Shown here: positions 1-64,000 of the stretch, piece by piece | Layout: the number at the start of each line of letters is the position of its first letter | How positions within the stretch are numbered: position 1 is the first letter of the stretch | DNA from: a virus | Virus record (IMG/VR): IMGVR_UViG_3300023180_000018 | Direction: 5' to 3' (one strand) | Length of the DNA stretch: 64,000 nucleotides | Position numbers and translations under genes: made by a program | Notes under the pieces: generated by a model | What the model was told of the DNA's origin: nothing | Database searches by the model: none | The model's input: only the letters and a program-made list of their open reading frames with translations

Positions 1-548
1 ATAGTCAAAGGTATAATTTTCATTTGTGTACATAAATCATCTGAAATACAAAAAAATTCTACAACGTATTCATTTTCAGCAGCAAGACACGCAAACAACT
101 GTGGTTGGTAATTATAAAATCCATGATCTGACCATTTATAATATGGAAGCACGTGTATCATATATCCGCCAACTTTAGTTAAATCATGCATATTTTTAAA
201 AACGGCGTATTGATTAAATACGTGCTCACTTGTTCCATTATTTGTAACTAAATCAAATTGTTCGGTCCAATTATAATGAGTTTTTAAATCTTTATTTAAA
301 TCTAAAGCTATAGCATCTAATTTTGTATTTACATCAATTGCTACATATTTTTTATAACCTAACGCTTCATAAAATTGTTTGGTAGATTCATACTTATCTT
401 TCAAATAAGGACGTTTTCCAGCCTTTAGGATTTGAAGTATTCTTCTATTATTTTGAGTTTGATTTCCAAAATCACAAACGGTTTTATTTTCATTGTGTAT
501 AAGTTCATCTGCACGATCAACCACATACGTCATCATATCATTAAACAT
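1..548 (-). CDS. Class I SAM-dependent methyltransferase-like protein (partial, runs off window start)
   Basis: Manual translation from ATG overlapping the nrdB stop (TAATG): MFNDMMTY...TVCDFGNQ...YVAIDVN...FDLVTNNGTSEHVFNQ...KVGGYMIHVLP; not in the ORF track. Confidence 0.65.
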   Translation of the reverse strand, partial: MFNDMMTYVVDRADELIHNENKTVCDFGNQTQNNRRILQILKAGKRPYLKDKYESTKQFYEALGYKKYVAIDVNTKLDAIALDLNKDLKTHYNWTEQFDLVTNNGTSEHVFNQYAVFKNMHDLTKVGGYMIHVLPYYKWSDHGFYNYQPQLFACLAAENEYVVEFFCISDDLCTQMKIIPLT

Positions 549-1642
549 TACAATTCAAATCCTTTAAAACTATCAGTATCAATATCCTTTTTTATTCCAC
601 CAATAATATATGATGTAATTTCTGTTTCTTGCGGTGCTACTTGAACATCAGATCCACTAATCCATTTTTGTGTCCAAGGCAATGGATCATTTCCACCCTT
701 ATACGGAGATTTAATTCCAGCCGCTAACATTCTTTTATGCGCGATCCATTCTACGTATTCGCATAAAATATCTTCATTAAGGCCAATCATTGTTCCATCT
801 TTAAAAAGATATTTGGCCCAAGTTTTTTCTTGATCTACTACGTTTTTAAATATGTTAATAATTTCTTCTTCACATGTTTCTTTTAATTCTGCAAAATATG
901 GATCATCTTTTGGTAAAATTTTAAGTAAATGTTGTGTAGATGCTAAATGTACATTTTCATCTCTTGCGATTAATTTAATAATTTTAGCGTTACCTTCCAT
1001 TTTCTTAAGTTCAGCGAATGCCCATGAACATGCAAACGAAACATAAAATCTAATTCCTTCAAGAGCGTTAACTGCGTTTAATGCTAACCATAAAGATTTT
1101 TTATGTTTATTTTCGTTATACTTTAACAGTTTTTTATTCATAATTTCTTCATTATTTTGACTTATTAAAATGTCGTAATATTTCGAAATATCATCAGCGC
1201 AATCAACAATTTGTTTAATATCTAATAATTCATCAAACACTTTAGAAGGATCTGGATATACATTTCTAATAATGTGTGTATAACTTCTTGAATGTATTGT
1301 TTCACTAAAAGACCATGTTAAAATCCAATTTTCTAATTCTGGCAAAGAACAAACAGGTAAAAACGCTTCAGCCGGAGCTCGGCCTTGTACTGAATCTAAT
1401 ACAATTTGACGTTTTAAATTTGATGTAAAAATGTGTTGTTCATGCTCTGTAAGATTTTTAAAATCTTTACTATCTCTACTAATATCTACTTCTTCTGGTC
1501 TCCAAAAAAATCCTAATTGTTTTTCAGTTAATTTTTCAAAGATTTGATATTTCTGTTTATCGTATCTTGCAACATTTACCGATTGTCCAAAAAACGCAGG
1601 TTGATTTACAGCATCTATTTTTCTAGTGTTAAAGACTGACAT
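548..1642 (-). CDS. nrdB: Ribonucleotide reductase class Ia beta subunit
   Basis: FFWRPEEVD, QIVLDSVQGR, ETIHSRSYTH, EGIRFYVSF, RDENVH, VAPQETE motifs; start moved to MSVFNT at 1642. Confidence 0.97.
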   Translation of the reverse strand: MSVFNTRKIDAVNQPAFFGQSVNVARYDKQKYQIFEKLTEKQLGFFWRPEEVDISRDSKDFKNLTEHEQHIFTSNLKRQIVLDSVQGRAPAEAFLPVCSLPELENWILTWSFSETIHSRSYTHIIRNVYPDPSKVFDELLDIKQIVDCADDISKYYDILISQNNEEIMNKKLLKYNENKHKKSLWLALNAVNALEGIRFYVSFACSWAFAELKKMEGNAKIIKLIARDENVHLASTQHLLKILPKDDPYFAELKETCEEEIINIFKNVVDQEKTWAKYLFKDGTMIGLNEDILCEYVEWIAHKRMLAAGIKSPYKGGNDPLPWTQKWISGSDVQVAPQETEITSYIIGGIKKDIDTDSFKGFEL

Positions 1643-1643
1643 T

Positions 1644-2429
1644 TTATTCCTTATTAAAATTCCATCTGTTAATCCATGCCGCGTAATTAGTATCATAACT
1701 TAAACAAAACATATATCTGTTATGAATTCCAGTTTTTCTTTGAGTAACAGCATGAAATGCTACTGGACTATTTGGAAATATAATCATATTTCCTGGTTCG
1801 TATTTTATTGTTTTACATTTTACTACTGTATTGATATCATCAACTATGTTTCCTCTTTTACACGGGAGACCATAATATAATTCTAGATCTCCTCCTAAAT
1901 CATCATCTTTTTGTTTTAAATATAATAACGTAACAAAAACTTTAGTAGGTAAATCATGATGAGGTAAACATGCGTTAACCCTTTCTTTACTTCGTAAATT
2001 AGTAGCATTAGGATTTGCTAATACTTCTTGATTATATTTTGAAAATGTAGAAATAGAATTTAAGTATATCTCTTTCTTTTCTTGTTCAGAAAAACTAGTA
2101 GAATGCGTATATAATTTTCTAGGAGTATTCTTATTTTTAAGTGTAATAGGTTCAACGGATAAACCTTTTAACATTGGAAAAGAAAATTCTTCCGTTAAAG
2201 AATCAAAATACTTTTGATAAAAATTTTCTTTTCCGTTTGCAAGATAATCTATTCTCCAATCACCTTTATAGTTATCTCTCCACAATGGAAGAGTATTATA
2301 GTTATCTGCAGCGTGTTCTACTTCTTCTTCAGTTAAAGCCTTTTCAAAAAATATATGGGGAAAAGGATCATTGAAAAAATGTTTAGACCTATCATATTGC
2401 TTAAATATTTTCCAAATTAATTCATCCAT
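1644..2429 (-). CDS. 2OG-Fe(II) oxygenase family protein
   Basis: PFPH N-terminus, HHD (HxD), LLYL, GGDLELY, FHAVT and distal Arg. Confidence 0.8.
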   Translation of the reverse strand: MDELIWKIFKQYDRSKHFFNDPFPHIFFEKALTEEEVEHAADNYNTLPLWRDNYKGDWRIDYLANGKENFYQKYFDSLTEEFSFPMLKGLSVEPITLKNKNTPRKLYTHSTSFSEQEKKEIYLNSISTFSKYNQEVLANPNATNLRSKERVNACLPHHDLPTKVFVTLLYLKQKDDDLGGDLELYYGLPCKRGNIVDDINTVVKCKTIKYEPGNMIIFPNSPVAFHAVTQRKTGIHNRYMFCLSYDTNYAAWINRWNFNKE

Positions 2430-4717
2430 TAGATCTTACAGCTTTCACAATCTTCGTCTGATTCTAAAATAGATTGTTCTAGTTCTGGCAAATCTTTTAC
2501 TTCCATTTCTCCAGCACCATCAAACGTATTGTTATAATATAATTGCTTACCGCCATACTTATAAAACATTAAAACGTGTTGAATCATATCTGATAAAGGA
2601 ATTTTTTCATCTTCATAATGTAATGGATTATATGAAGTATTAACTGAAATTCCTTGATCTATGAATTTTTGTAGTACAGCACAAATTTTCAAATAACCTT
2701 CCGGTGATTTTTGATCCCACAATAAATCGTATTTGTTTTTGAGTCTTTGAATACTTGGTACAACCTGCTTTAAAATACCATCTTTTGACTGTTTAACTGA
2801 TACTAAAGCCCGCGGAGGTTCGATTCCATTAGTGCTATTACTTATCTGCGCCGATGTTTCAGCAGGCATGAGTGCCATTAACGTACTATTACGTGGACCA
2901 ATATCAAAAGCTCTTTTACGAAGTGTATCCCAATCCATATTGTATTTTGGCTGTACTAATTCATCCACATCTTTTTTATAAGTGTCAATAGGTAAAATGC
3001 CATTTCCGTATTTACTTTCACACGGCAATTCACATGGACCAATTTCTTCTGCTAAGTCTATAGATGCTTTAATCAAATAGTATGACCATGCTTCAGCATA
3101 TTCATGTAATAATTCTAAATCTGGATTTTGATATGTAGTATCGTTTTTTGCTAACCAAAACGCAAGATTAATAATACCGATTCCAAGAGGCCTTCTATTT
3201 TTTGTAGATAATTCGGCAGCAAGAATTGGATAACTCTGGAAAGACAATAATGCATCTAATGCACGAACAGCTAAAGTACATGGTTTTTCAAAATCTTCTG
3301 GTTTTTTAATTTTACCCCAATTAATTGCAGCCAATGTACACAAACTAATTTCACCTTCATCATCGTATAAATGCTTTAACGGTTTTGTAGGTAAATCAAT
3401 TTCACAACACAAATTACTTTGTCTAATTGGTGCTAATTCTTTCATAAAAGCACCGTGATCATTTGCATGGTCTACATTCATTAAATATACACGGCCAGTA
3501 TCTTTACGTTCTTGAATGAATGATGAAAATAAATCAATTGCAGGAATTGACTTTTTACGAATAGAATATGCACGTTCATATTTTTCATACAATTCTCTAA
3601 ATTTATCTACATCAACATAAAAAGCATCATATAAATCTGGTACATCATTCGGTGAGAATAGAGTAATGTTACCACCTGATAATAAACGTTCATACATTAC
3701 TTTATTAAATTGAACGCCATAATCTAAATGTCTTACTCTGTTTTCTTCTGTGCCTTTGTTGTTTTTAAGGACGAGGATGTCTTCGACTTCGTAGTGCCAT
3801 ATAGGATAATATAAAGTCGCTGCGCCACCTCTGACACCGCCCTGTGAGCACGATTTAACAGCGCTTTGAAAATATTTGAAAAATGGAGTAACGCCAGTAT
3901 GAGAAGTATCTCCATTACGAATCGAAGAACCGATAGCGCGAATGCTACCCGCTCCAATACCAATTCCAGCTTTTTGCGAAACATATTTTACTATAGCCCC
4001 CGCGGTTGCATTGATTGAATCGAGTGAATCATCAGTTTCAATTAAAACGCATGATGAAAATTGTCTTTGAGGAGTTCTAACTCCTGCCATAATTGGTGTT
4101 GGCAAACTGATGTCAAATAAACTAATAGCATTATATAAGTCAACAACCCAATTTAATCGCGTTTCTTTAGGATAGCTATGGAATAATGTCATTGCAATAC
4201 ACATGATAGCCATTTGAGGCGTTTCATATATTTTACCATTAGTTCTATTTTTTACTAAATATTTTCCACGAAATTGTTCCATTGCAGCGTACGTAAAAAG
4301 GAAATCTCTGCTATGGTCAATTTTTGTATCTAAAAAATCTATTTCATCTTTGGAATATTCATCCATAAGAATATCATCATAGATTTTTTCACTTACATTT
4401 TGTATAATATGTGCAGCTAATGTTGGAGGTTCAAATTGTCCAAAAACTTCTTTTCTTAGACCATAGTTAATTAGACGGCCGGCAACATATTGATAATTAG
4501 GAGCATCTTCTGAAATAAGGTCAGCGGCTGCTTTAATTAATGTTTCTTGTACATCTATGGTTTTAATGTTATTATAAAATTGCAAATGGGTTTTAATTTC
4601 TAAATCTGATGCTGATACTCCTGCTAAATCATCACACGCAAAACCAGCAACTTTATGAAATTTATTAAGGTCAAGTGGTTCCTTAGAACCATCACGTTTT
4701 GTTACCATTATGTCCAT
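2429..4717 (-). CDS. nrdA: Ribonucleotide reductase class Ia alpha subunit with ATP cone
   Basis: VTKRDG ATP cone, QFSSCVLI, QSNLCCEI, PAETSAQISN, C-terminal CESCKI. Confidence 0.98.
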   Translation of the reverse strand: MDIMVTKRDGSKEPLDLNKFHKVAGFACDDLAGVSASDLEIKTHLQFYNNIKTIDVQETLIKAAADLISEDAPNYQYVAGRLINYGLRKEVFGQFEPPTLAAHIIQNVSEKIYDDILMDEYSKDEIDFLDTKIDHSRDFLFTYAAMEQFRGKYLVKNRTNGKIYETPQMAIMCIAMTLFHSYPKETRLNWVVDLYNAISLFDISLPTPIMAGVRTPQRQFSSCVLIETDDSLDSINATAGAIVKYVSQKAGIGIGAGSIRAIGSSIRNGDTSHTGVTPFFKYFQSAVKSCSQGGVRGGAATLYYPIWHYEVEDILVLKNNKGTEENRVRHLDYGVQFNKVMYERLLSGGNITLFSPNDVPDLYDAFYVDVDKFRELYEKYERAYSIRKKSIPAIDLFSSFIQERKDTGRVYLMNVDHANDHGAFMKELAPIRQSNLCCEIDLPTKPLKHLYDDEGEISLCTLAAINWGKIKKPEDFEKPCTLAVRALDALLSFQSYPILAAELSTKNRRPLGIGIINLAFWLAKNDTTYQNPDLELLHEYAEAWSYYLIKASIDLAEEIGPCELPCESKYGNGILPIDTYKKDVDELVQPKYNMDWDTLRKRAFDIGPRNSTLMALMPAETSAQISNSTNGIEPPRALVSVKQSKDGILKQVVPSIQRLKNKYDLLWDQKSPEGYLKICAVLQKFIDQGISVNTSYNPLHYEDEKIPLSDMIQHVLMFYKYGGKQLYYNNTFDGAGEMEVKDLPELEQSILESDEDCESCKI

Positions 4718-4719
4718 AA

Positions 4720-4935
4720 TTAATCTTCAAACCATTCCAAAATTTCATTCGCGGAATCTAATAATTCTTTTGCGTCTGCGTACGCGGTGATTTGTTCATG
4801 TACAGCTTCAACTAAATCGGGATGTTCACCAATACCTACTGAGTTATGCATATAAGTATGTACATTTGCAATTGCTTTATCCATGTCTGCTTTATATTTC
4901 GAAATGTTAGCTTTAATTAAATCTGTACGTGCCAT
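4720..4935 (-). CDS. Conserved T4-like phage hypothetical protein
   Basis: 71 aa with VGIGEHPD motif, in operon with nrdA. Confidence 0.65.
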   Translation of the reverse strand: MARTDLIKANISKYKADMDKAIANVHTYMHNSVGIGEHPDLVEAVHEQITAYADAKELLDSANEILEWFED

Positions 4936-5135
4936 TATTCTTCCTCTATTTTTACTGTGTAATCAAATACCATATTATACTTAGTACGTAAAAAATCCAT
5001 GATACTATCTATTCCCGCGTTAGAACCATCTGCAAATCCATCTGAATACGCGTCTGCTTTTCCTACAAAAGATCCTAGTTTATAACTTATGAAAATAACT
5101 CCAATGACTAAAAGGGTGTGAGTAACATCATCCAT
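4935..5135 (-). CDS. Small membrane-anchored hypothetical protein
   Basis: N-terminal hydrophobic segment; stop overlaps next start. Confidence 0.55.
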   Translation of the reverse strand: MDDVTHTLLVIGVIFISYKLGSFVGKADAYSDGFADGSNAGIDSIMDFLRTKYNMVFDYTVKIEEE

Positions 5136-5331
5136 TCCATACTCCTAATACGTAGTTTTCTGCAGCGTCTTCTACATAATAAACGGACTTATCATTATAA
5201 GTTCTTGTTTTAACTTCATCACCTTCCCAGCACTCTAAGACGTATTCTTTTGATTCATTCTGTTTCACTAACGCATGTCTTTTTTGATCATGTGACCAAT
5301 ATTCAGAGATCGTATTCATATTTTTTTCCAT
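5128..5331 (-). CDS. Hypothetical protein
   Basis: Tightly packed ORF ending EDAAENYVLG. Confidence 0.55.
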   Translation of the reverse strand: MEKNMNTISEYWSHDQKRHALVKQNESKEYVLECWEGDEVKTRTYNDKSVYYVEDAAENYVLGVWNG

Positions 5332-6323
5332 GATGTGTATTTAATATTTGCTTGTAGATTATTACTTATATTATTTCTAAGAAGTTCATTAACATTAATA
5401 TCTTCCAATACCATATCATTGATATCTTTTTCTTTTATTATATCAGGAAAGATCACTACTTGACACCCTTTATCCATAACTTTTCGAATTTTTTTACATG
5501 TTTCAATGCTTCTTGGTTCATTATCATAAACAAATATAGACTGTTCATTAACGTAATTCCAATCAATAGATCCACCAGCCATTGCTATTGAATTATCAAT
5601 AAACATAGAATCGATTGGACCTTCTAAAATAAAATGTGGTTTAGAACGATCACATGTATCTAGTCCAAATATTTTAGGCTTTTCATCATTTAACATAATA
5701 GTAATATATCTTATTTCATCATCAGAAAAAGCTCTACCTTGGAAACCAAATAGATTTTTATTTTCATCTAAGAATGGTATAATAAGTCGCGGTGTATCAT
5801 TTTCTATACTTTTAAATTTACCGGGTATAATATCATTTACCCATTTTTTAAATTTTGGCGCATAGAAAAGTTTCGCTTGATAAGGCGTGGGAATTTTACG
5901 TGCGTTAACGTAGTTTTTTACGGGGTGATCCCAACGTAATTGAGATACTTTTTTGAGTTGTTTAAGTGGAGTTGCTTTAATGAAAACGGGAGTCTTCATT
6001 TTATTTGCGAATACTTCTACGTCTGAAAGTACTCTTTGTTTTTTTCCAAATCCGTTCTGTAATTTTTCTTTTAAATATTCTTTATGAATAACCGGATCTA
6101 GAGTTTCTAAAAACTTATCAACTCCAAGAGTAATATTACAATTGTGGCAGTGATACAAATATCCACCATCGTCTTTTGGAAAGAGATATCCTCGAGCTTT
6201 GAATTTATTTTTTTGAGAATCTACACAGATCGGACACCTGCAATTAAATAATCTATTATTAACTCGTTTGAATCTTTCTAAACGAGAACTAATTAAACCA
6301 ATGTATTTTTCTTCAAGCCACAT
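5316..6323 (-). CDS. 61: DNA primase (T4 gp61-like)
   Basis: Zn-binding CPIC...CHNC, RLIIPF, FQGRA, TOPRIM EGPIDS and YDNEPR, KDIND. Confidence 0.95.
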   Translation of the reverse strand: MWLEEKYIGLISSRLERFKRVNNRLFNCRCPICVDSQKNKFKARGYLFPKDDGGYLYHCHNCNITLGVDKFLETLDPVIHKEYLKEKLQNGFGKKQRVLSDVEVFANKMKTPVFIKATPLKQLKKVSQLRWDHPVKNYVNARKIPTPYQAKLFYAPKFKKWVNDIIPGKFKSIENDTPRLIIPFLDENKNLFGFQGRAFSDDEIRYITIMLNDEKPKIFGLDTCDRSKPHFILEGPIDSMFIDNSIAMAGGSIDWNYVNEQSIFVYDNEPRSIETCKKIRKVMDKGCQVVIFPDIIKEKDINDMVLEDINVNELLRNNISNNLQANIKYTSWKKI

Positions 6324-6359
6324 AATATATTAGATACTACTTTCAATGAACTCAGTTCT

Positions 6360-6387
6360 ATTATACGCAAGTAAGCGAAAATGTCAA
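6360..6387 (-). promoter_or_regulatory. Sigma70-type promoter upstream of primase
   Basis: TTGACA-16 nt-TATAAT on the minus strand. Confidence 0.7.
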
Positions 6388-6671
6388 CCCATTTGTTGTA
6401 GAAAATGTGAAAGAATTAAAGTTACTCCCGTAGCAATAAGAAACCACATAACTTTATTAACAACTTTCATTTGTTCTTCAACACGATACATAGAATCTTT
6501 TACATCATCTATATTACGTGATAAACGATTCACTCTTTCGTGTGTTTCTACTCTTCGTTGTTCTAAATCCGCGATTTTTTCTTCTACACGGGCTAAAGTA
6601 ACAATTGCGTCAGAAAGTTTATCTAGCTTAGATTCAATACGATCTAAACGTGTAGAATTTGTATCAACCAT
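6384..6671 (-). CDS. Coiled-coil protein with C-terminal TM helix (holin-like/XhlA-like candidate)
   Basis: Heptad-rich N-terminus, hydrophobic C-terminus, directly after spanin pair. Confidence 0.5.
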   Translation of the reverse strand: MVDTNSTRLDRIESKLDKLSDAIVTLARVEEKIADLEQRRVETHERVNRLSRNIDDVKDSMYRVEEQMKVVNKVMWFLIATGVTLILSHFLQQMG

Positions 6672-6679
6672 GTGAGATC

Positions 6680-7096
6680 CTAATTGTTCGGATTATTTTC
6701 TAACCACTCTTCAGCAGTGGTTCCTTCAGATTCTGTTGTTGCTTCACGATAATAGAGAATCAGTTCTTTCTGTTGTCTCACATAACGTCGAACTTCTTGA
6801 AAGTTCTCTGCCATTTTTTCATACCCATCAGGAGTCAACGCAAATACTACAAAGTTACCATCGAGAATTTTTTCGATCTCTTTTTTCTTCTCTTCATAAT
6901 TTTCTTCTGTAATTACAAAAAAATTAACATTGAGAAGATCAATCTCAGCCGGCAACGGCGGTTGATAAATTCTCAGCGGCACTTTTTCCGTCACTGTTAC
7001 GATCTGTGGTTCCGGTTGGATTATCTCCGGTTTCGGTCCCCACTCCAGTCTGGGCATTAGGTTGCACCCCGTCAATAGGAGGGGTATCGTCAGCAT
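6680..7096 (-). CDS. Outer-membrane lipoprotein, o-spanin (Rz1-like)
   Basis: MLTIPLLLTGC lipobox, Pro-rich segment, 5' part overlaps the i-spanin in another frame. Confidence 0.7.
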   Translation of the reverse strand: MLTIPLLLTGCNLMPRLEWGPKPEIIQPEPQIVTVTEKVPLRIYQPPLPAEIDLLNVNFFVITEENYEEKKKEIEKILDGNFVVFALTPDGYEKMAENFQEVRRYVRQQKELILYYREATTESEGTTAEEWLENNPNN

Positions 7097-7493
7097 CCAT
7101 AAGTTCTTTTGTATCATCTTCTAGCATCCTAAAAACTTGTTCTGTTTTTGCATTCATTCGTTTTTCAATCATACCAGGTTTAGCTCTTGCTAATCTTGTC
7201 AAATTGTGATCTTTAAAGATCTTCATCGCGTTGTCTTTTTCTCGCTGTAACTCATTATTCCTTGCGGTGAGTGCAGACATTGCCGCCTCTGATTTCTTTG
7301 CGTTTGCTTCCGCAGCAGCAAGTGACTCTTGAGCAGTTTTCACTGCCATTTCCATCTGCACCTGATTTTCTTTCAGAGTGCGGTTGTTTGCCTCTAGTTG
7401 TGCTTTTGCTGCCTCTAAGTTAGAGACGGTAACCGAATGATAAGCATATCCACCACCCAATAAAAGAAGACACAATAATATAACATATGGCAT
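6945..7493 (-). CDS. Inner-membrane spanin (Rz-like)
   Basis: N-terminal TM helix, long Ala/Gln/Glu coiled coil, KPGMIEKRMN; overlaps a lipoprotein gene. Confidence 0.7.
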   Translation of the reverse strand: MPYVILLCLLLLGGGYAYHSVTVSNLEAAKAQLEANNRTLKENQVQMEMAVKTAQESLAAAEANAKKSEAAMSALTARNNELQREKDNAMKIFKDHNLTRLARAKPGMIEKRMNAKTEQVFRMLEDDTKELMDADDTPPIDGVQPNAQTGVGTETGDNPTGTTDRNSDGKSAAENLSTAVAG

Positions 7494-7957
7494 TATACTT
7501 TAACCTTTTTTCTTCTCATAATTTTTGGTTTCTTTTTAACTGGTGGATCTTCTCCTGGAATTATTCCCGAAATAGCTCCTCCACCTACATTATTTACGGG
7601 AACTTCTTCTATTAATGTTTTAGCTTCCACCATATAATGCTCAATACATTCTTCTAAATATTCTAAATCATCTGGATCTAAATTCTTTTCTTTGAGTAAT
7701 AATAATGCAGCGGCAAAAGATGCAATTCGTGTTTTACCGCCTGGTATTTTTCCTAATAATTTTTTTAGATTTGCTAGTAACTTATCGTAGTAACCCCAAG
7801 TTTTTTCTTGCGCTGGAGTACGACTTGCTTTATTTAAAATTACCTTACCATCTTTATCAATAACACCTGCTTTATATGCATCCCACTTCTCAAAAGGTGT
7901 TACAAGTCTTCGTAAAAACTCGTAAATTAAATAAATGTCTAAAACACCTTTTGCCAT
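7493..7957 (-). CDS. Conserved T4-like phage protein (gp61.1-like)
   Basis: YEFLRRLVTPFEKWDAYKAGVIDKDGK motif recalled from T4-like phages. Confidence 0.6.
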   Translation of the reverse strand: MAKGVLDIYLIYEFLRRLVTPFEKWDAYKAGVIDKDGKVILNKASRTPAQEKTWGYYDKLLANLKKLLGKIPGGKTRIASFAAALLLLKEKNLDPDDLEYLEECIEHYMVEAKTLIEEVPVNNVGGGAISGIIPGEDPPVKKKPKIMRRKKVKV

Positions 7958-8349
7958 TATAGTTCTCTTAAAATTTTAACAACATTTAGATCTATTGGTA
8001 TAGAACTAGTCACTATTATTCTATCTTCGTATTCAATATCGTATAAAGCTGCAGGCATATAATTTAAAAATAATAAAAACGATTTCAATATATACCAATG
8101 TTTTTCTTCCACCTTATAGAATAACATTCTAGTATTAGCTTTATGTTCAAATACATTATACAAAGTAATTAAATGATTTAATATCAATCTTTCTTTTAAT
8201 TCTTTTTTATCATGATATCTTGAAAACAATCTTTTTATATATTTAAATCTTTGTAAATCCTCGTCAAATTCTTGCATATCATAGCACTGCAAATTTATAT
8301 AATTCGCAGATGCATATAATAAAAAATTGTTCTCATTCAATACTCTCAT
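7957..8349 (-). CDS. Conserved T4-like marine phage hypothetical protein
   Basis: NFLLYA...EFDEDLQRFKYIKRL...ERLILNHLITLYNVF. Confidence 0.7.
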   Translation of the reverse strand: MRVLNENNFLLYASANYINLQCYDMQEFDEDLQRFKYIKRLFSRYHDKKELKERLILNHLITLYNVFEHKANTRMLFYKVEEKHWYILKSFLLFLNYMPAALYDIEYEDRIIVTSSIPIDLNVVKILREL

Positions 8350-8360
8350 AGCAATACCAA

Positions 8361-8380
8361 GGGGCTATTTAAATAGCCCC
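8361..8380 (-). terminator. Stem-loop, possible intrinsic terminator
   Basis: Inverted repeat GGGGCTAT-TTAA-ATAGCCCC after the 8393..9061 gene; U-tract is weak. Confidence 0.5.
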
Positions 8381-8392
8381 CTTTAAACTCAA

Positions 8393-9061
8393 TTAAGCTG
8401 TAACAGTAAGTGTTGCGTTATCAGATACAACTGTTTGTGTTGTACCTGAACCAGAAACTGTTACACGAACAATTGTTTGGTCAGCAATCGTATTAGCATC
8501 TGCTGTTAATGTATTTGTACCTTGACCCGAGAATCCTGATACACCATCTGCAGTAGCAAATGTTCCAGTATCTCCTGGCGTAGTAGTATATTCCCAAGCA
8601 TATGAAAGAGTATTTTCAAATCCAGTAGGAGCTGTAGCAGCAACTAAAGCAAAGTTAATTTGCTCATTACCACTTGCAGAACCGGACGCATCAATAAATT
8701 GACCAGTAATACTGATGAAATAATCAGGTACAACTGCATCATCAGCACCATCACCTTGCATTGCATTGTGTGAAAATGCAACTAATGTTTCATAATGAAC
8801 TCGTCCTGCACGACCACCAGTACCTTCTGTACGTAAAGCCCAACCCGGTGAAGCTGGTCTTGATGAGCCACTAGCGCGTAACGCTTTAATTTCGTTTCTA
8901 TCAACGCCATATTGTCCAACTGTTACGCCTGCTTGATATGCATCAGCAGTAGTATTGCCATAAAGAGCATTACGCTCTGAAGCAGATACTGGCTTACTAA
9001 CTTGCATAGTAGCAAACACTGCTGAATTAGACGCAGCGTCAGAATTTCCCCATTGAGCCAT
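8393..9061 (-). CDS. Virion structural protein with C-terminal Ig-like domain (decoration-type)
   Basis: MAQWG start, GW...GTGGRAGRVHYETLVA motif, Thr/Gly/Ala-rich tail ending SDNATLTVTA. Confidence 0.6.
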   Translation of the reverse strand: MAQWGNSDAASNSAVFATMQVSKPVSASERNALYGNTTADAYQAGVTVGQYGVDRNEIKALRASGSSRPASPGWALRTEGTGGRAGRVHYETLVAFSHNAMQGDGADDAVVPDYFISITGQFIDASGSASGNEQINFALVAATAPTGFENTLSYAWEYTTTPGDTGTFATADGVSGFSGQGTNTLTADANTIADQTIVRVTVSGSGTTQTVVSDNATLTVTA

Positions 9062-9062
9062 T

Positions 9063-9386
9063 TTAGTTTTCCTCTTCTATGATTAACATATCTAAAAGAT
9101 ATTTAGATTTTTTACTTATTAATTTTATTTGACCTTTATGGACTAAATACGTTTCGTTCGGATTTAATCTAGAAAAGTCAACGTTATATTCTTTATTTAT
9201 TAATTCTTCCGACCCAGTTCTAATTTCTTTTACAACTTCATTGACAATTTCAATAACGGGTCTAGGCCTATCAGGTCTAGCCCATTCACCAACATCAGTT
9301 CTTTCAATATGACTTGCAGCTCGAGCATCTTTCCAGCCTCTTACTGCAGCTCTTCTTTCATCATTTGTATTTCTAATAATAGGCAT
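9063..9386 (-). CDS. Hypothetical protein
   Basis: Coupled ORF in late gene block. Confidence 0.55.
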   Translation of the reverse strand: MPIIRNTNDERRAAVRGWKDARAASHIERTDVGEWARPDRPRPVIEIVNEVVKEIRTGSEELINKEYNVDFSRLNPNETYLVHKGQIKLISKKSKYLLDMLIIEEEN

Positions 9387-11521
9387 TATTTTTTCTTCTT
9401 AGAAGGTTCACTTCCGCATGAAGCTTCGTCTTGCATTTCTTTTTTAGCAATTGATTTACGACGCTTATGTAAAAATCGATCTGATTCATCTTCATCACCA
9501 TCATTGTCAACATCTTTATCTTTACGATTTTTAAATTTTTTCAATGCTTGTGATTTATCTACTAGGTCAGTATCTTCATATTTTGCTTTTTTCTTAGAAG
9601 ACATATACTTTTCTACTACTGAAGTATAATCTTTTTCTTGAGCTTGAACATTATTTTCTTTTAGCATAGAAATAAACATTTCTATTGATTCTTCTTCAAA
9701 ATAAGAATCTAAAATACTACGTAAAACTTCTTCTGGTACACAATTTGGCACTTCTTTTCCTCCTTTCTTTTTTGTACCTACCATTTCATAACCTTTCCAG
9801 CATGGATCTTTTCCTTTCATTTTTTTATTTCCTTCTTCAACGCCAGTAGGTTTAACGCCAGGCTTCTTTTTATTTCCTAATCTTTGTTTTTCTCTTTCGG
9901 CCTGAGCCTTTTCAGTCTCGGTACGATTATCACGATATGTCTGTTCTTTTTGATAATGATGTTGTTTGTTTTTATTTCTATAATCAGCTACAGCATTACG
10001 AGCACCTTTATCATTTGTTCTCATGCTAGGATGTCCAAAATACGCGCGGTGATATGCATCTGCTTCTCCTTTTGCGTGTTCTTTCTTCTTATATGCCTGA
10101 GATCCAAGATATGTTGTTTTACCATTTTTATCTTTTAAATGCGCGCGGTGGCCTCCAAATTGAGATTTTTCACTACTCGACGTATAACCTTGACCGTGAG
10201 CGTGTTTAATCCTTTGCAAACCACCCTCTTCTTTAAGTCCTGATTTCTTCCATGTATCAGCTGCTTGTTTTACTGCTGCTATTCCACCTTTTGCTAATCT
10301 AATTCTTAATAATCTTTTACCTGCAGGAGGAAGTCTATCATGTAATTTCAAAGCATCAGCAGCATCTTTTTCTGATACTCTTCCAGTTTTACCCATATGA
10401 AATTCTACATCCATATTACCTTTAACATCTACTGCTTTACGTAATTGCATAATAATATTTTTATCTGCTTTATCGTATGAACCACGTGCATTTTTAGAAG
10501 GCGTAGGCTTTGCGGGAGATTTTTTCTTATCAACTACCATACCCAATTCTTGCTTAAGTGCGTCTAATCTTTTTTGCGCTTGAGGATTAGATTTTGCTCG
10601 CTTTTCTAAATTTTTTAATTTAATTTTTTGAGCAGGAGTAATATCTTCTTTTTGTACATAAAGCTTTTTCGCCGCGGCTCGCATTGCTTCACGTTGAGAT
10701 TTATATTTGCCCAGGCTTTGTCCGTCGACACTTACGCTATAATGTCCAGTGTCGGGGTAATGCTTTACTGCAACTTTTTTACCACGCATATTATATGTAT
10801 TACTATTATCTCTAAGTTCATCTAACGCTTCTTCTTCTTTCGCAAGACGATTTCTCACATTACCAAATGATTTATTTTGTGAAGCAGACTTTTGTCGTTT
10901 TTGAAGTCTTTTATCTTTTGCTGAAGCAACTGATAAAGAACTTGGACTATAATCCTTCATTTTATTTCCAAAAGCTACTTTTACGAAGTCTTTACCTACT
11001 GTCATAACTCGACCTTTTTTGCCATCTTTAGTCATTACTGTAGATCCTTCAGGAAATCTTCCTGAATTTTGTGCGATATTTTTTCTTAAAGACTCTTCCA
11101 TTTCATCTCCAGCTAAATTTTCTTTTCCTGAGATTCTATTACGTAATGCTGCTCTTATTTTAGCATCATTAGTTCTATCAACACCTTTTAATAAAGATGC
11201 TTTCTTAATTAATTTACGCATTTTAATTTTAACATCTGATGCAGTGTCTGCATCCATATAAAAACGTGGAAATCCATCGATGTCTACGCTAAATTTTGCT
11301 TCAAAAATTTTCATAGTTTGTTCTGGGCCTAAATGCTTAGCGAAAGACATTGCAACATCATCATTTTTCTTAAGAACTTTAATTTCAGCTTTCCCTGGCA
11401 TTTGACCTTTTTGTAATTTATCAACAACTCTACGTACTTTAACATCAGTACGTGCTAAAGATTCTAATTCTTTAGCAATCTTTTTTAATTTATTTTTATC
11501 TAATGCTTCTTCTATTTTCAT
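9386..11521 (-). CDS. Large Lys-rich modular protein, probable internal head protein
   Basis: Modules separated by xEE/xxE linkers; DPCWKGYEMVGTKKKGGKEVPNCVPE and DVDNDGDEDESD motifs typical of marine T4-like virion proteins. Confidence 0.6.
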   Translation of the reverse strand: MKIEEALDKNKLKKIAKELESLARTDVKVRRVVDKLQKGQMPGKAEIKVLKKNDDVAMSFAKHLGPEQTMKIFEAKFSVDIDGFPRFYMDADTASDVKIKMRKLIKKASLLKGVDRTNDAKIRAALRNRISGKENLAGDEMEESLRKNIAQNSGRFPEGSTVMTKDGKKGRVMTVGKDFVKVAFGNKMKDYSPSSLSVASAKDKRLQKRQKSASQNKSFGNVRNRLAKEEEALDELRDNSNTYNMRGKKVAVKHYPDTGHYSVSVDGQSLGKYKSQREAMRAAAKKLYVQKEDITPAQKIKLKNLEKRAKSNPQAQKRLDALKQELGMVVDKKKSPAKPTPSKNARGSYDKADKNIIMQLRKAVDVKGNMDVEFHMGKTGRVSEKDAADALKLHDRLPPAGKRLLRIRLAKGGIAAVKQAADTWKKSGLKEEGGLQRIKHAHGQGYTSSSEKSQFGGHRAHLKDKNGKTTYLGSQAYKKKEHAKGEADAYHRAYFGHPSMRTNDKGARNAVADYRNKNKQHHYQKEQTYRDNRTETEKAQAEREKQRLGNKKKPGVKPTGVEEGNKKMKGKDPCWKGYEMVGTKKKGGKEVPNCVPEEVLRSILDSYFEEESIEMFISMLKENNVQAQEKDYTSVVEKYMSSKKKAKYEDTDLVDKSQALKKFKNRKDKDVDNDGDEDESDRFLHKRRKSIAKKEMQDEASCGSEPSKKKK

Positions 11522-12060
11522 TTTAATGGTCTTTTAGTTTTTTTAAGGAGGATACTAAATCCTTCTTTGTGTTGTTGAAATTTCATCCTCATAAACTTTA
11601 CCGGATAATTTTCTAATTTTCTTAACCACCACCAATATGGTCTAACCGTAACATGAGCATTTTTTCCATTCTCTAATATAAGTTTTGCTGGAACACAACT
11701 AATACCTAAAAGTAAATACCCGTTGAGTTTAACTTTACTCATTAATTGTGTTAAAAACAAATTTAAATACTCAAGTTCAATATGTTCTAAAACATCAAAA
11801 CACATTACAAAATTTTGTGGTTCTGGTTCAACATTAAATCTTTCTACATGTGGATCGTATCCAATCCAAGGAATATCTAATCTTCTCTCTAACGCTCCTT
11901 TACCACAACCATAATCTAAAACTGTATCACGATAGTGAAGATCATTAAGAGTTACGTAAAGATCTCGTATATAAGATTTAGGACCATTTCCCCATCCCGG
12001 TTTATTTTTATGTGTATTTTTTAATACTTCTCCGTATTCATCACTCCATGTCTGTTGCAT
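11518..12060 (-). CDS. Class I SAM-dependent methyltransferase
   Basis: VLDYGCGKG motif I, GYDP, CFDVLEHI. Confidence 0.8.
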   Translation of the reverse strand: MQQTWSDEYGEVLKNTHKNKPGWGNGPKSYIRDLYVTLNDLHYRDTVLDYGCGKGALERRLDIPWIGYDPHVERFNVEPEPQNFVMCFDVLEHIELEYLNLFLTQLMSKVKLNGYLLLGISCVPAKLILENGKNAHVTVRPYWWWLRKLENYPVKFMRMKFQQHKEGFSILLKKTKRPLK

Positions 12061-12295
12061 TTTCTTCTTCCTCAGAAGAAGTTTCTACTTCGGCGTCACT
12101 GATAACATCTTGTACTTCTGCAGAAACTTCTTGGCCTAAATCTTCTGATTCTACTGGCGCGGGAATTTCTGCTGATGGAATTTCAATTCCATATTTTTGC
12201 ATTAAGCCTGCCGAATACAAATCATTTTGCTTCGATAAAACATCGTTAATTGCACTTACTAATCCTTTAGGATAATCTTTCAATGGATCACTCAT
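12041..12295 (-). CDS. Acidic hypothetical protein
   Basis: Glu-rich C-terminus, packed in operon. Confidence 0.5.
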   Translation of the reverse strand: MSDPLKDYPKGLVSAINDVLSKQNDLYSAGLMQKYGIEIPSAEIPAPVESEDLGQEVSAEVQDVISDAEVETSSEEEENATDME

Positions 12296-12297
12296 AA

Positions 12298-12735
12298 TTA
12301 TTTCACCTGTGTTGTTTTGTTTTTAGTTTGAGCGTCTTGTAATCGTGCTGAATCCAACATACGATCGTGTCGACGCTTATCATTTTTTAGTTCACGAGAA
12401 ATTCGAACTTTAGCTCTTTTTTCTGCTTCCCCTTCATTCATTACTGCCTCACCATAAAAAGCAGACTTCACTGCTCTATGAACCAACATCTTAGCTTTCT
12501 TTTCATCGGCACTATGAGACTTCATTACCATTTGAATAGCCTGATCCATATTCTGAGCAGAACCAATTACTCTAAGAATTTTTTCATTTTGGGCAGATCT
12601 TTTCTTACCTTCATTTATTTTAGATTTTTTCTTTTTATCAGGATGTCCTTTTCCACCATCTGCTTTCGCAGCATGGACAGCTTTTCTTTGGGCATCTGAT
12701 ACATAACCTTCTACAAATTCGTTAAAAGTTTTCAT
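12298..12735 (-). CDS. Probable internal head protein with capsid-targeting N-terminus
   Basis: Starts MKTFNEFVE, resembling the T4 internal-protein targeting sequence (MKTYQEFIAE-type). Confidence 0.55.
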   Translation of the reverse strand: MKTFNEFVEGYVSDAQRKAVHAAKADGGKGHPDKKKKSKINEGKKRSAQNEKILRVIGSAQNMDQAIQMVMKSHSADEKKAKMLVHRAVKSAFYGEAVMNEGEAEKRAKVRISRELKNDKRRHDRMLDSARLQDAQTKNKTTQVK

Positions 12736-14285
12736 TAGTTACAATTCCATCTCTTTAGTGACATAGCCTTACGTGTCGGCCTACCCTTTTCATCTTTCAT
12801 AGGTCCTTCCATACCACTCATACGGGCACAAAAAGACTTACGCCTTTTAGCCGCTTTACTACCAGCTTTTAATTTACTTGGCTTGGTAGTTACAGCGGTT
12901 TGCAATTTACTACCAGGATTTTTTCTACGATAAGCATCTACGCCTTTCTTCGTTAAACCAGCACCGTCTTCAGTAGGTCTCTTGTGACCCTTTGAATCAT
13001 CTCCTCTTTTATTTGGCTTATCATCTTCACTAATAGCTAATTCATAATTCAGATTATTGAAAGCGTATTGTTCTTCGTCTAAATGCGTATTCGTAGGATC
13101 CCATTCTTTTTTATAATTAATATAGATGTCTCTGATATCTTCATATGCAATGTTATACTTATCAGCTTTTTTACGAAGATTTTTTTCTACATTTTGACTA
13201 ATAGTTTTAATGTGTAATTCATTTACCATCGACATTAAAGCATCATAATCTAAACTTTCTTTTTTAGGACCATCAGTTACTCTAGAAACTTTTCCTTTAC
13301 CACCTTTAGCTTTACGTAATCTTTCTACTTCTGCTTTACGAACTTTTGGTAATAATCTTTTTGCTAGTCTTCCAATCAATGCTTTTTTCTTTTCAACCTT
13401 TTTGTCTACTTCTATCCTTGCACTGATTGGTAAGTTTTTATAATTAGCACCACGAGAGCCTGCTAGTTTAGCTCTTAAAATATCTCGTGCTTTTCTTCTT
13501 GATCTAGTTTGTAGTTTTTCGGGGCGGGCCATGCGAGTTTTCGCAATACGTCGACCGCGCTTAATTTTGCCGGCAATACGACGCATAATAATTTTTTTCT
13601 TCATTCTTTGCTGCAATGTTAAAGTTTCATCTAAAGATAATTCTTCAGAAATACCCATTGCTGATCTAATCTTATTATACATTTCTTTTGATTCTTGATT
13701 TGACATTTTCCTAGGTAATCCTTTCTTATACTCAGAGAATTGACCAGAGACAGCTAATTGTCTAAGCTTAGACGCTGACATACCTGATACATCATCTGCA
13801 TCAGGATCTCGTTCTCCAGCTGAAACAACCTTAATAGACTTAAATTTAAAATCTTTATTATTATATTTATTTACAATTCTGGTAAACTCTGTAACTCTAT
13901 CGCTTCCAACAACAATAGTAACATTATCAAAAGTGTTTTGTATTTCTTTTAAAACGTCAAATATTGTTTTAGAATTAGAACGCTTTACAATATCACCAAA
14001 AGCTTTTTGTGTATATTTAAGCTTATCGTTATATGATAAAGGATTCTTTTTCTTATCTTGAGAATGGGATAGATATAAATGAGGTTGCGCTTTCTTTGAA
14101 CGCGCTATTGATGTTATCTTATCAACTAATTTTTGATGTCCAATTGTAGGAGGATTCATTCTTCCAAACGAAAGGACTACGGCAGACCCGATTTCTTCGG
14201 ATATCAACGAAGTGTCGGTTTTGACATCTGTGATGGTACGCCCTTGACCATCAGTTTGAGGAGTAATTATCTTTTTTTCTTTCAT
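12735..14285 (-). CDS. HxGH-type cytidylyltransferase-like domain fused to basic virion-protein modules
   Basis: FGRMNPPTIGHQKL, KKNPL, VVGSDRV, SAGERDPDADDVSGMSASKLR; C-terminal GLTKKGVDAYRRKNPGSKL...RRKSFCARM module. Confidence 0.8.
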   Translation of the reverse strand: MKEKKIITPQTDGQGRTITDVKTDTSLISEEIGSAVVLSFGRMNPPTIGHQKLVDKITSIARSKKAQPHLYLSHSQDKKKNPLSYNDKLKYTQKAFGDIVKRSNSKTIFDVLKEIQNTFDNVTIVVGSDRVTEFTRIVNKYNNKDFKFKSIKVVSAGERDPDADDVSGMSASKLRQLAVSGQFSEYKKGLPRKMSNQESKEMYNKIRSAMGISEELSLDETLTLQQRMKKKIIMRRIAGKIKRGRRIAKTRMARPEKLQTRSRRKARDILRAKLAGSRGANYKNLPISARIEVDKKVEKKKALIGRLAKRLLPKVRKAEVERLRKAKGGKGKVSRVTDGPKKESLDYDALMSMVNELHIKTISQNVEKNLRKKADKYNIAYEDIRDIYINYKKEWDPTNTHLDEEQYAFNNLNYELAISEDDKPNKRGDDSKGHKRPTEDGAGLTKKGVDAYRRKNPGSKLQTAVTTKPSKLKAGSKAAKRRKSFCARMSGMEGPMKDEKGRPTRKAMSLKRWNCN

Positions 14286-14286
14286 A

Positions 14287-14362
14287 GTTTCCGGAGATTG
14301 CCTTAGCCTTATCCAAACAAATACAGGTCTGCCATAGCCTAAACTGTATTAAAGTATTTATC
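14287..14362 (-). promoter_or_regulatory. Late-type promoter variant (GATAAATA) followed by a twin-hairpin 5' leader
   Basis: GATAAATA at 14355-14362; two stems with loops AGGCTATGGC and AGGCTAAGGC. Confidence 0.45.
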
Positions 14363-15164
14363 AAATTTTGTATTTTAAGAATTCATCATAATCGGTTATT
14401 AAGTTATAACCAATAAGTTCTTTTATAAAATGTGGATTTAAAATAGAATTTATTTTTTCTATAACATGCCAATCTAATTTAATTTTAAAGTTAGCATAAT
14501 AATCTCTTCTTTCTTGAGTAAAATCATTTGATTGACTTACTTTACCAGGTATGCTAATTTCGTCCATTGGTCTTTCGTAACGTACACCCCAATGCGGCAA
14601 TGCTTTTGACAAAAAACTATGCGCGCCATATTTCGTATTAGTAATTATATCTTCGTATTTAAATGTTTGTATGTTTTTACGTTGCGAAAATTCCCACCAC
14701 CATATAGTGTGTTCTTGCCATAATCTAATAGCTTCCGCTATGTTAATATCATTTCTCGAAAATAAATTCCATTCATCTTGGTTTTGTCTATTTTTCCTAG
14801 TGACTCTAGGATATGTTTTTTTGATATCGACTTGCTTATCAGTTATACTATAAGCCCAAGCATAAGGATGCTTAACTAGATGTAATACTTTTAATTCACC
14901 ACTATCTATTTTATCTACTAACTTTTGGAAACTAAAATCTACGTTACTGGGATTGGGTCCAGGTATTCCATTTGGACTATCTAATGCCCAAGCGTGTTTC
15001 CAAAATCCACCATTTCTATATGTATTTCTACAATTGCCATTATAACCGCCAGTTAAGTTTTGCTTAATTAATGCTTCAACAAAATTAGTACCACTTCGTT
15101 GAATGCCTGCAACGACAAACGCAACTTCTTCTTTTGCCATTCTATTCCCTACTACTTTTCCCAA
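14361..15164 (-). CDS. Sulfotransferase-like protein
   Basis: GIQRSGTNF (5'-PSB-like), WKH, VKHPYAW (3'-PB-like), KYED. Confidence 0.65.
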   Translation of the reverse strand: MGKVVGNRMAKEEVAFVVAGIQRSGTNFVEALIKQNLTGGYNGNCRNTYRNGGFWKHAWALDSPNGIPGPNPSNVDFSFQKLVDKIDSGELKVLHLVKHPYAWAYSITDKQVDIKKTYPRVTRKNRQNQDEWNLFSRNDINIAEAIRLWQEHTIWWWEFSQRKNIQTFKYEDIITNTKYGAHSFLSKALPHWGVRYERPMDEISIPGKVSQSNDFTQERRDYYANFKIKLDWHVIEKINSILNPHFIKELIGYNLITDYDEFLKYKI

Positions 15165-16381
15165 CCCTTAATCACCTCAGGTGAAAAGTTAGCGTAGGAA
15201 AATTCCATTCTATCTACTATCTTCACCGCATCATTTGTAAGATGATCTATAGCAACAAATCCTTCTTGATTAGTAACTTTAAATCCTTTGCGCGTTTTAA
15301 GAAAAGTACCAATGTTACTAGCATGATTCATTTTATCTACGATCAATTGTTTAGCGTCTACCAATAGATTCATCAATTCAAAGATTAATTGTATTTGAGA
15401 CGCATTATATTTAGTAAATACCGATAATGCTTGTTTTTGTTTTTCTGCAATCTTATCTTTAGCAGCTTGTGTTTTTCTCTTAGACATTTCTTTTTTATAA
15501 TAATCTATAATATAATTACTTAAAAGACGAGCATGAGTTTTAGGATTAATTTTTTTCTGTTGCCTAACAAACGTATTATTAAATGTTTTTGTACGCATAT
15601 GTAATTCTTCATTTGTACTAAACTCATTTAATAATGCAGCAGGAATTTTATTAAATATGCGGCCGGCCTGAGATAAAATTGAAGTTACTTGATTTGTTTC
15701 AGCTACCGTGAATGTAGCATTGCCAGAAAGATCTTGATAAGTGGCATCCATCTGCCAAATTTTAGGAGATTGTTTAAACTTACTTGTAATGTTTTTTGCA
15801 AATGCAGCAGACATTGTTTCAAAAGATTTGCCAGTATATGTAGTATGCCAAACAATTCCTATATCAGCAGCTAATAATTGACGTGCTGCAGGCGTTCCCG
15901 CGGGAACCGCATACATGATAGTATTAGGTTGGAACGTAATATAATTTACGCCATCAATTTTAGTTTTACTAAGATCACCTTTGGTAAACATCAAGTCGCC
16001 TTGATAAACTCCAGACTTAACGCCTAAAGTAGAAAAGCTATTGAACGCTTGTATTAGTTTTGCCTGAAGATCTCCAGAAGTATCTGCTTTAACGTCTTCA
16101 ACACTTTTATAAACTTTAGGATTCTTATTGAATACGCCTTTTTTAGCAACAAAGAATTTTCCGTCCGAAGGATCCACACCGACGAATACAGCGGGTGCAC
16201 CATCCCACTTGACAGTGCGTGATATTTGAGTCCTAGAATGACCGGCCAACATATCTCGTAAATCACGTAAAAAATTAATCGCTTTTCTAGTTCCATTAAC
16301 TCCTTCATTGAAGATTAGATCTTCAACATGTTCCATGTGAGTATTTTTAGCTTCGATAAGATATGAATTAAATTTTAACAT
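15152..16381 (-). CDS. DUF6267-like protein with ligase/nucleotidyltransferase-type motifs
   Basis: KNTHMEHVEDL, VKWDGAPAVF (KxDG), YQGDLMF, EGFVAID, VKIVDRMEFS. Confidence 0.7.
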   Translation of the reverse strand: MLKFNSYLIEAKNTHMEHVEDLIFNEGVNGTRKAINFLRDLRDMLAGHSRTQISRTVKWDGAPAVFVGVDPSDGKFFVAKKGVFNKNPKVYKSVEDVKADTSGDLQAKLIQAFNSFSTLGVKSGVYQGDLMFTKGDLSKTKIDGVNYITFQPNTIMYAVPAGTPAARQLLAADIGIVWHTTYTGKSFETMSAAFAKNITSKFKQSPKIWQMDATYQDLSGNATFTVAETNQVTSILSQAGRIFNKIPAALLNEFSTNEELHMRTKTFNNTFVRQQKKINPKTHARLLSNYIIDYYKKEMSKRKTQAAKDKIAEKQKQALSVFTKYNASQIQLIFELMNLLVDAKQLIVDKMNHASNIGTFLKTRKGFKVTNQEGFVAIDHLTNDAVKIVDRMEFSYANFSPEVIKGWEK

Positions 16382-16387
16382 GTTACT

Positions 16388-16416
16388 ATTCTACACTATT
16401 TTTATGAAAAAGTACA
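16388..16416 (-). promoter_or_regulatory. Sigma70-type promoter
   Basis: TGTACT-17 nt-TAGAAT; spacer nearly identical to the promoter at 43685. Confidence 0.55.
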
Positions 16417-16458
16417 CCATTTTTTTAGACTGTTTTATTATATACTTATTCTTTTTTG

Positions 16459-17415
16459 TTATATACTTTGTGTCGTTCCGACAATTTTTCCAGCTGGAAA
16501 TACACCAATCCTTGCATTTCCTACAAACAATCCAGCGACACGTGCCCCTCGGTCACTCGTATATCTAGCAAAATAAATACATTCATATCCACCGCTTTTA
16601 GGTATATCCCCGTTCTTTCCTTTATGATTAGATTTTATTTCGTAAACTTTACCACTCTTTTTTAGAGTCATACTTCCCTGGTGGAATTCATCGACATTTT
16701 CAATTCCGCGGGCTGCACCATAATTAACACCATAAATTGATTTAGTAATAATAGAATTATCTTTTACTAATCTCGCAACCGAACTTTTTGGGGGTAAACC
16801 ATTAGGAAATTTTTTAGCGCAATCCTTCATAAATTTCTTAACTTCAGTACTACTATTAAATGTAGAGTCTGATAATCCACCATATTGTTGAAAATCACTT
16901 GGCTTTCTTCCAGCTTTGTGTGATAACCAACCAGTTTGATTACCATCGACATCAACAATACTAAAATCAGATTTTGGTGCTCGTCTACCAGTTTGAGGCG
17001 TACTTATAATTCCTGCGCAATTTATAATTCTTCCACCACATCTTAATCTTATACTAGATGTTTTTTCAATTTCAAATACGGCGTTTAATTTACCTTTAAA
17101 TTCAGTTAAATAAAAATCTTCTGCCGCTGTGCCTGAACCAGCGCCTTTGCCACCAAATTCTGGTGTTTTAAAAAATTCTTTTGGATATTCAACAACAACT
17201 GGTCCTCCACCAACTACTTTACCTTTAAACGAACCGCTGTAACCAGGAATATCCATTGCAGCATATAAACCATCAAATTGTTTTTTATCAAAGATAACGC
17301 TACCTTTAGCTGTAAAAAACTCAGTACCGTCTTTAATTTTTGCTACAAAAATTTTTAATCTTTCGCCGCCACGTTTACGCAAATCATTGTGTTGTAAAAC
17401 TTTATATTCGGCCAT
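16459..17415 (-). CDS. Hypothetical protein, possible PD-(D/E)xK nuclease-like fold
   Basis: PKSDF...LSHKAG...FQQYGG pattern; TATAAATA upstream. Confidence 0.45.
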   Translation of the reverse strand: MAEYKVLQHNDLRKRGGERLKIFVAKIKDGTEFFTAKGSVIFDKKQFDGLYAAMDIPGYSGSFKGKVVGGGPVVVEYPKEFFKTPEFGGKGAGSGTAAEDFYLTEFKGKLNAVFEIEKTSSIRLRCGGRIINCAGIISTPQTGRRAPKSDFSIVDVDGNQTGWLSHKAGRKPSDFQQYGGLSDSTFNSSTEVKKFMKDCAKKFPNGLPPKSSVARLVKDNSIITKSIYGVNYGAARGIENVDEFHQGSMTLKKSGKVYEIKSNHKGKNGDIPKSGGYECIYFARYTSDRGARVAGLFVGNARIGVFPAGKIVGTTQSI

Positions 17416-17434
17416 GCGAATACCTTAAATATTT

Positions 17435-18148
17435 TTATATATTTATAAAAATATCATTTAATACAGGCAAGGGATCGACCAGCGGCCGCTTTGGAGGTGT
17501 TTTAATATTAAAGTTTAAAGTATATCTATTTTCATTTTTATTATTTGAAATATACTTATGATAACCATTTGCATCATTATTTAAAAATATAAATGCACGA
17601 TTTTTTTTCCATTCTATTTCTTCTATCTCGTTACCATCTTTATCACACAATATAGTTCCTTGATTTTCGTCATTCAAATAAACCACAACAGATAATATTT
17701 TAACATAAAGATCTATATGAGGAGGATATTTGTATCCATAACCAGCAGACGCTAAAGACATATACATACGTGTAGTTGGAACATTATACTGTTTAGGTAA
17801 TAGCTGAAAAAGAAAATCATATATAGTTTTTTGATATTCATCAAATAATCTGTACAAATATAATTGTGCGTTTGCTTGTTCTTTATTTGCTTTTAAAAAT
17901 TTTGACAACTTTGATTTATTAATCTCTGTACATTTATTAAGACCATTACGTTGATCATGCTGTTTGAAAGCCTGGCCCAATCTTGTTCTTTCATCTTTTG
18001 AATTTAAAGACGACATAAAATCTGCGTCTATACTCATTATTCTTTGAACTTGATGTGGGGCCTGGAAAAACTTTAATGTTTTACAAAAATTTAAAGCTTC
18101 ATTTAACTCTTTTTGTGATAGAAAATCATCGACAATAATGTATTGCAT
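17435..18148 (-). CDS. 2OG-Fe(II) oxygenase family protein
   Basis: IVDDFL, PHID, LSVVVYL, GT, IEWKKNRAFIF, HKY, RYTLNFN. Confidence 0.8.
   Translation of the reverse strand: MQYIIVDDFLSQKELNEALNFCKTLKFFQAPHQVQRIMSIDADFMSSLNSKDERTRLGQAFKQHDQRNGLNKCTEINKSKLSKFLKANKEQANAQLYLYRLFDEYQKTIYDFLFQLLPKQYNVPTTRMYMSLASAGYGYKYPPHIDLYVKILSVVVYLNDENQGTILCDKDGNEIEEIEWKKNRAFIFLNNDANGYHKYISNNKNENRYTLNFNIKTPPKRPLVDPLPVLNDIFINI
17440..17447 (-). promoter_or_regulatory. T4-type late promoter
   Basis: TATAAATA 25 nt upstream of the ATG at 17415. Confidence 0.6.
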
Positions 18149-18151
18149 AAT

Positions 18152-18709
18152 TTATACGTACACAAACCATTCTGGTACTTCACGCTTTGACCATACCATA
18201 TTGAAGCGATGCTGCTTAGTTTGATAAAACATACGATAAGATTTGACAGGATCGTTAGGGAACATACATTCCGGATTAGATTTCATTGCCAATGGAAAAG
18301 GCGTTTGACCAAGAGTTCTAGGTATATTACGAGGAGGAGTTTTGAGAGGTTCACGCAATAGCTGATCAGTTAGATGTAATTTGCCATAACGATGAGTGTA
18401 TTCGTCGCAGAGAGCAACGAAGTGTTTGTAATGCCAATTGTAATTAGCTAAGGTTTCACGAGTCCATACTGTACACGGATGATTGAAATGAACGGCTTTG
18501 TAAAATAGTTCTTCGCTATCATCTTCTAATTCATAGTATTTTACCATAGTCTTACCAGACTTAGATGGTTTCCTAGTTTCAAAGCCATCAAGCATACGAT
18601 GAGCAGTGCAAAGCATTTGAGCAGATTCGACAATCATTTTAGGTACATGTTTGTCGCACTGTTGTTCAGCAGCACACACGGGACAATAATCAAGGATAAA
18701 TAAATTCAT
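18152..18709 (-). CDS. Pyrimidine-dimer DNA glycosylase/endonuclease V family protein
   Basis: MNLFILD...CDKHVPKMIVESAQMLCTAH, HFNHPCTVW, EYTHRYGKLH, YRMFY, W...PEWF. Confidence 0.8.
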   Translation of the reverse strand: MNLFILDYCPVCAAEQQCDKHVPKMIVESAQMLCTAHRMLDGFETRKPSKSGKTMVKYYELEDDSEELFYKAVHFNHPCTVWTRETLANYNWHYKHFVALCDEYTHRYGKLHLTDQLLREPLKTPPRNIPRTLGQTPFPLAMKSNPECMFPNDPVKSYRMFYQTKQHRFNMVWSKREVPEWFVYV

Positions 18710-18873
18710 TATCTATTTCTATAAGCTAACTTACTGTTATATAAACTATAAACGCGTTTATTAGTTACTAACTGGTATCCAGAAAAATCTAATATTTCTT
18801 CTAATTTATTTTTTTCTAAGAATTCTTTAAAGTCAGTTAAACTATTCCACTTTTTTTCTAAGTAATCATCCAT
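18709..18873 (-). CDS. Small hypothetical protein (54 aa)
   Basis: Manual translation MDDYLEKKWNSLTDFKEFLEK...; fills the gap and is coupled to the next gene. Confidence 0.45.
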   Translation of the reverse strand: MDDYLEKKWNSLTDFKEFLEKNKLEEILDFSGYQLVTNKRVYSLYNSKLAYRNR

Positions 18874-19061
18874 AATATTAATACTACCATAAGTATAAGA
18901 AAAAGTAAACCACTAAATCCATAAAAAATAGCTTTTATAATAAAGCCGCCAAAATTAGCTAGAGCCATAAAACATAAACCAATTGCAAAAGAAATAATTG
19001 CTAGTTTAAATATGAAAGTAGCTGCTAACCAAGCAAAAATAATATAATCTATTTCTTCCAT
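18858..19061 (-). CDS. Small two-TM membrane protein
   Basis: Almost entirely hydrophobic 67 aa. Confidence 0.5.
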   Translation of the reverse strand: MEEIDYIIFAWLAATFIFKLAIISFAIGLCFMALANFGGFIIKAIFYGFSGLLFLILMVVLILWMIT

Positions 19062-19210
19062 GATTGTTGATATCTATATTCACGTCTTAACCACCATTTG
19101 TATTTTTTGAAATACTCAGCAGCATCATAACATGGAGGTTTGCCTTCCCAAGATTCTGTTTCTAATTTATGTTCTTCCCACATTTGTAATAACCAGGTTC
19201 TAAAATCCAT
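19049..19210 (-). CDS. Small hypothetical protein (53 aa)
   Basis: Manual translation MDFRTWLLQMWEEHK...EYFQKYKWWLRREY; start overlaps upstream stop. Confidence 0.55.
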   Translation of the reverse strand: MDFRTWLLQMWEEHKLETESWEGKPPCYDAAEYFKKYKWWLRREYRYQQSWKK

Positions 19211-19737
19211 TATTGTACTCCCATTATTTGTACGTCAATAATTTCACCAGGTTGATACATAATTGGTCTAGTAACAGTATAACGACTGCCGTCGTTTAAT
19301 CTTACACGAATTTTATATCCTTCGACCACTGTGGTAGTAACAACTGTAGTTCTACCACTTGGCCTAAGCTCACAATTTTTAGTAGCGTTCTCAACTTTAT
19401 CATTGATATCATTACCAATTTTATTTCCAAGAATAGCACCAACAGCCATAGCGCCATATCTTCCTCGGCCATCACCTATTTTATCGCCAATCGCAATACC
19501 AATAGCTGAACCAAGAGCGCCAGTAGAACTACCAAATACTCTTCTAGAACTATCTTCTATCCAGCCACGTGCTACGTAATTGGTTTCACAAACTTCAATA
19601 ACATCATCCAAAGGAACGCGTTCGTAATAGTTACGTTCAATAGGTTGTGATCTTATCACCTCAGCTTGAATTGCTGCTGCTTGATTACACACAAATATAG
19701 CAAAAACGCTAACTAAAAATACAATAATTCTTTTCAT
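19210..19737 (-). CDS. Secreted glycine-zipper 2TM domain protein
   Basis: Signal peptide; GALGSAIGIAIGDKIGDGRGR...VGAILGNKIG. Confidence 0.75.
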   Translation of the reverse strand: MKRIIVFLVSVFAIFVCNQAAAIQAEVIRSQPIERNYYERVPLDDVIEVCETNYVARGWIEDSSRRVFGSSTGALGSAIGIAIGDKIGDGRGRYGAMAVGAILGNKIGNDINDKVENATKNCELRPSGRTTVVTTTVVEGYKIRVRLNDGSRYTVTRPIMYQPGEIIDVQIMGVQ

Positions 19738-19760
19738 ATCTTTTCCTCATTTATATGGCT

Positions 19761-19809
19761 ATTCTATACAAATTGGCCGAAAAAATATATAGCGTATAAG
19801 CTATTGATT
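19761..19809 (-). promoter_or_regulatory. Sigma70-type promoter with upstream IHF-consensus box
   Basis: TAGAAT at 19761-19766, weak -35, AATCAATAGCTTA at 19797-19809. Confidence 0.5.
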
Positions 19810-19818
19810 TAATTACGC

Positions 19819-20382
19819 TTATTCAACAGCATTATAATCTCTAAGATACTTAAACACTTCAGCAGCAGATGTTACACTAAATGGATCGTTTTCTGCATTA
19901 TCTTGCTTGCCTGGCTCAATAAACATTTTTTGAACTACTCCATTATTAATGACTGCTGCATATCTCCAAGATCTTTTTCCAAACCCTAGATTATCTTTTG
20001 CAACTAGCATTCCCATACCTTCAGTAAATAATCCAGATCCATCAGGAATCATTTTAACGCGTTCACAACCTTTACTTTTTGCCCAAGCATTCATTACAAA
20101 TGAATCATTTACAGATACGCAATAAATGTCATCAACGCCTTCATTACGAAAATTTTGAGCATGAAGTTCATATTCTGGTAATTGGTAAGTATCACACGTA
20201 GGAGTAAATGCACCTGGCAAACTAAAAATTACTACAAGTTTATTTGAAAAAATATCAGAAGTAGTAACGTCTTCCCATACATAGGGATTTTCTTGTCCAG
20301 GAATTTCATTCCCTTCTTCGTCTAATTCTGGCCTTCTTACTCTTGTTTTAAATGTCACGTTTGGTACAGCTTGTCCTTCCAT
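19819..20382 (-). CDS. Peroxiredoxin (Prx5-like)
   Basis: FSLPGAFTPTC, CVSVNDSFVMNAW, PDGSG, GKRSWRYA. Confidence 0.93.
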   Translation of the reverse strand: MEGQAVPNVTFKTRVRRPELDEEGNEIPGQENPYVWEDVTTSDIFSNKLVVIFSLPGAFTPTCDTYQLPEYELHAQNFRNEGVDDIYCVSVNDSFVMNAWAKSKGCERVKMIPDGSGLFTEGMGMLVAKDNLGFGKRSWRYAAVINNGVVQKMFIEPGKQDNAENDPFSVTSAAEVFKYLRDYNAVE

Positions 20383-20395
20383 TTTAGATTTCTCC

Positions 20396-20593
20396 TTATT
20401 GAATTATATCTAAATATTTTTCTAATTGATTGATTTCCAACATTTCTTTTATATCACTTGCAGACATATATCTTAAGCAACAATATAAAAGATGTTCTCC
20501 ATCTATATATCCAGCTTCTATATGCTTATAAAGTAAATCTCTTACATCAATCTGTTTACCATCGTTGAGTTGTATGTATTGTGTCATTTCCAA
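20396..20593 (-). CDS. Hypothetical protein
   Basis: Coupled ORF after gp41. Confidence 0.5.
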   Translation of the reverse strand: MEMTQYIQLNDGKQIDVRDLLYKHIEAGYIDGEHLLYCCLRYMSASDIKEMLEINQLEKYLDIIQ

Positions 20594-21978
20594 AGCTCAA
20601 ATACATTTTTATCTATTTTTTCTCGTTTTAATCCTTCGCCAAATGAAGTGTTATCCATTACTGGTTTATCATCAACAATACCTTGCTGAGCATTTTGTTC
20701 TACATCATATAGTTTCATCTTTGATCTATCAACACCAATAACAAATCTTCTATTAGATGAAGGATCGTTATAACGATTTTTTAATTGTTTAATCATCAGC
20801 TGATTTAAAGATTCTAACTCTTCATTTGATATTGCTGCTATCATAAAATCTGCAGTTGCAGGTAAACCAAATGATTCAGACGTATCTTCAAGTCCAACAT
20901 CAGAGTTTGTAAAACCAGTTCTATTTGTTTGAGTAGCACTGAATATAGGTAAGTTGTATTCTACAGCCAGGCCACGCAATTCTTCAGCAATAGATTTTAT
21001 ATAAGAATATGTGTTTACATTAGATCCCATTTTTAATCTTGATGAAATACAAAGATTAAGATAGTCAATGTAAATAACATCTGGCGTAAACTTTTTCTTC
21101 ATTTTTAATTCATTTAATAAATGTCGAAAATGACCAGATCCTACTGAAGCTGTAGGATATTCTTTGACAATTAATTTACCATTTGTTTTCTTTTGTACTA
21201 TATTTAATTTTTTTGAATAAGAATCTTTTGGTAATGTTTCCAAATCATTTAATGCAACATTCATTAAGTTAGCATCAATACGTTCTGCAATTCTTTCTTC
21301 AGCCATTTCTAACGTAATGTATAAAACATTTTTGCCCTGCATTAAATTAGATGCAGCAAAATGACACATCATTAATGTTTTACCTACGCCAGTACCCGCC
21401 AAAATCATATTAAGAGTTTTTCTAGGTACACCTCCACGTGTAATCTCATTCATATATTCAAGATCAAACGGTAATCTTTCTACAACCTTGTGATAAAAGT
21501 CATATCTTTCTTCAAAGTCTTCTAAGAAATCATGGCCAATATGATTATCAAAAGAAACTGCTAATGCATCTTGTAATATTTGTGGGATAGCACCTTTATC
21601 ATTATTAGATTTATTATCAATAATTTGTATGCTTTCCATTATAGCATTATATACTGCTTTATCCTGACAGTATTTTTCAGTTTGATATATCAACCATTCA
21701 TAATCAACATCATTTTTTGTAGTAATAATTTCTAGTGTTTTTAAACAATTTTCATATGTATCTTGATTAATATTAGCTTCATCTAATTCTATTTTTATAG
21801 CACTAGATGATGGTGCCATATTATACTTATCAAAATATTGTCTAATTGTGTTGAAGATTGTACGCTGATCAAAGTTTATAAAATATTCTTCTTTAATATA
21901 TGGTATTGATGCTCGAATATAATTTTCATCATTGATTAAACTCGATAAGATTAAATTTTCAATGTCTATATTCGTCAT
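20584..21978 (-). CDS. 41: Replicative DNA helicase (T4 gp41-like)
   Basis: Walker A AGTGVGKT, ITLEMAEE, IDYLN, SATQTNR, SESFGLPATAD, KNRY. Confidence 0.96.
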   Translation of the reverse strand: MTNIDIENLILSSLINDENYIRASIPYIKEEYFINFDQRTIFNTIRQYFDKYNMAPSSSAIKIELDEANINQDTYENCLKTLEIITTKNDVDYEWLIYQTEKYCQDKAVYNAIMESIQIIDNKSNNDKGAIPQILQDALAVSFDNHIGHDFLEDFEERYDFYHKVVERLPFDLEYMNEITRGGVPRKTLNMILAGTGVGKTLMMCHFAASNLMQGKNVLYITLEMAEERIAERIDANLMNVALNDLETLPKDSYSKKLNIVQKKTNGKLIVKEYPTASVGSGHFRHLLNELKMKKKFTPDVIYIDYLNLCISSRLKMGSNVNTYSYIKSIAEELRGLAVEYNLPIFSATQTNRTGFTNSDVGLEDTSESFGLPATADFMIAAISNEELESLNQLMIKQLKNRYNDPSSNRRFVIGVDRSKMKLYDVEQNAQQGIVDDKPVMDNTSFGEGLKREKIDKNVFELWK

Positions 21979-23048
21979 TCATTGCCCTCAATAAAATCAT
22001 TAATTTCTCTATCACGAATAATCGTGCTATGTGCTACTTGATATTTTGTTTTTACAAATTCTGGAAATTCTTTGGAAGAAAGAATGGGTTTCCAAAATTC
22101 AGAAGTATCAGTATCTTTGATTCTAAATTTCTTTTCTTCTACTTCCCCGCTTGATATATCCACTCTAGAATACCAACCATTACTAGGCTTTACTACGAAA
22201 CCGCCATCCATAGCAATATCCAAGAGACCAGACCACTTAGAAATACCACCGTCAAAAGAAACACTGACAGGTATTTTTGACTTTTCTTTAACATGGCGTG
22301 ATTTCTCTACGTTAATAATAAAATTATAACCAGTAACTTCGGTACCAGTTTTTTCTTGCTGACGACCAATGATGTAAATATTATCAGCGGAGTAGTAGGA
22401 GCCCGTTCCTCCGCCAACAATATCTTTAGGGAACAAACCAATTTCTTTGTACGTGTGGTTTACCACTACCATAGGAATATCTTTTAATGTAAGATGTGGT
22501 GTAACCATGCGGAACAATGATTTGATTTGCTTTGCTCTCGACATATCAGCAACTGACTTTTCATTCAAAGCATCTTCAACTTCTTTCTTTGAAGCAAGGT
22601 TACCAATAGAATCGATCACAATAATGACTCGCTCACCACGATCAAGTTGATCGAGTTGTTTCATAATATCAAATTTCAATTGCTCAACGTCAGTAATAGG
22701 CGTATGCAATACTCGATCTTTATCAATTTCAAACGAGTCAAAATATGATTGCGGAGTACCAAACTCAGAATCATAAAAAAGTAAAGCTGCATCTTCATAC
22801 TTGTCAAGGTATGACTTAGCCATCAATAAACTAAATGCAGTTTTAAAATGTTTAGAAGGACCAGCCCACATTGTAAGGCCAGGCGTTAAACCACCATCTA
22901 GTTTACCACTCAATGCAATGTTGATAACCGGAATAGATGTTGGGATCATATCTTTTTCTGTAAAAAACTTAGAGTCAACTAATAAAGCAGAATCTTTAAT
23001 AGTTGAATTTTTCTTAAGTTTATCTAATACACTCATGTAGTTCTCCAA
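21975..23048 (-). CDS. uvsX: RecA-like recombinase UvsX
   Basis: AGPSKHFKT, YDSEFG, DSIGNLASKKE, VNHTY, GGTG; start may be MSVLDK. Confidence 0.96.
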   Translation of the reverse strand: MENYMSVLDKLKKNSTIKDSALLVDSKFFTEKDMIPTSIPVINIALSGKLDGGLTPGLTMWAGPSKHFKTAFSLLMAKSYLDKYEDAALLFYDSEFGTPQSYFDSFEIDKDRVLHTPITDVEQLKFDIMKQLDQLDRGERVIIVIDSIGNLASKKEVEDALNEKSVADMSRAKQIKSLFRMVTPHLTLKDIPMVVVNHTYKEIGLFPKDIVGGGTGSYYSADNIYIIGRQQEKTGTEVTGYNFIINVEKSRHVKEKSKIPVSVSFDGGISKWSGLLDIAMDGGFVVKPSNGWYSRVDISSGEVEEKKFRIKDTDTSEFWKPILSSKEFPEFVKTKYQVAHSTIIRDREINDFIEGNE

Positions 23049-23063
23049 TATATAGTTTGTATA

Positions 23064-23765
23064 TTATACTGCATTATGATTTGTTTGTAAACCAGCTAAC
23101 CAAGATTCTATTTCCATTTCTTTAGGATTTTTAATTCTTGGTGCTCTTGGTATATCGTCTACGCTCGTTAACCCATTTGTAGATTTTCTATTCCACGCTA
23201 CAGCTTGAGGAGGATCACACAAATATAATGGCATTGTGGGTTTCATCATTAATCTTTTATCTACACCAAGAGTTACTCCATGTTCTTCTATTTCGTCAAT
23301 AAGAAACTGCGCTGTAGCAGGCGTAATAGAATATGCGTGACAACCTTTTCCTCTTTTTATCTCTGTTAATTTTTGTGCTGGACCAATTGGTTTATAATGT
23401 TCTATTTCCATTACATGATTTCCAAATGATACAACACTCATGTCCGGAATGTCTAGTGTTTTTACGTCACCAAGAATAATAGCATCGTGTTCTAATATAA
23501 TACATGGCTTTCCTAATTCTATAATTCTTTTCCAACATTTAATCATACTAGAATGGACGCAACAATTTCCATCTGTATTTTTATAATGTCTATGCATTTT
23601 TATACCAACAGAATTAAATGCATTTTTACAATCTAAAAACTCTACAGCATCAATAAATTCATATTTTAATCCATGTTCTTTGCACGAATCAGCACATCCT
23701 TGTGCGTATTCCATTGATAATGGAACTTGTAATCTTCTAATTATTAGTCCTCGGTCCACTTTCAT
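23064..23765 (-). CDS. Glycosyltransferase family 25-like protein
   Basis: FIDAV, CVHS, IILEHDA, GCHAYSITP, VD pattern of GT25 LPS glycosyltransferases. Confidence 0.6.
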   Translation of the reverse strand: MKVDRGLIIRRLQVPLSMEYAQGCADSCKEHGLKYEFIDAVEFLDCKNAFNSVGIKMHRHYKNTDGNCCVHSSMIKCWKRIIELGKPCIILEHDAIILGDVKTLDIPDMSVVSFGNHVMEIEHYKPIGPAQKLTEIKRGKGCHAYSITPATAQFLIDEIEEHGVTLGVDKRLMMKPTMPLYLCDPPQAVAWNRKSTNGLTSVDDIPRAPRIKNPKEMEIESWLAGLQTNHNAV

Positions 23766-24453
23766 ATACTATATCCATACATGGTTTATGGTTTGTAAAT
23801 TCACTACACATTTTTTGATGCGTAACTAAAAAATCATTGAAATCCTGCATTAAATTTTTATGTATAAGAATACCTGTCCATTGTCCATTCGTCATAGTTT
23901 TATCATGTATCATAAAATAATCTTCATGCGGAATAAATGTTCCAACATCAGGATCCATTTCATAAGAATGATTAGTGTGGCCAGGTCTTGCAGGATTATT
24001 ATTTTGGCAATCATGATATACTATAATATCAAATTTATGGTGTAACACATCAAGCGCGCTTCTTCTTGTTGATGCGTATTGATCTACAAATAAAAAATTA
24101 TAACCATCTGTATTTAAATTTGAATAATAGTTTTCAACTTCTTTTATTTTTTCTTTTGTCAACTCCCATCTTTTAGTATGAACACGAATACCATCGCCTA
24201 GAGTGTGCAGTATGAATTTATTATTTTCATCTTCACCAAATTCTTTTCTAACTTTATCATACCAAGATGCGTCATTTTCTATTGACAAAACTTTATTAGC
24301 GTAATTGCGAAAAACTTTAGTACTAAAGTTTCCACACCCTAATTCAATAACACCTGTAATATTATACGTACTGCATAGTGCAGCATTAACTGGTATATGA
24401 GATCCCCAGGATTCTGCTTGTTTTATTTTTGATAGCTCTGTTAGTATACTCAT
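23737..24453 (-). CDS. Methyltransferase-like protein
   Basis: VIELGCGNFST, SIEND..W, FLFVD, VYHD. Confidence 0.6.
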   Translation of the reverse strand: MSILTELSKIKQAESWGSHIPVNAALCSTYNITGVIELGCGNFSTKVFRNYANKVLSIENDASWYDKVRKEFGEDENNKFILHTLGDGIRVHTKRWELTKEKIKEVENYYSNLNTDGYNFLFVDQYASTRRSALDVLHHKFDIIVYHDCQNNNPARPGHTNHSYEMDPDVGTFIPHEDYFMIHDKTMTNGQWTGILIHKNLMQDFNDFLVTHQKMCSEFTNHKPCMDIVYESGPRTNN

Positions 24454-25319
24454 TTTGTTTGTCCGTCCAATCCTAAGTTATGTCCGTCGGTGGAACTATC
24501 CATCTTCATAATCTTATTATCATCTATTTGGTGTTTTCCATCTATAATAACAGGTTTTTTAGAATGAACTAATCCAGCATTTCCTGCTAGTAACAAACAG
24601 ATGGCCAGAGGATCAAAAACAGAAACCAATAAAATAATGATCCATCGAACTGCCACATCAAAATAATCTTTTGCTTGATCTCCATATATTAACTCTGCAA
24701 TATATTTTAATGGTCCTATTTCTGCTTCTAATTCTATTGATTGTTTCTTTAAAGGTATAAGCTCAATTTGGTACTCATCAATTCTTTCTTGTGCATTTCT
24801 TAATGATTGTTCTATTTCAGCACGTTCTTCTTTTTGTGATTGACGAACTGCAAGCGCACCTTCAGGTCCTCGTATTCTATCGTACTCGACAAGAGTTTGT
24901 ACTGTCTGGTCAAGACTTGTAAGTACGGTTTCTGCAGATCTAATATTTCTTTGTTCAGATTCAATTCTTCGTTCAAGTAACTGAATTTGTATATCATTAT
25001 TTCCACCTTGGTTTATCGTTTGATCTAAATGTGCTTTAGATAGATAACCAAAAATACCCATAGATGTTATTATAACTAAAACAATAACAGCTAGAATCAT
25101 ATATATTCGCATTAATAATGGTGCGATTATCCAATTTCTATATATCCAAGAAGCTGCTATAATTTTAGATGCCTCTAAAGAACCTGCCATTATAATGACA
25201 GACCACCATGCACCTGAAAAAATTGTAGCAATACCTATAACAGAAAAATAACCAGCAACTGCAGATAACAAAATACCCATACCCAAAGCCATTAAGCTTA
25301 TTGGTAGTGAAGGTTGCAT
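24450..25319 (-). CDS. Multi-TM membrane protein with coiled coil
   Basis: Three N-terminal TMs, ITSMGIFGYLSKAH, coiled coil, EIGPLKYIA, VFDPLA. Confidence 0.7.
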   Translation of the reverse strand: MQPSLPISLMALGMGILLSAVAGYFSVIGIATIFSGAWWSVIIMAGSLEASKIIAASWIYRNWIIAPLLMRIYMILAVIVLVIITSMGIFGYLSKAHLDQTINQGGNNDIQIQLLERRIESEQRNIRSAETVLTSLDQTVQTLVEYDRIRGPEGALAVRQSQKEERAEIEQSLRNAQERIDEYQIELIPLKKQSIELEAEIGPLKYIAELIYGDQAKDYFDVAVRWIIILLVSVFDPLAICLLLAGNAGLVHSKKPVIIDGKHQIDDNKIMKMDSSTDGHNLGLDGQTK

Positions 25320-25328
25320 TATACCTCC

Positions 25329-25670
25329 TTAGTTTTCTAAAATAGAAAGTAATTTTAACTTAAAAGCATTAATCTTATCTGTACGGTTAGGCCAATAAAT
25401 GTATTCTTTTTCTTCATTTGCAGCTAAATTATTTAATAGCGGTATAGTATGTTCATACAATAAATTTGATGTATGTTCCCAATGTTCAGCGCGCGCTTTC
25501 CAAAATTCTGCTTCATCAGTTGTTTGTTGAATTTCTTGCTTAACTTGTTGTACAGTTTGTAATTCTTCTTCGTTGACAATACTAAAACCAAAATCAAATG
25601 GTTCTAAATTAATAGGTTCAGTCATTGAAAAAATCCTCAAGAGTTGCTTTCTTTTCGTGATTCCAACCAA
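25329..25670 (-). CDS. Conserved hypothetical protein downstream of gp43
   Basis: FDFGFS...PLLNNL...EYIYWPNR; start probably MTEPIN. Confidence 0.6.
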   Translation of the reverse strand: MVGITKRKQLLRIFSMTEPINLEPFDFGFSIVNEEELQTVQQVKQEIQQTTDEAEFWKARAEHWEHTSNLLYEHTIPLLNNLAANEEKEYIYWPNRTDKINAFKLKLLSILEN

Positions 25671-28161
25671 TAGTATTTAAAATAACATTAACTGGATCTA
25701 AATATCCTTTAACGAATTGCATTTCATAATCTATATATTCTTCAAGCTTAAATTCTGTAGGTAAAGTATCTGGACAGGAAATAACCATATCGTGTAAAGG
25801 ATTTGGTTTTTTTAAATAAGAAAATTTAATCTTTTCTCCATCGTTAATTGATTCATATTTCTTGGTGAGATTATATTTATCTAAATAATGATTATATATC
25901 AATGCACCTTTCACTTGAATTGGTGTACCCTTTTTGTATATATTCTTTTTATCAGCATACGTATCCGGATATCTTTGGCCATCACTAGTTTCTTTCCACG
26001 TTAAAAAATTAACACTACGCGGAAAAGCTATTTGTTCAAATTTTAATGTATTAAATTCTTTTCTGATATCTGCAATATATTTTTGAACTACAGTTTCAGA
26101 CTCATTCATTATAAGTTCTAATGTTTTTTTAATATAATCACGACATACACCAGGAGTCGAAGATCTAATAGCTTCAATCCCCATCATTTTTAATTTAGGT
26201 TCATTATATCTAACACCTTCAGAATCATGCACATTCATGATGTAACGTTTTTTAGCAGTCCATATAGCTTTATCAGCAATGTTTTCTCGTTTCATAAACA
26301 TTTTTTGGCTGACTGCATTCATATAATCTGCAAGTTCTTCATAGCATTTATCAATATACGATTCAATTTTTGTCTTAGCAACCCTATCAAGAAATTCTAC
26401 AATTTCATTTGTTTGACCATTAGGTAAAACTTGATTTACTAATTCATCAAAAACAATATATACAGAATCAGTATCAACTGCTAATACATAATCCTTATCA
26501 TTTGTTTTTAATAACTTATTAAGATATTCATTTAACTTACGCTCAATCCATCTAATAGAAAGTTGGCCAGCTTTAGTAATAGCCTCAGCGTTTTCTAAAT
26601 CAAACCAACGAAAGTATTGATTAGCTAATGCACCATATGCAGAATTTAGTTGAATCTTTTTAGCAAGTTGTAGATTATGATATCGAGAAATATCAATTTC
26701 TAGTTCTTTAGTTGGTGTTTTTTCATATTCCTGTTTAGCTTCAATCATTTTTTGTTTATATTTTGTACGATCATCATACATTTCTTTCATCAGAGCTGGT
26801 AAAAATCCACGAACATCACGTCGATAAAACTGGCCATTTGGAGTCATTGTATAATCATATTTTTTTAAGACTTCAGTATCAATTTTTTTATCAAGTAAAT
26901 GATCGACAGATATATTACGAGTAAGATTATATAATTCAGCATTAGAACTTGCGCGAGTATCTGGTGAGATATTATATTGCTGAATAAGATGCGGATAAAG
27001 AGAATTTAAATCGAAAGACATTACCCACTTATGCATACCAGTAATAGGTTCTTTAACAAATCCACCTTCAATACTTCTATTCATTTCAGATATTGATCTT
27101 GGATTGATAACAACATTTTTATCAAGTAAATAGTTGTGTATTATTACATCCCATATCAATACTGAAGCGAGGGCATCTATATAATTAACTTTAGCATCAT
27201 ATGAAATTGCAAAAATTTGTTCAAGAAATCCTAGCTTTTCTTCAAGCATAAAAATCAAATCAGTATCACGAATATTATATTCAATGAATTTTTGAAAATT
27301 TTCTTTATACAACGCAAATAGATTACCATACTCTGAGTAATCTATTTTCTTAACGCCAAGTTCAACCTCAGCAATATAGTCTAGTCTATAAGATTCGCGA
27401 GGATCTAATTGAAATTTACGATATACAGCTAGATAATCTAAACAAGAAACACCTCCGATGTTGTATGTTATTTCTTCTTTAGAATTACGTCTAACAGTAT
27501 TCTTTGTAATAATTCCCCACGGCGATAATTTATTTACTGCGTCTTCATCCACAATTCTGCGGATACGATGTACAAGATAAGGAATATCAAAAAACTCAGT
27601 GTTCCATCCCGTAACGACATCAGCATCCAATTCATTCCAGATTTCAAGGAATTTACATAAGAGTTGATATTCATTTTTGCATTTAATATAGTAAGTATTT
27701 TTTTCATCTGTAACAAAATCTCCGCAACCAAGAATTATTTTTAGATCCCGTCTTCTTAACGAAATGGCAGTTACTTCTTTATCAGCGTGTAATGGCTCAG
27801 GAAAACCATCATCAGATGCAACCTCAATATCAATCAATACAATATTAATTTTAGAAGTATCAGGATTTAAATTCTTGTATGTATCATATATATAAATATA
27901 AGGCCAGCGGGTAAGACCATAAAATTCTTTTCCGCGAACTCCATCGTATAGTTTGAGTTCTTCGTGGCACTTTGAAATTGAATCATATAATTTAGGTTTT
28001 ACATTTTGTCCATATATATTATAGTAACCGGTATTTTGTTGGGATGGTTGATATAAAGTAGGTTCATATTTTACTTTACGTTGAAACCTACCGGTCTCAT
28101 CAAAACCTCGAACATAAATGTAATCGCCTTTAAATTTGGAGACGTTAGTATAAAATTCCAT
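25618..28161 (-). CDS. 43: DNA polymerase family B (T4 gp43-like)
   Basis: Exo DIEV, GWN..FDIPY; pol SFDLNSLYP, KIQLNSAYG, DTDS, KKRY; no intein seen. Confidence 0.98.
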   Translation of the reverse strand: MEFYTNVSKFKGDYIYVRGFDETGRFQRKVKYEPTLYQPSQQNTGYYNIYGQNVKPKLYDSISKCHEELKLYDGVRGKEFYGLTRWPYIYIYDTYKNLNPDTSKINIVLIDIEVASDDGFPEPLHADKEVTAISLRRRDLKIILGCGDFVTDEKNTYYIKCKNEYQLLCKFLEIWNELDADVVTGWNTEFFDIPYLVHRIRRIVDEDAVNKLSPWGIITKNTVRRNSKEEITYNIGGVSCLDYLAVYRKFQLDPRESYRLDYIAEVELGVKKIDYSEYGNLFALYKENFQKFIEYNIRDTDLIFMLEEKLGFLEQIFAISYDAKVNYIDALASVLIWDVIIHNYLLDKNVVINPRSISEMNRSIEGGFVKEPITGMHKWVMSFDLNSLYPHLIQQYNISPDTRASSNAELYNLTRNISVDHLLDKKIDTEVLKKYDYTMTPNGQFYRRDVRGFLPALMKEMYDDRTKYKQKMIEAKQEYEKTPTKELEIDISRYHNLQLAKKIQLNSAYGALANQYFRWFDLENAEAITKAGQLSIRWIERKLNEYLNKLLKTNDKDYVLAVDTDSVYIVFDELVNQVLPNGQTNEIVEFLDRVAKTKIESYIDKCYEELADYMNAVSQKMFMKRENIADKAIWTAKKRYIMNVHDSEGVRYNEPKLKMMGIEAIRSSTPGVCRDYIKKTLELIMNESETVVQKYIADIRKEFNTLKFEQIAFPRSVNFLTWKETSDGQRYPDTYADKKNIYKKGTPIQVKGALIYNHYLDKYNLTKKYESINDGEKIKFSYLKKPNPLHDMVISCPDTLPTEFKLEEYIDYEMQFVKGYLDPVNVILNTIGWNHEKKATLEDFFND

Positions 28162-28187
28162 TGATACACCTTTTAAGTATGTAGTAG

Positions 28188-28216
28188 ATTATAAAGCAAA
28201 TCACACAAAAAGTAAA
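28188..28216 (-). promoter_or_regulatory. Sigma70-type promoter upstream of gp43
   Basis: TTTACT-17 nt-TATAAT. Confidence 0.6.
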
Positions 28217-28231
28217 TAGGTTGGGATCAAA

Positions 28232-28579
28232 ATGGCAGCAAAAAAAGATAAAACAGTAGACGATAATTTGGCCGCGGCAGATTTAAATGGTGATGGCCAT
28301 ATTTCTATGGAAGAAGTTGAAGCACATATGAATCTTGAATTTAAAAGAAAAGAATTAGAAGATCAAGACGCACAACGAGATGCTATTCGTAAAATGGCGT
28401 GGTTTTCACTAGGTGGTCTTTTGTTATATCCATTTGGAATTTTTATGACATCGTTATTTGGATTAGACGGGGCAGCGAGTTTGATTGCAGACATTGCACC
28501 CACATACTTTGCATCTATTGCCGTATTAGTCTCTGCATTCTTTGCAGCTGATGCGGTAGGGAACAAGAAAAAGGATTAA
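28232..28579 (+). CDS. EF-hand-like loop plus two-TM membrane protein
   Basis: DLNGDGHISMEE loop followed by two hydrophobic helices. Confidence 0.65.
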   Translation: MAAKKDKTVDDNLAAADLNGDGHISMEEVEAHMNLEFKRKELEDQDAQRDAIRKMAWFSLGGLLLYPFGIFMTSLFGLDGAASLIADIAPTYFASIAVLVSAFFAADAVGNKKKD

Positions 28580-28582
28580 ATC

Positions 28583-29362
28583 GTGGCACAGTGGAATAAA
28601 AATAGTCAGAGTTACCTAGCAAACGGTACCACACTGTTTGAAGCAGTAATGATTGCTGATAAAGATGGTAACATTCTCAACACTGCGGGTTCAGCCTCAA
28701 ACATTCCCATTGCCACCGGTGGAGTGACTGGTTATTCTCACATCAATAAATTTGGTTATCGTTCAACCCTCGCTACCACTGGGTTCGAAACTATATGGGA
28801 CGGGGCTGCATCAAACTATACATACCAAACCGTTGGTACTGCAATAGCAACATCTGACGCAGCTGCGTCGGCCGATGATACTAAAGAAGTCAACATTCAA
28901 GGTTTGGATGAAAACTACAATGAAGTCAGTGAAACAATTACAATTGGTGGTGGTGCATCAACGGCACAATTCTCACGAGTTTTTCGTGCAAGAATGGTAT
29001 CAGAAAATAACGACGGTAACGTTACAATAACCACGACGGGTACTGTTGCATATATTCAAGAAGATGCGGGTCAAACTCTTATGGCAGTTTACACCATTCC
29101 CGCAGGCAAAACTGGTTATCTGATTAAACTCCACGGTACTGTGGACAAAAATCAAGATGCTATCTTTAGATTAGTCTCTCGTGACTTCGGTACTACCGTG
29201 TTCAATGTCAAAGGGCAGTTTGGTGTCTTTGCCAATAGTTTCGACTACGATTATCCCGTTCCCTTAGTTTTCTCAGAAAAAACTGATATAGAAGTAAGAG
29301 CAGATGCCGGTAACTCTATGGGTGGTGGTGCACTCTTCGATATTATCTTAGTTGACAATTAA
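28583..29362 (+). CDS. Hypothetical protein, probably virion-associated
   Basis: Thr/Gly/Ala-rich; INKFG, QGLDENY, GQTLMAVYTIPAGKTGY, EKTDIEVRA. Confidence 0.6.
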   Translation: MAQWNKNSQSYLANGTTLFEAVMIADKDGNILNTAGSASNIPIATGGVTGYSHINKFGYRSTLATTGFETIWDGAASNYTYQTVGTAIATSDAAASADDTKEVNIQGLDENYNEVSETITIGGGASTAQFSRVFRARMVSENNDGNVTITTTGTVAYIQEDAGQTLMAVYTIPAGKTGYLIKLHGTVDKNQDAIFRLVSRDFGTTVFNVKGQFGVFANSFDYDYPVPLVFSEKTDIEVRADAGNSMGGGALFDIILVDN

Positions 29363-29385
29363 ATTTAATTTGAGGATTTTATATA

Positions 29386-29925
29386 GTGTTTAATGATTTT
29401 TTAGTAATGGATAGAGTTATATCACACGCTTTTCTTGGTATTTTTGATCAGTTTGAATTTAAAAACGTTGGTACGCATTTAAATACATCTAGTGTTACAT
29501 ATTCTCTTTTAGACAAAAAAAATAAGATTAAATATACCGGAGATAAATTACTTAACAGTGAATTAGTAGAAGAATTTTTTTATAGCTACTGTCCTTTATT
29601 ATGTGAAAAATATTGTGAAATAGAAACCGGTCCATTAAACAAAGTAACCTCATTTACTTTCTCACTCTCATCTTATAATTCTAATGACGGTATTCCTTAC
29701 TATAATGTGCCTTCTAATAATTTTTTTAATGCTATAATTTATATTTCTACTGATGGTTTAGGAATTGATTTACACGATGGAAAAACAAAAGAATCGTTTA
29801 AACACATAGACTGGCGTAAGAATAGAGCATTTTTTTATAAAAGAACAAATGATTCTATAATTGGACAAAATACTATGAAAAATTCGCGTATATTAACAAT
29901 GAGCTTACAAAATGATAACTTATGA
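29386..29925 (+). CDS. Degenerate 2OG-Fe(II) oxygenase-like protein
   Basis: AIIYIS, G, IDWRKNRAFFY shared with paralogues; HxD not evident. Confidence 0.45.
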   Translation: MFNDFLVMDRVISHAFLGIFDQFEFKNVGTHLNTSSVTYSLLDKKNKIKYTGDKLLNSELVEEFFYSYCPLLCEKYCEIETGPLNKVTSFTFSLSSYNSNDGIPYYNVPSNNFFNAIIYISTDGLGIDLHDGKTKESFKHIDWRKNRAFFYKRTNDSIIGQNTMKNSRILTMSLQNDNL

Positions 29926-30658
29926 AAATAACATTATAAAATATTCTAATAAAGAATATGGATCTGGCGAATTATATTTTCACGACGCAAAAGCTTATAT
30001 TCCATGGAGAGCCAGAACTTTATTTACTAAAGAACCTTGGACATTAAAATGGTTTATGCAATTAGAAGAAGATGATGTTTTATGGGATATTGGTGCCAAT
30101 GTAGGTCTATATAGTCTATGGGCCGCTCATAAAACACCATGTAAAAATATATATTCTTTCGAACCATCTAGTTATAACTATCCAATTTTACATACTAACA
30201 TTATTAAAAATAATTATCAAGATAGAATTACTGCTTATCCTATAGGCTTATCAGATTTTAATATAGCAAGTGAAATTGGATTAGAACATCCTAATCCAGG
30301 CGCGGCATCTGCTTCTTTATTATCTAAATTTAAAAATCAACATATACAAAAACAAGGATGTATTGCTCTTAGTGGTGATTTTTTAATTGATCTAGGTATT
30401 CCATCACCAACCCATCTAAAAATTGACGTAGATGGAATAGAACCATATATTATAAATGGTTTAGAAAACGCTATTGCAGAAACCGTTAAAAGTATTATAG
30501 TAGAAATAGATCAAACAAATCCTTTACATATGGCAGCATTTCAAAAATTAAAAGATATAGGATACGGGTTTGAAATAGAACATTTAAAACAAGTATATAG
30601 AAATAGAAAAGATACAAAATTCTGTGCCATGGCAGAATTTATTTTAACAAAAGTTTAA
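29912..30658 (+). CDS. FkbM family methyltransferase
   Basis: WDIGANVGLYS, SFEP, HLKIDVDGIE. Confidence 0.9.
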   Translation: MITYENNIIKYSNKEYGSGELYFHDAKAYIPWRARTLFTKEPWTLKWFMQLEEDDVLWDIGANVGLYSLWAAHKTPCKNIYSFEPSSYNYPILHTNIIKNNYQDRITAYPIGLSDFNIASEIGLEHPNPGAASASLLSKFKNQHIQKQGCIALSGDFLIDLGIPSPTHLKIDVDGIEPYIINGLENAIAETVKSIIVEIDQTNPLHMAAFQKLKDIGYGFEIEHLKQVYRNRKDTKFCAMAEFILTKV

Positions 30659-30670
30659 AAGGATTTAGTT

Positions 30671-32428
30671 GTGTGCGCAATTAATGGATATGTAAACTAC
30701 GATAATTTAAAAAATCAAGATGTTAATAACAATAGAAAATTAAAAAAAATATTACAGATTATGAACCAATCTAATAGATTTAGAGGCCCAGATGGTTCAG
30801 ATATAATCATCGATAATAATGTTGGTTTAGGACACAATTTATTAGCAATCTCTGGTAGTAGCATTAATCTTCAACCAGCTGTAACAGATAATGGAAACAT
30901 TATGGTTTATAATGGAGAATGTTATGATGTAACAGGATTTGATACTCCTTATGTAGTAGAACAGTTTGAAAAAAGAAGAATAGATTTTTTAAAGAATATA
31001 AATGCGCATTTTGCAATTGCCTTTTATGATAAGAAAAAACAAGAAATTACTTTAGCAAGAGATCACTTTGGAGTTAAACCTCTATTTTACCACTACACAG
31101 CAAAAAAACTAGTATTTTCATCTACACTACATGGAATTATAAGCGCTGGCGTGAAACCCAAACCATCATTTAATATAATTGAAAATGAAGATGTACGAGT
31201 ACATAATCCAAAACTAAGATTTCGTGTAAAAAGTAGCACTAAGTATGAACAAATGATTAATCATTTTTATAAATCGAATGGGTCGTGGATGGGTAAGCAG
31301 ATTGGATATGATAATGTATTTTCGTTGTGTCCTGGACAATATATAACTTTTAGTACAAAATCTGCTAGAATAATTTCGTCTGGTAGTTTATTTGATTTTA
31401 CTTTAGAAAATAACTTAAAAGATATGTATGATATCAAAGATATTATTAGCGAACAAGTTCATAATGTTGGTGATACTAGCAAAAACTTTTCAATAGCTTT
31501 ATCTGGAGGATTAGATTCTGGAGCTATAGGTTCTATATTAAAAAACAAAGATCCTTACTACATCACAGTAACAACACAAATGAATAATAATAATCAGTCA
31601 CTTGAAGAAAATACTAATTATTCTTCAGATTATTATTATGCAAGAAAAAACGCTGAAAAATTTGGAAAAATGTTACACTGGCCAGCTATAACAATTTCAA
31701 ATTATAAAAGATTAGTAGATGAAACTAGTCAATCTTTGTTATTTCCTGCGCAAGATCCTGCAAGACTTGCGTGTAGATTATTATTACCTGAATATAGTAA
31801 AATGTTAGGCGGAAAAGTAATTATTAGTGGAGAAGGTGGGGATGAATTATTTACGGGGTATAGACAACACAATGATTTTTTTAGAAGAATAGGTAATAAA
31901 TTGGAAATAAACTTTAATTCTGCTCTAGGGTATTCAAAAATTTTAAAAAAACATTGGATTGAAATGCAAAACGAAATGGAATATTTCCCAACATGGTGTA
32001 AAGGACCAGATATGGTAAATAATGCTTTATTATTAAGCATTTTCAAATCAGCATCATTTTTTTGTATGGTTCAAGATCAATTGTGTGGGATGCATAGTAT
32101 AGAAAATAGAACACCATTTTTAACTATAAGTTTTGTTAAAAAAATGTTAAGTATACCATCATACATTAAATTTAAAAGATATAAAAATGTCAACTCAGAA
32201 CTATATCATTCACATAAATATATTTTAAGAAAATGTTTTGAAAAAGATTTACATCCTGAAGTTGTTAATAGAAACGATAAAAGTGGATTCGTTTCACCTA
32301 GTTGGCATCGAGGATTATACAATTATAAATATTCTTTTAGTGGACAAAGATATAAATACCATAAAGAAACATATGATTATGTGGAAAATTATTCAAATAT
32401 TTGTATGAAGAAAATTGATCATATATAA
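30671..32428 (+). CDS. asnB: Asparagine synthase (glutamine-hydrolysing)-like amidotransferase
   Basis: N-terminal MCAING, RGPDG, YNGE, RDHFGVKPLFY, LSGGLDS, SGEGGDELFTGY, ENRTPFL. Confidence 0.9.
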   Translation: MCAINGYVNYDNLKNQDVNNNRKLKKILQIMNQSNRFRGPDGSDIIIDNNVGLGHNLLAISGSSINLQPAVTDNGNIMVYNGECYDVTGFDTPYVVEQFEKRRIDFLKNINAHFAIAFYDKKKQEITLARDHFGVKPLFYHYTAKKLVFSSTLHGIISAGVKPKPSFNIIENEDVRVHNPKLRFRVKSSTKYEQMINHFYKSNGSWMGKQIGYDNVFSLCPGQYITFSTKSARIISSGSLFDFTLENNLKDMYDIKDIISEQVHNVGDTSKNFSIALSGGLDSGAIGSILKNKDPYYITVTTQMNNNNQSLEENTNYSSDYYYARKNAEKFGKMLHWPAITISNYKRLVDETSQSLLFPAQDPARLACRLLLPEYSKMLGGKVIISGEGGDELFTGYRQHNDFFRRIGNKLEINFNSALGYSKILKKHWIEMQNEMEYFPTWCKGPDMVNNALLLSIFKSASFFCMVQDQLCGMHSIENRTPFLTISFVKKMLSIPSYIKFKRYKNVNSELYHSHKYILRKCFEKDLHPEVVNRNDKSGFVSPSWHRGLYNYKYSFSGQRYKYHKETYDYVENYSNICMKKIDHI

Positions 32429-32431
32429 ATA
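32424..32431 (+). promoter_or_regulatory. T4-type late promoter
   Basis: TATAAATA 27 nt upstream of the exported-protein operon. Confidence 0.6.
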
Positions 32432-32457
32432 TAATTACTTCGTAAATGGAAAATTGA

Positions 32458-33015
32458 ATGAAAACTTTATTATTTTTATGTGGATTGTTTATTGTAAGTT
32501 TTGCAAATGGAGAAGAGACTACTCAACCAGATGATGTTATAAGAACAGAATCGGTAACGGATAGTACGGTGAATACCAACTCTAATACGACTACTACATT
32601 GAAGTCGCCTCCCGCTAGTGCAATTACGCCTACAATAAACACATCCAATTCTGATCTTTGTACTTTTGGTGTTGCTGGTGCAATCCAAACGCAGATACTA
32701 GGTATCTCGACTGGAACACAAGTAACTGACGAAAATTGCGAACGACTTAAACTTTCTAAAACATTATATGATATGGGTATGAAAGTTGCCGCTGTATCCA
32801 CGCTATGTCAAGATACTAGAGTATTTGATGCTATGATGATGGCAGGAACACCCTGTCCTTATGATGGTTTAATAGGGCTAGAAGCTAAGGATGCTTGGAC
32901 GTTAAATGAAAATGAACGACCAGAAAACAAAAAAGAAAAAGGAATGCAAGATGGTACTAAGACGCTCTTGGGCAGCGCTGGGGTTGCTAGCTTACTCCTG
33001 CTTTTGCTTCTCTGA
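32458..33015 (+). CDS. Exported Cys-containing protein with C-terminal hydrophobic anchor
   Basis: Signal peptide, Thr-rich linker, four Cys in the mature region, terminal LLLLLLL. Confidence 0.7.
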   Translation: MKTLLFLCGLFIVSFANGEETTQPDDVIRTESVTDSTVNTNSNTTTTLKSPPASAITPTINTSNSDLCTFGVAGAIQTQILGISTGTQVTDENCERLKLSKTLYDMGMKVAAVSTLCQDTRVFDAMMMAGTPCPYDGLIGLEAKDAWTLNENERPENKKEKGMQDGTKTLLGSAGVASLLLLLLL

Positions 33016-33835
33016 TGATTCTCTAGATACAGTATATGGTACAACAAATAATGCAGCACAATTTGGTTATAACTGGGTTATGCAAAATGTATTACCACAA
33101 CAAGCAGGTTTACAGGTTAGCAGTGTAGCATATCAATATAAAACTGTTAAAAATACAGAAGATGATATGTTAGTTCATGTACAAAATGAAAATGCTAGAG
33201 GACCGGGATATATTTTTAGATCTACAGACGATTGGTCTGGCATCCCTGGTAATTCTATTAATAAAATTGTACCAGTAAACTTAATTGATATTTCATACTG
33301 GGGACCAGGATCTATCGAGGTAGAAGGATTTGGTAGTGTAGAAGATGCTAAAGTATTTTACACATATCAATATGATCCTTGCTTTGATCCTCAAACAAAT
33401 CCGGAATGTCCGGGTTACATTGATCCATTTGTTGTTGAGTTAACAGAAGTAGAAGTAACTGATCCACTTGACGATGATATAATTCAAGACGAATTAGATC
33501 GTAAAGCAAATTTACGTCAACAAAAAGAAGACGAAAAAGAAGAAGCACGTAAAAGAGCATTAGAAAAAGTAGAAGAAATAGAAGAACGTTTAGAACAATT
33601 ATTAGGTATTGCAATGGAAAATGATTTTGCGATTGATGCAGTACTTTTACACGAAGCAATGATGGGATTAAATGCATTGCCTCAATCATATTTAAAGACT
33701 CTTGTTGGAGGTAATTACGAAGATACAGTTGTACTAGTTGATTCTAAATTACCATCTAACCCGAGAAGTTTGAGAGTGGGAATGGCACAAGAACTTTTAC
33801 ATCAAAAGTTAGTTGATCTACAATATGCCAAGTAA
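32951..33835 (+). CDS. Exported hypothetical protein
   Basis: Probable start MVLRRSWAALGLLAYS (signal-like); beta-rich domain, DPCFDPQTNPECPGY, acidic coiled coil. Confidence 0.65.
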   Translation: MVLRRSWAALGLLAYSCFCFSDDSLDTVYGTTNNAAQFGYNWVMQNVLPQQAGLQVSSVAYQYKTVKNTEDDMLVHVQNENARGPGYIFRSTDDWSGIPGNSINKIVPVNLIDISYWGPGSIEVEGFGSVEDAKVFYTYQYDPCFDPQTNPECPGYIDPFVVELTEVEVTDPLDDDIIQDELDRKANLRQQKEDEKEEARKRALEKVEEIEERLEQLLGIAMENDFAIDAVLLHEAMMGLNALPQSYLKTLVGGNYEDTVVLVDSKLPSNPRSLRVGMAQELLHQKLVDLQYAK

Positions 33836-33856
33836 CGAGACAAAAGGAAATAATTT

Positions 33857-34357
33857 ATGTATAAGCAAAGCATTACATTATTATCGGCCTTAATATTTTG
33901 TACGAGTGCATATGCCGAAGAAATCCCTGTAACGGGAAGCGTAGCGTCAAAGTGTGTTGTAACACAAGACACAGTAGGAGTATATGGAAACCCAGATCCT
34001 TCAACCCTTACTACATCACCTTCATCTGGTGGTGTACATCCGGTTGTAAGATATGATGTTATCCAAGCTGATTTTTATATGGCTAGGATTGTACATCCTG
34101 ATTCGTTTTCAGAAAGTCCAGTGTTAACTGACGTAGTTAACTGGACTGGTGATGTAGTTGTAGACCAAGTATCTGATGCGGGTATGTCAGAATATGATAA
34201 TAATAAAATTGAATACAACAATGTTACAGAAGTAGACTTATCAATTGCAGGATCTACGTGGTTTAGAGTAGAATCAGAAGCTGATTACGGTTACGATAAA
34301 GCTTTCCCTGGTGGAACTTATCAAGCTACCGTAACTGCAGAATGTATAGCTATTTAA
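33857..34357 (+). CDS. Pilin/fimbrial-subunit-like exported protein
   Basis: Signal peptide (AYA), IPVTGSVASKCVV N-terminal strand, C-terminal GGTYQATVTAEC. Confidence 0.5.
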   Translation: MYKQSITLLSALIFCTSAYAEEIPVTGSVASKCVVTQDTVGVYGNPDPSTLTTSPSSGGVHPVVRYDVIQADFYMARIVHPDSFSESPVLTDVVNWTGDVVVDQVSDAGMSEYDNNKIEYNNVTEVDLSIAGSTWFRVESEADYGYDKAFPGGTYQATVTAECIAI

Positions 34358-34368
34358 GGGATTACTAA

Positions 34369-34746
34369 ATGATGCGTTATATAATGTTAATAGGATTACT
34401 AGGGATTTGTGGGCAAACATACGCCCACGAATTCCTGCCTACTTACCCTAAATTACGTCAATCTTTTGTGCCGGGCGTGTTATATACACAGATGGAATTA
34501 TTTAATAAAAGGGAAAATATAAGATTCTATGAATTAGAAGTCTTTGATAGTAATTGGAAAAAAGTTTCTTTTGCTACAACAGAGAAAATAACTAAAATAG
34601 AATACTTAGAGAAAAAACAAATTGACGTTTATATTCGTAAAGAAGATAAATCTAGAGCAACCTATATTTGTTCTAAATCGAAAATACTCGTTGAAAATAC
34701 GACTAAACCGATTATGGCATCGAGGATTTGTTCTAAAATAAAATAA
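34369..34746 (+). CDS. Exported Ig-like protein resembling a pilus chaperone N-domain
   Basis: Signal peptide (TYA), HEFLPTY, MELFNKRE...YELEVFD, YICSKS...SRICSK. Confidence 0.45.
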   Translation: MMRYIMLIGLLGICGQTYAHEFLPTYPKLRQSFVPGVLYTQMELFNKRENIRFYELEVFDSNWKKVSFATTEKITKIEYLEKKQIDVYIRKEDKSRATYICSKSKILVENTTKPIMASRICSKIK

Positions 34747-34747
34747 T

Positions 34748-35194
34748 ATGAGAATTTTTGTTATTATAATTTTGATGTGTTTATCTTATAAAGCTAATGC
34801 AGAGTCTAGCTCACTCAACTTAGCTTTACCGGGTTCACCTCAAAGTTATGCGTCTGATAGGGTAAGAGCAGGACAGTTAGAATGTCAAAACGCTATTGGT
34901 GGTACTACTAATGTAGAGTTTGGCGTAGTTGGTATTCTAAACCAAAATGGACCTTACAATAGTTTTTACGGTACGTCAGCTGGGGTTGCACCACCTGAAT
35001 ATGATTCCGATGGACTAGTAAAAGATGTGGGTGTATATGCTAAAATAACTATCCCACTAAACGCACCAAAAGAAAGAATTAATTGTAATACTTTATATAA
35101 ACTTGAACTTGAAAGAAGAAGATTGGAGATCCAAAGACTACAACAAGAAGTCGCTAATTTAAGGAATCTTAAATTTACCGACGAAAACGAATAG
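34748..35194 (+). CDS. Exported hypothetical protein with C-terminal coiled coil
   Basis: Signal peptide (ANA), SLNLALP, ECQNAIG, VGVYAKITIPL, RINCNTLYKLEL. Confidence 0.65.
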   Translation: MRIFVIIILMCLSYKANAESSSLNLALPGSPQSYASDRVRAGQLECQNAIGGTTNVEFGVVGILNQNGPYNSFYGTSAGVAPPEYDSDGLVKDVGVYAKITIPLNAPKERINCNTLYKLELERRRLEIQRLQQEVANLRNLKFTDENE

Positions 35195-35202
35195 AGGAAA
35201 AC

Positions 35203-35661
35203 ATGGCAGAAATCGAATTTGGGGGTATGACCTTCAAAGGCGGTAAAATGATGGTTCTCATCACTGCATTAAGTACTCTGGGTGGAGCAACTTGGGGAGT
35301 TTTTGAATTTTATAAAGATTACATGGATATGAAAGAAATCATCCAGAATATAGATGTAGATGAGATCGCTGCACGTAACGATCAAATCGAAATTAAACTT
35401 GATGAAGCTATAGATTATTCAAGAAGTATAAAAAACGATTTAAGAGATGACTTTAATCGTATGGAAAAAAACGTTGACCGTGTTGAAGATCAAAATCGAA
35501 ACATGGAAGATAAAGTTAAAGATATGATCGATCGTGCATCAGAAAGATTCGATACTAAGCGAGAAAGTTTACAGACTGATACTCGAATACAAATTGAAAC
35601 ATTGGAAGACCGCCTTAATAAAAAAATACAGAATGTACTCGATAACCCTCTAGCAGATTAA
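35203..35661 (+). CDS. Membrane-anchored coiled-coil protein
   Basis: N-terminal TM, long charged helix, ends LDNPLAD. Confidence 0.65.
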   Translation: MAEIEFGGMTFKGGKMMVLITALSTLGGATWGVFEFYKDYMDMKEIIQNIDVDEIAARNDQIEIKLDEAIDYSRSIKNDLRDDFNRMEKNVDRVEDQNRNMEDKVKDMIDRASERFDTKRESLQTDTRIQIETLEDRLNKKIQNVLDNPLAD

Positions 35662-35674
35662 GGAGTACAATAAT

Positions 35675-35860
35675 ATGCGGGTAAAGATAACCTTTCATAA
35701 TGGATATTCATTAGTTGGTGATCTTGAAATTCTAAAGGAAATGTTACTAGATGATGTATTGAATGATGATAAAAAATTTGTAACAGTAATAAGACCAAAA
35801 GGAGATGAACTGTATTTAAATAAGGAAGCAGTTGCTTATATCGTGAAAGAGGAGGACTAA
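35675..35860 (+). CDS. Small beta-barrel-like protein (paralogue of 36043..36240)
   Basis: LDDVLNDDKKF...LNKEAV pattern; AGGAG RBS. Confidence 0.55.
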   Translation: MRVKITFHNGYSLVGDLEILKEMLLDDVLNDDKKFVTVIRPKGDELYLNKEAVAYIVKEED

Positions 35861-35861
35861 C

Positions 35862-36041
35862 ATGGAAAATGTAGTCAATCTTAACACAGGATATGAAGGT
35901 AATGAGACACCTACAGAAAAGGTAGATCTACCAGAATATCAGGTAATAGAATATGTTCCTTTCGAATATAGAAAGGAAATAGCTCTTTATTGCTCAATTG
36001 GTTTAAACATTGGATTTTTATTTGGTTTATTAATATTATAA
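35862..36041 (+). CDS. Small protein with C-terminal TM (59 aa)
   Basis: Manual translation MENVVNLN...SIGLNIGFLFGLLIL; GGAGG RBS. Confidence 0.55.
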   Translation: MENVVNLNTGYEGNETPTEKVDLPEYQVIEYVPFEYRKEIALYCSIGLNIGFLFGLLIL

Positions 36042-36042
36042 A

Positions 36043-36240
36043 ATGGATACATTTAATATAGTTGAAGCTACAATTACATTGTCAGATGGAACCCGTTGGT
36101 TAAATTGCGAAGTTTTTTTACCAACGGGTGACCGTCTTTCTGACGTCGTTAATGATACTAGAAATTTTTTACCTATAAAAAAAGAAGGTAAAGAATTTAT
36201 TATTCGTAAAGATCAGATAATATTTTTAACAGAAAATTAA
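36043..36240 (+). CDS. Small beta-barrel-like protein
   Basis: RLSDVVNDTRNFLP...IRKDQI. Confidence 0.55.
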   Translation: MDTFNIVEATITLSDGTRWLNCEVFLPTGDRLSDVVNDTRNFLPIKKEGKEFIIRKDQIIFLTEN

Positions 36241-36248
36241 ACGACAAT

Positions 36249-36695
36249 TTAGACGTTTTCCAATCTTACCATTAAGCGTTCAGCACGATTAGTTACTTGT
36301 TTGTGCCAACGAGAATCGCGACCTTCAACCGCAGCAGTTGCCCAATCACCAGCTTCAAGTGCAGCGTTAAATTTTTTAAACTGAGATAGACGTGGTCGAC
36401 CCATGTTAAACATCATATTAACTACTACCTGTTTAACTTCTTCTGGAAAAGATTCGAATTTTTCTTCACCATATAAAACATGACACTCTGAAATAGAAAC
36501 GTCTAAGTCTTTTTCAAAGCATTCCCATACTCTTTCTTTTGATACTGGTGTATCGAAAGGTTGACCCCATTCAGGGTCACCTTGGATGACCAAATGGCCA
36601 ACACCAAACGTATGATATCCAAGATGGTCCGCATAAATTTTGTATTCTACACCTTCATCAACTTTAAGTGTTTCAAATATTGCTTTCCTATCCAT
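36249..36695 (-). CDS. Endolysin, T4-lysozyme-like (GH24)
   Basis: DEG...YADHLGYHTFGVGHL (E-x8-D-x5-T), NMMFNMG, DSRWHKQVTNRAERL. Confidence 0.92.
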   Translation of the reverse strand: MDRKAIFETLKVDEGVEYKIYADHLGYHTFGVGHLVIQGDPEWGQPFDTPVSKERVWECFEKDLDVSISECHVLYGEEKFESFPEEVKQVVVNMMFNMGRPRLSQFKKFNAALEAGDWATAAVEGRDSRWHKQVTNRAERLMVRLENV

Positions 36696-36948
36696 TATTT
36701 GTCTCCTTTGGTAGATACCAATTTACAACTGTATTAACTCTAAAAGATCTCCAGGCCTGTTTATCTAAAGCCCATACTACTAAATGATCTGAATTTGCGC
36801 TTTGTTCTAAAATTTCTGGAACATTATGATTTGATAAAACAGGATTAAGAGTACATTCCATTACTCTCAATTCTCCAGTATCAATTTTATTAAACTCTAC
36901 TACAACAGCACCTTCTTTTGCAGCTTTTAAAAACTTATCCATTTCCAT
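36688..36948 (-). CDS. WYL_2/SH3-fold phage protein
   Basis: VEFNKIDTGELRVMECTL...VWALDKQAWRSFR. Confidence 0.75.
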   Translation of the reverse strand: MEMDKFLKAAKEGAVVVEFNKIDTGELRVMECTLNPVLSNHNVPEILEQSANSDHLVVWALDKQAWRSFRVNTVVNWYLPKETNNG

Positions 36949-37334
36949 TATTTCACCTTTTGTTTTTGAACATAATTATTTATCGCAGCTTTGATCGCAT
37001 CTTCTGCAAGGACACTACAGTGGATTTTGACTGGAGGGAGGGCGAGTTCTTCTGCGATGTCTGTGTTTTTAATATCCCCAGCTTGATCAAGACTGCGACC
37101 TTTAACCCATTCGGTAAGAAGTGAGGAAGATGCGATAGCACTTCCGCATCCGTAGGTTTTAAACCTAGCATCTTCGATAATTCCATCATCATTTACCTTT
37201 ATTTGTAATTTCATAACATCGCCACAGGCAGGCGCTCCAACCATACCTGTGCCGATGTCCTCATCCTCTTCTTCAAACTTGCCTACATTACGAGGATTTC
37301 GATAATGATCCATTACTTTGTCACTGTATGACAT
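36948..37334 (-). CDS. iscU: Fe-S cluster scaffold protein IscU
   Basis: YSDKVMDHY.NPRNVG, GAPACGDVM, KTYGCGSAIASSS, LPPVKIHCS (HscA-binding LPPVK). Confidence 0.97.
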   Translation of the reverse strand: MSYSDKVMDHYRNPRNVGKFEEEDEDIGTGMVGAPACGDVMKLQIKVNDDGIIEDARFKTYGCGSAIASSSLLTEWVKGRSLDQAGDIKNTDIAEELALPPVKIHCSVLAEDAIKAAINNYVQKQKVK

Positions 37335-37496
37335 TTAGTCCTCTGTTTTAAGTAAAGTCCAAACGCCCCAACCAAGTCCTGCCCAGGCAGCAATTTTTGC
37401 CAGTCCACCGAAAAGAATAATAGCACCGCATATTCCAATCAACATTACACCATCTAATGAAGTTCTTTCACCCATGATTTTTGATAGATATTTCAT
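37335..37496 (-). CDS. Small two-TM membrane protein (53 aa)
   Basis: Manual translation MKYLSKIMGERTSLDGVMLIGICGAIILFGGLAKIAAWAGLGWGVWTLLKTED. Confidence 0.6.
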   Translation of the reverse strand: MKYLSKIMGERTSLDGVMLIGICGAIILFGGLAKIAAWAGLGWGVWTLLKTED

Positions 37497-38074
37497 ATGT
37501 GTGTTCCCCTTTTCTTATGACCGTTCCAAGCAACAAACCCAGCAAGTCGTAACGACCAGTAAGCAAGATAATTTAATAATTTAAAACCATTAACTTCAAT
37601 ACAAATATCACGGAAAATAATATCTGCTTCTTTTTGCGTCATATGACCTATGTTTGTTCTTTTCTTATTGTCTTTCTGCAACGTAGCGTACTTATAGGCA
37701 TAATCATGTACTAAACCACCCATTAATAAAACACCCGTAGGTGATAACCACATTGCTAGAAACTTGGGTACAGATGCACCGTCAAATTGAAACCCTTTGG
37801 GAATTACATACTTTTCACCGCGCAACTGATAATGAAAGTCGTCACAAATTTCCCACTGTCTCACGCCCATCAGCCACATCCATATAGCTTTCCAAAAACC
37901 TTTGTCTTTGGTTTCAATAGGAATGGGTTTCATATGAGGCATTTCTTTGTAAGAAAATCCTACACGATCTTCGCCTTGTCCATCAAATTTGCTGGCAATA
38001 AAACCAATAACCACGAGCACACCAAATACAACCCATTGCCAAAAAGTCATAGCAAGATCTAAAATTGATTCCAT
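37493..38074 (-). CDS. DUF1353 family protein
   Basis: VIPKGFQFDGASVP, VHDYAY, EADIIF. Confidence 0.8.
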   Translation of the reverse strand: MESILDLAMTFWQWVVFGVLVVIGFIASKFDGQGEDRVGFSYKEMPHMKPIPIETKDKGFWKAIWMWLMGVRQWEICDDFHYQLRGEKYVIPKGFQFDGASVPKFLAMWLSPTGVLLMGGLVHDYAYKYATLQKDNKKRTNIGHMTQKEADIIFRDICIEVNGFKLLNYLAYWSLRLAGFVAWNGHKKRGTHI

Positions 38075-38125
38075 ATTATGTTTTCCTCCATTTTGGTTTC
38101 CACACTCAAAACATAATCATAAAAT

Positions 38126-38133
38126 TATTTATA
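38126..38133 (-). promoter_or_regulatory. T4-type late promoter
   Basis: TATAAATA upstream of the DUF1353-iscU-endolysin block. Confidence 0.6.
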
Positions 38134-38802
38134 TTAAATTAAATAAGAACCTTTACACAATTCTTCAAAATTATCAGGAGTTACTTGTATATCAGATGGA
38201 AAAGAAATAAAATTTCCAGCTAAACAATACTTAGTTTTTTGTGAAAGATTTCTACTTGTATAATGATGCATCCATGATGGGAATATGAATAGATCCCCGG
38301 TTTCTAAAGTATATTGTTTATGGAATCTTAATCCTCCAACATATTCTTCTAGTATAAAAAATTGTGGAATGTCTTCTGGTGCAAAAGGATAAAAAGCAAA
38401 TGATAAATTCCAATGCGCGGCATCAAGATCTAGTGAATTATTTCTATGAGCATGTACACTAGAGGATTGATTAAATTCGTTTAATGTAAAAAATAAATCT
38501 GTTAGATATAAAGTATAGTTATATTGTTCTTGTATTTTTTTTCTAAATCTTTCTGTAAAATTTAATATTCTAGCAACGAAAGGATTACACCAAACTTCAA
38601 ATTCATCGTTTAAATACTCACCATAACATTTTAAAAAATTACTTTCAGTATTTACTGCATAATGTTCTGTATCAAGATTCCATTCAAATCTTTTAAGAGA
38701 TCTATCTATTTTTTTAACTAAAGATCTGCATTCAGAATCATTTAAAAAATTCTTAGTAATAACAACATCATTACTGATAAGATTCTCTACTATAGTTTCC
38801 AT
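38134..38802 (-). CDS. 2OG-Fe(II) oxygenase-like protein (TIGR02466-like)
   Basis: HAH, LSFAFY, GDLFIFPSWMHHY, LAGN. Confidence 0.65.
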   Translation of the reverse strand: METIVENLISNDVVITKNFLNDSECRSLVKKIDRSLKRFEWNLDTEHYAVNTESNFLKCYGEYLNDEFEVWCNPFVARILNFTERFRKKIQEQYNYTLYLTDLFFTLNEFNQSSSVHAHRNNSLDLDAAHWNLSFAFYPFAPEDIPQFFILEEYVGGLRFHKQYTLETGDLFIFPSWMHHYTSRNLSQKTKYCLAGNFISFPSDIQVTPDNFEELCKGSYLI

Positions 38803-38821
38803 AATATTATTCCATTAAAAC

Positions 38822-38843
38822 GTGGGAGGATTAAATCCTCCCA
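38822..38843 (-). terminator. Intrinsic terminator
   Basis: GTGGGAGGAT-TT-AATCCTCCCAC hairpin followed by GTTTT on the minus strand. Confidence 0.65.
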
Positions 38844-38857
38844 CTACATACTACATA

Positions 38858-38983
38858 TTAAATTAACGGCATATAAGTAGCGTTTACCATCAACTCAGGA
38901 TACATGATTGGACCCATAAATCCTAGTATACAACCACCTACAACAATTGCTGCTAACGTATAGTTCCTGATCTTGATAATCAT
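38858..38983 (-). CDS. Small hydrophobic peptide (41 aa)
   Basis: Manual translation MIIKIRNYTLAAIVVGGCILGFMGPIMYP...; ATGA-coupled. Confidence 0.45.
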   Translation of the reverse strand: MIIKIRNYTLAAIVVGGCILGFMGPIMYPELMVNATYMPLI

Positions 38984-39078
38984 GATACCACCGTCAATAC
39001 AATCATTACTGGCGCAACTAATAATGCAGTAACAAGCATATAAACAGCTTGCGCTTCTTCGCTACACAATAACTTCAT
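38980..39078 (-). CDS. Small hydrophobic peptide (32 aa)
   Basis: Manual translation MKLLCSEEAQAVYMLVTALLVAPVMIVLTVVS; GGAG RBS. Confidence 0.45.
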   Translation of the reverse strand: MKLLCSEEAQAVYMLVTALLVAPVMIVLTVVS

Positions 39079-39312
39079 TTACTCCTCCTTTGCAGATACT
39101 TTATAACCAGCAGCTTCCCATTCAGCGATAGTTCGACACTTCATTTTTTTATGAGTGAGACCAGCAGGCCCACGAACTTCAATACGTGCACAAAACTTAC
39201 CATCTTCGGCTGCTTTAGCAACATAGTCTTGTTCATCTGCAGATATAGGTTGAGCAACAAGTGATGCTGCGAAAATAACACCGCTACATGCGGCAAGGAT
39301 TTCTTTTTTCAT
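39079..39312 (-). CDS. Small exported protein
   Basis: Signal peptide, two mature Cys (KFCAR, KCRTIAEW). Confidence 0.6.
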   Translation of the reverse strand: MKKEILAACSGVIFAASLVAQPISADEQDYVAKAAEDGKFCARIEVRGPAGLTHKKMKCRTIAEWEAAGYKVSAKEE

Positions 39313-39322
39313 TTTAACGTCC

Positions 39323-39751
39323 TTAGTGAGATTTGATTTCTATCTTTCTCGGACGCTGTTCTTCGGGCAGTTCAACTCTCAGTTTAATGACTAGTAAACC
39401 GTTGACGAATTCAGCTCCATCAACGACAACATGGTCAGCGAGTCTAAATGTTTCCACGAATTTTTTAGTGGTAATCCCTTTATGTAAATACTGTTTAGTA
39501 TCTTCATCCGGAGTACCCTTAATGATTAGAACACCAGGTTGCACTTCGATGTCCAAATCTTTTTTCTTATAACCGCCCAGGGCAAATTCCATAGAGTATT
39601 CTTCATCACTATGTTTTACAATATTGTGACGAGGAAACCCTTTCTCATTTGCGCCAACAGCAGTTAATTTTTCGATCTCATCCCAGACATGGTCGAAACC
39701 AATGAAACGAGAATGTGGAAATGAAAACACTTTAGTTCGTGTATTAACCAT
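39323..39751 (-). CDS. Small heat shock protein (Hsp20/IbpA-like)
   Basis: FIGFD, FPRHNI, YLHKGI, F.LA..V.V.GA...NGLL, PRKIEI. Confidence 0.93.
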   Translation of the reverse strand: MVNTRTKVFSFPHSRFIGFDHVWDEIEKLTAVGANEKGFPRHNIVKHSDEEYSMEFALGGYKKKDLDIEVQPGVLIIKGTPDEDTKQYLHKGITTKKFVETFRLADHVVVDGAEFVNGLLVIKLRVELPEEQRPRKIEIKSH

Positions 39752-39823
39752 ATTTGCCTCCTTATTTAAAGCAAGGTTGTTGTCTAGTTACCGGACCATT
39801 CCGCATAACCGTTTTTATTTATA
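39752..39823 (-). promoter_or_regulatory. Late promoter and ROSE-like leader of hsp20
   Basis: TATAAATA at 39816-39823; CCTTGCT can pair with the AAGGAGG SD. Confidence 0.5.
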
Positions 39824-39852
39824 CGACTTATCGCATAAAATAAAAAAATAAT

Positions 39853-40476
39853 TTAAAAATTTGTTATAAGACGTTCAACTTCAACATCTTCATCTTTTAA
39901 TGTTATAAAGAATCTACAGTTGAATAAATTTTCTTCGTATTGTAAACCATGGATTTGCATATTGTTTATCAGATAAACTCCATCTAAAATATAAGAACCA
40001 TAAAGTTCTAATGAAGGATTACCTTCTTTATCTTCATACCAATACAGACGCAAAGGTTCTTCTCTTCTTGCAAACTCATCACTCTTTATTGCAGGATTAG
40101 CTTCAGGATCAAATGAAGTTTCTAATGCAAGAGCATCTTTATTCATTTTATAGAAGTTAGTTACACATCCACCGTTATTATACATTGGTGTTATTAGTTT
40201 AAATTTATAAGAGCCACCATCTGTATGAGCAACATTTGGAACTTTAGCAGGAAAACTTAAAGCACCCCAATCATCTATGTTTAGATTAAGTGGTGCAAGA
40301 GCCTTTGATACAATTGGAAGACTTTCTTCCATAGGAAATTCTGAATGAGCATAACTAATTGCATCATAAACTTCGTGATTAAATTTTTCTTCAGGAAAAA
40401 ATTCTTGTAGTTCTTTTAACATTTCTTCTGTGAATTCTATATTTAATTTGTAATAATATAAATTAGAATTATTCAT
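39853..40476 (-). CDS. Hypothetical protein, possible 2OG-Fe(II)/cupin fold
   Basis: AHTD...IHGL...CRF spacing. Confidence 0.45.
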   Translation of the reverse strand: MNNSNLYYYKLNIEFTEEMLKELQEFFPEEKFNHEVYDAISYAHSEFPMEESLPIVSKALAPLNLNIDDWGALSFPAKVPNVAHTDGGSYKFKLITPMYNNGGCVTNFYKMNKDALALETSFDPEANPAIKSDEFARREEPLRLYWYEDKEGNPSLELYGSYILDGVYLINNMQIHGLQYEENLFNCRFFITLKDEDVEVERLITNF

Positions 40477-40485
40477 ATCTTTATC

Positions 40486-41121
40486 TCATTTATAGGTTAT
40501 AAAAAAGTTTAAAGTTCTTCTAGTTATATTAGAAGAAGAATAAAATTTATGGAAAGTACTATTTGTATTTCTCCAAATGATTGCTCGATTATTTACCGGT
40601 GAATATTTACGTGATGATTGAGGATTTTGTGGAGGATTACCATCTCCTAGAAATATATGACCACCCTCTACTTCTTCAACCGGTTCTTTATAAAAATACA
40701 CTAAAATTTGCCAGCACTTTTCTTCATTGTCAACATGCCAATCTCTTAAGAGATTCGGCTTAGGCGTTATAGCCATTGAGTTATATCTAATACCTCCAAA
40801 TTCAACTTGCCTTTGTTCTTTAATCTTAAATTTTCTTAATAACAATTCATGCATATTTTGTGTTTTGTTAATATTATATAGATTAAATTTTTTGAACCAC
40901 GGATGCAATAGTGAAGAGTTAACTTCATTCATAAATGAATACGATTCAGCATAATTAGATCGCTTTAATATATCTTCAGGAAATCTATCACATATTAAAT
41001 CAGATATATATTTTGGAAAAACATTATCTAAGACAGCATGCTGCCAAGGTGTTTCATACACTACAGCATTGCTAATATTTTGTAATAGATATAAATGTTC
41101 GTCTTGTTCTACTTTTTTCAT
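40486..41121 (-). CDS. 2OG-Fe(II) oxygenase family protein
   Basis: PWQHAVLDNVF, WHVD, ILVYF, GG, NRAIIW, FHKF, RRTLN. Confidence 0.8.
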   Translation of the reverse strand: MKKVEQDEHLYLLQNISNAVVYETPWQHAVLDNVFPKYISDLICDRFPEDILKRSNYAESYSFMNEVNSSLLHPWFKKFNLYNINKTQNMHELLLRKFKIKEQRQVEFGGIRYNSMAITPKPNLLRDWHVDNEEKCWQILVYFYKEPVEEVEGGHIFLGDGNPPQNPQSSRKYSPVNNRAIIWRNTNSTFHKFYSSSNITRRTLNFFITYK

Positions 41122-42287
41122 ATAATTTTTAATAAAATTGTATCTTTATTAATACGGCCATTTAATAGTGCGGGTTTACTTGTAATTTCATCTAAGTATT
41201 TTCTTAATGCAACTTTACCAGACTTATTAAACTGCTTTAATTGTTCTTCTGGTTTCCTCAGTGTTTTCTGAATGCTTTTTGTAGGATCATAATTAATTAT
41301 AGTAGAGCCTTTAACACTCAATTCACCAAATAAACTATCAGCAACGTACTTACCAATTCTACGATATTTAGTATTAAACACCCACAATTCAGTTGCACCT
41401 AATATATCTATTGGATTAATTGAAACTACTTTAAATTCTGTATTAGTAGTTTGATAATTTAATCTAGAAATAATTTTTTCTTTACTTACAGCTTTAGCTT
41501 TACGTGGCTTACGCTTAGCTTTACCTGCGTTAATAATCATATCGCATGCAACATCAATTTTTTCATAAAACATAAGAAAATGTTTACGTTCATTTTTAGA
41601 TAAATGATTGTATGCTTCTTTTATTTGCTCGTCTTCAAACGCAACAACTTCTTTAGCTTCTTCAAGCATCGATGCATATTGATCTTTTATTATTTTAGCA
41701 TGTGCGGGTTTAACTATTTCTGAAGATAATAGCATTTTATATGGATCAAATTTATTAATGTCTAGATTATCTAGAATTTCTTCAAATTCTGACATTAATG
41801 GAATCACTTGTTCTAACATACGCTGCTGTATGCTTATAACTTCTGCTTTAGGCTTTTCTTCTTTTTGTTCTATTTCATCTTCTATTAATGAACCATTAGT
41901 AATAGAATGCTCAATAGCTGTTTTTATATAAGATGAAAGAGGTTGTAATGCACGAGTACCAGGCAAAGAATCCATATATTCTGCGTGAATAGGATTATGA
42001 TCTGGACACCCAGCTTTTAATAATTTACACAACAAACCAGTAGATGAAGAAATACCTGGATACCCTATTGATTTTTTAGCAGTGCTAATATCAATACTAG
42101 AGTATCCAGTTTTCTTCATCCAATCAAACACAAGAGCAATCAATTCTTTAGTTGGAGATTCTTCATAAAATGATTGTCGGGCATCGTGCCACAATTTATG
42201 AAATGATTTACCATCTAATTTTTCCCAACCGGCAAAAGTGTGTTGAGATTTAGTTCTTGATATGCGCTTAGTTTTTTTATTTTTCAA
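41118..42287 (-). CDS. Conserved T4-like phage hypothetical protein
   Basis: SIQQRM, KRKPRK, VSINP..I.GA.ELWVFNTK.R, VKGSTI, KTLRKP, NGRIN. Confidence 0.75.
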   Translation of the reverse strand: MKNKKTKRISRTKSQHTFAGWEKLDGKSFHKLWHDARQSFYEESPTKELIALVFDWMKKTGYSSIDISTAKKSIGYPGISSSTGLLCKLLKAGCPDHNPIHAEYMDSLPGTRALQPLSSYIKTAIEHSITNGSLIEDEIEQKEEKPKAEVISIQQRMLEQVIPLMSEFEEILDNLDINKFDPYKMLLSSEIVKPAHAKIIKDQYASMLEEAKEVVAFEDEQIKEAYNHLSKNERKHFLMFYEKIDVACDMIINAGKAKRKPRKAKAVSKEKIISRLNYQTTNTEFKVVSINPIDILGATELWVFNTKYRRIGKYVADSLFGELSVKGSTIINYDPTKSIQKTLRKPEEQLKQFNKSGKVALRKYLDEITSKPALLNGRINKDTILLKII

Positions 42288-42474
42288 AGGGATTCCTCAT
42301 TTTACCCGCATGATTATAAATTCGTTTCATTATACGGTTAGTTTGATACCAAAGTTCTTGTATCATACGTTTAGTTTGATACCAAAGTTCTTGTACAAAT
42401 TCAAGGCAATAATCACAACGCAAAAAAATTGCTATGGAAATACCACCTACAAAAAATCCTAATAAGAATTCCAT
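42277..42474 (-). CDS. Small membrane protein with 11-aa tandem repeat
   Basis: N-terminal TM; QELWYQT repeated twice. Confidence 0.5.
   Translation of the reverse strand: MEFLLGFFVGGISIAIFLRCDYCLEFVQELWYQTKRMIQELWYQTNRIMKRIYNHAGKMRNPFEK
42338..42395. repeat. Two-copy 25-bp direct repeat, period 33 bp
   Basis: TTAGTTTGATACCAAAGTTCTTGTA at 42338 and 42371. Confidence 0.85.
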
Positions 42475-42475
42475 T

Positions 42476-42670
42476 CTACTCTACCCTATCTTTTTTGTCA
42501 ACTAATAATAAAGAACCCTCGATTGGCCAAAGATTTCCTCCTCGGCTAGTACATTGAATTTCTTCTGGTACATTTTGTACCTTAAGAAAATAAGAAGTTT
42601 TTCCACTTGACTTATAAGTAGATTCAATCGTACCACTGACAACACTACCTTGATAATTAAAGCTTTTCAC
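42476..42670 (-). CDS. Hypothetical protein
   Basis: Coupled ORF in early block. Confidence 0.5.
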   Translation of the reverse strand: MKSFNYQGSVVSGTIESTYKSSGKTSYFLKVQNVPEEIQCTSRGGNLWPIEGSLLLVDKKDRVE

Positions 42671-43002
42671 TTTGCCATCCTCGCTATTTCAGTTGCTTGT
42701 TTTTGGTCTATTATAGGTACTGCATTAGATTTATGCATCGTAGCAATACCTTTAATTAGGGTGCCTGTATATTTTGGTGATTCACGACGTCGACATTCTT
42801 TGCTAGATACAATTCCATTAGCAGAAGGATATCGTTTTAGCTCATTACAACGTTCGGTACCCAGCGTGACAGGCGGCACGTATTCTTTAAAGGTAGCTTT
42901 ATATTTTTTACAAACCTCACCTTTAGGCTTACGTTTTTTACGCTTACGACCATGCATATCATAACGCATGTCTGCATAAAACATTATACATACTCCTAAC
43001 AA
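42667..43002 (-). CDS. Conserved basic phage protein
   Basis: YTGTLIKGIATMHKSNAVP motif; start probably MFYADM. Confidence 0.7.
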   Translation of the reverse strand: MLGVCIMFYADMRYDMHGRKRKKRKPKGEVCKKYKATFKEYVPPVTLGTERCNELKRYPSANGIVSSKECRRRESPKYTGTLIKGIATMHKSNAVPIIDQKQATEIARMAK

Positions 43003-43013
43003 TTTAAAGTACT

Positions 43014-43062
43014 ATTCTACCACAATTCATGAAAAAGTAAACCAGCATGTAAGTTATTGTTT
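43014..43062 (-). promoter_or_regulatory. Early sigma70-type promoter with near-IHF box
   Basis: GTTTACT-16 nt-TAGAAT; AAACAATAACTTA at 43050-43062. Confidence 0.6.
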
Positions 43063-43076
43063 TTATTGTTAAAAGT

Positions 43077-43149
43077 CGGATAGGCAGGGATTTGAACCCC
43101 AATCTTTGGCTATGGACACCAACGTGTTTAGTCTTTACACCACCTATCC
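43077..43149 (-). tRNA. Atypical tRNA-like element (nominal anticodon CCA, Trp) or pseudo-tRNA
   Basis: Acceptor GGATAGG/CCTATCC, D stem GTGT/ACAC, anticodon stem TTGGT/GCCAA with loop GTCCATA, T loop TTCAAAT; no encoded CCA end. Confidence 0.5.
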
Positions 43150-43153
43150 ACAA

Positions 43154-43241
43154 TGGTACCTGGAGCCGGACTCGAACCGGCACAGCCTATACGGCCGAGG
43201 GATTTTAAGTCCCTTGTGTCTACCAATTTCACCATCCAGGC
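43154..43241 (-). tRNA. tRNA-Leu(TAA)
   Basis: Cloverleaf with long variable arm, loop CTTAAAA, CCA end. Confidence 0.95.
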
Positions 43242-43254
43242 AAATTGTTGTATT

Positions 43255-43331
43255 TGGTCGGGGTAGAGAGATTCGAACTCCCGACATCCTGCTCCCAAAG
43301 CAGGCGCGCTACCAGACTGCGCTATACCCCG
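43255..43331 (-). tRNA. tRNA-Pro(TGG)
   Basis: CGGGGTATAGCGCAG...loop TTTGGGA...CCA. Confidence 0.95.
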
Positions 43332-43342
43332 AATTTGTAAAA

Positions 43343-43419
43343 TGGCGATCCGTACCGGACTCGAACCGGTGACCTCTAGCGTGACAGGCTAGCATTCTAA
43401 CCAACTGAACTAACGGACC
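43343..43419 (-). tRNA. tRNA-Asp(GTC)
   Basis: GGTCCGTTAGTTCAG...loop CTGTCAC...GCCA. Confidence 0.95.
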
Positions 43420-43424
43420 TAATT

Positions 43425-43508
43425 TGGTGGAAGGGGTTGGATTCGAACCAACGTAGCTCTCGCGTCAGATTTACAGTCTGATGGTTTTAACCACTCACCC
43501 ACCCTTCC
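43425..43508 (-). tRNA. tRNA-Tyr(GTA)
   Basis: Loop CTGTAAA, variable arm, ACCA end. Confidence 0.95.
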
Positions 43509-43599
43509 AATCTTTTAAACCAAGATAAAACAATACACCAGCCAAACTGAATAAAAATAGTACAACGATTTCGTGTGCGTATTGTTCTAACATAATATT

Positions 43600-43675
<76 letters not shown>

Positions 43676-43684
43676 ATTTTTAAT

Positions 43685-43712
43685 ATTCTACACTATTTTA
43701 TGAAAATGTCAA
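43685..43712 (-). promoter_or_regulatory. Sigma70-type promoter for the tRNA cluster
   Basis: TTGACA-16 nt-TAGAAT just upstream of tRNA-Asn. Confidence 0.7.
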
Positions 43713-43897
43713 CCGGCTAGGTAAGTTGTTGATTTGTTTGCTAATTTTTGATATGCTTTATATTTTTCATGAACTTCATCAGCTAAAGCTCTTTTTAAAA
43801 CCTCAATGTCAGATTTTAAAGAATCATTTTCTTTCTTTAATTCTAAAATTTCAATTCTAAGTTGATCGTATATTGAAGTCTTATCTTCTATTTTCAC
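43709..43897 (-). CDS. Small coiled-coil protein
   Basis: Heptad pattern; AGGAG RBS before GTG. Confidence 0.55.
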   Translation of the reverse strand: MKIEDKTSIYDQLRIEILELKKENDSLKSDIEVLKRALADEVHEKYKAYQKLANKSTTYLAG

Positions 43898-43911
43898 AAT
43901 TGCTCCTAAAT

Positions 43912-43987
43912 TGGTGCCGCCACCAAGAATCGAACTCGGGACCTACTGATTACAAATCAGTTGCTCTACCTGCTGAGCTATAGCGGC
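43912..43987 (-). tRNA. tRNA-Thr(TGT)
   Basis: GCCGCTATAGCTCAG...loop TTTGTAA...ACCA. Confidence 0.95.
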
Positions 43988-44150
43988 GATCTTTCTTTCA
44001 TTCCACTTATGTTTTGTTCTTTTCTAGAAAAATACATAAAAGCTCGTATATTATCAATTAAAAATGTAATTTCTTCGTCATTAACATAATTACGTTCATT
44101 GGCTAATTTGTATATAATTTTATCTGTTTTCTTTTGCCAATCCGCTTGCA

Positions 44151-44300
44151 TTATCTACCTTGGCCTCTATACTTTTTGTATGATCGCTTTTTACTTTTAT
44201 TTAAACTAGATGTTTTAAATAAACCATTCCCAATAGATGTTCCTTTTTTTGTAGGTTCTGGTCTTGCAACAGAACCTAATCCTCCACGTGATTTCGCCAT
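44151..44300 (-). CDS. Small basic protein (49 aa)
   Basis: Manual translation MAKSRGGLGSVARPEPTKKGTSIGNGLFKTSSLNKSKKRSYKKYRGQGR; GAGGAG RBS. Confidence 0.7.
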   Translation of the reverse strand: MAKSRGGLGSVARPEPTKKGTSIGNGLFKTSSLNKSKKRSYKKYRGQGR

Positions 44301-44319
44301 AACTATCTCCTCATATTAG

Positions 44320-44649
44320 TGGCAGTATTCTGTTGCCAGGAACTGCCGAAACCCCGCGATGGCTATTGCTGTTTAGGCAGCCATTGCATAGTCGTAAACG
44401 TCATCGTTTGCGTTTATATTTAATTTGATCTTTTAACGTCACTATCAGGACGATTCTCCACAATATTTGCGTTGCCCGTCGAATCCAGAACGCCCCCATC
44501 AGAAATGCACTTACCACAATTGGTTCCTATTAAATGATACTTTTCTATGTCACTTTCTTTTACATTATTACATATACATAAGTACATTTTTGGTGGAGGC
44601 GAGGGGAGTCGAACCCCTGTCCGCACAATACTCCTATTGCTTCTACGAA
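44320..44649 (-). ncRNA. ssrA: Circularly permuted (two-piece) tmRNA; tag (A)ANDDVYDYAMAA
   Basis: Acceptor piece ...GGACAGGGGTTCGACTCCCCTCGCCTCCACCA ends at 44591; coding piece starts GGGGGCGTTCTGGATTCGAC at 44497; 7-bp acceptor stem with G3.U70; tag frame 44411-44373; outer boundaries approximate. Confidence 0.9.
44420..44587 (-). CDS. Miniature Bfd-like Cys-motif peptide encoded in the tmRNA intervening segment
   Basis: MYLCICNNVKESDI...GTNCGKCI resembles Bfd MYVCLCN...G.QCGKC with a shortened spacer. Confidence 0.55.
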   Translation of the reverse strand: MYLCICNNVKESDIEKYHLIGTNCGKCISDGGVLDSTGNANIVENRPDSDVKRSN

Positions 44650-45171
44650 TTAGTAATAAAACACATGGTTATCTATTTCAGTAGCTTTAGACATACTCAA
44701 AGACCATGCTGGTTTAATTCTTGTAGCATGATAAAATAAAGAACCATTAGTATTATCATGATATTTATCATAATCTATTAAAAAACTTTCTGCCAATTTA
44801 TAAACTTTTATATAATATCTATCACTTATTTTTTTATTATCAAATAAATTTCTTTTGTGTCTTTGACAATACCAAGAAAACTGGCAAGCTTTTTTGTTTT
44901 TTTGTTTAACAACTCCACAAATAGTATCTGGAAAATTATAATGATTTACTCTGTTAATAGTAACGTTGGCTACTGCTAACTGACCTTCTAAAGGTTCTCC
45001 AACAGATTCAAAATATATATTAGCTGCTAAGCATTCAATTTCACTTTTATCTATTATATTCACATCTTCTTCAATGTCAACTCTTTCTAATACAATTGAT
45101 TCATTAAATCCATTACGACTAGTAGTATTTACTGAAAACAATAATAAACAGGTCAAAAGTATTATTCTCAT
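44650..45171 (-). CDS. Cell wall hydrolase (SleB/Hydrolase_2 family)
   Basis: Signal peptide, CLAANIYFES.GE, AVANVTINRV, FPDTICGVV, CQFSW, GSLFYHA, HVFY. Confidence 0.92.
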   Translation of the reverse strand: MRIILLTCLLLFSVNTTSRNGFNESIVLERVDIEEDVNIIDKSEIECLAANIYFESVGEPLEGQLAVANVTINRVNHYNFPDTICGVVKQKNKKACQFSWYCQRHKRNLFDNKKISDRYYIKVYKLAESFLIDYDKYHDNTNGSLFYHATRIKPAWSLSMSKATEIDNHVFYY

Positions 45172-45181
45172 AAGAAAACTC

Positions 45182-45754
45182 CTATGGTGTTGAAATCATA
45201 CTCGCAAATCTTTGTTGTTCTTTTAAATATTGTGCATGAATATAATTCTGTTTGTGTTGTATAGTTACTTCACTAAATTCTAACTCAGGTCTTTCTAACA
45301 TAAAAATAATAAAATCAGAAACATCTTGATATTCAATTTTACCGACATCTAGATAATGATTTTCTTTTGCAATTAAACCTAGATTTAAAGTTGTTATTTT
45401 ACATTTCTTATTTGAATTAAAAACTAAATTATTACTTACGTGATTTAACGCTGCTTTTTGCGCAGCATAGATATATCCTTTAGAAATATTAGGATATTGT
45501 GCTCTAGAAGAAATATTAATAATATGTTTTTTATCATCATTGATCCAATGAGAATAAAATTTAATTAATAATTCTGGTTGCCACCAATTTACATGGGCCT
45601 GATTTATAAACATATCACAAGTTAAAGCTTCTGATAAGTTTTCCAACTCACCGGTTTCAGGATTAATTCTACAATTAATCCAATTAGCATTAATATTTTT
45701 ACGCAGATTTTCTGCTAGGCCTGTAGTACCCGTTATTGCGATCTTCATAATCAT
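45182..45754 (-). CDS. Short-chain dehydrogenase/reductase-like protein
   Basis: KIAITGT.GL, FINQA, IINISS, YAAQKAAL (YxxxK). Confidence 0.75.
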   Translation of the reverse strand: MIMKIAITGTTGLAENLRKNINANWINCRINPETGELENLSEALTCDMFINQAHVNWWQPELLIKFYSHWINDDKKHIINISSRAQYPNISKGYIYAAQKAALNHVSNNLVFNSNKKCKITTLNLGLIAKENHYLDVGKIEYQDVSDFIIFMLERPELEFSEVTIQHKQNYIHAQYLKEQQRFASMISTP

Positions 45755-46634
45755 TAATTACCTCAAAACTTTGTTTACCAAAAAGCGTACCATCTACACT
45801 ACACTTATTACAAGGAGAATTACTTCTATCACCCTTACGTAATTTTCTTCGTAATGAGCGCATTGGTTTAGAAAACCATACGTCAAACAAAGAATCTTGT
45901 ATTAAATTACCAATCACGTGTTCTCTTCCCCAATCATTAGAGCAAAAAAGTACATCACCATTCCAATCTACAAACATCTTATAAAAAGGATAGTGACAAG
46001 GTTTACCTTGTAAACTTTTTACATCTGTTTCTTCAATGCCTATCCAATCAATTGTACCAGATCTATTATTTAGTATAAGTCCATGATCTGCCTGTGACCA
46101 ATGCATTCTAAATTTAAATTTATCTGTTGGAACATTTTTCATAATAACTGAGAAATGATCCATTTGCTCTGGACCATCGTAACAATTAATATACAAGAAA
46201 CTTAATCCCTTTTCAAATAAATTTTCTGCATATTCTTGTGTTAAAAAATCACCATTTGTATTACACTCAATAATGTTATCTGGTAATTCATTTCTAAAAC
46301 TTCGAATAATTTCTGGAAATTGATTATTTAAAGTATTTTCACCAAATCCAGACAACGAGATTTTTCCTTTATAGTTTGCTTCTGATAAATGTTTAGCAAT
46401 TAAGCTAGCGCCATAAGTACTCATATTTAAATTACGATTAGGAAATACTTCAGGATTATGACGAGGACAGAATACACATGTTCTGTTACATAATTCTGTA
46501 GTATTAATTTCAATAGTTAAAATAGAACTTAATGGATTATCAAAATCAATATCATTTCTAGAAAAATGAAGTTTTTCTTGTTGTTTTCTATAATCTAAAA
46601 ATTGATCTTTATCTGTAGTTATAATATCATTCAT
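45699..46634 (-). CDS. Radical SAM/SPASM-domain protein
   Basis: CNRTCVFC (CxxxCxxC), GFGE, NTNG, SPASM CHYPF...GDVLFC...IGNL...CNKC. Confidence 0.9.
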   Translation of the reverse strand: MNDIITTDKDQFLDYRKQQEKLHFSRNDIDFDNPLSSILTIEINTTELCNRTCVFCPRHNPEVFPNRNLNMSTYGASLIAKHLSEANYKGKISLSGFGENTLNNQFPEIIRSFRNELPDNIIECNTNGDFLTQEYAENLFEKGLSFLYINCYDGPEQMDHFSVIMKNVPTDKFKFRMHWSQADHGLILNNRSGTIDWIGIEETDVKSLQGKPCHYPFYKMFVDWNGDVLFCSNDWGREHVIGNLIQDSLFDVWFSKPMRSLRRKLRKGDRSNSPCNKCSVDGTLFGKQSFEVINDYEDRNNGYYRPSRKSA

Positions 46635-46890
46635 ACCAAGTCAATAAAGAGTATTTAAAAGAACGCCAACCATTATTATCTAAATCCCATACAGATATTA
46701 AATCATCATGATTATCCGGATTATTTGGCAAATACTCAATATCAATATCAGGATGATTTTCGGGAGGTATTAAAGATAAATCTAAAGTGCAACGCATAAT
46801 TCTTGGTTCCATTGTTGTAAGTTTTGTAAACCAAATAGTGTGTTCTCCTAAACTCAAAACAGATACAATTTCGTCGTAGCTACCTAACAT
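46627..46890 (-). CDS. WYL_2/SH3-fold phage protein (paralogue of 36688..36948)
   Basis: FTK...RIMRCTL...VWDLDNNGWRSFK. Confidence 0.7.
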   Translation of the reverse strand: MLGSYDEIVSVLSLGEHTIWFTKLTTMEPRIMRCTLDLSLIPPENHPDIDIEYLPNNPDNHDDLISVWDLDNNGWRSFKYSLLTWYE

Positions 46891-46891
46891 T

Positions 46892-47473
46892 TTAAACTCC
46901 GCTAATATGTTGATATATTTCTTTCCAAGAATTTAATCTTGGAATATTTCCTATATACTCAGAATTATGATTATGAGCATATAATATACTATTTAGGCCT
47001 GCATCAATTCCATCTTTTGCATTTTCAATTTTATCTTCTATCCAATAACATTCAATATTATTATAATGTTGCTTTAAAAATTTATCTTTTCGTGCACCAC
47101 ATGGTAAACAAATTACCTGTTCAATGGCAGAACCAAATAAATTATTTAAATTTTGTTCTCTTAATTTTTTAGCATACTTGTTAGTAGAAAGAGAAGTAAT
47201 ACAATGGAAAGTATATCCATGTTCTTCATGCAATTTTTTTACGTATTTAATAGAATCGTTTAAAGGACTTAACCAACCAATTTCTGCAGATTCATTAAAA
47301 ACTTTTACTAAAGTTTTTCCGAGTTCACGTGGAATATCATATTTTTTTGCTACATTATAGGAATTAGCATTCCAAATTTTATAATCATTTAATAACATCC
47401 ATTTGTCAAAATGATATTCCCAATCTAAAAGAACACCATCACAATCGGTTAGTATTAATTTATCTTTAAACAC
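46892..47473 (-). CDS. HAD-family phosphatase/nucleotidase (T4 gp30.2-like)
   Basis: LTDCDGVLLDW, CITS, WIEDK..NA. Confidence 0.85.
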   Translation of the reverse strand: MFKDKLILTDCDGVLLDWEYHFDKWMLLNDYKIWNANSYNVAKKYDIPRELGKTLVKVFNESAEIGWLSPLNDSIKYVKKLHEEHGYTFHCITSLSTNKYAKKLREQNLNNLFGSAIEQVICLPCGARKDKFLKQHYNNIECYWIEDKIENAKDGIDAGLNSILYAHNHNSEYIGNIPRLNSWKEIYQHISGV

Positions 47474-47474
47474 T

Positions 47475-47828
47475 CTATTTTTTACCTTTAGGAGTTCTTC
47501 GAAGACTTACTTGTCTTTTTGGTTTTGCAGCAGGCGGTGGTTGATTTTCTTCTAAAGAATTTTCATATGCTTCCACCATCATGTCTCCTAAAGGAGTTAT
47601 AAACGAAACACTATTAAGATTTAAATTTACACTTGTAACAAATTTTTCAGAAATTTGTGAAATGCTAGGAGCAAAATATCCAGACATTAAATCTTGACTA
47701 GAAATAAACATTCGTGGATTTTCTACTTCAACATAATTTTCATTAATTGATTTAAGAACACCAGCTAATTGAACACCACTTGACATATAAAATGTCATAA
47801 TATTATCAATAAAATCTTCATTAATCAT
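47475..47828 (-). CDS. Hypothetical protein (Sm-like fold possible)
   Basis: SSG.QL.G...VENP pattern. Confidence 0.45.
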   Translation of the reverse strand: MINEDFIDNIMTFYMSSGVQLAGVLKSINENYVEVENPRMFISSQDLMSGYFAPSISQISEKFVTSVNLNLNSVSFITPLGDMMVEAYENSLEENQPPPAAKPKRQVSLRRTPKGKK

Positions 47829-48507
47829 TTATAATCTCCATTGGAAAAATTTCACTTATTACTTTAGCACACTCTTTTGCAACATCAATGTGTTCTTGTT
47901 GTGTACCATTTGCACTTCTCAATTCTATAAAATGTACCCAACTTCTAAGGGTTCCATTCATATACATTCTCGACATAGTTAAACCTTCAGGCAATACAGC
48001 ACGCGCCTGTTCTTTAGCAATATTATTTTCAATTGCCCAGTTATATGCTAACTTAGCCTGTTCAATAATTCCACATTGTATATTTGCCCATTGGTCGTAC
48101 AATTGAGGATCGTCGACAGTTATACTATTTTGTCGATTTTTTTCATCTTGTAATCTTGGCTCTCTAATTACAAAATCTAAATCTTTAACCGGATCTGCGT
48201 ATCTTTGTGAAAATTCTTGAAAAGAAAAAGAACGATGCCGAAGAATTTGTCGGGCAATATCACGCGTAGTTTCAATTTCTAAACATGCGGAAACCATTTC
48301 TAATGGTGACCAATGCTTATGTTTAATTAAATATTTAACAAGCTTTTCACTTGTTTGTTTATTATTTTGATTCCCAGGATTACTTACTCTCGCGCAAAAA
48401 GCAATCAGATCTAGCGCCGAACTATAATCATTAGTTTCGAACACTTGATCTACGGGAACTTGGCTATGACTTATAAGTTTAACATTCATTATATTATTAT
48501 ACTCCAA
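47821..48507 (-). CDS. thyX: Flavin-dependent thymidylate synthase
   Basis: HWSPLE, RQILRHRSFSFQEFSQRY, EQARAVLP, R...TQQEH. Confidence 0.96.
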   Translation of the reverse strand: MEYNNIMNVKLISHSQVPVDQVFETNDYSSALDLIAFCARVSNPGNQNNKQTSEKLVKYLIKHKHWSPLEMVSACLEIETTRDIARQILRHRSFSFQEFSQRYADPVKDLDFVIREPRLQDEKNRQNSITVDDPQLYDQWANIQCGIIEQAKLAYNWAIENNIAKEQARAVLPEGLTMSRMYMNGTLRSWVHFIELRSANGTQQEHIDVAKECAKVISEIFPMEIIND

Positions 48508-48511
48508 AATC

Positions 48512-49174
48512 TTATAAAAGTAAATCCCTATATATTATATTCCAATCATTAGCATAGGAACAATCTTTAGTTTCATTAAAGTATGGACCACCATTTGTAT
48601 AGTGTATTAATTTTGGAGGATTAATAGATTGATTTTTATTATCAACTAAATGATTCCATTCCAAAGGTAATTGTCCAATACTATTTTCTTTTTTTAGCCA
48701 CTCGAATTGATGTAAAACTAGGCCCGGCTGTTCGTTAACAAATTTTGGAGTTAAGGATTTACATCTTCTATTATTAAATAGAATTACGCTTGACCAATTT
48801 TTATAACTATAATCTGTCTGTCTATATCCTAAAAATTTATGATCATTTTCTATTACTTGATTATGCTGACAACACATTATAGTATACTTATCATCTGCGT
48901 AATCAAACAATTCTTTTATATCATGTTTTACTATTATATCATTATCTAAAAATAATGTCCAACCTTTATAATCATAAAGGTATGGAACCATGAATCTAGA
49001 ATTACTAAACTCAGTACTATCATAACCACCTCTTGGTCTAGTATATTCTTTAATATTATTTTTATTGACGTATAAAAAATTAATGGGTACAGTAGATGTT
49101 TGTAATATACTTTCAGCTGCAGTATACGCTAATTTTTTATTTTCATTATCATATCCTATAGCAATATTGTACAT
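48512..49174 (-). CDS. Glycosyltransferase (GT-A, GT8-like)
   Basis: IGYD, STEFSNSRF.VP, FLDND, KNWSS, LPLEWN, HYTNGGP. Confidence 0.8.
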   Translation of the reverse strand: MYNIAIGYDNENKKLAYTAAESILQTSTVPINFLYVNKNNIKEYTRPRGGYDSTEFSNSRFMVPYLYDYKGWTLFLDNDIIVKHDIKELFDYADDKYTIMCCQHNQVIENDHKFLGYRQTDYSYKNWSSVILFNNRRCKSLTPKFVNEQPGLVLHQFEWLKKENSIGQLPLEWNHLVDNKNQSINPPKLIHYTNGGPYFNETKDCSYANDWNIIYRDLLL

Positions 49175-49175
49175 T

Positions 49176-50060
49176 TCAAACCCATTCTTTAAAAATATCT
49201 ATTTTCTCATATTTTAAGTCAGATAAAACTTTCCATTCAATTTGATTTTTTGTAATTTTATCAACAACCCAATTATATTCTGCAGGAACATCATGAACTT
49301 CTATTCCTTCATCTGGGCCTTTAGCTTGATTTTTGCCAATAGGTAAATACCACGATGCTGGATCTAACGTACTTAACCCACCATGTTTAGTTCCTCTTCT
49401 TACTGTAGTACTCTTTTTAAAAAAATCAAATCCAATCATAGTAAATTTTTCGATTTTACATGTTTCAAGTAAAAAATAAAATAACCACATACCAGTAGAA
49501 ATTCTTGGACCAAGATGTGCAGAGGTTGGAGTATTTAAATAACCTTTTTCATAACCAAAACTTCGAATAACGGCTCTCATTGCCTCACTATTATACATAT
49601 GAAACGCGTTTTTAGGATTATGTTTAGCTAGCCTAGTTTCATTATTTAAAATATCCCACCAAAGAAAAGTATCTTTTTTAATTGGATCCATCGCTTTAGC
49701 ATGAACCGCGTTAAATAATACCCACGAATCATCATTTAACGAATTATCTCGTATATATTTACCTAGCATAGGTAATCTAAAATAACCGCAACACCATGCA
49801 TCAGTTTTCTTACCTATACATTTTATTTGATGTTCGTGGGGAGGCACTCCTTTCCATGTCGGGCCAAGACGAGGACCAGGAACTCCTGCTCCAAATCTAA
49901 TTACACAATCGTGTGAATCTATATACTCACCATGGCCGGAATCAGGAAATTTCATAACTTCTACGCTATTTCCAACAACGCATACACTTTTACAATTTTG
50001 TATATATTCTATAAAATTATTTCTATTGTTATCCCAATTTTCAATTAGTTGTTCTTTCAT
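49176..50060 (-). CDS. Glycosyltransferase family 29 (sialyltransferase)-like protein
   Basis: Sialylmotif-L-like VCVVGNS...GEYIDSHDCVIRF...GKKT; S-like STG...GFDFF; VS-like H...E. Confidence 0.65.
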   Translation of the reverse strand: MKEQLIENWDNNRNNFIEYIQNCKSVCVVGNSVEVMKFPDSGHGEYIDSHDCVIRFGAGVPGPRLGPTWKGVPPHEHQIKCIGKKTDAWCCGYFRLPMLGKYIRDNSLNDDSWVLFNAVHAKAMDPIKKDTFLWWDILNNETRLAKHNPKNAFHMYNSEAMRAVIRSFGYEKGYLNTPTSAHLGPRISTGMWLFYFLLETCKIEKFTMIGFDFFKKSTTVRRGTKHGGLSTLDPASWYLPIGKNQAKGPDEGIEVHDVPAEYNWVVDKITKNQIEWKVLSDLKYEKIDIFKEWV

Positions 50061-50503
50061 CTTATAGTTAATTCCGTATTATATTTATCATAATTTAGTA
50101 TGTCATAATCTTTATATAAAGAAAAATGAAATAGTACTGTATGATCTGGGAGTTTAAATTTTTGTAATTTTTCAATCCATGCAGTAGGATGTAATAAACT
50201 TAGATTAGTAGATTCATAATCGCAATTTATATTTAAAAATATAAAATATTTAACATTTAAAAAAATAACATTTAAAATACTATCAATATCACAGTGATTT
50301 TGTTTTTCTAAAAAGCAATTTATAATAGCATGATCATAACTTTTTTTAGTAAAATTTATGTCATTAAATTTGTAAATATTATTAGCTATAATTTTTTCTT
50401 TTGGTTCAATTCCTAAATATAAAAATTGATGATCATGCATTTTGTTAGTGATGATATGTTCATTAACAATATTTTCAATCATTATAAACATCCGTAGGAT
50501 CAA
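50057..50503 (-). CDS. Hypothetical protein (possible degenerate methyltransferase)
   Basis: Very AT-rich; YDHAII..FLE pattern. Confidence 0.4.
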   Translation of the reverse strand: MILRMFIMIENIVNEHIITNKMHDHQFLYLGIEPKEKIIANNIYKFNDINFTKKSYDHAIINCFLEKQNHCDIDSILNVIFLNVKYFIFLNINCDYESTNLSLLHPTAWIEKLQKFKLPDHTVLFHFSLYKDYDILNYDKYNTELTIR

Positions 50504-50999
50504 AATCTAGAAAATAATTTTCAGAAACAAATGGATATTTTTTTAAAACACCAATCATAACTGATATTTCTCTACCGTGAGCTTCGATTTCCCAAGGTTG
50601 ATCATAATAAGTAGATTCATCTAAAATACTCATCAATTTCTTATGCCAATATACTTTACCGTTTTTTCGAAGAGAATAACGCATTTCACCTTTGGCCAAT
50701 TGTTTAACGTGAATTAATTCATGCGAAAGAGTCCTGAAAAAGTTTTTTAAACTTTGGCTTGTATCTATTCTAATAACGAATTCTCTAGGAATAGGAGAAT
50801 CATCTTCATAGTGTTGTGCGCAATCTGCTAAAATATCTTCTTCAAACCTTAGATTTTTTTTACCAATAACCCTAACACTAATCTTATTTTTTAATCGTGG
50901 CAAATATTTGTTAATAACGTATTCCACGCAAGCTCTACTAACGTGTCTTTGAGGCAGTGATAATTTATTGTAGTAGAAATTACGCATACTATAATCCAT
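50475..50999 (-). CDS. Zincin-like metallopeptidase
   Basis: TLSHELIHVKQ (HExxH), Y.DQPWEIEA. Confidence 0.8.
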   Translation of the reverse strand: MDYSMRNFYYNKLSLPQRHVSRACVEYVINKYLPRLKNKISVRVIGKKNLRFEEDILADCAQHYEDDSPIPREFVIRIDTSQSLKNFFRTLSHELIHVKQLAKGEMRYSLRKNGKVYWHKKLMSILDESTYYDQPWEIEAHGREISVMIGVLKKYPFVSENYFLDFDPTDVYND

Positions 51000-51014
51000 T
51001 CAAATAAAAATAGT

Positions 51015-51063
51015 ATTCTACCATATAACTTATAGCTTGTACATAGCACATAAGTTATTGATA
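51015..51063 (-). promoter_or_regulatory. Sigma70-type promoter with upstream IHF-consensus box
   Basis: TGTACA-17 nt-TAGAAT; TATCAATAACTTA at 51051-51063. Confidence 0.6.
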
Positions 51064-51459
51064 TTATGCTACTTTTTTACCTATATTATATTTAGTTACC
51101 AACTCCCAGTCAACTTTTTCTTTGTGAGAAATTATTTTAATCTGGTTCATTGGAATTTTCTCGTCAGTCTTTTGCTTGTCAACGATTTTTAATAGACTCC
51201 AATCTTCAAGTAATTGCGCAATAGTATTTCTTCGAGCTTTATCTTCTTCTGAAAAGTTTGTATTTTTACCATCTAAAGCAAATAACTCTTTAAAATGAAC
51301 AATATAATATTTTCCACGCTTATGAAGAATATGACACGATTGGTATAATTTTTTTTCTTTTGGAGATGAGATACCTATACGACTTAAAGTTTCTCTAATC
51401 TTCAAAAAATCATCTTCTTTTAATAGAGAAATTTCAACTAGGCTATCAATAACATTCAT
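51064..51459 (-). CDS. regA: Translational repressor RegA
   Basis: DFLKIRETLSRIGI, LYQSCHILHK.G.YYIVHFKELF.LDG, KYNIG. Confidence 0.96.
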   Translation of the reverse strand: MNVIDSLVEISLLKEDDFLKIRETLSRIGISSPKEKKLYQSCHILHKRGKYYIVHFKELFALDGKNTNFSEEDKARRNTIAQLLEDWSLLKIVDKQKTDEKIPMNQIKIISHKEKVDWELVTKYNIGKKVA

Positions 51460-51827
51460 AGTCCACCCTTTTCTAATTTTTCTTTTATTTTTAATAATTC
51501 AATTTTAGGGAATAAGGACAGGACCTTTAAAGCTTTACTATGGCTATATCCATAATATTCTTGAATAAGCTCAATATCACTATCATTTTCCTTTTTGAAC
51601 CATTTGGAAAATCTTTTCCTTGGTCTGACTATATTTATATAATAATCGTATTGAAGCTTATTTTCTAATTGATTATGAATATTCATTTCATTAGATAATG
51701 CAACCGTATCTTGAAAATAAGATAATCCGCGATTAATTAAAAATGCTTTATATTCATTCTCACATTCTTCATCCATCAAATATTCTTTAGTAGTATTGAT
51801 AGAATTTAAAAAATCAAATGGATTCAT
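51456..51827 (-). CDS. 62: Clamp loader small subunit (T4 gp62-like)
   Basis: PFDFLNSIN, INRGLS, NEMN, KRFSKW, YYGYS; position between gp44 and regA. Confidence 0.9.
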   Translation of the reverse strand: MNPFDFLNSINTTKEYLMDEECENEYKAFLINRGLSYFQDTVALSNEMNIHNQLENKLQYDYYINIVRPRKRFSKWFKKENDSDIELIQEYYGYSHSKALKVLSLFPKIELLKIKEKLEKGGL

Positions 51828-52492
51828 ATTAATAGTTGTCTTGGTGCTTTAGAAAAATTATAATTGAATGTTATTCTTCTTTCTGTATTTGTCGAATAAT
51901 TATGCCACGTAACTTTTTGTTGTTGTTTAAATATAAACATTCTATTTGGTTTCCACTCAATTGTTTTTACTTTTCTCATTCTACCCCCCGCAACCATCCG
52001 GTATAAATGGGTGCCCATAGATTTTTTTGGAGAAAAATATAATACGCAAGACAATGCTTTATGAGCTGGATCACAATGTATATCATAATTTTGATAATCT
52101 CTACAATCTGAATACATTAAATTACATTGTGCATATTTGCCTTTTAATTTAAATTCATCTTCTAAAGGCTGGATATATTTTGTAAGAATACTAGCAACTT
52201 CAAGTTGTTCACTATTTGGAAAACTAGTACGTTCCAATTTCATTGGAACACCACGCTCTTCTATTTCTTTCTCAAAATCACCTTGCTTAAATACTCTACC
52301 AGCACTAATATAATTAAGTGGTATGCTATAATTCTTACGTATATCCCAATACGCAGAAGGAATATATTCGTGTAACCAATCCCAATCTTCTATAATTTCT
52401 TCTATTTGAAGAAAATCTTCTTGGCTTAAAAAATTATCAATGATATAATGTGGCCAAGGATCATTAAATTTCTGTATTTCCATTCGCAGCAC
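51824..52492 (-). CDS. 2OG-Fe(II) oxygenase family protein
   Basis: DPWPHYIIDNFL, IHCD, LSCVLY, GT, IEWKPNR, TWHNY, RITFNYN. Confidence 0.82.
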   Translation of the reverse strand: MLRMEIQKFNDPWPHYIIDNFLSQEDFLQIEEIIEDWDWLHEYIPSAYWDIRKNYSIPLNYISAGRVFKQGDFEKEIEERGVPMKLERTSFPNSEQLEVASILTKYIQPLEDEFKLKGKYAQCNLMYSDCRDYQNYDIHCDPAHKALSCVLYFSPKKSMGTHLYRMVAGGRMRKVKTIEWKPNRMFIFKQQQKVTWHNYSTNTERRITFNYNFSKAPRQLLI

Positions 52493-52661
52493 TAACCCTA
52501 TTTTCTACTATTTCTAAAAGTTTTTCGCATTTACTACATACAGGCAGTTCAAGTATTTCACCGCCTTCTATTTTTAATTGTATATGCGCAGGATCATCGT
52601 CTAAATATTCTCCACAAGAAGAAGAATAAAAAGTACATTTTTCTTTATTAAACTCGATCAT
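52464..52661 (-). CDS. Small Cys-containing hypothetical protein
   Basis: C...SCG...VCSKC. Confidence 0.45.
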   Translation of the reverse strand: MIEFNKEKCTFYSSSCGEYLDDDPAHIQLKIEGGEILELPVCSKCEKLLEIVENRVSAANGNTEI

Positions 52662-53596
52662 TTAAATTCACAATTCGCCATTATTTCTGTTAAACACGCT
52701 GTAATATTAATTTCATGATCAGCAACAAAAGCTGATTTATATTGATAATCTGCTAGTATTAATACTAAATGCGGAATGCTTGCATTTGTAATATATTTAT
52801 TACAATGATCATATAAATTTCTAAAAAGTTCTGCAGAATCAATGTCAGTATTTTGTGAAACCCATTTACGAACTTCAGTAAAATTCTTTTCTTTAATAGA
52901 ATTCATTAAAGTATTTAATGTTACTTCTTTTAAATTAGAAAGAATGCCATTATCAATTTTACCTGTGGCGGCGTATCTTTGTAATTCGTTTAAAATTCTT
53001 CTATTATCAGGAAAGTATTTTGTAACATGTTCTGCTACAACATTTTTATCAAATTCAACGCCTTCTTGAGTTAAGATATTACATACTCGCTTCCACATTT
53101 CTGAAGCATATGTAGCTACATTTTCTTTATCAACTTTAAAATCAATAACACTACAACGAGAGTGTAATGGTTGAATAATTCTATTTTTAAAATTACAAGT
53201 AAGAATAAACCCACAATTTTTAGAATACTCTTCCATAAAATTACGAAGAGCTGGTTGAGTAGAATTGGGATTAAGATAATCTGCTTCATCTAAAATAACA
53301 TATTTTCTTCCGCCGCTAAAAGAAACAGAAGAAGCAAATTGTTGTATATCATTACGAAGCGTATCAATATTGCCATTCATAGATCCATTGATTATAATAT
53401 AATCACAATCTAATTCTTCAAGCATTGCTCTTGCTACAGTAGTTTTACCTACGCCAGCAGAGCCAGTTAAAATTAAATTTGGAACGTTTCCATTATCTAC
53501 ATATTTTTGGAAACACAATTTGAGAGAAGGAGATAGTATTGTATCTTGTATAGTGCGCGGCCGATACTTTTCTACCCAGAGAAAATCATCTTGCAT
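52658..53596 (-). CDS. 44: Clamp loader large subunit (T4 gp44-like)
   Basis: LWVEKYRP, GSAGVGKTT, ILDEADYL, LHSRC. Confidence 0.96.
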   Translation of the reverse strand: MQDDFLWVEKYRPRTIQDTILSPSLKLCFQKYVDNGNVPNLILTGSAGVGKTTVARAMLEELDCDYIIINGSMNGNIDTLRNDIQQFASSVSFSGGRKYVILDEADYLNPNSTQPALRNFMEEYSKNCGFILTCNFKNRIIQPLHSRCSVIDFKVDKENVATYASEMWKRVCNILTQEGVEFDKNVVAEHVTKYFPDNRRILNELQRYAATGKIDNGILSNLKEVTLNTLMNSIKEKNFTEVRKWVSQNTDIDSAELFRNLYDHCNKYITNASIPHLVLILADYQYKSAFVADHEINITACLTEIMANCEFK

Positions 53597-53698
53597 AAAT
53601 CACTCCAACATAATAAAATAAATATAGTGTACGGCCCCTGCCCTGCGCCATTTTGTACACCACGGAAAGCTGCCCGACAATCCGTCCCTTTTAACTGT

Positions 53699-54355
53699 TT
53701 ATTCGAAAGTAGAATGACTTTCAATAGAGATCCAATATTCTAAATCTTTAGATTTAAAATTTGCCATTCCTCGAGTACTAATCTTAACATGATAATTGTC
53801 ATTCATAATTTTAAGATTTTCTGATTTAAAGACCGCAGTAAATTTTTTATCAGTAGTACCTACATCAATATCGAAACTATCTGCGCTGGGATTTTTTGAA
53901 TCAGTAGCTCTTAAAATAATTTTACCATTTTCATTAGTAATAATTAAATCTGGGAAAGACATTACACCAAGTGCTTTTACAATTTCTGAAAATGACTCTT
54001 GTGTTAAATCAAATTCAACTGCAATATCGCCAAGATTTAATTCTTTACTTGGAGGTAAAACTAATGTTTCTGGGTTAGCAAACATGTAACTAACTTTACG
54101 TCCAGGAGAAACAATGTTTATTAGCTTTTCTTTTAATTCAAAGACGGGCTTTTCAAATAAAGAAATAACACCAAGGAATCTTGAAAGATTATATATTGCA
54201 AATGTAGATTCAATATTATCTTCAAGATTTGCCGATGCCATAATAGTTTTATTTGGTGAAATAGTTTTCAACGTATTCCCTTCTTTAAATTGAATAGATG
54301 GGTTAATAGTAGAAAAGTTTTTCAATACACTTAAGGTTCTAGAACCAAATTCCAT
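53699..54355 (-). CDS. 45: Sliding clamp (T4 gp45-like)
   Basis: LKNFSTINPSI, FAIYNL..FL, FK.ENLK, YWI..E; upstream of gp44. Confidence 0.92.
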   Translation of the reverse strand: MEFGSRTLSVLKNFSTINPSIQFKEGNTLKTISPNKTIMASANLEDNIESTFAIYNLSRFLGVISLFEKPVFELKEKLINIVSPGRKVSYMFANPETLVLPPSKELNLGDIAVEFDLTQESFSEIVKALGVMSFPDLIITNENGKIILRATDSKNPSADSFDIDVGTTDKKFTAVFKSENLKIMNDNYHVKISTRGMANFKSKDLEYWISIESHSTFE

Positions 54356-54369
54356 AATATAGTCTCCAA

Positions 54370-55230
54370 TTATTGGGCTTTCTTTTTGGCTACGATTGCG
54401 GGATCAGCGGTTGGTGCCGCGCCGGCTGCAGCCAAGTGCCCGAGCGACCCACCAAATATATAAGACCCAACGTGTTTTAAATGCATCCAAGGGCACATCC
54501 AAACTTTGAGTCCGATTTTTTGTACATTATAACAAAACATATAATCTTCAGATAAGTATCTTTTTGTTTCAGGATCAATAATACAATCAAAATAAGCCAT
54601 GATTTCTGTAGTACCATCAAAGTGTTCTGTTCTTACATGATCTGGTTTATATGATAATTTAGGAAAAGCTTCTTTATATTTTGCAAAAGTATTTCTACGA
54701 ATCATCATAAAACCGGTACCACCTTCACGAACTTCACACGGTTCACCAATCTTGATACTTTCAGTTTCTTTTTTTGGATTAAAAACATAATCACCAACAA
54801 AATTTTCTAATTCATTAGGATTATCTTTTGCAAAACCAGCATTAACAGCCTGTACAATCTTTTCCCATGCAATAGTTTTCTTAGGATATGGTCCACATAA
54901 AACGTCATATTCATTATCACCATCATTGCTTATAGACATAGCAAGTAATGCTAATACGTCATTAGCATCAAATCCAATATCACTATCGATAAACATTAAG
55001 TGCGTACATTCTGATCTTAAGAATTCATCTACACAATAATTACGTGCTCGTGTAATAAGTGACTCATTAAACAAAAAATAAAATGATAATGGAATTCCAT
55101 GGTTTTGACACGTCGCAGTTAAATTAGCAATTGATCTTGCAAATAAACCAGAACATTGTCCACCATACATTGGTGCTGCTAGCATAATACTATGCTTTCT
55201 TAATTGTTCAACTGGTACATTAAGTTCCAT
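54370..55230 (-). CDS. GT-A fold glycosyltransferase-like protein
   Basis: PMYGG, NESLITRARN, FIDSDI (DxD), GTGFMMI, YLSEDYMFC. Confidence 0.7.
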   Translation of the reverse strand: MELNVPVEQLRKHSIMLAAPMYGGQCSGLFARSIANLTATCQNHGIPLSFYFLFNESLITRARNYCVDEFLRSECTHLMFIDSDIGFDANDVLALLAMSISNDGDNEYDVLCGPYPKKTIAWEKIVQAVNAGFAKDNPNELENFVGDYVFNPKKETESIKIGEPCEVREGGTGFMMIRRNTFAKYKEAFPKLSYKPDHVRTEHFDGTTEIMAYFDCIIDPETKRYLSEDYMFCYNVQKIGLKVWMCPWMHLKHVGSYIFGGSLGHLAAAGAAPTADPAIVAKKKAQ

Positions 55231-55256
55231 AAAAGATCCTCATTAATATGTAACAT

Positions 55257-55285
55257 ATTCTACCATAAAATATAGAATTTGTACA
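55257..55285 (-). promoter_or_regulatory. Sigma70-type promoter
   Basis: TGTACA-17 nt-TAGAAT. Confidence 0.55.
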
Positions 55286-55289
55286 CTGG

Positions 55290-56483
55290 TTATTCAAAAA
55301 AAGATTCAAGGCTAGATCTATTTTCATCCCAAATCTCATGTTGTTTTTTATAATTAGTTTGGAAAACATTAGTGGCATCAATCCATTCGCGTTTTCCATC
55401 TAGTGCTGCTTTAACTTCACTTGCCATATCATACGCAGTATCAAAAGGTACATTTTGACAAACATGATTTAAATTTTTCTTAGGTTCTAAAAGTTCATAT
55501 TCGTATGGTAATCCCATAATAGCCATGCACTCACGATAAGTTAAAAACCTATCTTCTAAAGGATGTACTACTGATACTGGCATATGACCAACAAAAGCAC
55601 CAATATATCCAGCCGGAATAACAGGTTCTCTTTTCATAATTGAACCACCAGAATTTAATTTTTCATATCTATACATGCATTTCTTGTATTCTTTTTCATT
55701 TCCTTTTTTTAGAAAATAATTTGCAAGACTTGCGTAATCAGTTTTACTTTCAATATAATCTAAAATTTGAACAGATACATCTAAACTTTGTTGAAAATCT
55801 TGGTGAGACCAACTTGGATGTATTTCTTCTAAAACGTATTTATAATAAGGATTTTCTGTAGGAACTTTAACATTTGTTACCTGATCTAATTCTCCACCAA
55901 AGTTTGGAGTCTGAGATAATAAACCTTCTATAGGAACTAATTCTTTATTAAAATAATTTAATAATGGAGTACGATTACCTTTCCAAAAAAAATAAAAACT
56001 ACGTTTTCTAACCTGCGGTACGCCATGAAATAATGACTTTGTAATATACGTAGTCATTGTATATCCATTTTGTTTAGCTATTTCGTATAATTTATCTCTA
56101 ACAGGTTTTCCAGCATTACTTCCAAATAAAGGTGCGTTTTCACCCCATAAAACTTTTGGTTTTACATTTTCTAAAACGTATGTTGTACTTTTATACATCC
56201 AATCATTTGCAGGATTAGAAGCAGAATGTGTATTAGAAAGTTGACTCAAACCAGCGCACGGGCATACTGAAGATACAACATCAACGTATTCATTTACATT
56301 ATCGCCTTTATCTAAAACATAGTAAGGAACACTATTATTATAATGATTTAGTAAATGCGCATCATTATTTTTAAATACGTCATACGACATAATATATTTT
56401 GGCTTTACGCCAAAAGCTTTTTCAGATGCTAATGCTTCTCCGCCAATTAAAGGAATAATACTAGCATGACTATGATAAGTCAT
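55290..56483 (-). CDS. DNA cytosine-C5 methyltransferase-like protein
   Basis: Motif IV CPCAGLS, VI ENAP, VIII PQVRKR, IX RFLTYRE...MGLP, X NV; motif I atypical (IPLIGG); start placed at MTYHS. Confidence 0.75.
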   Translation of the reverse strand: MTYHSHASIIPLIGGEALASEKAFGVKPKYIMSYDVFKNNDAHLLNHYNNSVPYYVLDKGDNVNEYVDVVSSVCPCAGLSQLSNTHSASNPANDWMYKSTTYVLENVKPKVLWGENAPLFGSNAGKPVRDKLYEIAKQNGYTMTTYITKSLFHGVPQVRKRSFYFFWKGNRTPLLNYFNKELVPIEGLLSQTPNFGGELDQVTNVKVPTENPYYKYVLEEIHPSWSHQDFQQSLDVSVQILDYIESKTDYASLANYFLKKGNEKEYKKCMYRYEKLNSGGSIMKREPVIPAGYIGAFVGHMPVSVVHPLEDRFLTYRECMAIMGLPYEYELLEPKKNLNHVCQNVPFDTAYDMASEVKAALDGKREWIDATNVFQTNYKKQHEIWDENRSSLESFFE

Positions 56484-56712
56484 ATTTACCATCCTCCCAC
56501 TCGCCAGGGACTGAATTATAGGCAATAATATAATTATAAGCCGTAATGAGAGGATGTTCTGTATCTAGATCAGTCTGTAAAAGTAAAGTTTCTAGTTGAT
56601 CGATCAATTCATCACGTATTAGTTTATCATATGCGTGTTCATTAAAATCATCTCTTGTTAACATCATTTTCTCCATTATCTTTTTCAATAATAAATGGAT
56701 ATAAACATCCAC
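56470..56712 (-). CDS. Hypothetical protein
   Basis: Packed ORF; start probably MMLTRD. Confidence 0.45.
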   Translation of the reverse strand: MDVYIHLLLKKIMEKMMLTRDDFNEHAYDKLIRDELIDQLETLLLQTDLDTEHPLITAYNYIIAYNSVPGEWEDGKYDLS

Positions 56713-56769
56713 ATATTCCTACTAATAAAAACCAAGCAAGTCCTAAGCTTTCTAGAAAAACATCAATTG

Positions 56770-56958
56770 TCATTTTGGATCACCTGCTGCTGGTTTAACT
56801 AATTTCCACAGGTGCTTTTGTACTTTGTCCCATTCTTTACGAGGATAGAACCATAGTGTTCCATTAACGTCAATTAATGTAAAGTCTCCGTTCCAATCAC
56901 ATTTAAGTTCAATGGTAGTATTAGCTTTCATAATATTAGTTTTAGACAATTCCAGCAT
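56770..56958 (-). CDS. Hypothetical protein
   Basis: Packed ORF. Confidence 0.45.
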   Translation of the reverse strand: MLELSKTNIMKANTTIELKCDWNGDFTLIDVNGTLWFYPRKEWDKVQKHLWKLVKPAAGDPK

Positions 56959-57409
56959 CCTCTAATGACATATTAACCACACCTTCTTCAATTAATCTTC
57001 GACGATTAGCCATATGCTGTGCTTGAACTTCTTCCTTGCTTCCACCATAGTAAGGTACACAATGCCCTTCGTCTGCCATGACAGCAGTCACTGCTCGCCA
57101 TGCATCTAAACTTGCATCATAGACGTCAAAGTCACCGAGGATACGTCCGAATTTACCTTTCATATCTTCGCCGTCTTTGTTCACCTGTGTTTTTAAAACA
57201 GGAGTTTTACCTAATAATTCTTTCAATCTATTTTTTGCAGCCAAACCAAAAACCTTTTCAACTTTATCACTTGTTCGACTTTCGGGTGTGTCAATACCCA
57301 TGATACGAACTCTTTCATCTTTTAACCAAACTCCAAAACCTAAATCGATATCAACATCGACTGTATCACCATCAACTACCTTAACTAGTTTTGTTCTATA
57401 CTCATACAT
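56942..57409 (-). CDS. Thermonuclease (SNase-like)
   Basis: KVVDGDTVD, RVRIMGIDTPE, GKFGRILG. Confidence 0.9.
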   Translation of the reverse strand: MYEYRTKLVKVVDGDTVDVDIDLGFGVWLKDERVRIMGIDTPESRTSDKVEKVFGLAAKNRLKELLGKTPVLKTQVNKDGEDMKGKFGRILGDFDVYDASLDAWRAVTAVMADEGHCVPYYGGSKEEVQAQHMANRRRLIEEGVVNMSLEDAGIV

Positions 57410-57413
57410 TTTA

Positions 57414-58283
57414 CTATTCCTTTAACTTCTCTTTGTAATACGTATTTGCATTTCTAACAGAAGAAAGAATAGGCATACTTTCATCATATAATTTTCCAAG
57501 CTCGACTAACGCCGAAGTATCTTTTGGAAAACAATGACCGCCGAATCCGAAGTTACCGTCTGGTCCTGGAACCTGTGTATGACTTTTACCAATTCTATTA
57601 TCTAGTGAAGCGATAGCATCTACACAAGCGTCAAAACCTTTAAATCCTAATGAATTATATAATGAATACATTTCATTAAAAAAAGTAACTTTTGTTGCTA
57701 GAAAGCAATTAGCTATATATTTAGCAAAACATGCTTGTTCTAACGTAAGATACTTTACTTGATTTAATTTTTGTAAACAAGGTCTAAATAATTCATCCCA
57801 CCATCGACAATGTTCACCACCAAGAATTAAAAATTCTTGATTCATAAATTCTTCAATAGGATCAGCGTGTAAAAAAGAACCTCTTAAAAATTCTGGACAA
57901 TATGTTATTTTATATTTTTTAGATTGTTCAACTAACCACTGTGGGTTAATAGCAGATTTAATAAGATATTTTACGTTAGGTCCATATTTCGTAAAAACTT
58001 CTTCGACATGATCAGTGTTACATGTTCCATCTTCTCTCATCGGAGTGGCAACACATACAATAACGCCGTCGATTTTTCCAACGTCTGTTGGGTCAACAAT
58101 ATGGTATGTTTTGCCATCATACTTCAAGACGTGTGGGTCATCAACCCATACAGCATGATCACGTTTTTTCATCTTCTCTACATTTTGACTTCCAATGTAG
58201 GGAGAATGAAAGGCGGGATGGTGTTCTAATGCATAATGTACGGCTTGACCCACTGGTCCATAACCAGCAATTACTAATCGCAT
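57414..58283 (-). CDS. UDP-glucose/GDP-mannose dehydrogenase-like (lacks C-terminal domain)
   Basis: GYGPVG, CVATP, IKS, CPEFL, KY..N.FLA.K..F.NE, GFGGHCFPKD. Confidence 0.85.
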   Translation of the reverse strand: MRLVIAGYGPVGQAVHYALEHHPAFHSPYIGSQNVEKMKKRDHAVWVDDPHVLKYDGKTYHIVDPTDVGKIDGVIVCVATPMREDGTCNTDHVEEVFTKYGPNVKYLIKSAINPQWLVEQSKKYKITYCPEFLRGSFLHADPIEEFMNQEFLILGGEHCRWWDELFRPCLQKLNQVKYLTLEQACFAKYIANCFLATKVTFFNEMYSLYNSLGFKGFDACVDAIASLDNRIGKSHTQVPGPDGNFGFGGHCFPKDTSALVELGKLYDESMPILSSVRNANTYYKEKLKE

Positions 58284-58294
58284 ATTAATTTCCT

Positions 58295-58660
58295 TTATTT
58301 AAACAGATCTAAAGAATTCCATTCTTCAGTAGTAACATCATCTAACCTTTTAGTATTAGATTTTAGTTTGATGCCAGCATCAGTATTATCATGCACATAC
58401 AATTGAATTAATGCATAATGCAAGATTTTCATTACATCCTTACGCCACTCATCACTGTTGCCTTTTCTTCCGTATCGTTTTGCGTACTTGATGATATTAC
58501 CCATGCAAAACCCAGTACCATGGCCAGAGTCAATAATAACGTCAGTAGCCTGGTACTTATCCGTCGCGTAATGCTGGTCGTATGTTTGTTCAACATATTG
58601 TTTTAACTCCTTAATATAAACATCTTCTAAAAACTTATAATCCATTACCATTATTTTCAC
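58295..58660 (-). CDS. DUF3310-like protein
   Basis: HY...Q..D.I...GFCMGNIIKYAKRYGRK...D..K..HY. Confidence 0.75.
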   Translation of the reverse strand: MKIMVMDYKFLEDVYIKELKQYVEQTYDQHYATDKYQATDVIIDSGHGTGFCMGNIIKYAKRYGRKGNSDEWRKDVMKILHYALIQLYVHDNTDAGIKLKSNTKRLDDVTTEEWNSLDLFK

Positions 58661-59063
58661 CTCCGCTCACTCGTCGTCTCAAATCACTTGAAGAAAATCT
58701 GTGATCTCTTTTATTAAAATATAATTGTATGTCACGTGCTCTACAAATATCTCTTCCTGTAAAATCTTTATCTCTATATTCTTCTCCTAAGATTCTAACA
58801 TCTATTGTGTATAATGTCAATATATCTTGTAAATCTTCTTCTGTTTGATAGGGAATAATTTCATCTACATATTTTACGGCCGCTAGTTGTGTATAACGTT
58901 CAACTAATGTTTGTATAGGTTTATTTTTCTCAGCTCTATCAAATGAAGGATCTACTTGCAAACCACATATTAAATAATCGCAATGATCTTTAGCATCTCT
59001 TAACATTTGTACATGACCCGCGTGTAATAAATCAAATGTGCTAGCAGTGAATCCTATTTTCAT
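58635..59063 (-). CDS. Cytidylyltransferase (TagD/RfaE domain II-like)
   Basis: STFDLLHAGH, LICGL, KP......R...L..VKYVD, RFSSS. Confidence 0.9.
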   Translation of the reverse strand: MKIGFTASTFDLLHAGHVQMLRDAKDHCDYLICGLQVDPSFDRAEKNKPIQTLVERYTQLAAVKYVDEIIPYQTEEDLQDILTLYTIDVRILGEEYRDKDFTGRDICRARDIQLYFNKRDHRFSSSDLRRRVSGGENNGNGL

Positions 59064-59899
59064 AAGCTTTCAATATAATCTTTCAAATTGTGTTTTGGTT
59101 GCCAGCCAAGTTCATATGTTTTTTCTGTTTTAACTTCTGCTGACATCCTATTACCTTTTTTAGGATCTGTTAAAACTATTTTACCACCAAACATTTCAGC
59201 TACTTCTAAAATAGAATAACTATCGGGATGACCAATACCATATTCATCACCATCACCTCTTATTCCAATTAAAACTAATGCATCAACAATATCGTTTACA
59301 TGTGTAAAATTTCTTTTTTGTGTACCAGGAATAGTAACTGGTAAATCAATTCCTTGTTTCATTAGCTCATTGAATTTTGCAATGACAGTAGAATATTTAC
59401 CTGAACTTATTTCTCTTGGACCATATACATTATAAAAATATGTAATAGCATAACGTATATTAAACCACTCAGAATATTGTTTTACTAATTCAGTATTTTG
59501 TTTTTTAAAAAAAGCATATGGACTCATTGTATAAAAGTCATCATCGTTTGTAAATTTCGTAGAAGAACCAGAATATACTAGTTTTGCACCCCAATTACGA
59601 ACTGCTTCTAATACTTGATATGTTCCATCAATATTGTACTTATGAACAATATTAATATCATCAAAACTTTGTTCTACTCTAGAATATTCTCCTAAATGAT
59701 ATACAAGATCAAATCTAGGAAGATGTGACAGTTGTAAACCATGTGTTGGCATTTTAATATATTCTACGCCATCTACATGATTATCTTTAGATCCTGTAAA
59801 ATAGTTATCAATAGAATAAACATCATTTTCATAAGCTAACCTTTCACACAAATGACTGCCAACAAAACCAGCACCACCCGTTACTAGTATTCTTAGCAT
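59060..59899 (-). CDS. NAD-dependent nucleotide-sugar epimerase/dehydratase
   Basis: ILVTGGAGFVGSHL, YSGSS, SPYAFFK (YxxxK), YNVYGP, RNFTHV.D; start placed at MLRILV. Confidence 0.9.
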   Translation of the reverse strand: MLRILVTGGAGFVGSHLCERLAYENDVYSIDNYFTGSKDNHVDGVEYIKMPTHGLQLSHLPRFDLVYHLGEYSRVEQSFDDINIVHKYNIDGTYQVLEAVRNWGAKLVYSGSSTKFTNDDDFYTMSPYAFFKKQNTELVKQYSEWFNIRYAITYFYNVYGPREISSGKYSTVIAKFNELMKQGIDLPVTIPGTQKRNFTHVNDIVDALVLIGIRGDGDEYGIGHPDSYSILEVAEMFGGKIVLTDPKKGNRMSAEVKTEKTYELGWQPKHNLKDYIESL

Positions 59900-61125
59900 G
59901 TTTCTTCCATCATATTTTGTGTTATTGTCCACATATCTTTAAATACACGATCAGAATCTTGATGCATCTTATAATTTTCATACGCCATATGTCGCCATTC
60001 ATCTCGCATTACGTCATCATTACTTAATTGATTAATTAAATCTAATGCTGGTTGCATATTGTATTGGTCTAACCAAATTGTACCACTATTTGGAACATCA
60101 ATTAATTTACACATTTTTAATTTATGCGTTGCTCGCTCACCCCATTCTTTTGAAAATACAGGAATAGCACCAGCAGCTACAATTTCACAATGAGTATATT
60201 CAATAGCATGTTCAATATATTTTTGATCTAGAATAGATAGCTGATAGCCAAATCCACAGCGTGACATTCTGTGTAACATCTCATCATTTTTAAATTGGTG
60301 ATATATTTGTGCTTTACCACCATATGACTGTATGTTATTAATTTGATCATGATCTACAATTTCAAAATCATGTCTAGCTTTGATGTCTAAGAACGCAGGT
60401 GATTTTTCTAAACCCTCCATAGTAGTCATATAACCGGATGGAGCTAGATATTCATTGTGAAACTTAAACATCTGGTGATAACCTTTCCATGACGTAGCTC
60501 GGCCAATCCATTTATGATGTTTTGGATCTTGTTCTGTAATATCTTTCCAATATACTTTTTTGTTATCTTCAAATTTATATCCAACTTGATACGCAAATAT
60601 TTCTTTATCAACGCCAGTTTCTTCATCATCAAATAATGCCGCTAAACTCGTTGGCTTCAATAAATTTTTTGCATATTGAGAAAAATCATTATTCCTAGAT
60701 AATGAAAACATAAATTTACATGCTTCAATAGTTTCATCCAATGCAGCGTTTCTTTTAATAGAAAGATGATTATGATCTAATTGAATCATCACAATAGGCG
60801 TTGTAGTTTCTTTTATAATTCGTTTAAAATTATTAATACACGCCTCAGGATGATTTTTAGATGGCAAAGATGCAACAAACACAATATCTGCTTTGTTACA
60901 TTCTTCAATAATCATATTTGCTTCACCGTCATTTGCAAATTTATATTGCATAATACTATCAATATTATGCGAATATTTTCTTGACCAACTTTTATCTTTA
61001 GAAGCAATTACATTACATTTAGCAACATTTTCATTTAACCATTCGGCCATTTCTAAACTAAACTTAGTTACACCACAGCCTTCAATACCTCGGCCAATTA
61101 AATACATAAAATTATTCATTAACAA
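59893..61125 (-). CDS. agt: DNA alpha-glucosyltransferase homologue (T4 a-gt-like)
   Basis: RGIEGCGVTKFSLE, DH..LSIKRN, YWKD, WIGRATSWKG.QMF.FH, MEGLEKSPAF, GFGYQLS, EYTH.E match T4 alpha-gt as recalled. Confidence 0.9.
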   Translation of the reverse strand: MLMNNFMYLIGRGIEGCGVTKFSLEMAEWLNENVAKCNVIASKDKSWSRKYSHNIDSIMQYKFANDGEANMIIEECNKADIVFVASLPSKNHPEACINNFKRIIKETTTPIVMIQLDHNHLSIKRNAALDETIEACKFMFSLSRNNDFSQYAKNLLKPTSLAALFDDEETGVDKEIFAYQVGYKFEDNKKVYWKDITEQDPKHHKWIGRATSWKGYHQMFKFHNEYLAPSGYMTTMEGLEKSPAFLDIKARHDFEIVDHDQINNIQSYGGKAQIYHQFKNDEMLHRMSRCGFGYQLSILDQKYIEHAIEYTHCEIVAAGAIPVFSKEWGERATHKLKMCKLIDVPNSGTIWLDQYNMQPALDLINQLSNDDVMRDEWRHMAYENYKMHQDSDRVFKDMWTITQNMMEETC

Positions 61126-61687
61126 TTTCCAATCTTGGTGGAGAACAGGGACCTAAATTATGAACACGATATTTAACACCATCGTGTACAAAAAAACTAT
61201 CTTTTTCATGATTATATTTTGATTCTTCAATCATTTTACGTTCTTTTCTTTTCCATTCCGGCACATCAACTTCAGATTGTCCATCCCAATTTAAATCTTG
61301 TTCAGGGCCTTTAACGTCTACTGGCTCTGCATCGTCAATTCGCTTACCAGTAGTACGTCTAATGATATCATCTGCATCAAACTCAGCCCAATAAACTTCA
61401 AAAGCAATACCATCACGAATACCAACAAATTGATGCCATTTGCCCGCTGGGACTGACATATAATCTCCGGCATGTAGAATTGTAATATCTGGTGTTGAAC
61501 TTTCTCCTTGCCAAACTTTTACAGCTAAACATCCAGATTCAACAAAAAATCCATTTGATTTTGTTTGATGTTTATGTTGTGAGCACTCATGATTAGCTTT
61601 AAATTCAATTCTATGAAATTCAAAAGAAGAATTTTTTTCTATTTGTTGAGTTGTGCCCCATACTTTACCTGCTGATTTCATTTTCAT
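61112..61687 (-). CDS. Cupin domain protein (sugar isomerase-like)
   Basis: GKVWG, CSQHKH..K...F.VESG, VPAGKWHQF, DDIIR. Confidence 0.75.
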   Translation of the reverse strand: MKMKSAGKVWGTTQQIEKNSSFEFHRIEFKANHECSQHKHQTKSNGFFVESGCLAVKVWQGESSTPDITILHAGDYMSVPAGKWHQFVGIRDGIAFEVYWAEFDADDIIRRTTGKRIDDAEPVDVKGPEQDLNWDGQSEVDVPEWKRKERKMIEESKYNHEKDSFFVHDGVKYRVHNLGPCSPPRLEIVNE

Positions 61688-61913
61688 TCTCCTTCAGAGT
61701 CAAATATGTTTGTTCTAAAATGTCTGTCAGTCTAACTTTATTAGATTCACAGTGTAAACATAGCGCGCGAACACATGCATCTAAATTCATTTGTTTTAAG
61801 ATAGTTGTTTCTATTGTATTTGAAAACATTTTTTGTTTTCGCATAAGAATTTGTATTCTAGAAAACATTACATCTGCACATCCACGAGCTTCACCATCCC
61901 ATGTATTACTCAT
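61665..61913 (-). CDS. Hypothetical protein
   Basis: Packed ORF within the modification cluster. Confidence 0.45.
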   Translation of the reverse strand: MSNTWDGEARGCADVMFSRIQILMRKQKMFSNTIETTILKQMNLDACVRALCLHCESNKVRLTDILEQTYLTLKENENEISR

Positions 61914-62041
61914 AGTCTTTTACTCTTATAAAAACTAATGTACTCAGGCCATCGAAACATCTTGTTTCGAATATAACACCAAAACAATCCATTATAAGGT
62001 GGATCCAATTTTACTGGAATATCTAATTCTGTTTGTGTCAT
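61910..62041 (-). CDS. Small hypothetical protein (43 aa)
   Basis: Manual translation MTQTELDIPVKLDPPYNGLFWCYIRNKMFRWPEY...; coupled on both sides. Confidence 0.45.
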   Translation of the reverse strand: MTQTELDIPVKLDPPYNGLFWCYIRNKMFRWPEYISFYKSKRL

Positions 62042-62727
62042 TATTTTTCCTCATTTAATAAATGGAAATGTCTTTCATATATATGTAAATTTTGAACCTG
62101 CCAAATAATATAACCAGGTTCAAGCGTTGTATTGAGTGGTTTTATATCTTCAACTAAAGAATCTAATAAAAATTTTTGCCAAGCGTAATCATTTTTATAA
62201 CCAAAGACTACGTCATTGGAACGCATTTGAACTACACAATTTAATCTATTATCACGAATATAGTAACTGACTGCATTAGTACAAATAAAGTCAGATTTAC
62301 CATTTTCATTATATTCAATCCAAATAGATGGACGATTATATACCATAGTTGCACGTCGACCAGATGGACTATCAATTAGCTCATTTCTTACACGTTTATA
62401 TTGATTATAATATTTTTCGCTAAAAATAAGATGGCCATAGTTTGAATTGATTTCACCCCATGTATTAGCAGAATGTTGCCATGCTTCTGGTGGTTTACGG
62501 TCCCAACCATAGATATCATTGATATTGGTCGACTGTTTCATATACCAATCAATTTCACGTTCAATATATGTTTTAGAAGGTTTACCAAAAATTGAAGGCT
62601 CGTCTGCAACAAAAGATGCACCAAGCATCTCAATAATTTTTTGACCAGAACGATCATCATTAAATTCTAAATTTTTTCTTTTAAGAATAAATTCATTACG
62701 AATATCATTCACTGTTTTCATTAACAT
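62041..62727 (-). CDS. 42: dCMP hydroxymethylase (T4 gp42-like, thymidylate synthase fold)
   Basis: GEINSNYG, RRATMVYNRPS, DFICT, MRSNDVVFGYKNDYAW (Asp at the dCMP-specificity position), LHIYERHF. Confidence 0.9.
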   Translation of the reverse strand: MLMKTVNDIRNEFILKRKNLEFNDDRSGQKIIEMLGASFVADEPSIFGKPSKTYIEREIDWYMKQSTNINDIYGWDRKPPEAWQHSANTWGEINSNYGHLIFSEKYYNQYKRVRNELIDSPSGRRATMVYNRPSIWIEYNENGKSDFICTNAVSYYIRDNRLNCVVQMRSNDVVFGYKNDYAWQKFLLDSLVEDIKPLNTTLEPGYIIWQVQNLHIYERHFHLLNEEK

Positions 62728-63049
62728 TCCTTGGACGATTTACAAAATCACGGTTTGAATCTTGACCTTCCATTTTGCCACGCGAATATGAAACAAAAAA
62801 TGAAAGATAATTAATTGCATCAATAGCGGAATCTTCAAGTGATTCAAAATTTACTTCATCACCATATTCCATAGATTCCATTACAGAATACATACGAGTT
62901 ATTTTTTGGTGCACCATATCAAGAATAGTAGCGCAACCACGAGGGTAATGATCGGCCTGACGAATTCTTGACTTTTCATTTTGATAGTCTTTAGATTTAC
63001 GTGCTTGTAGTTCAGCACATTCTTGTAAAACTTTAAGAGATTCTTTCAT
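62705..63049 (-). CDS. Nucleotide-modification-associated domain protein (DUF1599-like)
   Basis: KSKDY...K..R...EDSAIDAINY; adjacent to gp42. Confidence 0.7.
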   Translation of the reverse strand: MKESLKVLQECAELQARKSKDYQNEKSRIRQADHYPRGCATILDMVHQKITRMYSVMESMEYGDEVNFESLEDSAIDAINYLSFFVSYSRGKMEGQDSNRDFVNRPRNVNENSE

Positions 63050-63065
63050 AAAAATTCCATAAACA

Positions 63066-63095
63066 GAAAATAAACGTAGGGCCCGAAGGCCCTAC
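63066..63095 (-). terminator. Intrinsic terminator with UUCG tetraloop
   Basis: GTAGGGCC-TTCG-GGCCCTAC then GTTTATTTT. Confidence 0.85.
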
Positions 63096-63108
63096 ACGCT
63101 GTTTGATC

Positions 63109-63357
63109 TTAGATACCAGCTGCGAGTGCACGATAACCAGCAGCAATCAATGATGCACTGGGAGTACCAATTCGATACTTACGTGTCACTTCACCAGCCT
63201 TATTAACGCGAGTATTGAGGTATACAGCATTACCTCGCTGACGTACCAAGCTAACAACTTTCGCAGGTGATTTTACACCAAAACGAGCAGAAATTTGCTT
63301 TGCAGTCAATTCTTCGCCATTCATAAGAGCAGCTTCTACTTTAAGTACTTGTGACAT
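63109..63357 (-). CDS. Small HTH-like DNA-binding protein
   Basis: MSQVLKV...GEELTAKQISARFG...YRIGTPS; start moved to 63357 (GGAAG RBS). Confidence 0.65.
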   Translation of the reverse strand: MSQVLKVEAALMNGEELTAKQISARFGVKSPAKVVSLVRQRGNAVYLNTRVNKAGEVTRKYRIGTPSASLIAAGYRALAAGI

Positions 63358-63418
63358 ATTAGTCTTCCTTCCATTATTTAAGTTTAAGTTTGTGTGCACT
63401 ACGCACGGGTCAAGGTGG

Positions 63419-63940
63419 CTACGCAAGCAACCACCGAGATTCTTTGACTTGGTTGTGATTATAATACATTTCACCTTTATTAAATTTTGAATTATACACG
63501 TGGTCAAAAAAGTTTTTAGCAGGTGCAGTTAGCATCCACTTAACATAAACCATATCACCTACTTTTTTATAATCACCAACAATAACACCATTAACTAAGT
63601 GTCGATTTTTTCTAAAAGTTTTAACTTGGTTTTCTTTAAATGAAAACCATTTTCTATTTTCGTCTATTCTACACCGTTTTACTTCAAATGTCAACCCCTC
63701 TCGAGTAACATCCCAAGCATATGAGTCTGGGTCTGTTACGTCAAATTCTTTAGGGTTACGTTTAAATCCTTGCAATTCGAGAGCATGTTCTAAAACAATA
63801 GCCATTGTTGCATCTCGTACTTGGTCAAAAGTACGTCCTTGATTGCGTCTTGGACATAGATACATTTCAGCAGACATTTTATCAACTCTATCGCTAAGAG
63901 TTCTATCATATTTAAACGACTGTTCTTTTATTAATTTCAT
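63419..63940 (-). CDS. Hypothetical protein, possible PD-(D/E)xK nuclease-like
   Basis: E...WDV......EVK pattern. Confidence 0.45.
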   Translation of the reverse strand: MKLIKEQSFKYDRTLSDRVDKMSAEMYLCPRRNQGRTFDQVRDATMAIVLEHALELQGFKRNPKEFDVTDPDSYAWDVTREGLTFEVKRCRIDENRKWFSFKENQVKTFRKNRHLVNGVIVGDYKKVGDMVYVKWMLTAPAKNFFDHVYNSKFNKGEMYYNHNQVKESRWLLA

Positions 63941-64000
63941 TACATTTCACCATAATGTTTTTGCCAAGAAGAACCTGTAACACCTAAACCAGTACCAGCA

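Follow-up and report, generated by a model that had tools for sequence, protein, structure and literature searches.

Described systems and the locus

The described systems closest to the locus reported here are chaperone-usher pili, the curli-type clusters of pelagiphages and two-component spanins. Chaperone-usher systems (the archaic Csu/SCPU type, with CsuC and CsuA/B; the FGL group, with Caf1M-Caf1, SafB-SafA and DraB) encode a subunit, an adjacent two-domain chaperone and an usher. Pelagiphages carry curli-type (type VIII secretion) CsgG/CsgF clusters (PMC7029224, PMC9004378, PMC9599517). Two-component spanins (lambda Rz/Rz1, T4 PseT.3/PseT.2) pair a membrane-anchored coiled-coil protein with a lipoprotein.

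We analyzed a window of 64,000 nucleotides from an uncultured marine T4-like phage and identified a block of six genes (g1 to g6, the cassette) for proteins targeted to the host envelope, a block that is very common and undescribed. Like the curli clusters, the cassette is a multigene exported set that is absent from the host and occurs in myo- and podophages of SAR11-type hosts; for both, fibre or pore ideas have been proposed. Unlike them, g1 to g6 lack CsgG/CsgF homology and have other folds, and CsgG was not found in five cassette-bearing contigs, nor in phages Mosig, HTVC115P and CRP-810. The CsgG gene is present in HTVC008M and Melnitz, both of which lack g1, and the cassette and the curli-type module seem to have complementary distributions.

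The order of g3 and g4, subunit followed by adjacent chaperone, is that of chaperone-usher genes. The pair differs in its location in lytic phages, behind a late promoter, in being set among four further orphan envelope proteins, and in falling below the Pfam models. The initial annotation saw no usher in the window, which a Pfam search bore out, and five related viral contigs, of which two are 85-89% complete, were searched for the usher family PF00577 without a hit. With neither usher nor CsgG found, a canonical chaperone-usher pilus was rejected. Because there is no usher, and g4 has one domain where chaperones of this family have two, we place the cassette outside the chaperone-usher family. 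Of the Csu/SCPU-like type originally proposed, the fold of g4 and the end motifs of g3 stand, but family membership does not.

Gene organization and distribution

The six genes are packed with tight gaps on the plus strand (32458-35661), within a plus-strand island (28583-36240) across which the sign of the GC skew flips; the rest of the window codes on the minus strand. A T4-type late promoter motif, TATAAATA, was read directly at 32424..32431 on the plus strand, 27 nt 5' of the g1 start, and two extra copies lie at 32324 and 32351. Coordinates and motif agree with the original description of a late promoter ahead of six packed genes that run against the dominant strand. Late expression is further indicated by enrichment among relatives, as 33 of 109 unique relatives have exact TATAAATA in the 120 nt that precede g1 (expected, 0.013 per 120 nt). 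The g1/g2 overlap (median 65 nt) was seen in all 75 of 75 unique cassettes.

Of 132 related IMG/VR loci, 124-131 preserve the six genes in collinear order, with variable flanks. The g4 family alone comprises at least 2318 clusters at 90% identity, every one unnamed. The cassette splits into a core trio (g1, g2 and g6) and an add-on trio (g3, g4 and g5), a division that we draw because the core is found alone, as g1-g2long-g6, and because one locus (L197) has the order g1-g2-g6-g3-g4-g5. The core without the add-on genes is present in the cultured Pelagibacter phages Mosig and HTVC115P and in many contigs, and podophages carry it 3' of tail-fibre genes.

Export signals and the core genes

All six products are, judged from their sequences, predicted to go to the host cell envelope. 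The N-termini of g1 to g5 were called Sec-type signal peptides by a heuristic pattern: a K/R residue, followed by 12-15 hydrophobic residues without charge and by a cleavage motif of small residues. This pattern is kept in at least 92% of the 41-63 homologues per gene, and the sequence in this region is unconserved. Cysteines are invariant across homologues in each of these proteins (g1 C68/C94/C117/C133, g2 C144/C153, g3 C33/C163, g4 C101/C121 and g5 C46/C113), so that the five exported proteins with signal peptides and paired cysteines of the initial annotation hold up. A lipobox was not found in any of g1 to g6.

The first gene, g1 (32458..33015, plus strand, 185 aa), encodes a signal peptide, a Thr/Ser/Asn-rich low-complexity stretch, a four-Cys domain, a short linker and a Leu-rich C-terminal TM anchor. 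The four-Cys domain is highly conserved, and the 53 invariant columns of the g1 alignment (A4) include a Gly/Ala-rich loop that C68 and C94 bracket. The protein matches PHROG phrog_20531, of unknown function (E 8.5e-14), and has no match in Pfam, NCBIfam or PDB. Homologues occur in the cultured Pelagibacter phages HTVC115P, HTVC023P, HTVC202P, HTVC033P, Baldr and Mosig, in Roseobacter phages CRP-207 and CRP-810, and in Ralstonia phage RSP15.

The g2 gene (32951..33835, plus strand, frame open from 32906; 294 aa) starts within the end of g1. It encodes a signal peptide, a beta-rich N-terminal domain that closes with DPCFDPQ..P.CPGY, an acidic coiled-coil linker, and a conserved C-terminal motif, LAQQLLH..MV..QY (alignment A3). 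Family searches, Pfam included, gave no match, and the ESM Atlas model is of low confidence. Long forms of g2 (466-853 aa) stand in place of g2-g5 in the three-gene version.

The last gene, g6 (35203..35661, plus strand, 152 aa; alignment A5), encodes a short cytoplasmic N-terminus (MAE.EF.G..F.GGK), one TM segment from about residue 16, a coiled coil that spans about 105 residues in the periplasm, and a conserved C-terminal LDNPLAD. This is, from its sequence features, the predicted architecture of an i-spanin, and fits the earlier reading of the sixth gene as a TM-anchored coiled coil. Over its full length g6 is 38% identical to HTVC115P gp49, Mosig_00200 and CRP-810 gp51 are HMM matches, and searches of Pfam and NCBIfam returned coiled-coil noise only.

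The add-on genes

The g3 gene (33857..34357, plus strand, 166 aa) encodes a signal peptide, a free N-terminal peptide and an Ig-like beta-sandwich. The N-terminal and C-terminal strand motifs noted at the outset, PVTGSVASKC and GGTYQATVTAEC, are present and conserved. Across homologues the N-terminal peptide reads VPI.G.V.SKC, with an invariant Gly27, and the last strand FPaG.Y.A.V.AEC. In 56 sequences G27, C33, G153, Y155, A161 and C163 are invariant, as are the aromatics Y74, F84, W96, W135, F136 and Y155, and with a mean column identity of 63% the protein ranks among the best conserved in the cassette. The AF2 model (pLDDT 90.3) is a closed sandwich in which the last strand is disulfide-linked to the first, and residues 21-32 are unstructured (pLDDT 64-75).

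Like SCPU proteins, g3 is exported and Ig-like, with an alternating N-terminal strand, an early Cys and a C-terminal PAG.Y...V strand. Against 18 SCPU proteins hhalign gave a probability of 53.9% (E 1.3e-4) in end-to-end register, and all cross-controls were at or below 4.3%. The Pfam SCPU model matched 0 of 56 members. Unlike in SCPU proteins, the disulfide joins the first and last strands, and g3 has a Cys-free stretch where the SCPU set has its second conserved Cys. Chaperone-usher pilins lead the Foldseek matches (E 1.3e-3 or weaker, TM about 0.4). The best superpositions are to MSCRAMM Ig adhesins (SdrD, ClfB and FnBPA N3) and carbohydrate-binding sandwiches, not pilins (VIA Z 7.9-7.0, 106-115 aligned residues), with the N3 domains at Z 7.9 and a chitin-binding domain at Z 7.0 over 87 of 97 residues; CBM3 also matched, and all these scores are within the search background. 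MSCRAMM and carbohydrate-binding sandwiches also differ from g3 in having no sequence relation to it, and in being Gram-positive surface proteins in another domain context. Of the pilin-like character first proposed for g3, the Csu/SCPU-like ends stand, but the Pfam model is not reached and the superpositions do not exceed background. Overall, g3 resembles a pilin or adhesin subunit.

The g4 gene (34369..34746, plus strand, 125 aa) encodes a signal peptide and a single Ig domain. The mature protein begins with an invariant His (A|HEF.PTYP). Its AF2 model (pLDDT 90.5) has a predicted PapD-like fold equivalent to half a chaperone (domain 1), as had been suspected from its sequence. Foldseek returned DraB first (E 2.5e-4), followed by FimC, Caf1M, FaeE, PapD, SafB and CsuC, to E 3e-3. 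VIA Z was 11.0 to domain 1 of FimC (98 residues, 2.6 A) and of SafB, 10.3 for CfaA, 9.8 for PapD and 9.3 for CsuC, and about 10 for MSP domains. A conserved Asn aligns with the L.N.G motif of the chaperone family, and hhalign gave 15.8% against Csu-type chaperones (controls at or below 4.3%). Pfam PapD_N matched 0 of 63 members, and a two-domain form of the family was looked for and not found.

The product of g5 (34748..35194, plus strand, 148 aa) has a signal peptide, a small beta module linked by Cys46-Cys113, and a C-terminal coiled coil. The module contains an amphipathic hairpin around a variable loop (alignment A6), which is adjoined by a strand of strictly alternating hydrophobic residues. 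The protein matches PHROG phrog_37374, of unknown function (E 1.5e-5); Pfam, NCBIfam and PDB gave no match, and its ESM Atlas neighbours are viral only. None of the outcomes that the initial annotation had named as refuting its reading (structures without pilin or Ig folds, unsupported signal peptides, or genes not conserved as a unit) was observed.

Lysis context and proposed function

As in phage lysis cassettes, the core trio adjoins a holin in Mosig, where the gene immediately 5' of the g1 homologue, Mosig_00203, scores above the cut-off of PF11351 (GTA_holin_3TM; E 1.6e-5), and some relatives have the trio close to endolysin genes. Of 127 unique loci, 20 (16%) have a T4-type or GH19 endolysin at a distance of no more than 1.5 kb, and in the window a T4-type lysozyme ORF is located 590 nt past g6. 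The link to a holin comes from one phage, Mosig.

Several features recall two-component spanins: the N-terminal TM segment and long periplasmic coiled coil of g6, its conserved C-terminal contact motif, and the occurrence of the trio in phages without an Rz/Rz1-like pair. Mosig and HTVC115P are such phages, and the pair is carried by HTVC008M and Melnitz. The trio of Mosig lies upstream of a DUF7201 gene and primase, which is the site of the Rz/Rz1-like pair of Melnitz. Unlike spanins, the cassette has three to six genes instead of two and no lipoprotein partner, and the window has its own candidate Rz/Rz1-like pair (6680-7493, minus strand), in which a TM and coiled-coil protein (6945-7493) overlaps a lipoprotein (6680-7117), separate from the cassette. 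A close relative (G155) also has a separate pair, and therefore the cassette cannot be the only spanin of the phage studied here. Given this pair, the cassette may be unrelated to lysis. Overall, the context points to a lysis-phase role in the envelope at least as strongly as to a surface fimbria.

We tentatively propose, with a probability of roughly 40%, that the cassette is an envelope device that acts late, is linked to lysis and includes a chaperone-subunit pair without an usher. The C-terminal TM segment of g1 would hold the protein in the inner membrane, with its disulfide-locked domain in the periplasm, g2 would be secreted and bear a long acidic stalk, and g6, anchored by its N-terminal TM segment, would reach about 15 nm into the periplasm. 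The add-on genes would supply an Ig-like subunit (g3), a one-domain PapD-like protein (g4), and a small beta module with a coiled coil (g5). In the periplasm g3 may be clasped by g4 via beta-strand complementation, as in a pilus chaperone and its subunit, and the free conserved strand at the N-terminus of g3 could go on to connect one subunit with the next. With no usher, the product would remain in or on the envelope, held there by the membrane-anchored coiled-coil parts. The assembly would act as infection ends, together with holin and endolysin, and would either help to breach or remodel the outer layers or prepare the envelope for release.

Alternative explanations

It is unlikely that the cassette builds a surface fibre, in which g3, once released by g4, would form a donor-strand polymer that crosses the outer membrane via a novel pore of g5 or g1/g2 oligomers. 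The PapD-like fold of g4, the SCPU-like ends of g3 with its conserved N-terminal strand and invariant Gly, and the g5 hairpin and coiled coil, a pore candidate with an alternating hydrophobic strand beside a variable loop, are consistent with such a fibre. However, usher, secretin and CsgG were all not found, g3 is strongly conserved, unlike exposed pilins, its model is closed by the disulfide between its end strands, and late expression gives little time ahead of lysis. A role of the fimbriae in aggregating infected cells, comparable to the "sibling capture" idea for pelagiphage curli genes, is unlikely to a similar degree. Fibre-secretion genes in such phages are a published precedent (PMC7029224, PMC9599517), and the complementary occurrence of cassette and CsgG would suit this role, but clumping was not seen with Melnitz, although it bears curli genes (PMC9004378).

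Quite unlikely is a role in masking or exclusion, with exported proteins that bind or cover host envelope structures (receptors, peptidoglycan or LPS) late in infection. Some phages are known to express exported blockers late, T5 Llp being one, and the invariant aromatics of g3 and its matches to carbohydrate-binding and adhesin sandwiches would suit a sandwich that binds glycans or proteins and does not polymerize; those matches, however, are within background. The purpose, equally doubtful, would be to spare progeny from debris or to block competitor phages. In known cases a small protein or two is enough, in contrast to a collinear set of six genes with membrane-spanning coiled coils, and the extreme conservation of g1 across Pelagibacter, Roseobacter and Ralstonia phages is ill-suited to a variable receptor.

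Ig-like domains decorate many virions, structural genes also have late promoters, and the trio lies 3' of tail-fibre genes in podophages, but it is very improbable that the products are structural or assembly components (fibres or decoration) that attach to particles at the time of lysis or later, as PHROG structural families gave no match, five of the six have cleavable Sec signal peptides and periplasm-type disulfides, two are membrane-anchored, and T4-type virions assemble in the cytoplasm.

Organization and conservation of the cassette

The window has a G+C content of ~32% and is coding almost wholly on the minus strand, and a family B DNA polymerase gene (25618-28161) is among its T4-type genes. 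The six-gene cassette lies inside a plus-strand island (28583-36240), where the sign of the GC skew flips. The genes, all on the plus strand, are g1 (32458-33015), g2 (32951-33835), g3 (33857-34357), g4 (34369-34746), g5 (34748-35194) and g6 (35203-35661); neighboring ORFs are separated by gaps of 1 to 21 nt, or else overlap. A late motif, TATAAATA, is located at 32424-32431 (plus strand), 27 nt ahead of the g1 start codon. Exact copies occur three times on the plus strand within 108 nt (32324-32431), out of nine in the entire 64-kb window, and two of the three fall inside the 3' end of an asparagine synthase gene. Of 109 unique relatives, 33 carry the exact motif no more than 120 nt ahead of g1, against an expectation of 0.013 per 120 nt. 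No convincing terminator was identified 3' of g6.

Two scans of IMG/VR yielded 132 loci, for which the presence and order of genes were established by tblastn. The genes g1-g6 are all present, collinear and on one strand in 124-131 of the 132 loci, down to ~40% identity, as expected from the six-gene unit proposed in the initial annotation. The surrounding genes (the upstream asparagine synthase, small genes g7-g9, lysozyme and IscU) each occur in at most 21 of these loci. Genes for an FkbM-type methyltransferase and a glutamine-dependent asparagine synthase (29912-32428, plus strand) directly precede the cassette and are probably a separate insertion; the asparagine synthase was detected in none of the related loci compared. 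The g1 stop and g2 start overlap in all 75 unique complete cassettes (median 65 nt; 32951-33015 in the window). Thus, the Leu-rich membrane anchor predicted for g1 and the signal peptide predicted for g2 would be encoded by the same DNA in different frames.

The N-termini of g1-g5 have a basic residue, an uncharged hydrophobic run of 12-15 residues and a cleavage site made of small residues. Among the homologues (41-63 per gene), at least 92% share this layout with residues that differ from protein to protein, as is usual for signal peptides. The number of invariant cysteines is even in every mature g1-g5 protein.

None of the six proteins is named or belongs to a described family, and we found no paper that describes the cassette. 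Searches of all six against Pfam, NCBIfam and PHROGs returned only two PHROGs of unknown function, profiles of g1-g5 matched no PDB sequence, and a Pfam scan of every member of the g3, g4 and g5 alignments gave only noise. No match to g2 or g3 was found in cultured phages by tblastn. The ESM Atlas model of g2 has low confidence (pLDDT 0.42) and TM scores of at most 0.41, and the neighbors of g5 in the ESM Atlas are viral only. In marine T4-like phages the cassette is one of the more frequent gene sets that lack a name, and its core also occurs in Pelagibacter podophages. The g4 family comprises at least 2318 clusters at 90% identity, all annotated as hypothetical, on contigs of up to ~200 kb.

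A chaperone-like protein and a candidate subunit

The AlphaFold2 model of g4, built on its own alignment, has a pLDDT of 90.5. Foldseek placed DraB first (E 2.5e-4), followed by FimC, Caf1M, FaeE, PapD, SafB and CsuC (to 3e-3), with the matches falling on domain 1 of these chaperone-usher chaperones; MSP domains were also matched. An exhaustive VIA comparison gave Z 11.0 for FimC (98 residues, 2.6 A) and SafB, 10.3 for CfaA, 9.8 for PapD and 9.3 for CsuC. Since unrelated models reach Z 7-8, the predicted structure of g4 is assigned a PapD-like fold. MSP domains share this fold and score about equally, so the match is at the level of the fold and is not specific to chaperones. None of the 63 g4 family members matches Pfam PapD_N (PF00345) at E <= 1, and an hhalign comparison with eight Csu-type chaperones gave a probability of 15.8%.

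Chaperone-usher chaperones have two domains that form a subunit-binding cleft, whereas g4 has one, with 125 aa (~105 mature) in all 63 aligned members. No g4 with a second chaperone domain (PapD_C) was identified among longer proteins; the search there gave one 266-aa sequence, presumed to be a fusion. The mature protein begins with an invariant His (residue 20, 34426-34428), followed by EF.PTYP and preceded by A in the motif common to the 63 sequences. Copper "histidine brace" proteins typically have His at the N-terminus; the g4 alignment contains no other invariant His.

The g3 model (pLDDT 90.3) is a beta-sandwich from residue 33, preceded by a peptide that is unstructured yet conserved, with an invariant Gly. 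The leading Foldseek matches, CfaB, FimF/G, the PapG pilin domain, CsuA/B and Caf1, are weak (E 1.3e-3 to 3.5e-2, TM ~0.4). The best VIA score (Z 7.9, MSCRAMM N3 domains) is within background, with carbohydrate-binding sandwiches close behind, and chaperone-usher pilins are absent from the top 50.

For profile comparisons we used 18 SCPU proteins and eight of their chaperones from sampled gammaproteobacterial genomes, leaving genome G145 out of the alignment; an SCPU search of 14 control genomes gave no match. The g3 profile aligns with that of the 18 SCPU proteins with a probability of 53.9% (E 1.3e-4), and all eight cross-controls of the g3 and g4 comparisons gave at most 4.3%. At a relaxed threshold the alignment runs end to end: the N-terminal strand and Cys of g3 pair with the donor strand and Cys of SCPU, and its FPaG.Y.A.V pairs with vPAG.Y.DT.TV. 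The g3 motifs picked out in the initial annotation are present and conserved. The disulfide predicted for g3 joins the first and last strands. The second conserved Cys of the SCPU proteins compared aligns to a Cys-free stretch of g3. Pfam SCPU (PF05229) matched none of 56 g3 members at E <= 1. At the level of sequence profiles, the likeness is a distant resemblance and not membership.

When 1.84 billion representatives were searched in full with HMMER and the g3 profile, 109 matches were obtained, all of them family members or fragments, and none bridges g3 to bacterial pilins. The distant full-length g3 proteins (P0206, P0216, P0222 and P0226) have no Pfam match either, and those with genomic context (locus L197) occupy the same cassette. 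As judged from models and profiles, g3 and g4 resemble a subunit-chaperone pair that is outside known families.

Searches for a pore

An usher (PF00577) was not identified by Pfam in g1-g6 or their neighbors, in agreement with the initial annotation. Five related viral contigs, two with a completeness of 85-89%, likewise gave no usher match at E <= 0.1, and a control genome did match. The features described in the initial annotation are confirmed, and its chaperone-usher reading is supported in part: the pilin-like g3 and chaperone-like g4 stand, and three defining features of the pathway were not found, namely the usher, the second chaperone domain and a match to the family models. A real surface fiber could still be built from such a pair if it passed through a new pore, and we consider this unlikely.

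Pelagimyophages and HTVC023P-type podophages have been reported to carry CsgG/CsgF clusters with an unknown role (PMC7029224, PMC9004378, PMC9599517). We identified neither CsgG (PF03783) nor similarity to CsgF in g1-g6. CsgG was also not found in five cassette-bearing contigs (control genomes matched) or in the cultured phages Mosig, HTVC115P and CRP-810. It is present in HTVC008M (1.8e-54) and Melnitz (4.3e-50), both of which are without g1. The cassette is thus not the published pelagiphage curli operon. The curli-type module and the cassette may be alternatives, as suggested by gene content in a small sample in which several records are incomplete.

A three-gene core and a three-gene add-on

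In the sixth protein, g6, a predicted TM segment that starts near residue 16 is followed by a coiled coil, and the LDNPLAD at the C-terminus is conserved; an uncharged hydrophobic run from about residue 15 is present in 40 of 41 homologues. In the cultured Pelagibacter podophage HTVC115P, gp54 is a g1 homologue (59% identity) and gp49 a g6 homologue (38% over its full length). Between them is a 466-aa protein with a start that overlaps gp54 and a g2-like C-terminus. The arrangement of g1, a long g2 and g6 recurs in many contigs, with g2 of 500-850 aa and long disordered stalks, and corresponds to genes 00202-00200 of the cultured myophage Mosig. At the distant locus L197 (737-4154) the order is g1-g2-(51 aa)-g6-g3-g4-g5; g3 has diverged strongly there (E 8.6e-16 against the profile), and g1, g5 and g6 remain close. 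Based on the three-gene form and the L197 order, we infer that g1, g2 and g6 are a core and that g3, g4 and g5 move jointly as an add-on.

Roseobacter phages share the Cys domain of g1, as does Ralstonia phage RSP15, where it stands alone. Long forms of g1 were considered as fusions to known domains and have only longer low-complexity stretches.

Roseobacter phage CRP-810 (OR671924.1) encodes a g6 homologue with a TM segment and coiled coil (5719-6141, gp51; hmmsearch 3e-11) annotated as "lysozyme", and a protein containing the g1 Cys domain (4333-5088, gp53) annotated as "OmpA family protein". From these similarities, both annotations look wrong. The gp51 label was rejected as an endolysin link, as it sits on the g6 homologue beside the g1 homologue.

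Relationship to lysis genes

In Mosig, the g1 homologue is immediately preceded by a gene that scores above cut-off against PF11351 (GTA_holin_3TM; E 1.6e-5). Of 127 unique loci, 20 have a T4-type or GH19 endolysin gene no further than 1.5 kb from the cassette; in the window, a T4-lysozyme-like ORF is 590 nt past g6 on the opposite strand. In podophages the trio comes after the tail-fiber genes, and lysis genes of T7-like phages are located after tail-fiber genes. A cluster of flanking ORFs of the type found at locus L061 was considered as a GTA-type holin; Pfam gave no match for it and BLAST did not connect it with the Mosig holin, so it was not counted.

Sequence and alignment give g6 the N-terminal TM segment and predicted periplasmic coiled coil of an i-spanin. 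No conserved lipobox Cys, as would mark an o-spanin beside g6, was found in the g1-g5 alignments. The sole candidate from a lipobox scan of all window ORFs is a putative lipoprotein (lipobox LLTGC) at 6680-7117 on the minus strand, distant from the cassette. As in Rz/Rz1, it starts in a different frame inside an ORF at 6945-7493 (minus strand), with an overlap of 173 nt at the end of that ORF, which encodes a 182-aa protein with an N-terminal TM segment and coiled coil. Cultured Melnitz has homologues of both ORFs, which likewise overlap (blastp 1.7e-11 and 3.2e-13), and the pair also occurs in HTVC008M and in G155, a close relative of the window. Searches of Mosig and HTVC115P gave no match to it at E <= 0.01. 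We regard the ORFs at 6680-7493 as a candidate two-component spanin for this group of phages; the cultured members carry no such annotation.

The Mosig trio is flanked by the holin gene and by a DUF7201 gene that precedes the primase gene, and the Melnitz pair is upstream of the corresponding genes. The position of the Mosig trio and the lack of a match to the pair there suggest that the core trio can stand in for a spanin pair. The window has its own Rz/Rz1-like pair, so the cassette is not the sole spanin candidate there.

Adjacent to the pair, an ORF at 6384-6671 (minus strand) encodes a 95-aa protein with a coiled coil and C-terminal TM segment, related to AGE60481 of HTVC008M (blastp 2e-5). 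AGE60481 is in turn similar (1e-22 to 1e-24) to Melnitz_37 and to Mosig_00199, the latter a match to Pfam DUF7201 (E 1.9e-17). This DUF7201-related type of gene is found just ahead of the primase gene in these phages, adjoining either the spanin-like pair or the g1-g2-g6 trio.

Predicted function

We propose, with a probability of roughly 40%, that the cassette is a late envelope module in which a membrane-anchored core with ties to the lysis phase is accompanied by a chaperone-subunit add-on that has no usher and acts within the envelope. Masking or exclusion, suggested by the initial annotation for a fimbria-like surface structure, seems decidedly unlikely. That these proteins, five of them apparently with signal peptides, are virion parts is highly improbable.

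A broader form of the envelope-module proposal is doubtful, and we offer it tentatively. Lytic phages of abundant marine bacteria may have acquired half of the machinery for bacterial pilus assembly, in the form of a one-domain chaperone and a donor-strand subunit, and coupled it with a membrane-anchored core of three orphan proteins, making a new type of periplasm-spanning machine that needs no outer-membrane pore. The core trio alone would then be a third, spanin-like type of system for disrupting the outer membrane that replaces Rz/Rz1-type pairs in phages such as Mosig and HTVC115P.

If the chaperone-subunit reading is true, viruses would be using donor-strand chemistry outside the chaperone-usher pathway. 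For many marine phages no spanin is known, a gap that the core trio would close if it has a role in lysis; it would then also bear on the bursting of SAR11-type cells and the release of their carbon. The presence of the trio in cultured phages (Mosig, HTVC115P and CRP-810) makes it open to direct testing.

Matches in genome collections

A bacterial origin of g1 was considered, as there were 30 matches in the genome collection. All 30 lie on contigs from MAGs or SAGs that belong to scattered phyla, and the genes around them are phage-like; thus, we read them as mis-binned phage DNA and not bacterial copies. A 335-kb contig in a Neomarinimicrobiota MAG carries the trio of g1, a long g2 and g6 (locus L155, 3622-11405), with a 250-residue Asn/Thr-rich stretch in g1 and a g2 of 853 aa. 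The adjoining ORFs, judged by eye only, resemble heme oxygenase and ferredoxin-dependent bilin reductase; if so, auxiliary genes of the cyanophage type would sit in a bin placed in a different phylum.

Follow-up and report, generated by a model that had tools for sequence, protein, structure and literature searches.

The 64,000-nucleotide stretch of viral DNA analysed here (the window) carries on its minus strand, at 44318-44650, what is very probably a genuine, intact and complete phage-borne circularly permuted (two-piece) ssrA gene. The initial annotation had proposed a two-piece tmRNA in a phage genome, and this core reading is borne out by ARAGORN, by two Rfam models and by the T4-like genes that surround the locus. 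ARAGORN placed a permuted tmRNA at 44282-44683 and read its tag as ANDDVYDYAMAA. The Rfam model tmRNA_permuted (RF04321) matched over its full length (1-213) with a score of 123.6 bits (threshold 47, E 1e-23), and alpha_tmRNA (RF01849) scored 97.2 bits (threshold 50, E 3e-25). The agreement of motifs and models is far beyond chance, which is excluded as an explanation. The gene comprises the following parts:

44591-44650, minus strand: acceptor piece (3' tRNA-like module), placed by Rfam alignments, coordinates and covariation
44498-44590, minus strand: intervening segment of 93 nt, presumably removed on maturation (Rfam, fold)
44318-44497, minus strand: coding piece, with G1 at 44497 as the predicted RNase P site (Rfam, coordinates, covariation, fold)
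44411-44373, minus strand: tag frame with resume codon GCA, 12 codons (ANDDVYDYAMAA) and UAA (ARAGORN, script-located motifs, fold)
44347-44321, minus strand: terminal hairpin with the alpha-type loop CCUGGCAACAGAA (Rfam, per-sequence folding)

Along the minus strand, script-located motifs place GGAC ahead of the T-arm (44618-44602, 5 bp, loop TTCGACT), which is followed by the 3' acceptor strand (44601-44595), a discriminator A (44594) and an encoded CCA (44593-44591). The T-loop belongs to the common GUUCGA type. Seven pairs, including G3:U70 (44495 with 44597), join the 3' acceptor strand to its 5' partner, GGGGGCG at 44497-44491; the CCA end at 44591 lies upstream of G1 at 44497 on this strand, which is the permuted gene order. 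The acceptor piece also carries the 5' strands of the P2 helices, and its own 5' boundary is uncertain, with the alpha_tmRNA model reaching 44704. Within the coding piece are the 5' acceptor strand, a D-loop-like UUCUGGAUUCGAC, the 3' strands of P2, a small hairpin (44452-44437, minus strand), the tag and the terminal hairpin. The tag frame ends in GCU GCC UAA (Ala-Ala and stop), and the predicted fold places the UAA in a hairpin loop, its usual position in tmRNAs. In the Rfam alignment the terminal loop CCUGGCAACAGAA aligns to the alpha_tmRNA consensus at the same position, in agreement with the resemblance to the alphaproteobacterial type that the initial annotation had noted for this hairpin. 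In the window, the outermost helix of the model contains a G-A mismatch. All the element positions proposed earlier (T-arm, acceptor strands, CCA, tag frame and terminal hairpin) proved exact to the base, and the pair list reproduces the proposed 7-bp acceptor stem with its G3:U70 wobble.

The window is AT-rich (G+C about 32%) and encodes a T4-type DNA polymerase, a DnaB-like helicase, NrdA and an alpha-glucosyltransferase, together with RegA, the gp45 clamp, a clamp loader, ThyX, NifU/IscU and Hsp20. The best matches of the polymerase among GenBank phages are marine cyanomyophages, at 49% identity; the OM43 phage Melnitz, discussed below, was itself outside this comparison. A blastn search of the tmRNA against GenBank phages returned a 36-nt match only, and megablast of 10 kb against the same phages returned tRNA matches only, so the phage has no close cultured relative there. 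Given the T4-type genes, the lack of close GenBank phage DNA and a polymerase at most 49% identical to known ones, we assign the window to an uncultured T4-like myophage. The tmRNA gene is flanked by the following genes:

44650-45171, minus strand: SleB-type cell-wall hydrolase gene
44151-44300, minus strand: 49-codon basic ORF (phrog_17967, unknown function) with a GAGGAG ribosome-binding site
43075-43987, minus strand: seven tRNA genes (Thr, Asn, Tyr, Asp, Pro, Leu and Trp) downstream of the tmRNA (ARAGORN, Rfam)

The hydrolase stop codon adjoins the first modelled tmRNA base, and the 49-codon ORF starts 20 nt past the terminal hairpin. Linkage of a SleB-type hydrolase gene to a permuted tmRNA recurs in viral contigs (L063-L132, and Melnitz at L164:2215-2742); the tmRNA is upstream of the hydrolase in most contigs, whereas the hydrolase is upstream of the tmRNA in the window and in Melnitz. 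The phage genes for tRNA-Asn (GUU), tRNA-Asp (GUC) and tRNA-Tyr (GUA), at 43343-43675 on the minus strand, read six of the 12 tag codons (Asn once, Asp three times, Tyr twice). They lie within about 1 kb downstream of those codons (44376-44411, minus strand), which may be a coincidence. No promoter was found directly upstream of the tmRNA, and the nearest consensus matches fall inside the hydrolase gene. Promoter-like sites were not enriched over shuffles in this AT-rich DNA (14 versus 9.1 +/- 3.3), and we therefore claim no transcription start. A perfect TTGACA-16-TATAAT is present in the hydrolase coding region (45053-45080, minus strand), about 400 nt upstream of the tmRNA; in a related contig, L028, TTGACA-17-TATAAT stands directly upstream of the tmRNA.

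Homologues were collected in two scans of IMG/VR contigs, one by a 25-nt T-arm/acceptor string and the other by the hydrolase protein. ARAGORN called a permuted tmRNA in dozens of the scanned viral contigs, usually within 2 kb of a hydrolase homologue. The tags of these homologues are all related (ANDxx...[LIM]AA), with frames intact in every ARAGORN-called gene; their ends are kept, while the middle residues and the length (10-14 residues) vary. For analysis of covariation, the Rfam structure was mapped on a MAFFT alignment of 25 viral homologues. Pairing was maintained at 99% in the T-arm, 95% in the acceptor stem and 94% in P2a, with double-sided changes in 14 of the 18 pairs of these three helices, and G3:U70 was kept in 23 of the 25 sequences. 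The covariation score was 0.351, compared with 0.139 for shuffled alignments (none of 500 reached 0.351) and at most 0.166 for slid controls. The distal helices score poorly in the MAFFT alignment, probably through a problem of register. Folding each sequence separately recovered the terminal hairpin in about 20 of the 25 homologues, with differing complementary stems around a conserved loop. The low pairing of the distal helices and terminal hairpin in the alignment probably reflects misalignment and is not counter-evidence. The initial annotation had named a loss of acceptor pairing and tag frame among related phages as grounds for abandoning its reading; instead, relatives keep the acceptor stem paired through compensatory changes, and their tags are intact. 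The closest tmRNAs, those of L028 and L030, are 92% identical in the acceptor piece and 85% in the coding piece; both contigs, like L140, are 34-39% complete fragments.

The window tmRNA and that of L133 have alpha_tmRNA as their best subtype. For three homologues with the same nested gene in the spacer (L137, L140 and L141, tmRNAs at about 2885-3258), the best model is beta_tmRNA, at 95-98 bits. Because of this beta typing, the Rfam alpha/beta subtype is an unreliable marker of lineage for phage tmRNAs and not a safe marker of their host.

We also searched cellular genomes for a donor. BLAST of the tmRNA against 401 sampled Alphaproteobacteria matched only a T-arm/acceptor segment of ~35-40 nt, in 207 genomes, and a segment of the same kind and length was all that was matched in 301 sampled Burkholderiales, in 119 genomes (these tallies each include one unpublished genome, G244 and G430, respectively). 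A search for the tag-start pattern in one genome per prokaryote species returned 19 contigs from scattered phyla, with no pointer to a host. Lone T-arm/acceptor fragments are typical of integration sites in ssrA. Many of the viral contigs that share the 25-nt string hold just such a fragment, without an ARAGORN call, and the window gene might by the same token be a non-functional passenger, whether a host ssrA captured recently, a copy in decay or an attachment-site fragment such as temperate phages carry. The probability of this is very low, however, given that the window gene is undamaged in both modules, in the tag frame and in the terminal hairpin, that compensatory changes keep the pairing in homologues from dozens of viral contigs, that the sampled cellular genomes of both groups share at most the short segment described above, and that the genes of the window look like those of a lytic T4-like phage. 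On intactness and covariation, we reject the attachment-site and relic readings.

Phage two-piece tmRNAs have been described before, and the window gene is a further example of a published type, contrary to the novelty that the initial annotation had implied. Melnitz (MZ577097), a myophage of OM43 (Methylophilales), was shown by Buchholz et al. (2022; PMC9004378) to carry a two-piece ssrA of alpha type. They reported 53 two-piece tmRNAs among 18,146 phage genomes, 50 of the 53 being aquatic, and permuted tmRNAs in 17 of 47 Melnitz/pelagimyophage-like contigs (PMC9004378). Of the sequences in a 2025 tmRNA database, 11,946 are permuted, and 79 unique tmRNAs come from phages (PMC11915505). Nor would standard annotation miss the gene, as had been expected: ARAGORN and Rfam call it at default thresholds, and the GenBank record of Melnitz annotates the counterpart. 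With the tools used here, the Melnitz tmRNA scored 113 bits with tmRNA_permuted and 106.7 bits with alpha_tmRNA. Like the window, Melnitz is a T4-like marine myophage whose tmRNA has the permuted order, alpha_tmRNA as its best subtype, an AND...AA tag, an identical terminal-hairpin loop, an upstream cell-wall hydrolase gene and a spacer ORF that runs through G1 in the same frame. The mature parts of the two RNAs are about 71-74% identical, whereas the tags differ and the spacer cargo is unrelated. In Melnitz the hairpin is followed directly by a glutamine aptamer, and a late-transcription coactivator gene lies downstream; neither is present in the window. A search with the aptamer model RF01739 gave no hit with E <= 1 in window positions 43000-46000, and the same search found the Melnitz aptamer at 52.8 bits.

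With the two-piece tmRNA of Caulobacter and other Alphaproteobacteria (Keiler, Shapiro and Williams 2000, PMC16621; RF01849) the window gene shares the permuted order, a precursor that tRNA-processing enzymes would cut (PMC11915505), the G3:U70 stem, the P2 helices, an AND...AA tag and the conserved loop of the 3' hairpin. It differs in being phage-borne, in the absence of SmpB among the ORFs scanned and in its GUUCGA-type T-loop, which is not the alpha-model consensus; at the nucleotide level the sampled Alphaproteobacteria share with it only the T-arm/acceptor segment. One-piece tmRNAs of phages, such as those of cluster C mycobacteriophages, and the tmRNA-like RNA of phage DS6A are likewise phage-borne; they are used with host SmpB (PMC11915505), as the window tmRNA presumably would be. 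Unlike the window gene, the one-piece tmRNAs have the standard, unpermuted order and the DS6A RNA has no tag frame, and these phages belong to other host groups and habitats. Phages have thus acquired tmRNA genes repeatedly. The window adds a T4-like lineage, with a polymerase no more than 49% identical to that of any GenBank phage, to the published pattern in which aquatic T4-like phages often carry an alpha-type two-piece ssrA without SmpB, a pattern that suggests that ribosome rescue is limiting during infection.

The identity, completeness, conservation and covariation of the gene are established from its sequence. For RNase P cleavage, CCA trimming, charging and tagging we infer the course of events by analogy with Caulobacter (PMC16621) and with the permuted tmRNA precursors that tRNA-processing enzymes cut (PMC11915505). 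The locus would be transcribed with the upstream hydrolase gene, or from inside it, as a single precursor. Host RNase P would cleave 5' of G1 (44497), and host 3' processing would end at the encoded CCA (44591). The predicted products, an acceptor piece of ~60 nt and a coding piece of ~180 nt, would be held together by the acceptor stem and the P2 helices, and host AlaRS would charge the RNA through G3:U70. Host SmpB and EF-Tu would then bring it to ribosomes that have stalled on mRNAs broken or lacking a stop codon, where resumption at GCA would add (A)ANDDVYDYAMAA, whose Ala-Ala C-terminus is typical of protease degrons. Compatibility with the SmpB, AlaRS and proteases of the host is assumed. 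A scan of 43 mid-sized ORFs of the window gave no SmpB, and neither did a search of a viral relative of 162 kb that is 100% complete, in which 10 of the control genomes, namely all the named bacteria, were positive. These negatives fit a reliance on host factors. The likely benefit to the phage, and the simplest, would be added rescue capacity during infection, which should be useful because mRNA cleavage is then heavy, ribosomes have to be freed and amino acids recycled.

It is distinctly improbable, in our judgement, that the main effect is instead an altered fate of rescued proteins, or a blunting of host trans-translation, through a phage tmRNA that rivals the host tmRNA for SmpB and for stalled ribosomes and adds a tag whose fate differs from that of the host tag in the speed or route of proteolysis or in adaptor use. 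Such interference would be in keeping with viral tags whose middle residues and length (10-14) vary between fixed ends, with the MAA ending of the window tag where LAA is commoner, and with the inhibition of endogenous tmRNA that the CDS-less tmRNA-like RNA of DS6A is reported to cause in E. coli (PMC11915505); Buchholz et al. (PMC9004378) also proposed that host proteins are tagged selectively. The canonical AND... start and Ala-Ala end of the tag, however, resemble an ordinary degron. No sequence feature tells interference from simple supplementation.

The less ordinary part of the locus is the spacer between the two pieces, which holds a selected, mini-ferredoxin-like reading frame that crosses the RNase P site:

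44420-44587, minus strand: nested ORF of 55 codons plus stop

The initial annotation of the tmRNA had not pointed out that the spacer is coding. The ATG of this ORF is 3 nt past the CCA. Codons 1-29 (44587-44501) fill the spacer and form a conserved, Bfd-like Cys4 module; from 44500 the frame continues through the 5' module of the tmRNA as a tail that is not conserved. The module contains the motifs MY.C.C..V and GT.CGKC, that is, C-x-C ... C-x-x-C, and its four cysteines are invariant in 15 homologues. The 29 codons are under purifying selection: nested copies differ mostly at third codon positions, with dN/dS of 0.03-0.1, and the window and L133 modules differ at one first, two second and 10 third positions, 10 of the differences being synonymous and three non-synonymous. 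A profile of the 29 residues matched bacterioferritin-associated ferredoxin (Bfd) in the PDB with an E of 8e-4, all four cysteines aligning with a 14-residue gap. The cysteine ligands and their flanking motifs align with those of Bfd (PDB 6E6R and 4E6K), from which the module differs in being without ~14 residues between the cysteine pairs and in its location in a tmRNA spacer, which has no counterpart for Bfd. The Pfam family Fer2_BFD (PF04324) scored 13.3 bits on the nested ORF, below its cut-off of 26. By its sequence, the module resembles a shortened Bfd ferredoxin.

We found the Cys4 module at 31 viral loci. It is nested in the spacer of a permuted tmRNA in L133-L143 and lies just upstream of a compact tmRNA in L160-L162. 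PHROGs does not cover it. At other loci (L151-L159 and L163), the module is a free-standing peptide of 34-42 residues with no tmRNA nearby. It also occurs as the N-terminus of a UvsW-type helicase in a fusion (L146-L150, module at 1230 or 3001) and as the N-terminus of a T5orf172-domain protein (L144/L155).

A predicted 10-bp stem closes the spacer and stacks on the acceptor stem (fold z = -3.5); in it, the start codon of the nested ORF pairs with the last codons of the module. All of the nested copies examined (12 of 12, the window and L133-L143) are without a stop codon before the RNase P site, and the excised spacer would consequently be a non-stop mRNA. Were the nested frame translated across the RNase P site, it could compete with maturation. 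As a tentative and rather unlikely proposal, cargo and tmRNA maturation may be mechanistically coupled, in a switch between producing tmRNA and making or destroying a small iron-sulfur protein. Under such coupling, the spacer released by processing would act as a natural non-stop mRNA, and the tmRNA that flanked it would tag its product; ribosomes translating a precursor not yet processed would instead have to open the tRNA-like domain and would block maturation. How RNA processing, translation and trans-translation interact is testable here in a very small construct. In the literature searched, no paper came to light in which the intervening sequence of a tmRNA contains a protein gene; a 'unique' nested tRNA and a repeat element are all that those papers mention in such sequences.

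Across related tmRNAs the spacer ranges from 11 to about 140 nt, with varied cargo or none, and appears as a variable, stem-closed slot for small genes or tRNAs. Cargo other than the Cys4 module is present in L063, L064/L069, L073, L081, L087 and Melnitz (L164:6078-6210). It includes hydrophobic ORFs of 23-32 codons with a stop codon that starts 4 nt ahead of G1; read-through ORFs, among them one in Melnitz that has a ribosome-binding site but is unannotated; and, in L087, a tRNA-Arg(CCG). Empty spacers of 11-13 nt occur in L028/L030 and L160. Cargo and carrier are discordant: the nearest tmRNAs are empty, and more distant ones (75-79% identical) share the module, which is itself about 85% identical in DNA.

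This variety might indicate that the tmRNA gene serves mainly as a transcription and processing platform for whatever the stem-closed spacer carries, with rescue secondary. Long, closed spacers holding the Cys4 module, hydrophobic ORFs, read-through ORFs or tRNA-Arg would be expected of a platform, as would purifying selection on the nested module and, in Melnitz, a spacer that likewise combines a ribosome-binding site with an ORF. We nevertheless regard a platform role as very improbable. L028/L030 and several others have empty 11-13-nt spacers with tmRNAs and tags intact, so the tmRNA is maintained without cargo, and the covariation reflects selection on the tmRNA itself.

Just upstream of the hydrolase are a weak short-chain-dehydrogenase-like gene (45182-45754, minus strand) and a radical SAM/SPASM gene (45699-46634, minus strand), and elsewhere the window encodes IscU/NifU, a peroxiredoxin and 2OG-Fe oxygenases. 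Together these genes suggest an iron-dependent gene set, to which the Bfd-like peptide could be related.

Follow-up and report, generated by a model that had tools for sequence, protein, structure and literature searches.

A putative Bfd-derived mini-protein gene in the spacer of a permuted marine phage tmRNA gene

The window analysed here is the whole of a 64,000-nucleotide stretch of DNA from a virus (IMG/VR record IMGVR_UViG_3300023180_000018). ARAGORN identified seven tRNA genes in it together with one permuted (two-piece) tmRNA gene whose tag reads ANDDVYDYAMAA. The locus (Table 1) also matches two Rfam families well above their gathering thresholds: tmRNA_permuted (RF04321, 123.6 bits, gathering 47) and alpha_tmRNA (RF01849, 97.2 bits, gathering 50). 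It exhibits the architecture of a permuted tmRNA: the acceptor piece with its CCA end comes first, and the coding piece follows from G1 onwards, with the resume codon and a tag whose last residues form a hydrophobic AA tail.

Table 1. Features of the permuted tmRNA locus and other elements of the window discussed in the text.
Feature	Coordinates	Strand	Basis
Permuted (two-piece) tmRNA gene; precursor order acceptor piece - spacer - coding piece	44282..44683	-	ARAGORN; Rfam RF04321, RF01849
3' tRNA-like domain, acceptor piece, CCA end at 44591	44591..44629	-	ARAGORN; sequence
Intervening segment (spacer), 93 nt, predicted to be removed at maturation: AAA leader (3 nt) and 30-codon ORF	44498..44590	-	Sequence; ARAGORN
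Putative mini-Bfd ORF core, 30 codons, Cys4/Cys6/Cys24/Cys27, without stop before G1	44498..44587	-	Translation; 13 distinct homologues; dN/dS ~0.1; Bfd homology
ORF read-through into the mature tmRNA 5' part, 25 codons and TAA (44422-44420)	44420..44497	-	Kept as RNA, not as protein
Spacer closing stem, 5' arm, includes ATG	44579..44589	-	Fold; duplex -12.8 kcal/mol; pair counts
Spacer closing stem, 3' arm, codons 25-29 (G-K-C-I-S)	44503..44513	-	Fold; duplex; pair counts
5' tRNA-like domain, coding piece; G1 = predicted RNase P site 44497	44471..44497	-	ARAGORN
tmRNA tag reading frame, ANDDVYDYAMAA then stop	44373..44411	-	ARAGORN
Candidate promoter for the tmRNA transcript, sigma-70-type, 12/12 match, within the upstream hydrolase gene	45053..45080	-	Consensus match only
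Phage IscU (Fe-S scaffold)	36948..37334	-	Pfam NifU_N, 184.7 bits

The spacer reads AAA, an ATG (44587-44585), 29 further codons and then GGGGGCG, with G1 at 44497. The initial annotation of this DNA had described a 93-nt spacer starting with AAA-ATG and encoding 30 codons flush with the predicted RNase P site, and the same coordinates and translation were recovered here. An ATG ORF filling 97% of a 93-nt spacer occurred in 0.15% of 2000 composition-matched shuffles. Translation also confirmed that the frame continues in the precursor for another 25 codons past G1, up to a TAA separated by 8 nt from the resume codon GCA (44411-44409), giving 55 aa in total.

When the 55-aa read-through product was searched against proteins, the first homologues obtained were two called ORFs from short assemblies (P0002 and P0003). 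After DNA pattern scans of IMG/VR and the JGI metagenomes the collection included 13 distinct homologous spacers, on contigs of up to 165 kb. The tmRNAs that host them are diverged, with six tag families and differing T arms; two of the embedded-gene loci have an alphaproteobacterial GGCGGTACC-type T loop. The neighbours of one locus (L101), PhoH, TauD, plastocyanin and CsgF genes, represent a typical pelagimyophage-like setting. Twelve of the 13 spacer versions span exactly 90 nt from ATG to G1, after a leader of 3 nt in most of them and of 7 nt in two lineages. All four cysteines are invariant across the 13 spacers.

Of the 27 columns that vary among the six closest spacers, 21 are third codon positions (binomial P=2.9e-6), and in 18 every change is synonymous. 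TGT and TGC alternate in three of the four Cys codons without loss of any cysteine. Third positions account for 28 of the 50 variable columns in a wider set (P=8e-4), and pairwise dN/dS over the twelve 30-codon versions has a median of 0.10 and a maximum of 0.31. DNA identity to the window copy is 72-93% for the ORF versus 61-91% for the flanking mature parts of the tmRNA; the spacer would be more constrained than the tmRNA around it because a conserved protein is encoded there. The read-through tail, 23 to 41 aa long across relatives, is not conserved as protein. The third-position bias, the low dN/dS, the cysteine retention and the constant length together lead us to read the ORF as a selected gene: judged by its substitution pattern, it is real, translated and under selection. 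The initial annotation had proposed that the spacer carries a protein gene, naming the loss of the frame and of the Cys codons in homologous spacers among the observations that would speak against it. Both are clearly retained and the proposal stands.

Two other ways of reading this region were rejected. Antisense coding can be set aside, the frame that shares third positions being broken by stops in 12 of the 13 versions. An upstream in-frame start, GTG 44626 with AGGAG 4 nt before it, was the choice of the gene callers for P0002; it sits in the T arm, and neither this start nor its ribosome site is kept in L072-type or L084-type loci.

The 30-residue core carries the pattern M-Y-L-C-I-C ... 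C-G-K-C, which the initial annotation had compared to that of bacterioferritin-associated ferredoxin (Bfd). A phmmer search of the 30-mer against all PDB sequences returned four matches at E<=10, all of them Bfd of P. aeruginosa (E=0.024). With a profile built from 35 family members the same Bfd entries occupy the top four places (E=8e-5), the alignment being interrupted once, by a gap of 14 residues, and only Bfd reaches significant E-values in the PDB profile searches. Conversely, a full-length-Bfd HMM run over the 1644 six-frame segments of the window picked the spacer ORF alone (E=1.2e-6), so that the spacer copy is the only one this HMM finds in the window. Since the family profile matches only Bfd among the PDB sequences, and across one 14-residue gap, the peptide is a shortened Bfd homologue as far as profile comparison can tell, with about 14 residues gone between the Cys pairs (hereafter mini-Bfd). 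The relationship to Bfd suggested in the initial annotation is thus upheld by the PDB profile matches and by the Bfd HMM. The probability of 98.5% obtained with hhalign for mini-Bfd against full-length Bfd is given little weight because the Bfd set had been gathered via a pattern from the N-terminus of the peptide itself.

C4, C6, C24 and C27 (C-x-C ... C-x2-C) are invariant in the 35 aligned members. Alignment confirmed that the two Cys pairs are separated by 17 residues here (Cys6-Cys24) versus 31 in P. aeruginosa Bfd; the gap is 21 residues in a sister subfamily with 34 codons (L132, P0029, P0036, P0038, P0042). The spacing of about 30 or more residues that goes with the helix hairpin is therefore not reached. 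Residues M1, Y2 and L5 of Bfd contact and dock into bacterioferritin (Bfr; PMC11303784), and their equivalents in mini-Bfd are M1, Y2 and I5. The comparison with Pfam Fer2_BFD (PF04324), proposed earlier as a check, gave a divided answer: the window peptide scores 16.1 bits, below the cut-off of 26 (E=0.015), through two stretches located at the two ends of the model, but 27 of the 35 family members match the profile weakly, with a best E-value of 1.4e-4. Another Pfam profile, zinc_ribbon_6 (PF14599), gives the window peptide 16.4 bits, also below its cut-off (27; E=0.0084), and is matched weakly by 17 of the 35 members. An AlphaFold2 model of the 30-mer computed from the 35 aligned sequences is of low confidence (pLDDT 63, pTM 0.25), and a complex prediction for the IscU of the window with mini-Bfd gave no answer (score 0.01).

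A profile search of 1.84 billion representative proteins retrieved 43 clusters at E<1e-3. C4, C6, G21, C24 and C27 are invariant in this wider family. Some of the clusters continue with GG-x-L-x-S-T, which corresponds to read-through of the tmRNA 5' end. Many others end at a stop of their own after a short, unrelated tail, being free-standing genes of 35-36 aa in phage-like operons. The commonest free-standing form, the 35-aa P0007, is present in 43 or more contig blocks. In the L135-L137 lineage its start codon and the stop codon of a phage iscU gene overlap as TAATG, and a tRNA gene with a GCA anticodon loop comes next. Judging from this overlap, the P0007-type gene is translationally coupled to phage iscU in one abundant lineage. 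Most free-standing members do not lie beside iscU, and few of their varied neighbours have to do with Fe-S metabolism; the IscU link holds in a single context and is not universal. A conserved upstream partner of about 106-111 aa was considered for the free-standing genes and rejected, as these upstream proteins share no similarity.

The window also encodes IscU, a radical SAM/SPASM enzyme and ThyX. Its iscU is not adjoined by a mini-Bfd gene and lies about 7 kb from the spacer gene. A CheckV-complete relative of 162 kb carrying the embedded gene has three radical SAM genes but neither iscU nor a ferritin gene. Ferritin and bacterioferritin genes were sought in related phage records and none were found. 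A narrow pattern (CCACCA plus MYxCxCN) applied to 185,579 bacterial species genomes retrieved only ordinary bfd genes of 60-80 aa, none of them in a tmRNA. Searches of GenBank phages found no cultured phage with an embedded mini-Bfd gene: blastn with the tmRNA region gave only an 8% partial match, tblastn with the 30-mer found nothing, and tblastn with P0013 returned only noise and weak matches to enterobacterial bfd.

The predicted fold of the spacer pairs the last two leader bases and ATG-TAC-TTA with codons 25-29, leaving UCUGAU single-stranded before G1. This closing duplex comprises 11-13 bp in the embedded copies (-12 to -14 kcal/mol); the same duplex in three free-standing genes is weak and interrupted (-3 to -8.5 kcal/mol). 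Across the embedded copies 91.7% of the stem cells are paired, versus 17-60% when the partner is slid. One stem pair is compensatory (U-A to A-U or the reverse), its 3' change being a synonymous Ile change, and in the two loci with 7-nt leaders (L101 and L124) the last base of the Cys27 codon changes together with its partner in the leader (G-C versus A-U). These pairings indicate that the closing stem is conserved in the embedded copies. Non-coding spacers of related phage tmRNAs have a closing stem of the same kind, and the stem is therefore a feature of the precursor into which the gene has been fitted. It covers the ATG, so the start codon would be occluded in the folded RNA. No Shine-Dalgarno sequence precedes this ATG, the upstream sequence consisting of CCUCCACCA and the 3 nt of the leader. 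AGGAG precedes the gene just downstream of the tmRNA, and neighbouring phage genes as well as other spacer genes carry a Shine-Dalgarno.

Relatives gathered via the neighbouring cell-wall hydrolase gene often have permuted tmRNAs as well, several of them with small ORFs of other kinds in their spacers. A scan with one common 5' tmRNA sequence yielded 119 loci with 82 distinct spacers. An ATG ORF covers at least 80% of the spacer in 15 of the 82, where about 4 are expected from shuffles; the distribution of ORF coverage is bimodal and the 50-70% class is depleted. Coding spacers have a GC content of 21-31% versus 35-48% for non-coding ones. Most of the coding spacers carry AAGGAG or AAGGA 6-8 nt before the ATG, with leaders of 10-14 nt, and stop at the TGA of a conserved TGAT that precedes G1. 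Mini-Bfd lacks both the ribosome site and the stop codon of these genes. Two further spacer ORF families likewise run flush with G1 without a stop. In a family of 41-codon spacer ORFs encoding a membrane peptide the sequence has diverged, with retention of the frame and of an L-V-T-Y-D-W-S motif. This distribution suggests that the spacers of related phage tmRNAs are a general slot for small genes. tRNA-like inserts were observed in the spacers of two further loci (L025 and L022).

We favour an interpretation in which the spacer of an apparently intact two-piece phage tmRNA gene doubles as a protein gene. In a set of marine T4-like phages, including pelagimyophage-like ones, mini-Bfd would reside in the tmRNA spacer instead of being free-standing, and the same spacer nucleotides would both encode the peptide and form the closing stem beside the acceptor stem. 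Transcription would start from an upstream promoter, for which Table 1 lists a candidate. With the ORF open as far as G1, only a precursor still uncut there could give a terminated product, and translation would take place on RNA that RNase P has not cleaved, with products of 55 aa here and 53-71 aa in relatives. Once cut at G1 the ORF would become a non-stop message. The variable read-through tail would be tolerated because free-standing homologues also vary after the 30-residue core. The product would most likely be a four-cysteine mini-ferredoxin that binds a [2Fe-2S] cluster or another metal. It might serve the many iron enzymes of the phage, either by passing electrons or iron to the assembly of Fe-S clusters or by mobilising iron of the host. 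That the gene is real and derived from Bfd appears highly probable to us; the interpretation taken as a whole, with its route of translation and its function in metal binding or Fe-S supply, is likely. For the cofactor specifically, the chances that it is a [2Fe-2S] cluster seem about even. A further step is rather speculative: the uncut precursor might give the mini-ferredoxin, and the RNase P-cut RNA the tmRNA that clears the non-stop ORF, the stem and the 90-nt spacing acting as a switch that joins Fe-S or iron supply to rescue capacity, with spacers serving as an expression slot for microproteins.

Three other explanations deserve attention, of which the most serious, if still improbable, accepts the gene but not its cofactor. 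The product could be a zinc-binding mini-protein resembling a zinc ribbon or knuckle which, for example, blocks or mimics host Bfd at bacterioferritin or binds another host target. The zinc_ribbon_6 profile indeed scores level with Fer2_BFD, about 14 residues of the Bfd fold are gone, the neighbours of the free-standing members point mostly outside Fe-S metabolism, and the retained Bfr-contact residues (M1, Y2 and position 5) would suit a competitor equally well. However, PDB profile searches are significant for Bfd only, the CxC...CGxC ligand pattern is that of Bfd, and the coupling of one abundant free-standing lineage to iscU recalls the NifU order. A second explanation, which we regard as somewhat less probable again, concerns the template. 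Here the excised spacer or the RNase P-cut precursor would act as a non-stop mRNA with almost no leader, and the same tmRNA would tag its product, so that peptide level is tied to trans-translation. The initial annotation had proposed such a route for the excised piece, and had suggested that translating the precursor might compete with maturation and might connect iron or Fe-S status with trans-translation. The stopless end of the ORF exactly at G1 in 12 of the 13 versions is consistent with this, as are the two other families that end likewise and the constant 3-nt leader of most versions, so unlike the longer leaders with ribosome sites found elsewhere; the 7-nt leader of two lineages is not. 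Where a tRNA gene encodes the CCA, its 3' end is usually made in two steps, an endonuclease cutting beyond the CCA and an exonuclease trimming back to it. Such trimming to the encoded CCA would destroy the 5' end of the spacer, which argues against an intact excised mRNA. Moreover, tagged products are normally degraded, which is hardly what strong selection on the peptide sequence would lead one to expect, and the ATG is base-paired in the excised hairpin.

According to the remaining explanation the ORF is untranslated and the spacer only a structured processing hairpin, its frame and Bfd likeness being due to chance or to the decaying relic of a captured gene. The absence of a ribosome binding site and the conservation of the closing stem would be expected of such an element, many related spacers are indeed non-coding, GC-richer hairpins, and the comparable ORF of a Coxiella 23S rRNA intervening sequence appears to be untranslated and decaying (PMC4990558). 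Neither a relic nor RNA constraint would, however, be expected to produce the third-position bias and a dN/dS of about 0.1, nor does this explanation accommodate the persistence of every cysteine through synonymous changes in three of the four codons, a length that is constant across lineages with different tags and T arms, or the amino-acid constraint that extends to the loop part of the hairpin. We consider it very improbable, and retain the reading of the spacer as a mini-Bfd gene.

If this reading is correct, a processing spacer thought to be disposable carries a conserved protein gene that is more constrained than the tmRNA itself, and the locus would provide a clear natural case of one RNA acting both as precursor of a stable RNA and as messenger. 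The absence of a ribosome site, the start codon within a stem and the lack of a stop before the RNase P site raise the question of how translation and maturation share a single molecule. The proteins would constitute a previously unnamed family of Bfd-derived four-cysteine proteins of about 30-36 residues in marine phages, and mini-Bfd may be the smallest Bfd-type module known. They are a further indication that the supply of iron and Fe-S is managed by large marine phages, whose IscU and radical SAM enzymes point the same way. There is also a consequence for annotation: gene callers miss spacer genes or fuse them with the tmRNA, as for P0002 and P0003, which were called with N-termini derived from the T arm.

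Each component of this arrangement has known counterparts. In NifU, an IscU-like N-domain is followed by a central Bfd-like [2Fe-2S] domain (PF01592 and PF04324). The same order, iscU and then mini-Bfd, is found in the L135-L137 phage lineage, and the window too encodes an IscU. It differs from NifU in that iscU and mini-Bfd are unfused and about 7 kb apart in the window, with iscU missing in the complete relative. The resemblance to Bfd itself (P. aeruginosa, PDB 4E6K and 6E6Q-S; PF04324) is closer, the M-Y-x-C-x-C and G-x-x-C-G-K-C motifs aligning residue for residue and the equivalents of the Bfr-contact residues being retained. In contrast to Bfd, mini-Bfd has 14 fewer residues between its Cys pairs, lacks a C-terminal helix of its own and scores less than the Pfam profile requires; its gene belongs to a phage and lies within that of a tmRNA, and its cluster binding is putative.

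The tmRNA shares its gene form and tag type with the two-piece tmRNAs of Alphaproteobacteria and of the marine myophage Melnitz and pelagimyophages (RF01849, RF04321), and a marine T4-like setting with these phages. In the Melnitz study a glutamine riboswitch is described for the 3' domain and no spacer gene is reported (PMC9004378); in contrast to the present reading, the intervening segment of these two-piece tmRNAs is treated as discarded RNA. A 2025 tmRNA database paper describes an intact tRNA-Ala gene and a repetitive element in intervening sequences, leaving ORFs unmentioned (PMC11915505). These inserts similarly indicate that the spacer tolerates functional cargo, but the cargo is RNA and not a protein gene. 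In the literature searched, no published description of a protein gene in a tmRNA spacer was found, which agrees with the statement of the initial annotation that the arrangement had no known description. Relative to that literature the putative gene would be a new form of kinds already known, namely two-piece tmRNAs, modules of the Bfd type and ORFs carried by intervening sequences in stable RNAs. The nearest analogue is the S23p ORF of the 23S rRNA intervening sequence in Coxiella burnetii and Leptospira, which on the evidence of that study is not made in vivo and is decaying (PMC4990558). Both are ORFs in a stem-closed segment excised from a stable RNA precursor. In contrast to S23p, the mini-Bfd ORF shows strong purifying selection and has free-standing homologues.

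The mini-Bfd peptide, a 30-codon four-Cys shortened Bfd homologue, is not the only product encoded in tmRNA spacers. At least ten other small-ORF families occupy this position in related phage loci (L172-L291, upstream of the match to GGGGGTGACTAGGTTTCGAC, the tmRNA 5' sequence used as scan query). Most of these ORFs carry an AAGGAG ribosome site, and most terminate at the TGA within a TGAT preceding G1, the first nucleotide of the tmRNA coding piece.

Mini-Bfd genes also occur in free-standing form. In L135, a related phage locus, the order is phage iscU, mini-Bfd and a tRNA gene whose anticodon loop reads GCA (Cys). The gap to the tRNA gene is no more than about 10 nt; in this lineage too, the small gene adjoins an RNase P-processed RNA. 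Another homologue, database protein P0009, is obtained from the L294 and L295 DNA only when TGA is read as Trp, a hint that the phage is recoded or that the call is a read-through. The representative-protein search also returned P0033, a called protein of 130 aa in which the N-terminal part of the cell-wall hydrolase runs straight into the second half of mini-Bfd, followed by the tmRNA read-through. The two proteins are joined at a short motif of similarity, ICxVxKQ, and the fusion reflects either a genuine deletion of the tmRNA acceptor piece or an assembly chimera.

In the window, the tmRNA is followed immediately downstream on the same strand by seven tRNA genes, with which it probably forms a single stable-RNA transcription unit. 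A sigma-70 consensus located within the cell-wall hydrolase gene is directed at this block and, judged by its sequence, is a candidate early promoter for it. A 49-codon ORF begins 17 nt past the 3' region of the tmRNA. Two related phage loci (L071 and L072) keep this start, and the product is without a Pfam match.

Features of the window and of related phage loci
Feature	Location	Details
Free-standing mini-Bfd	L135:2501-2700	
Free-standing mini-Bfd (P0009)	L294:554-733; L295:360-539	
49-codon ORF	window 44151-44300 (-)	very basic product; strong AGGAG ribosome site
Sigma-70 consensus	window 45053-45080 (-)	consensus match, perfect 12/12: TTGACA, 16 nt, TATAAT
Seven tRNA genes	window 43075-43987 (-)	Thr, Asn, Tyr, Asp, Pro, Leu, Trp
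Spacer ORF, membrane peptide	among L172-L291	41 aa; LVTYDWS motif
Spacer ORFs, soluble proteins	among L172-L291	54 aa and 64 aa
Spacer ORF, CxxC...HKC peptide	among L172-L291	32 aa; flush with G1
Spacer ORFs, several hydrophobic peptides	among L172-L291	22-32 aa
tRNA-Arg(CCG) in tmRNA spacer	L025:1349-1422	ARAGORN
T-arm-like motif in tmRNA spacer	L022:1176-1591 region	GGTTCGAATCC

The spacers of two related phage tmRNAs (L025 and L022) carry tRNA-like inserts and no ORFs. A tRNA within a tmRNA intervening sequence is described as a "unique feature" in the 2025 tmRNA database paper (PMC11915505).
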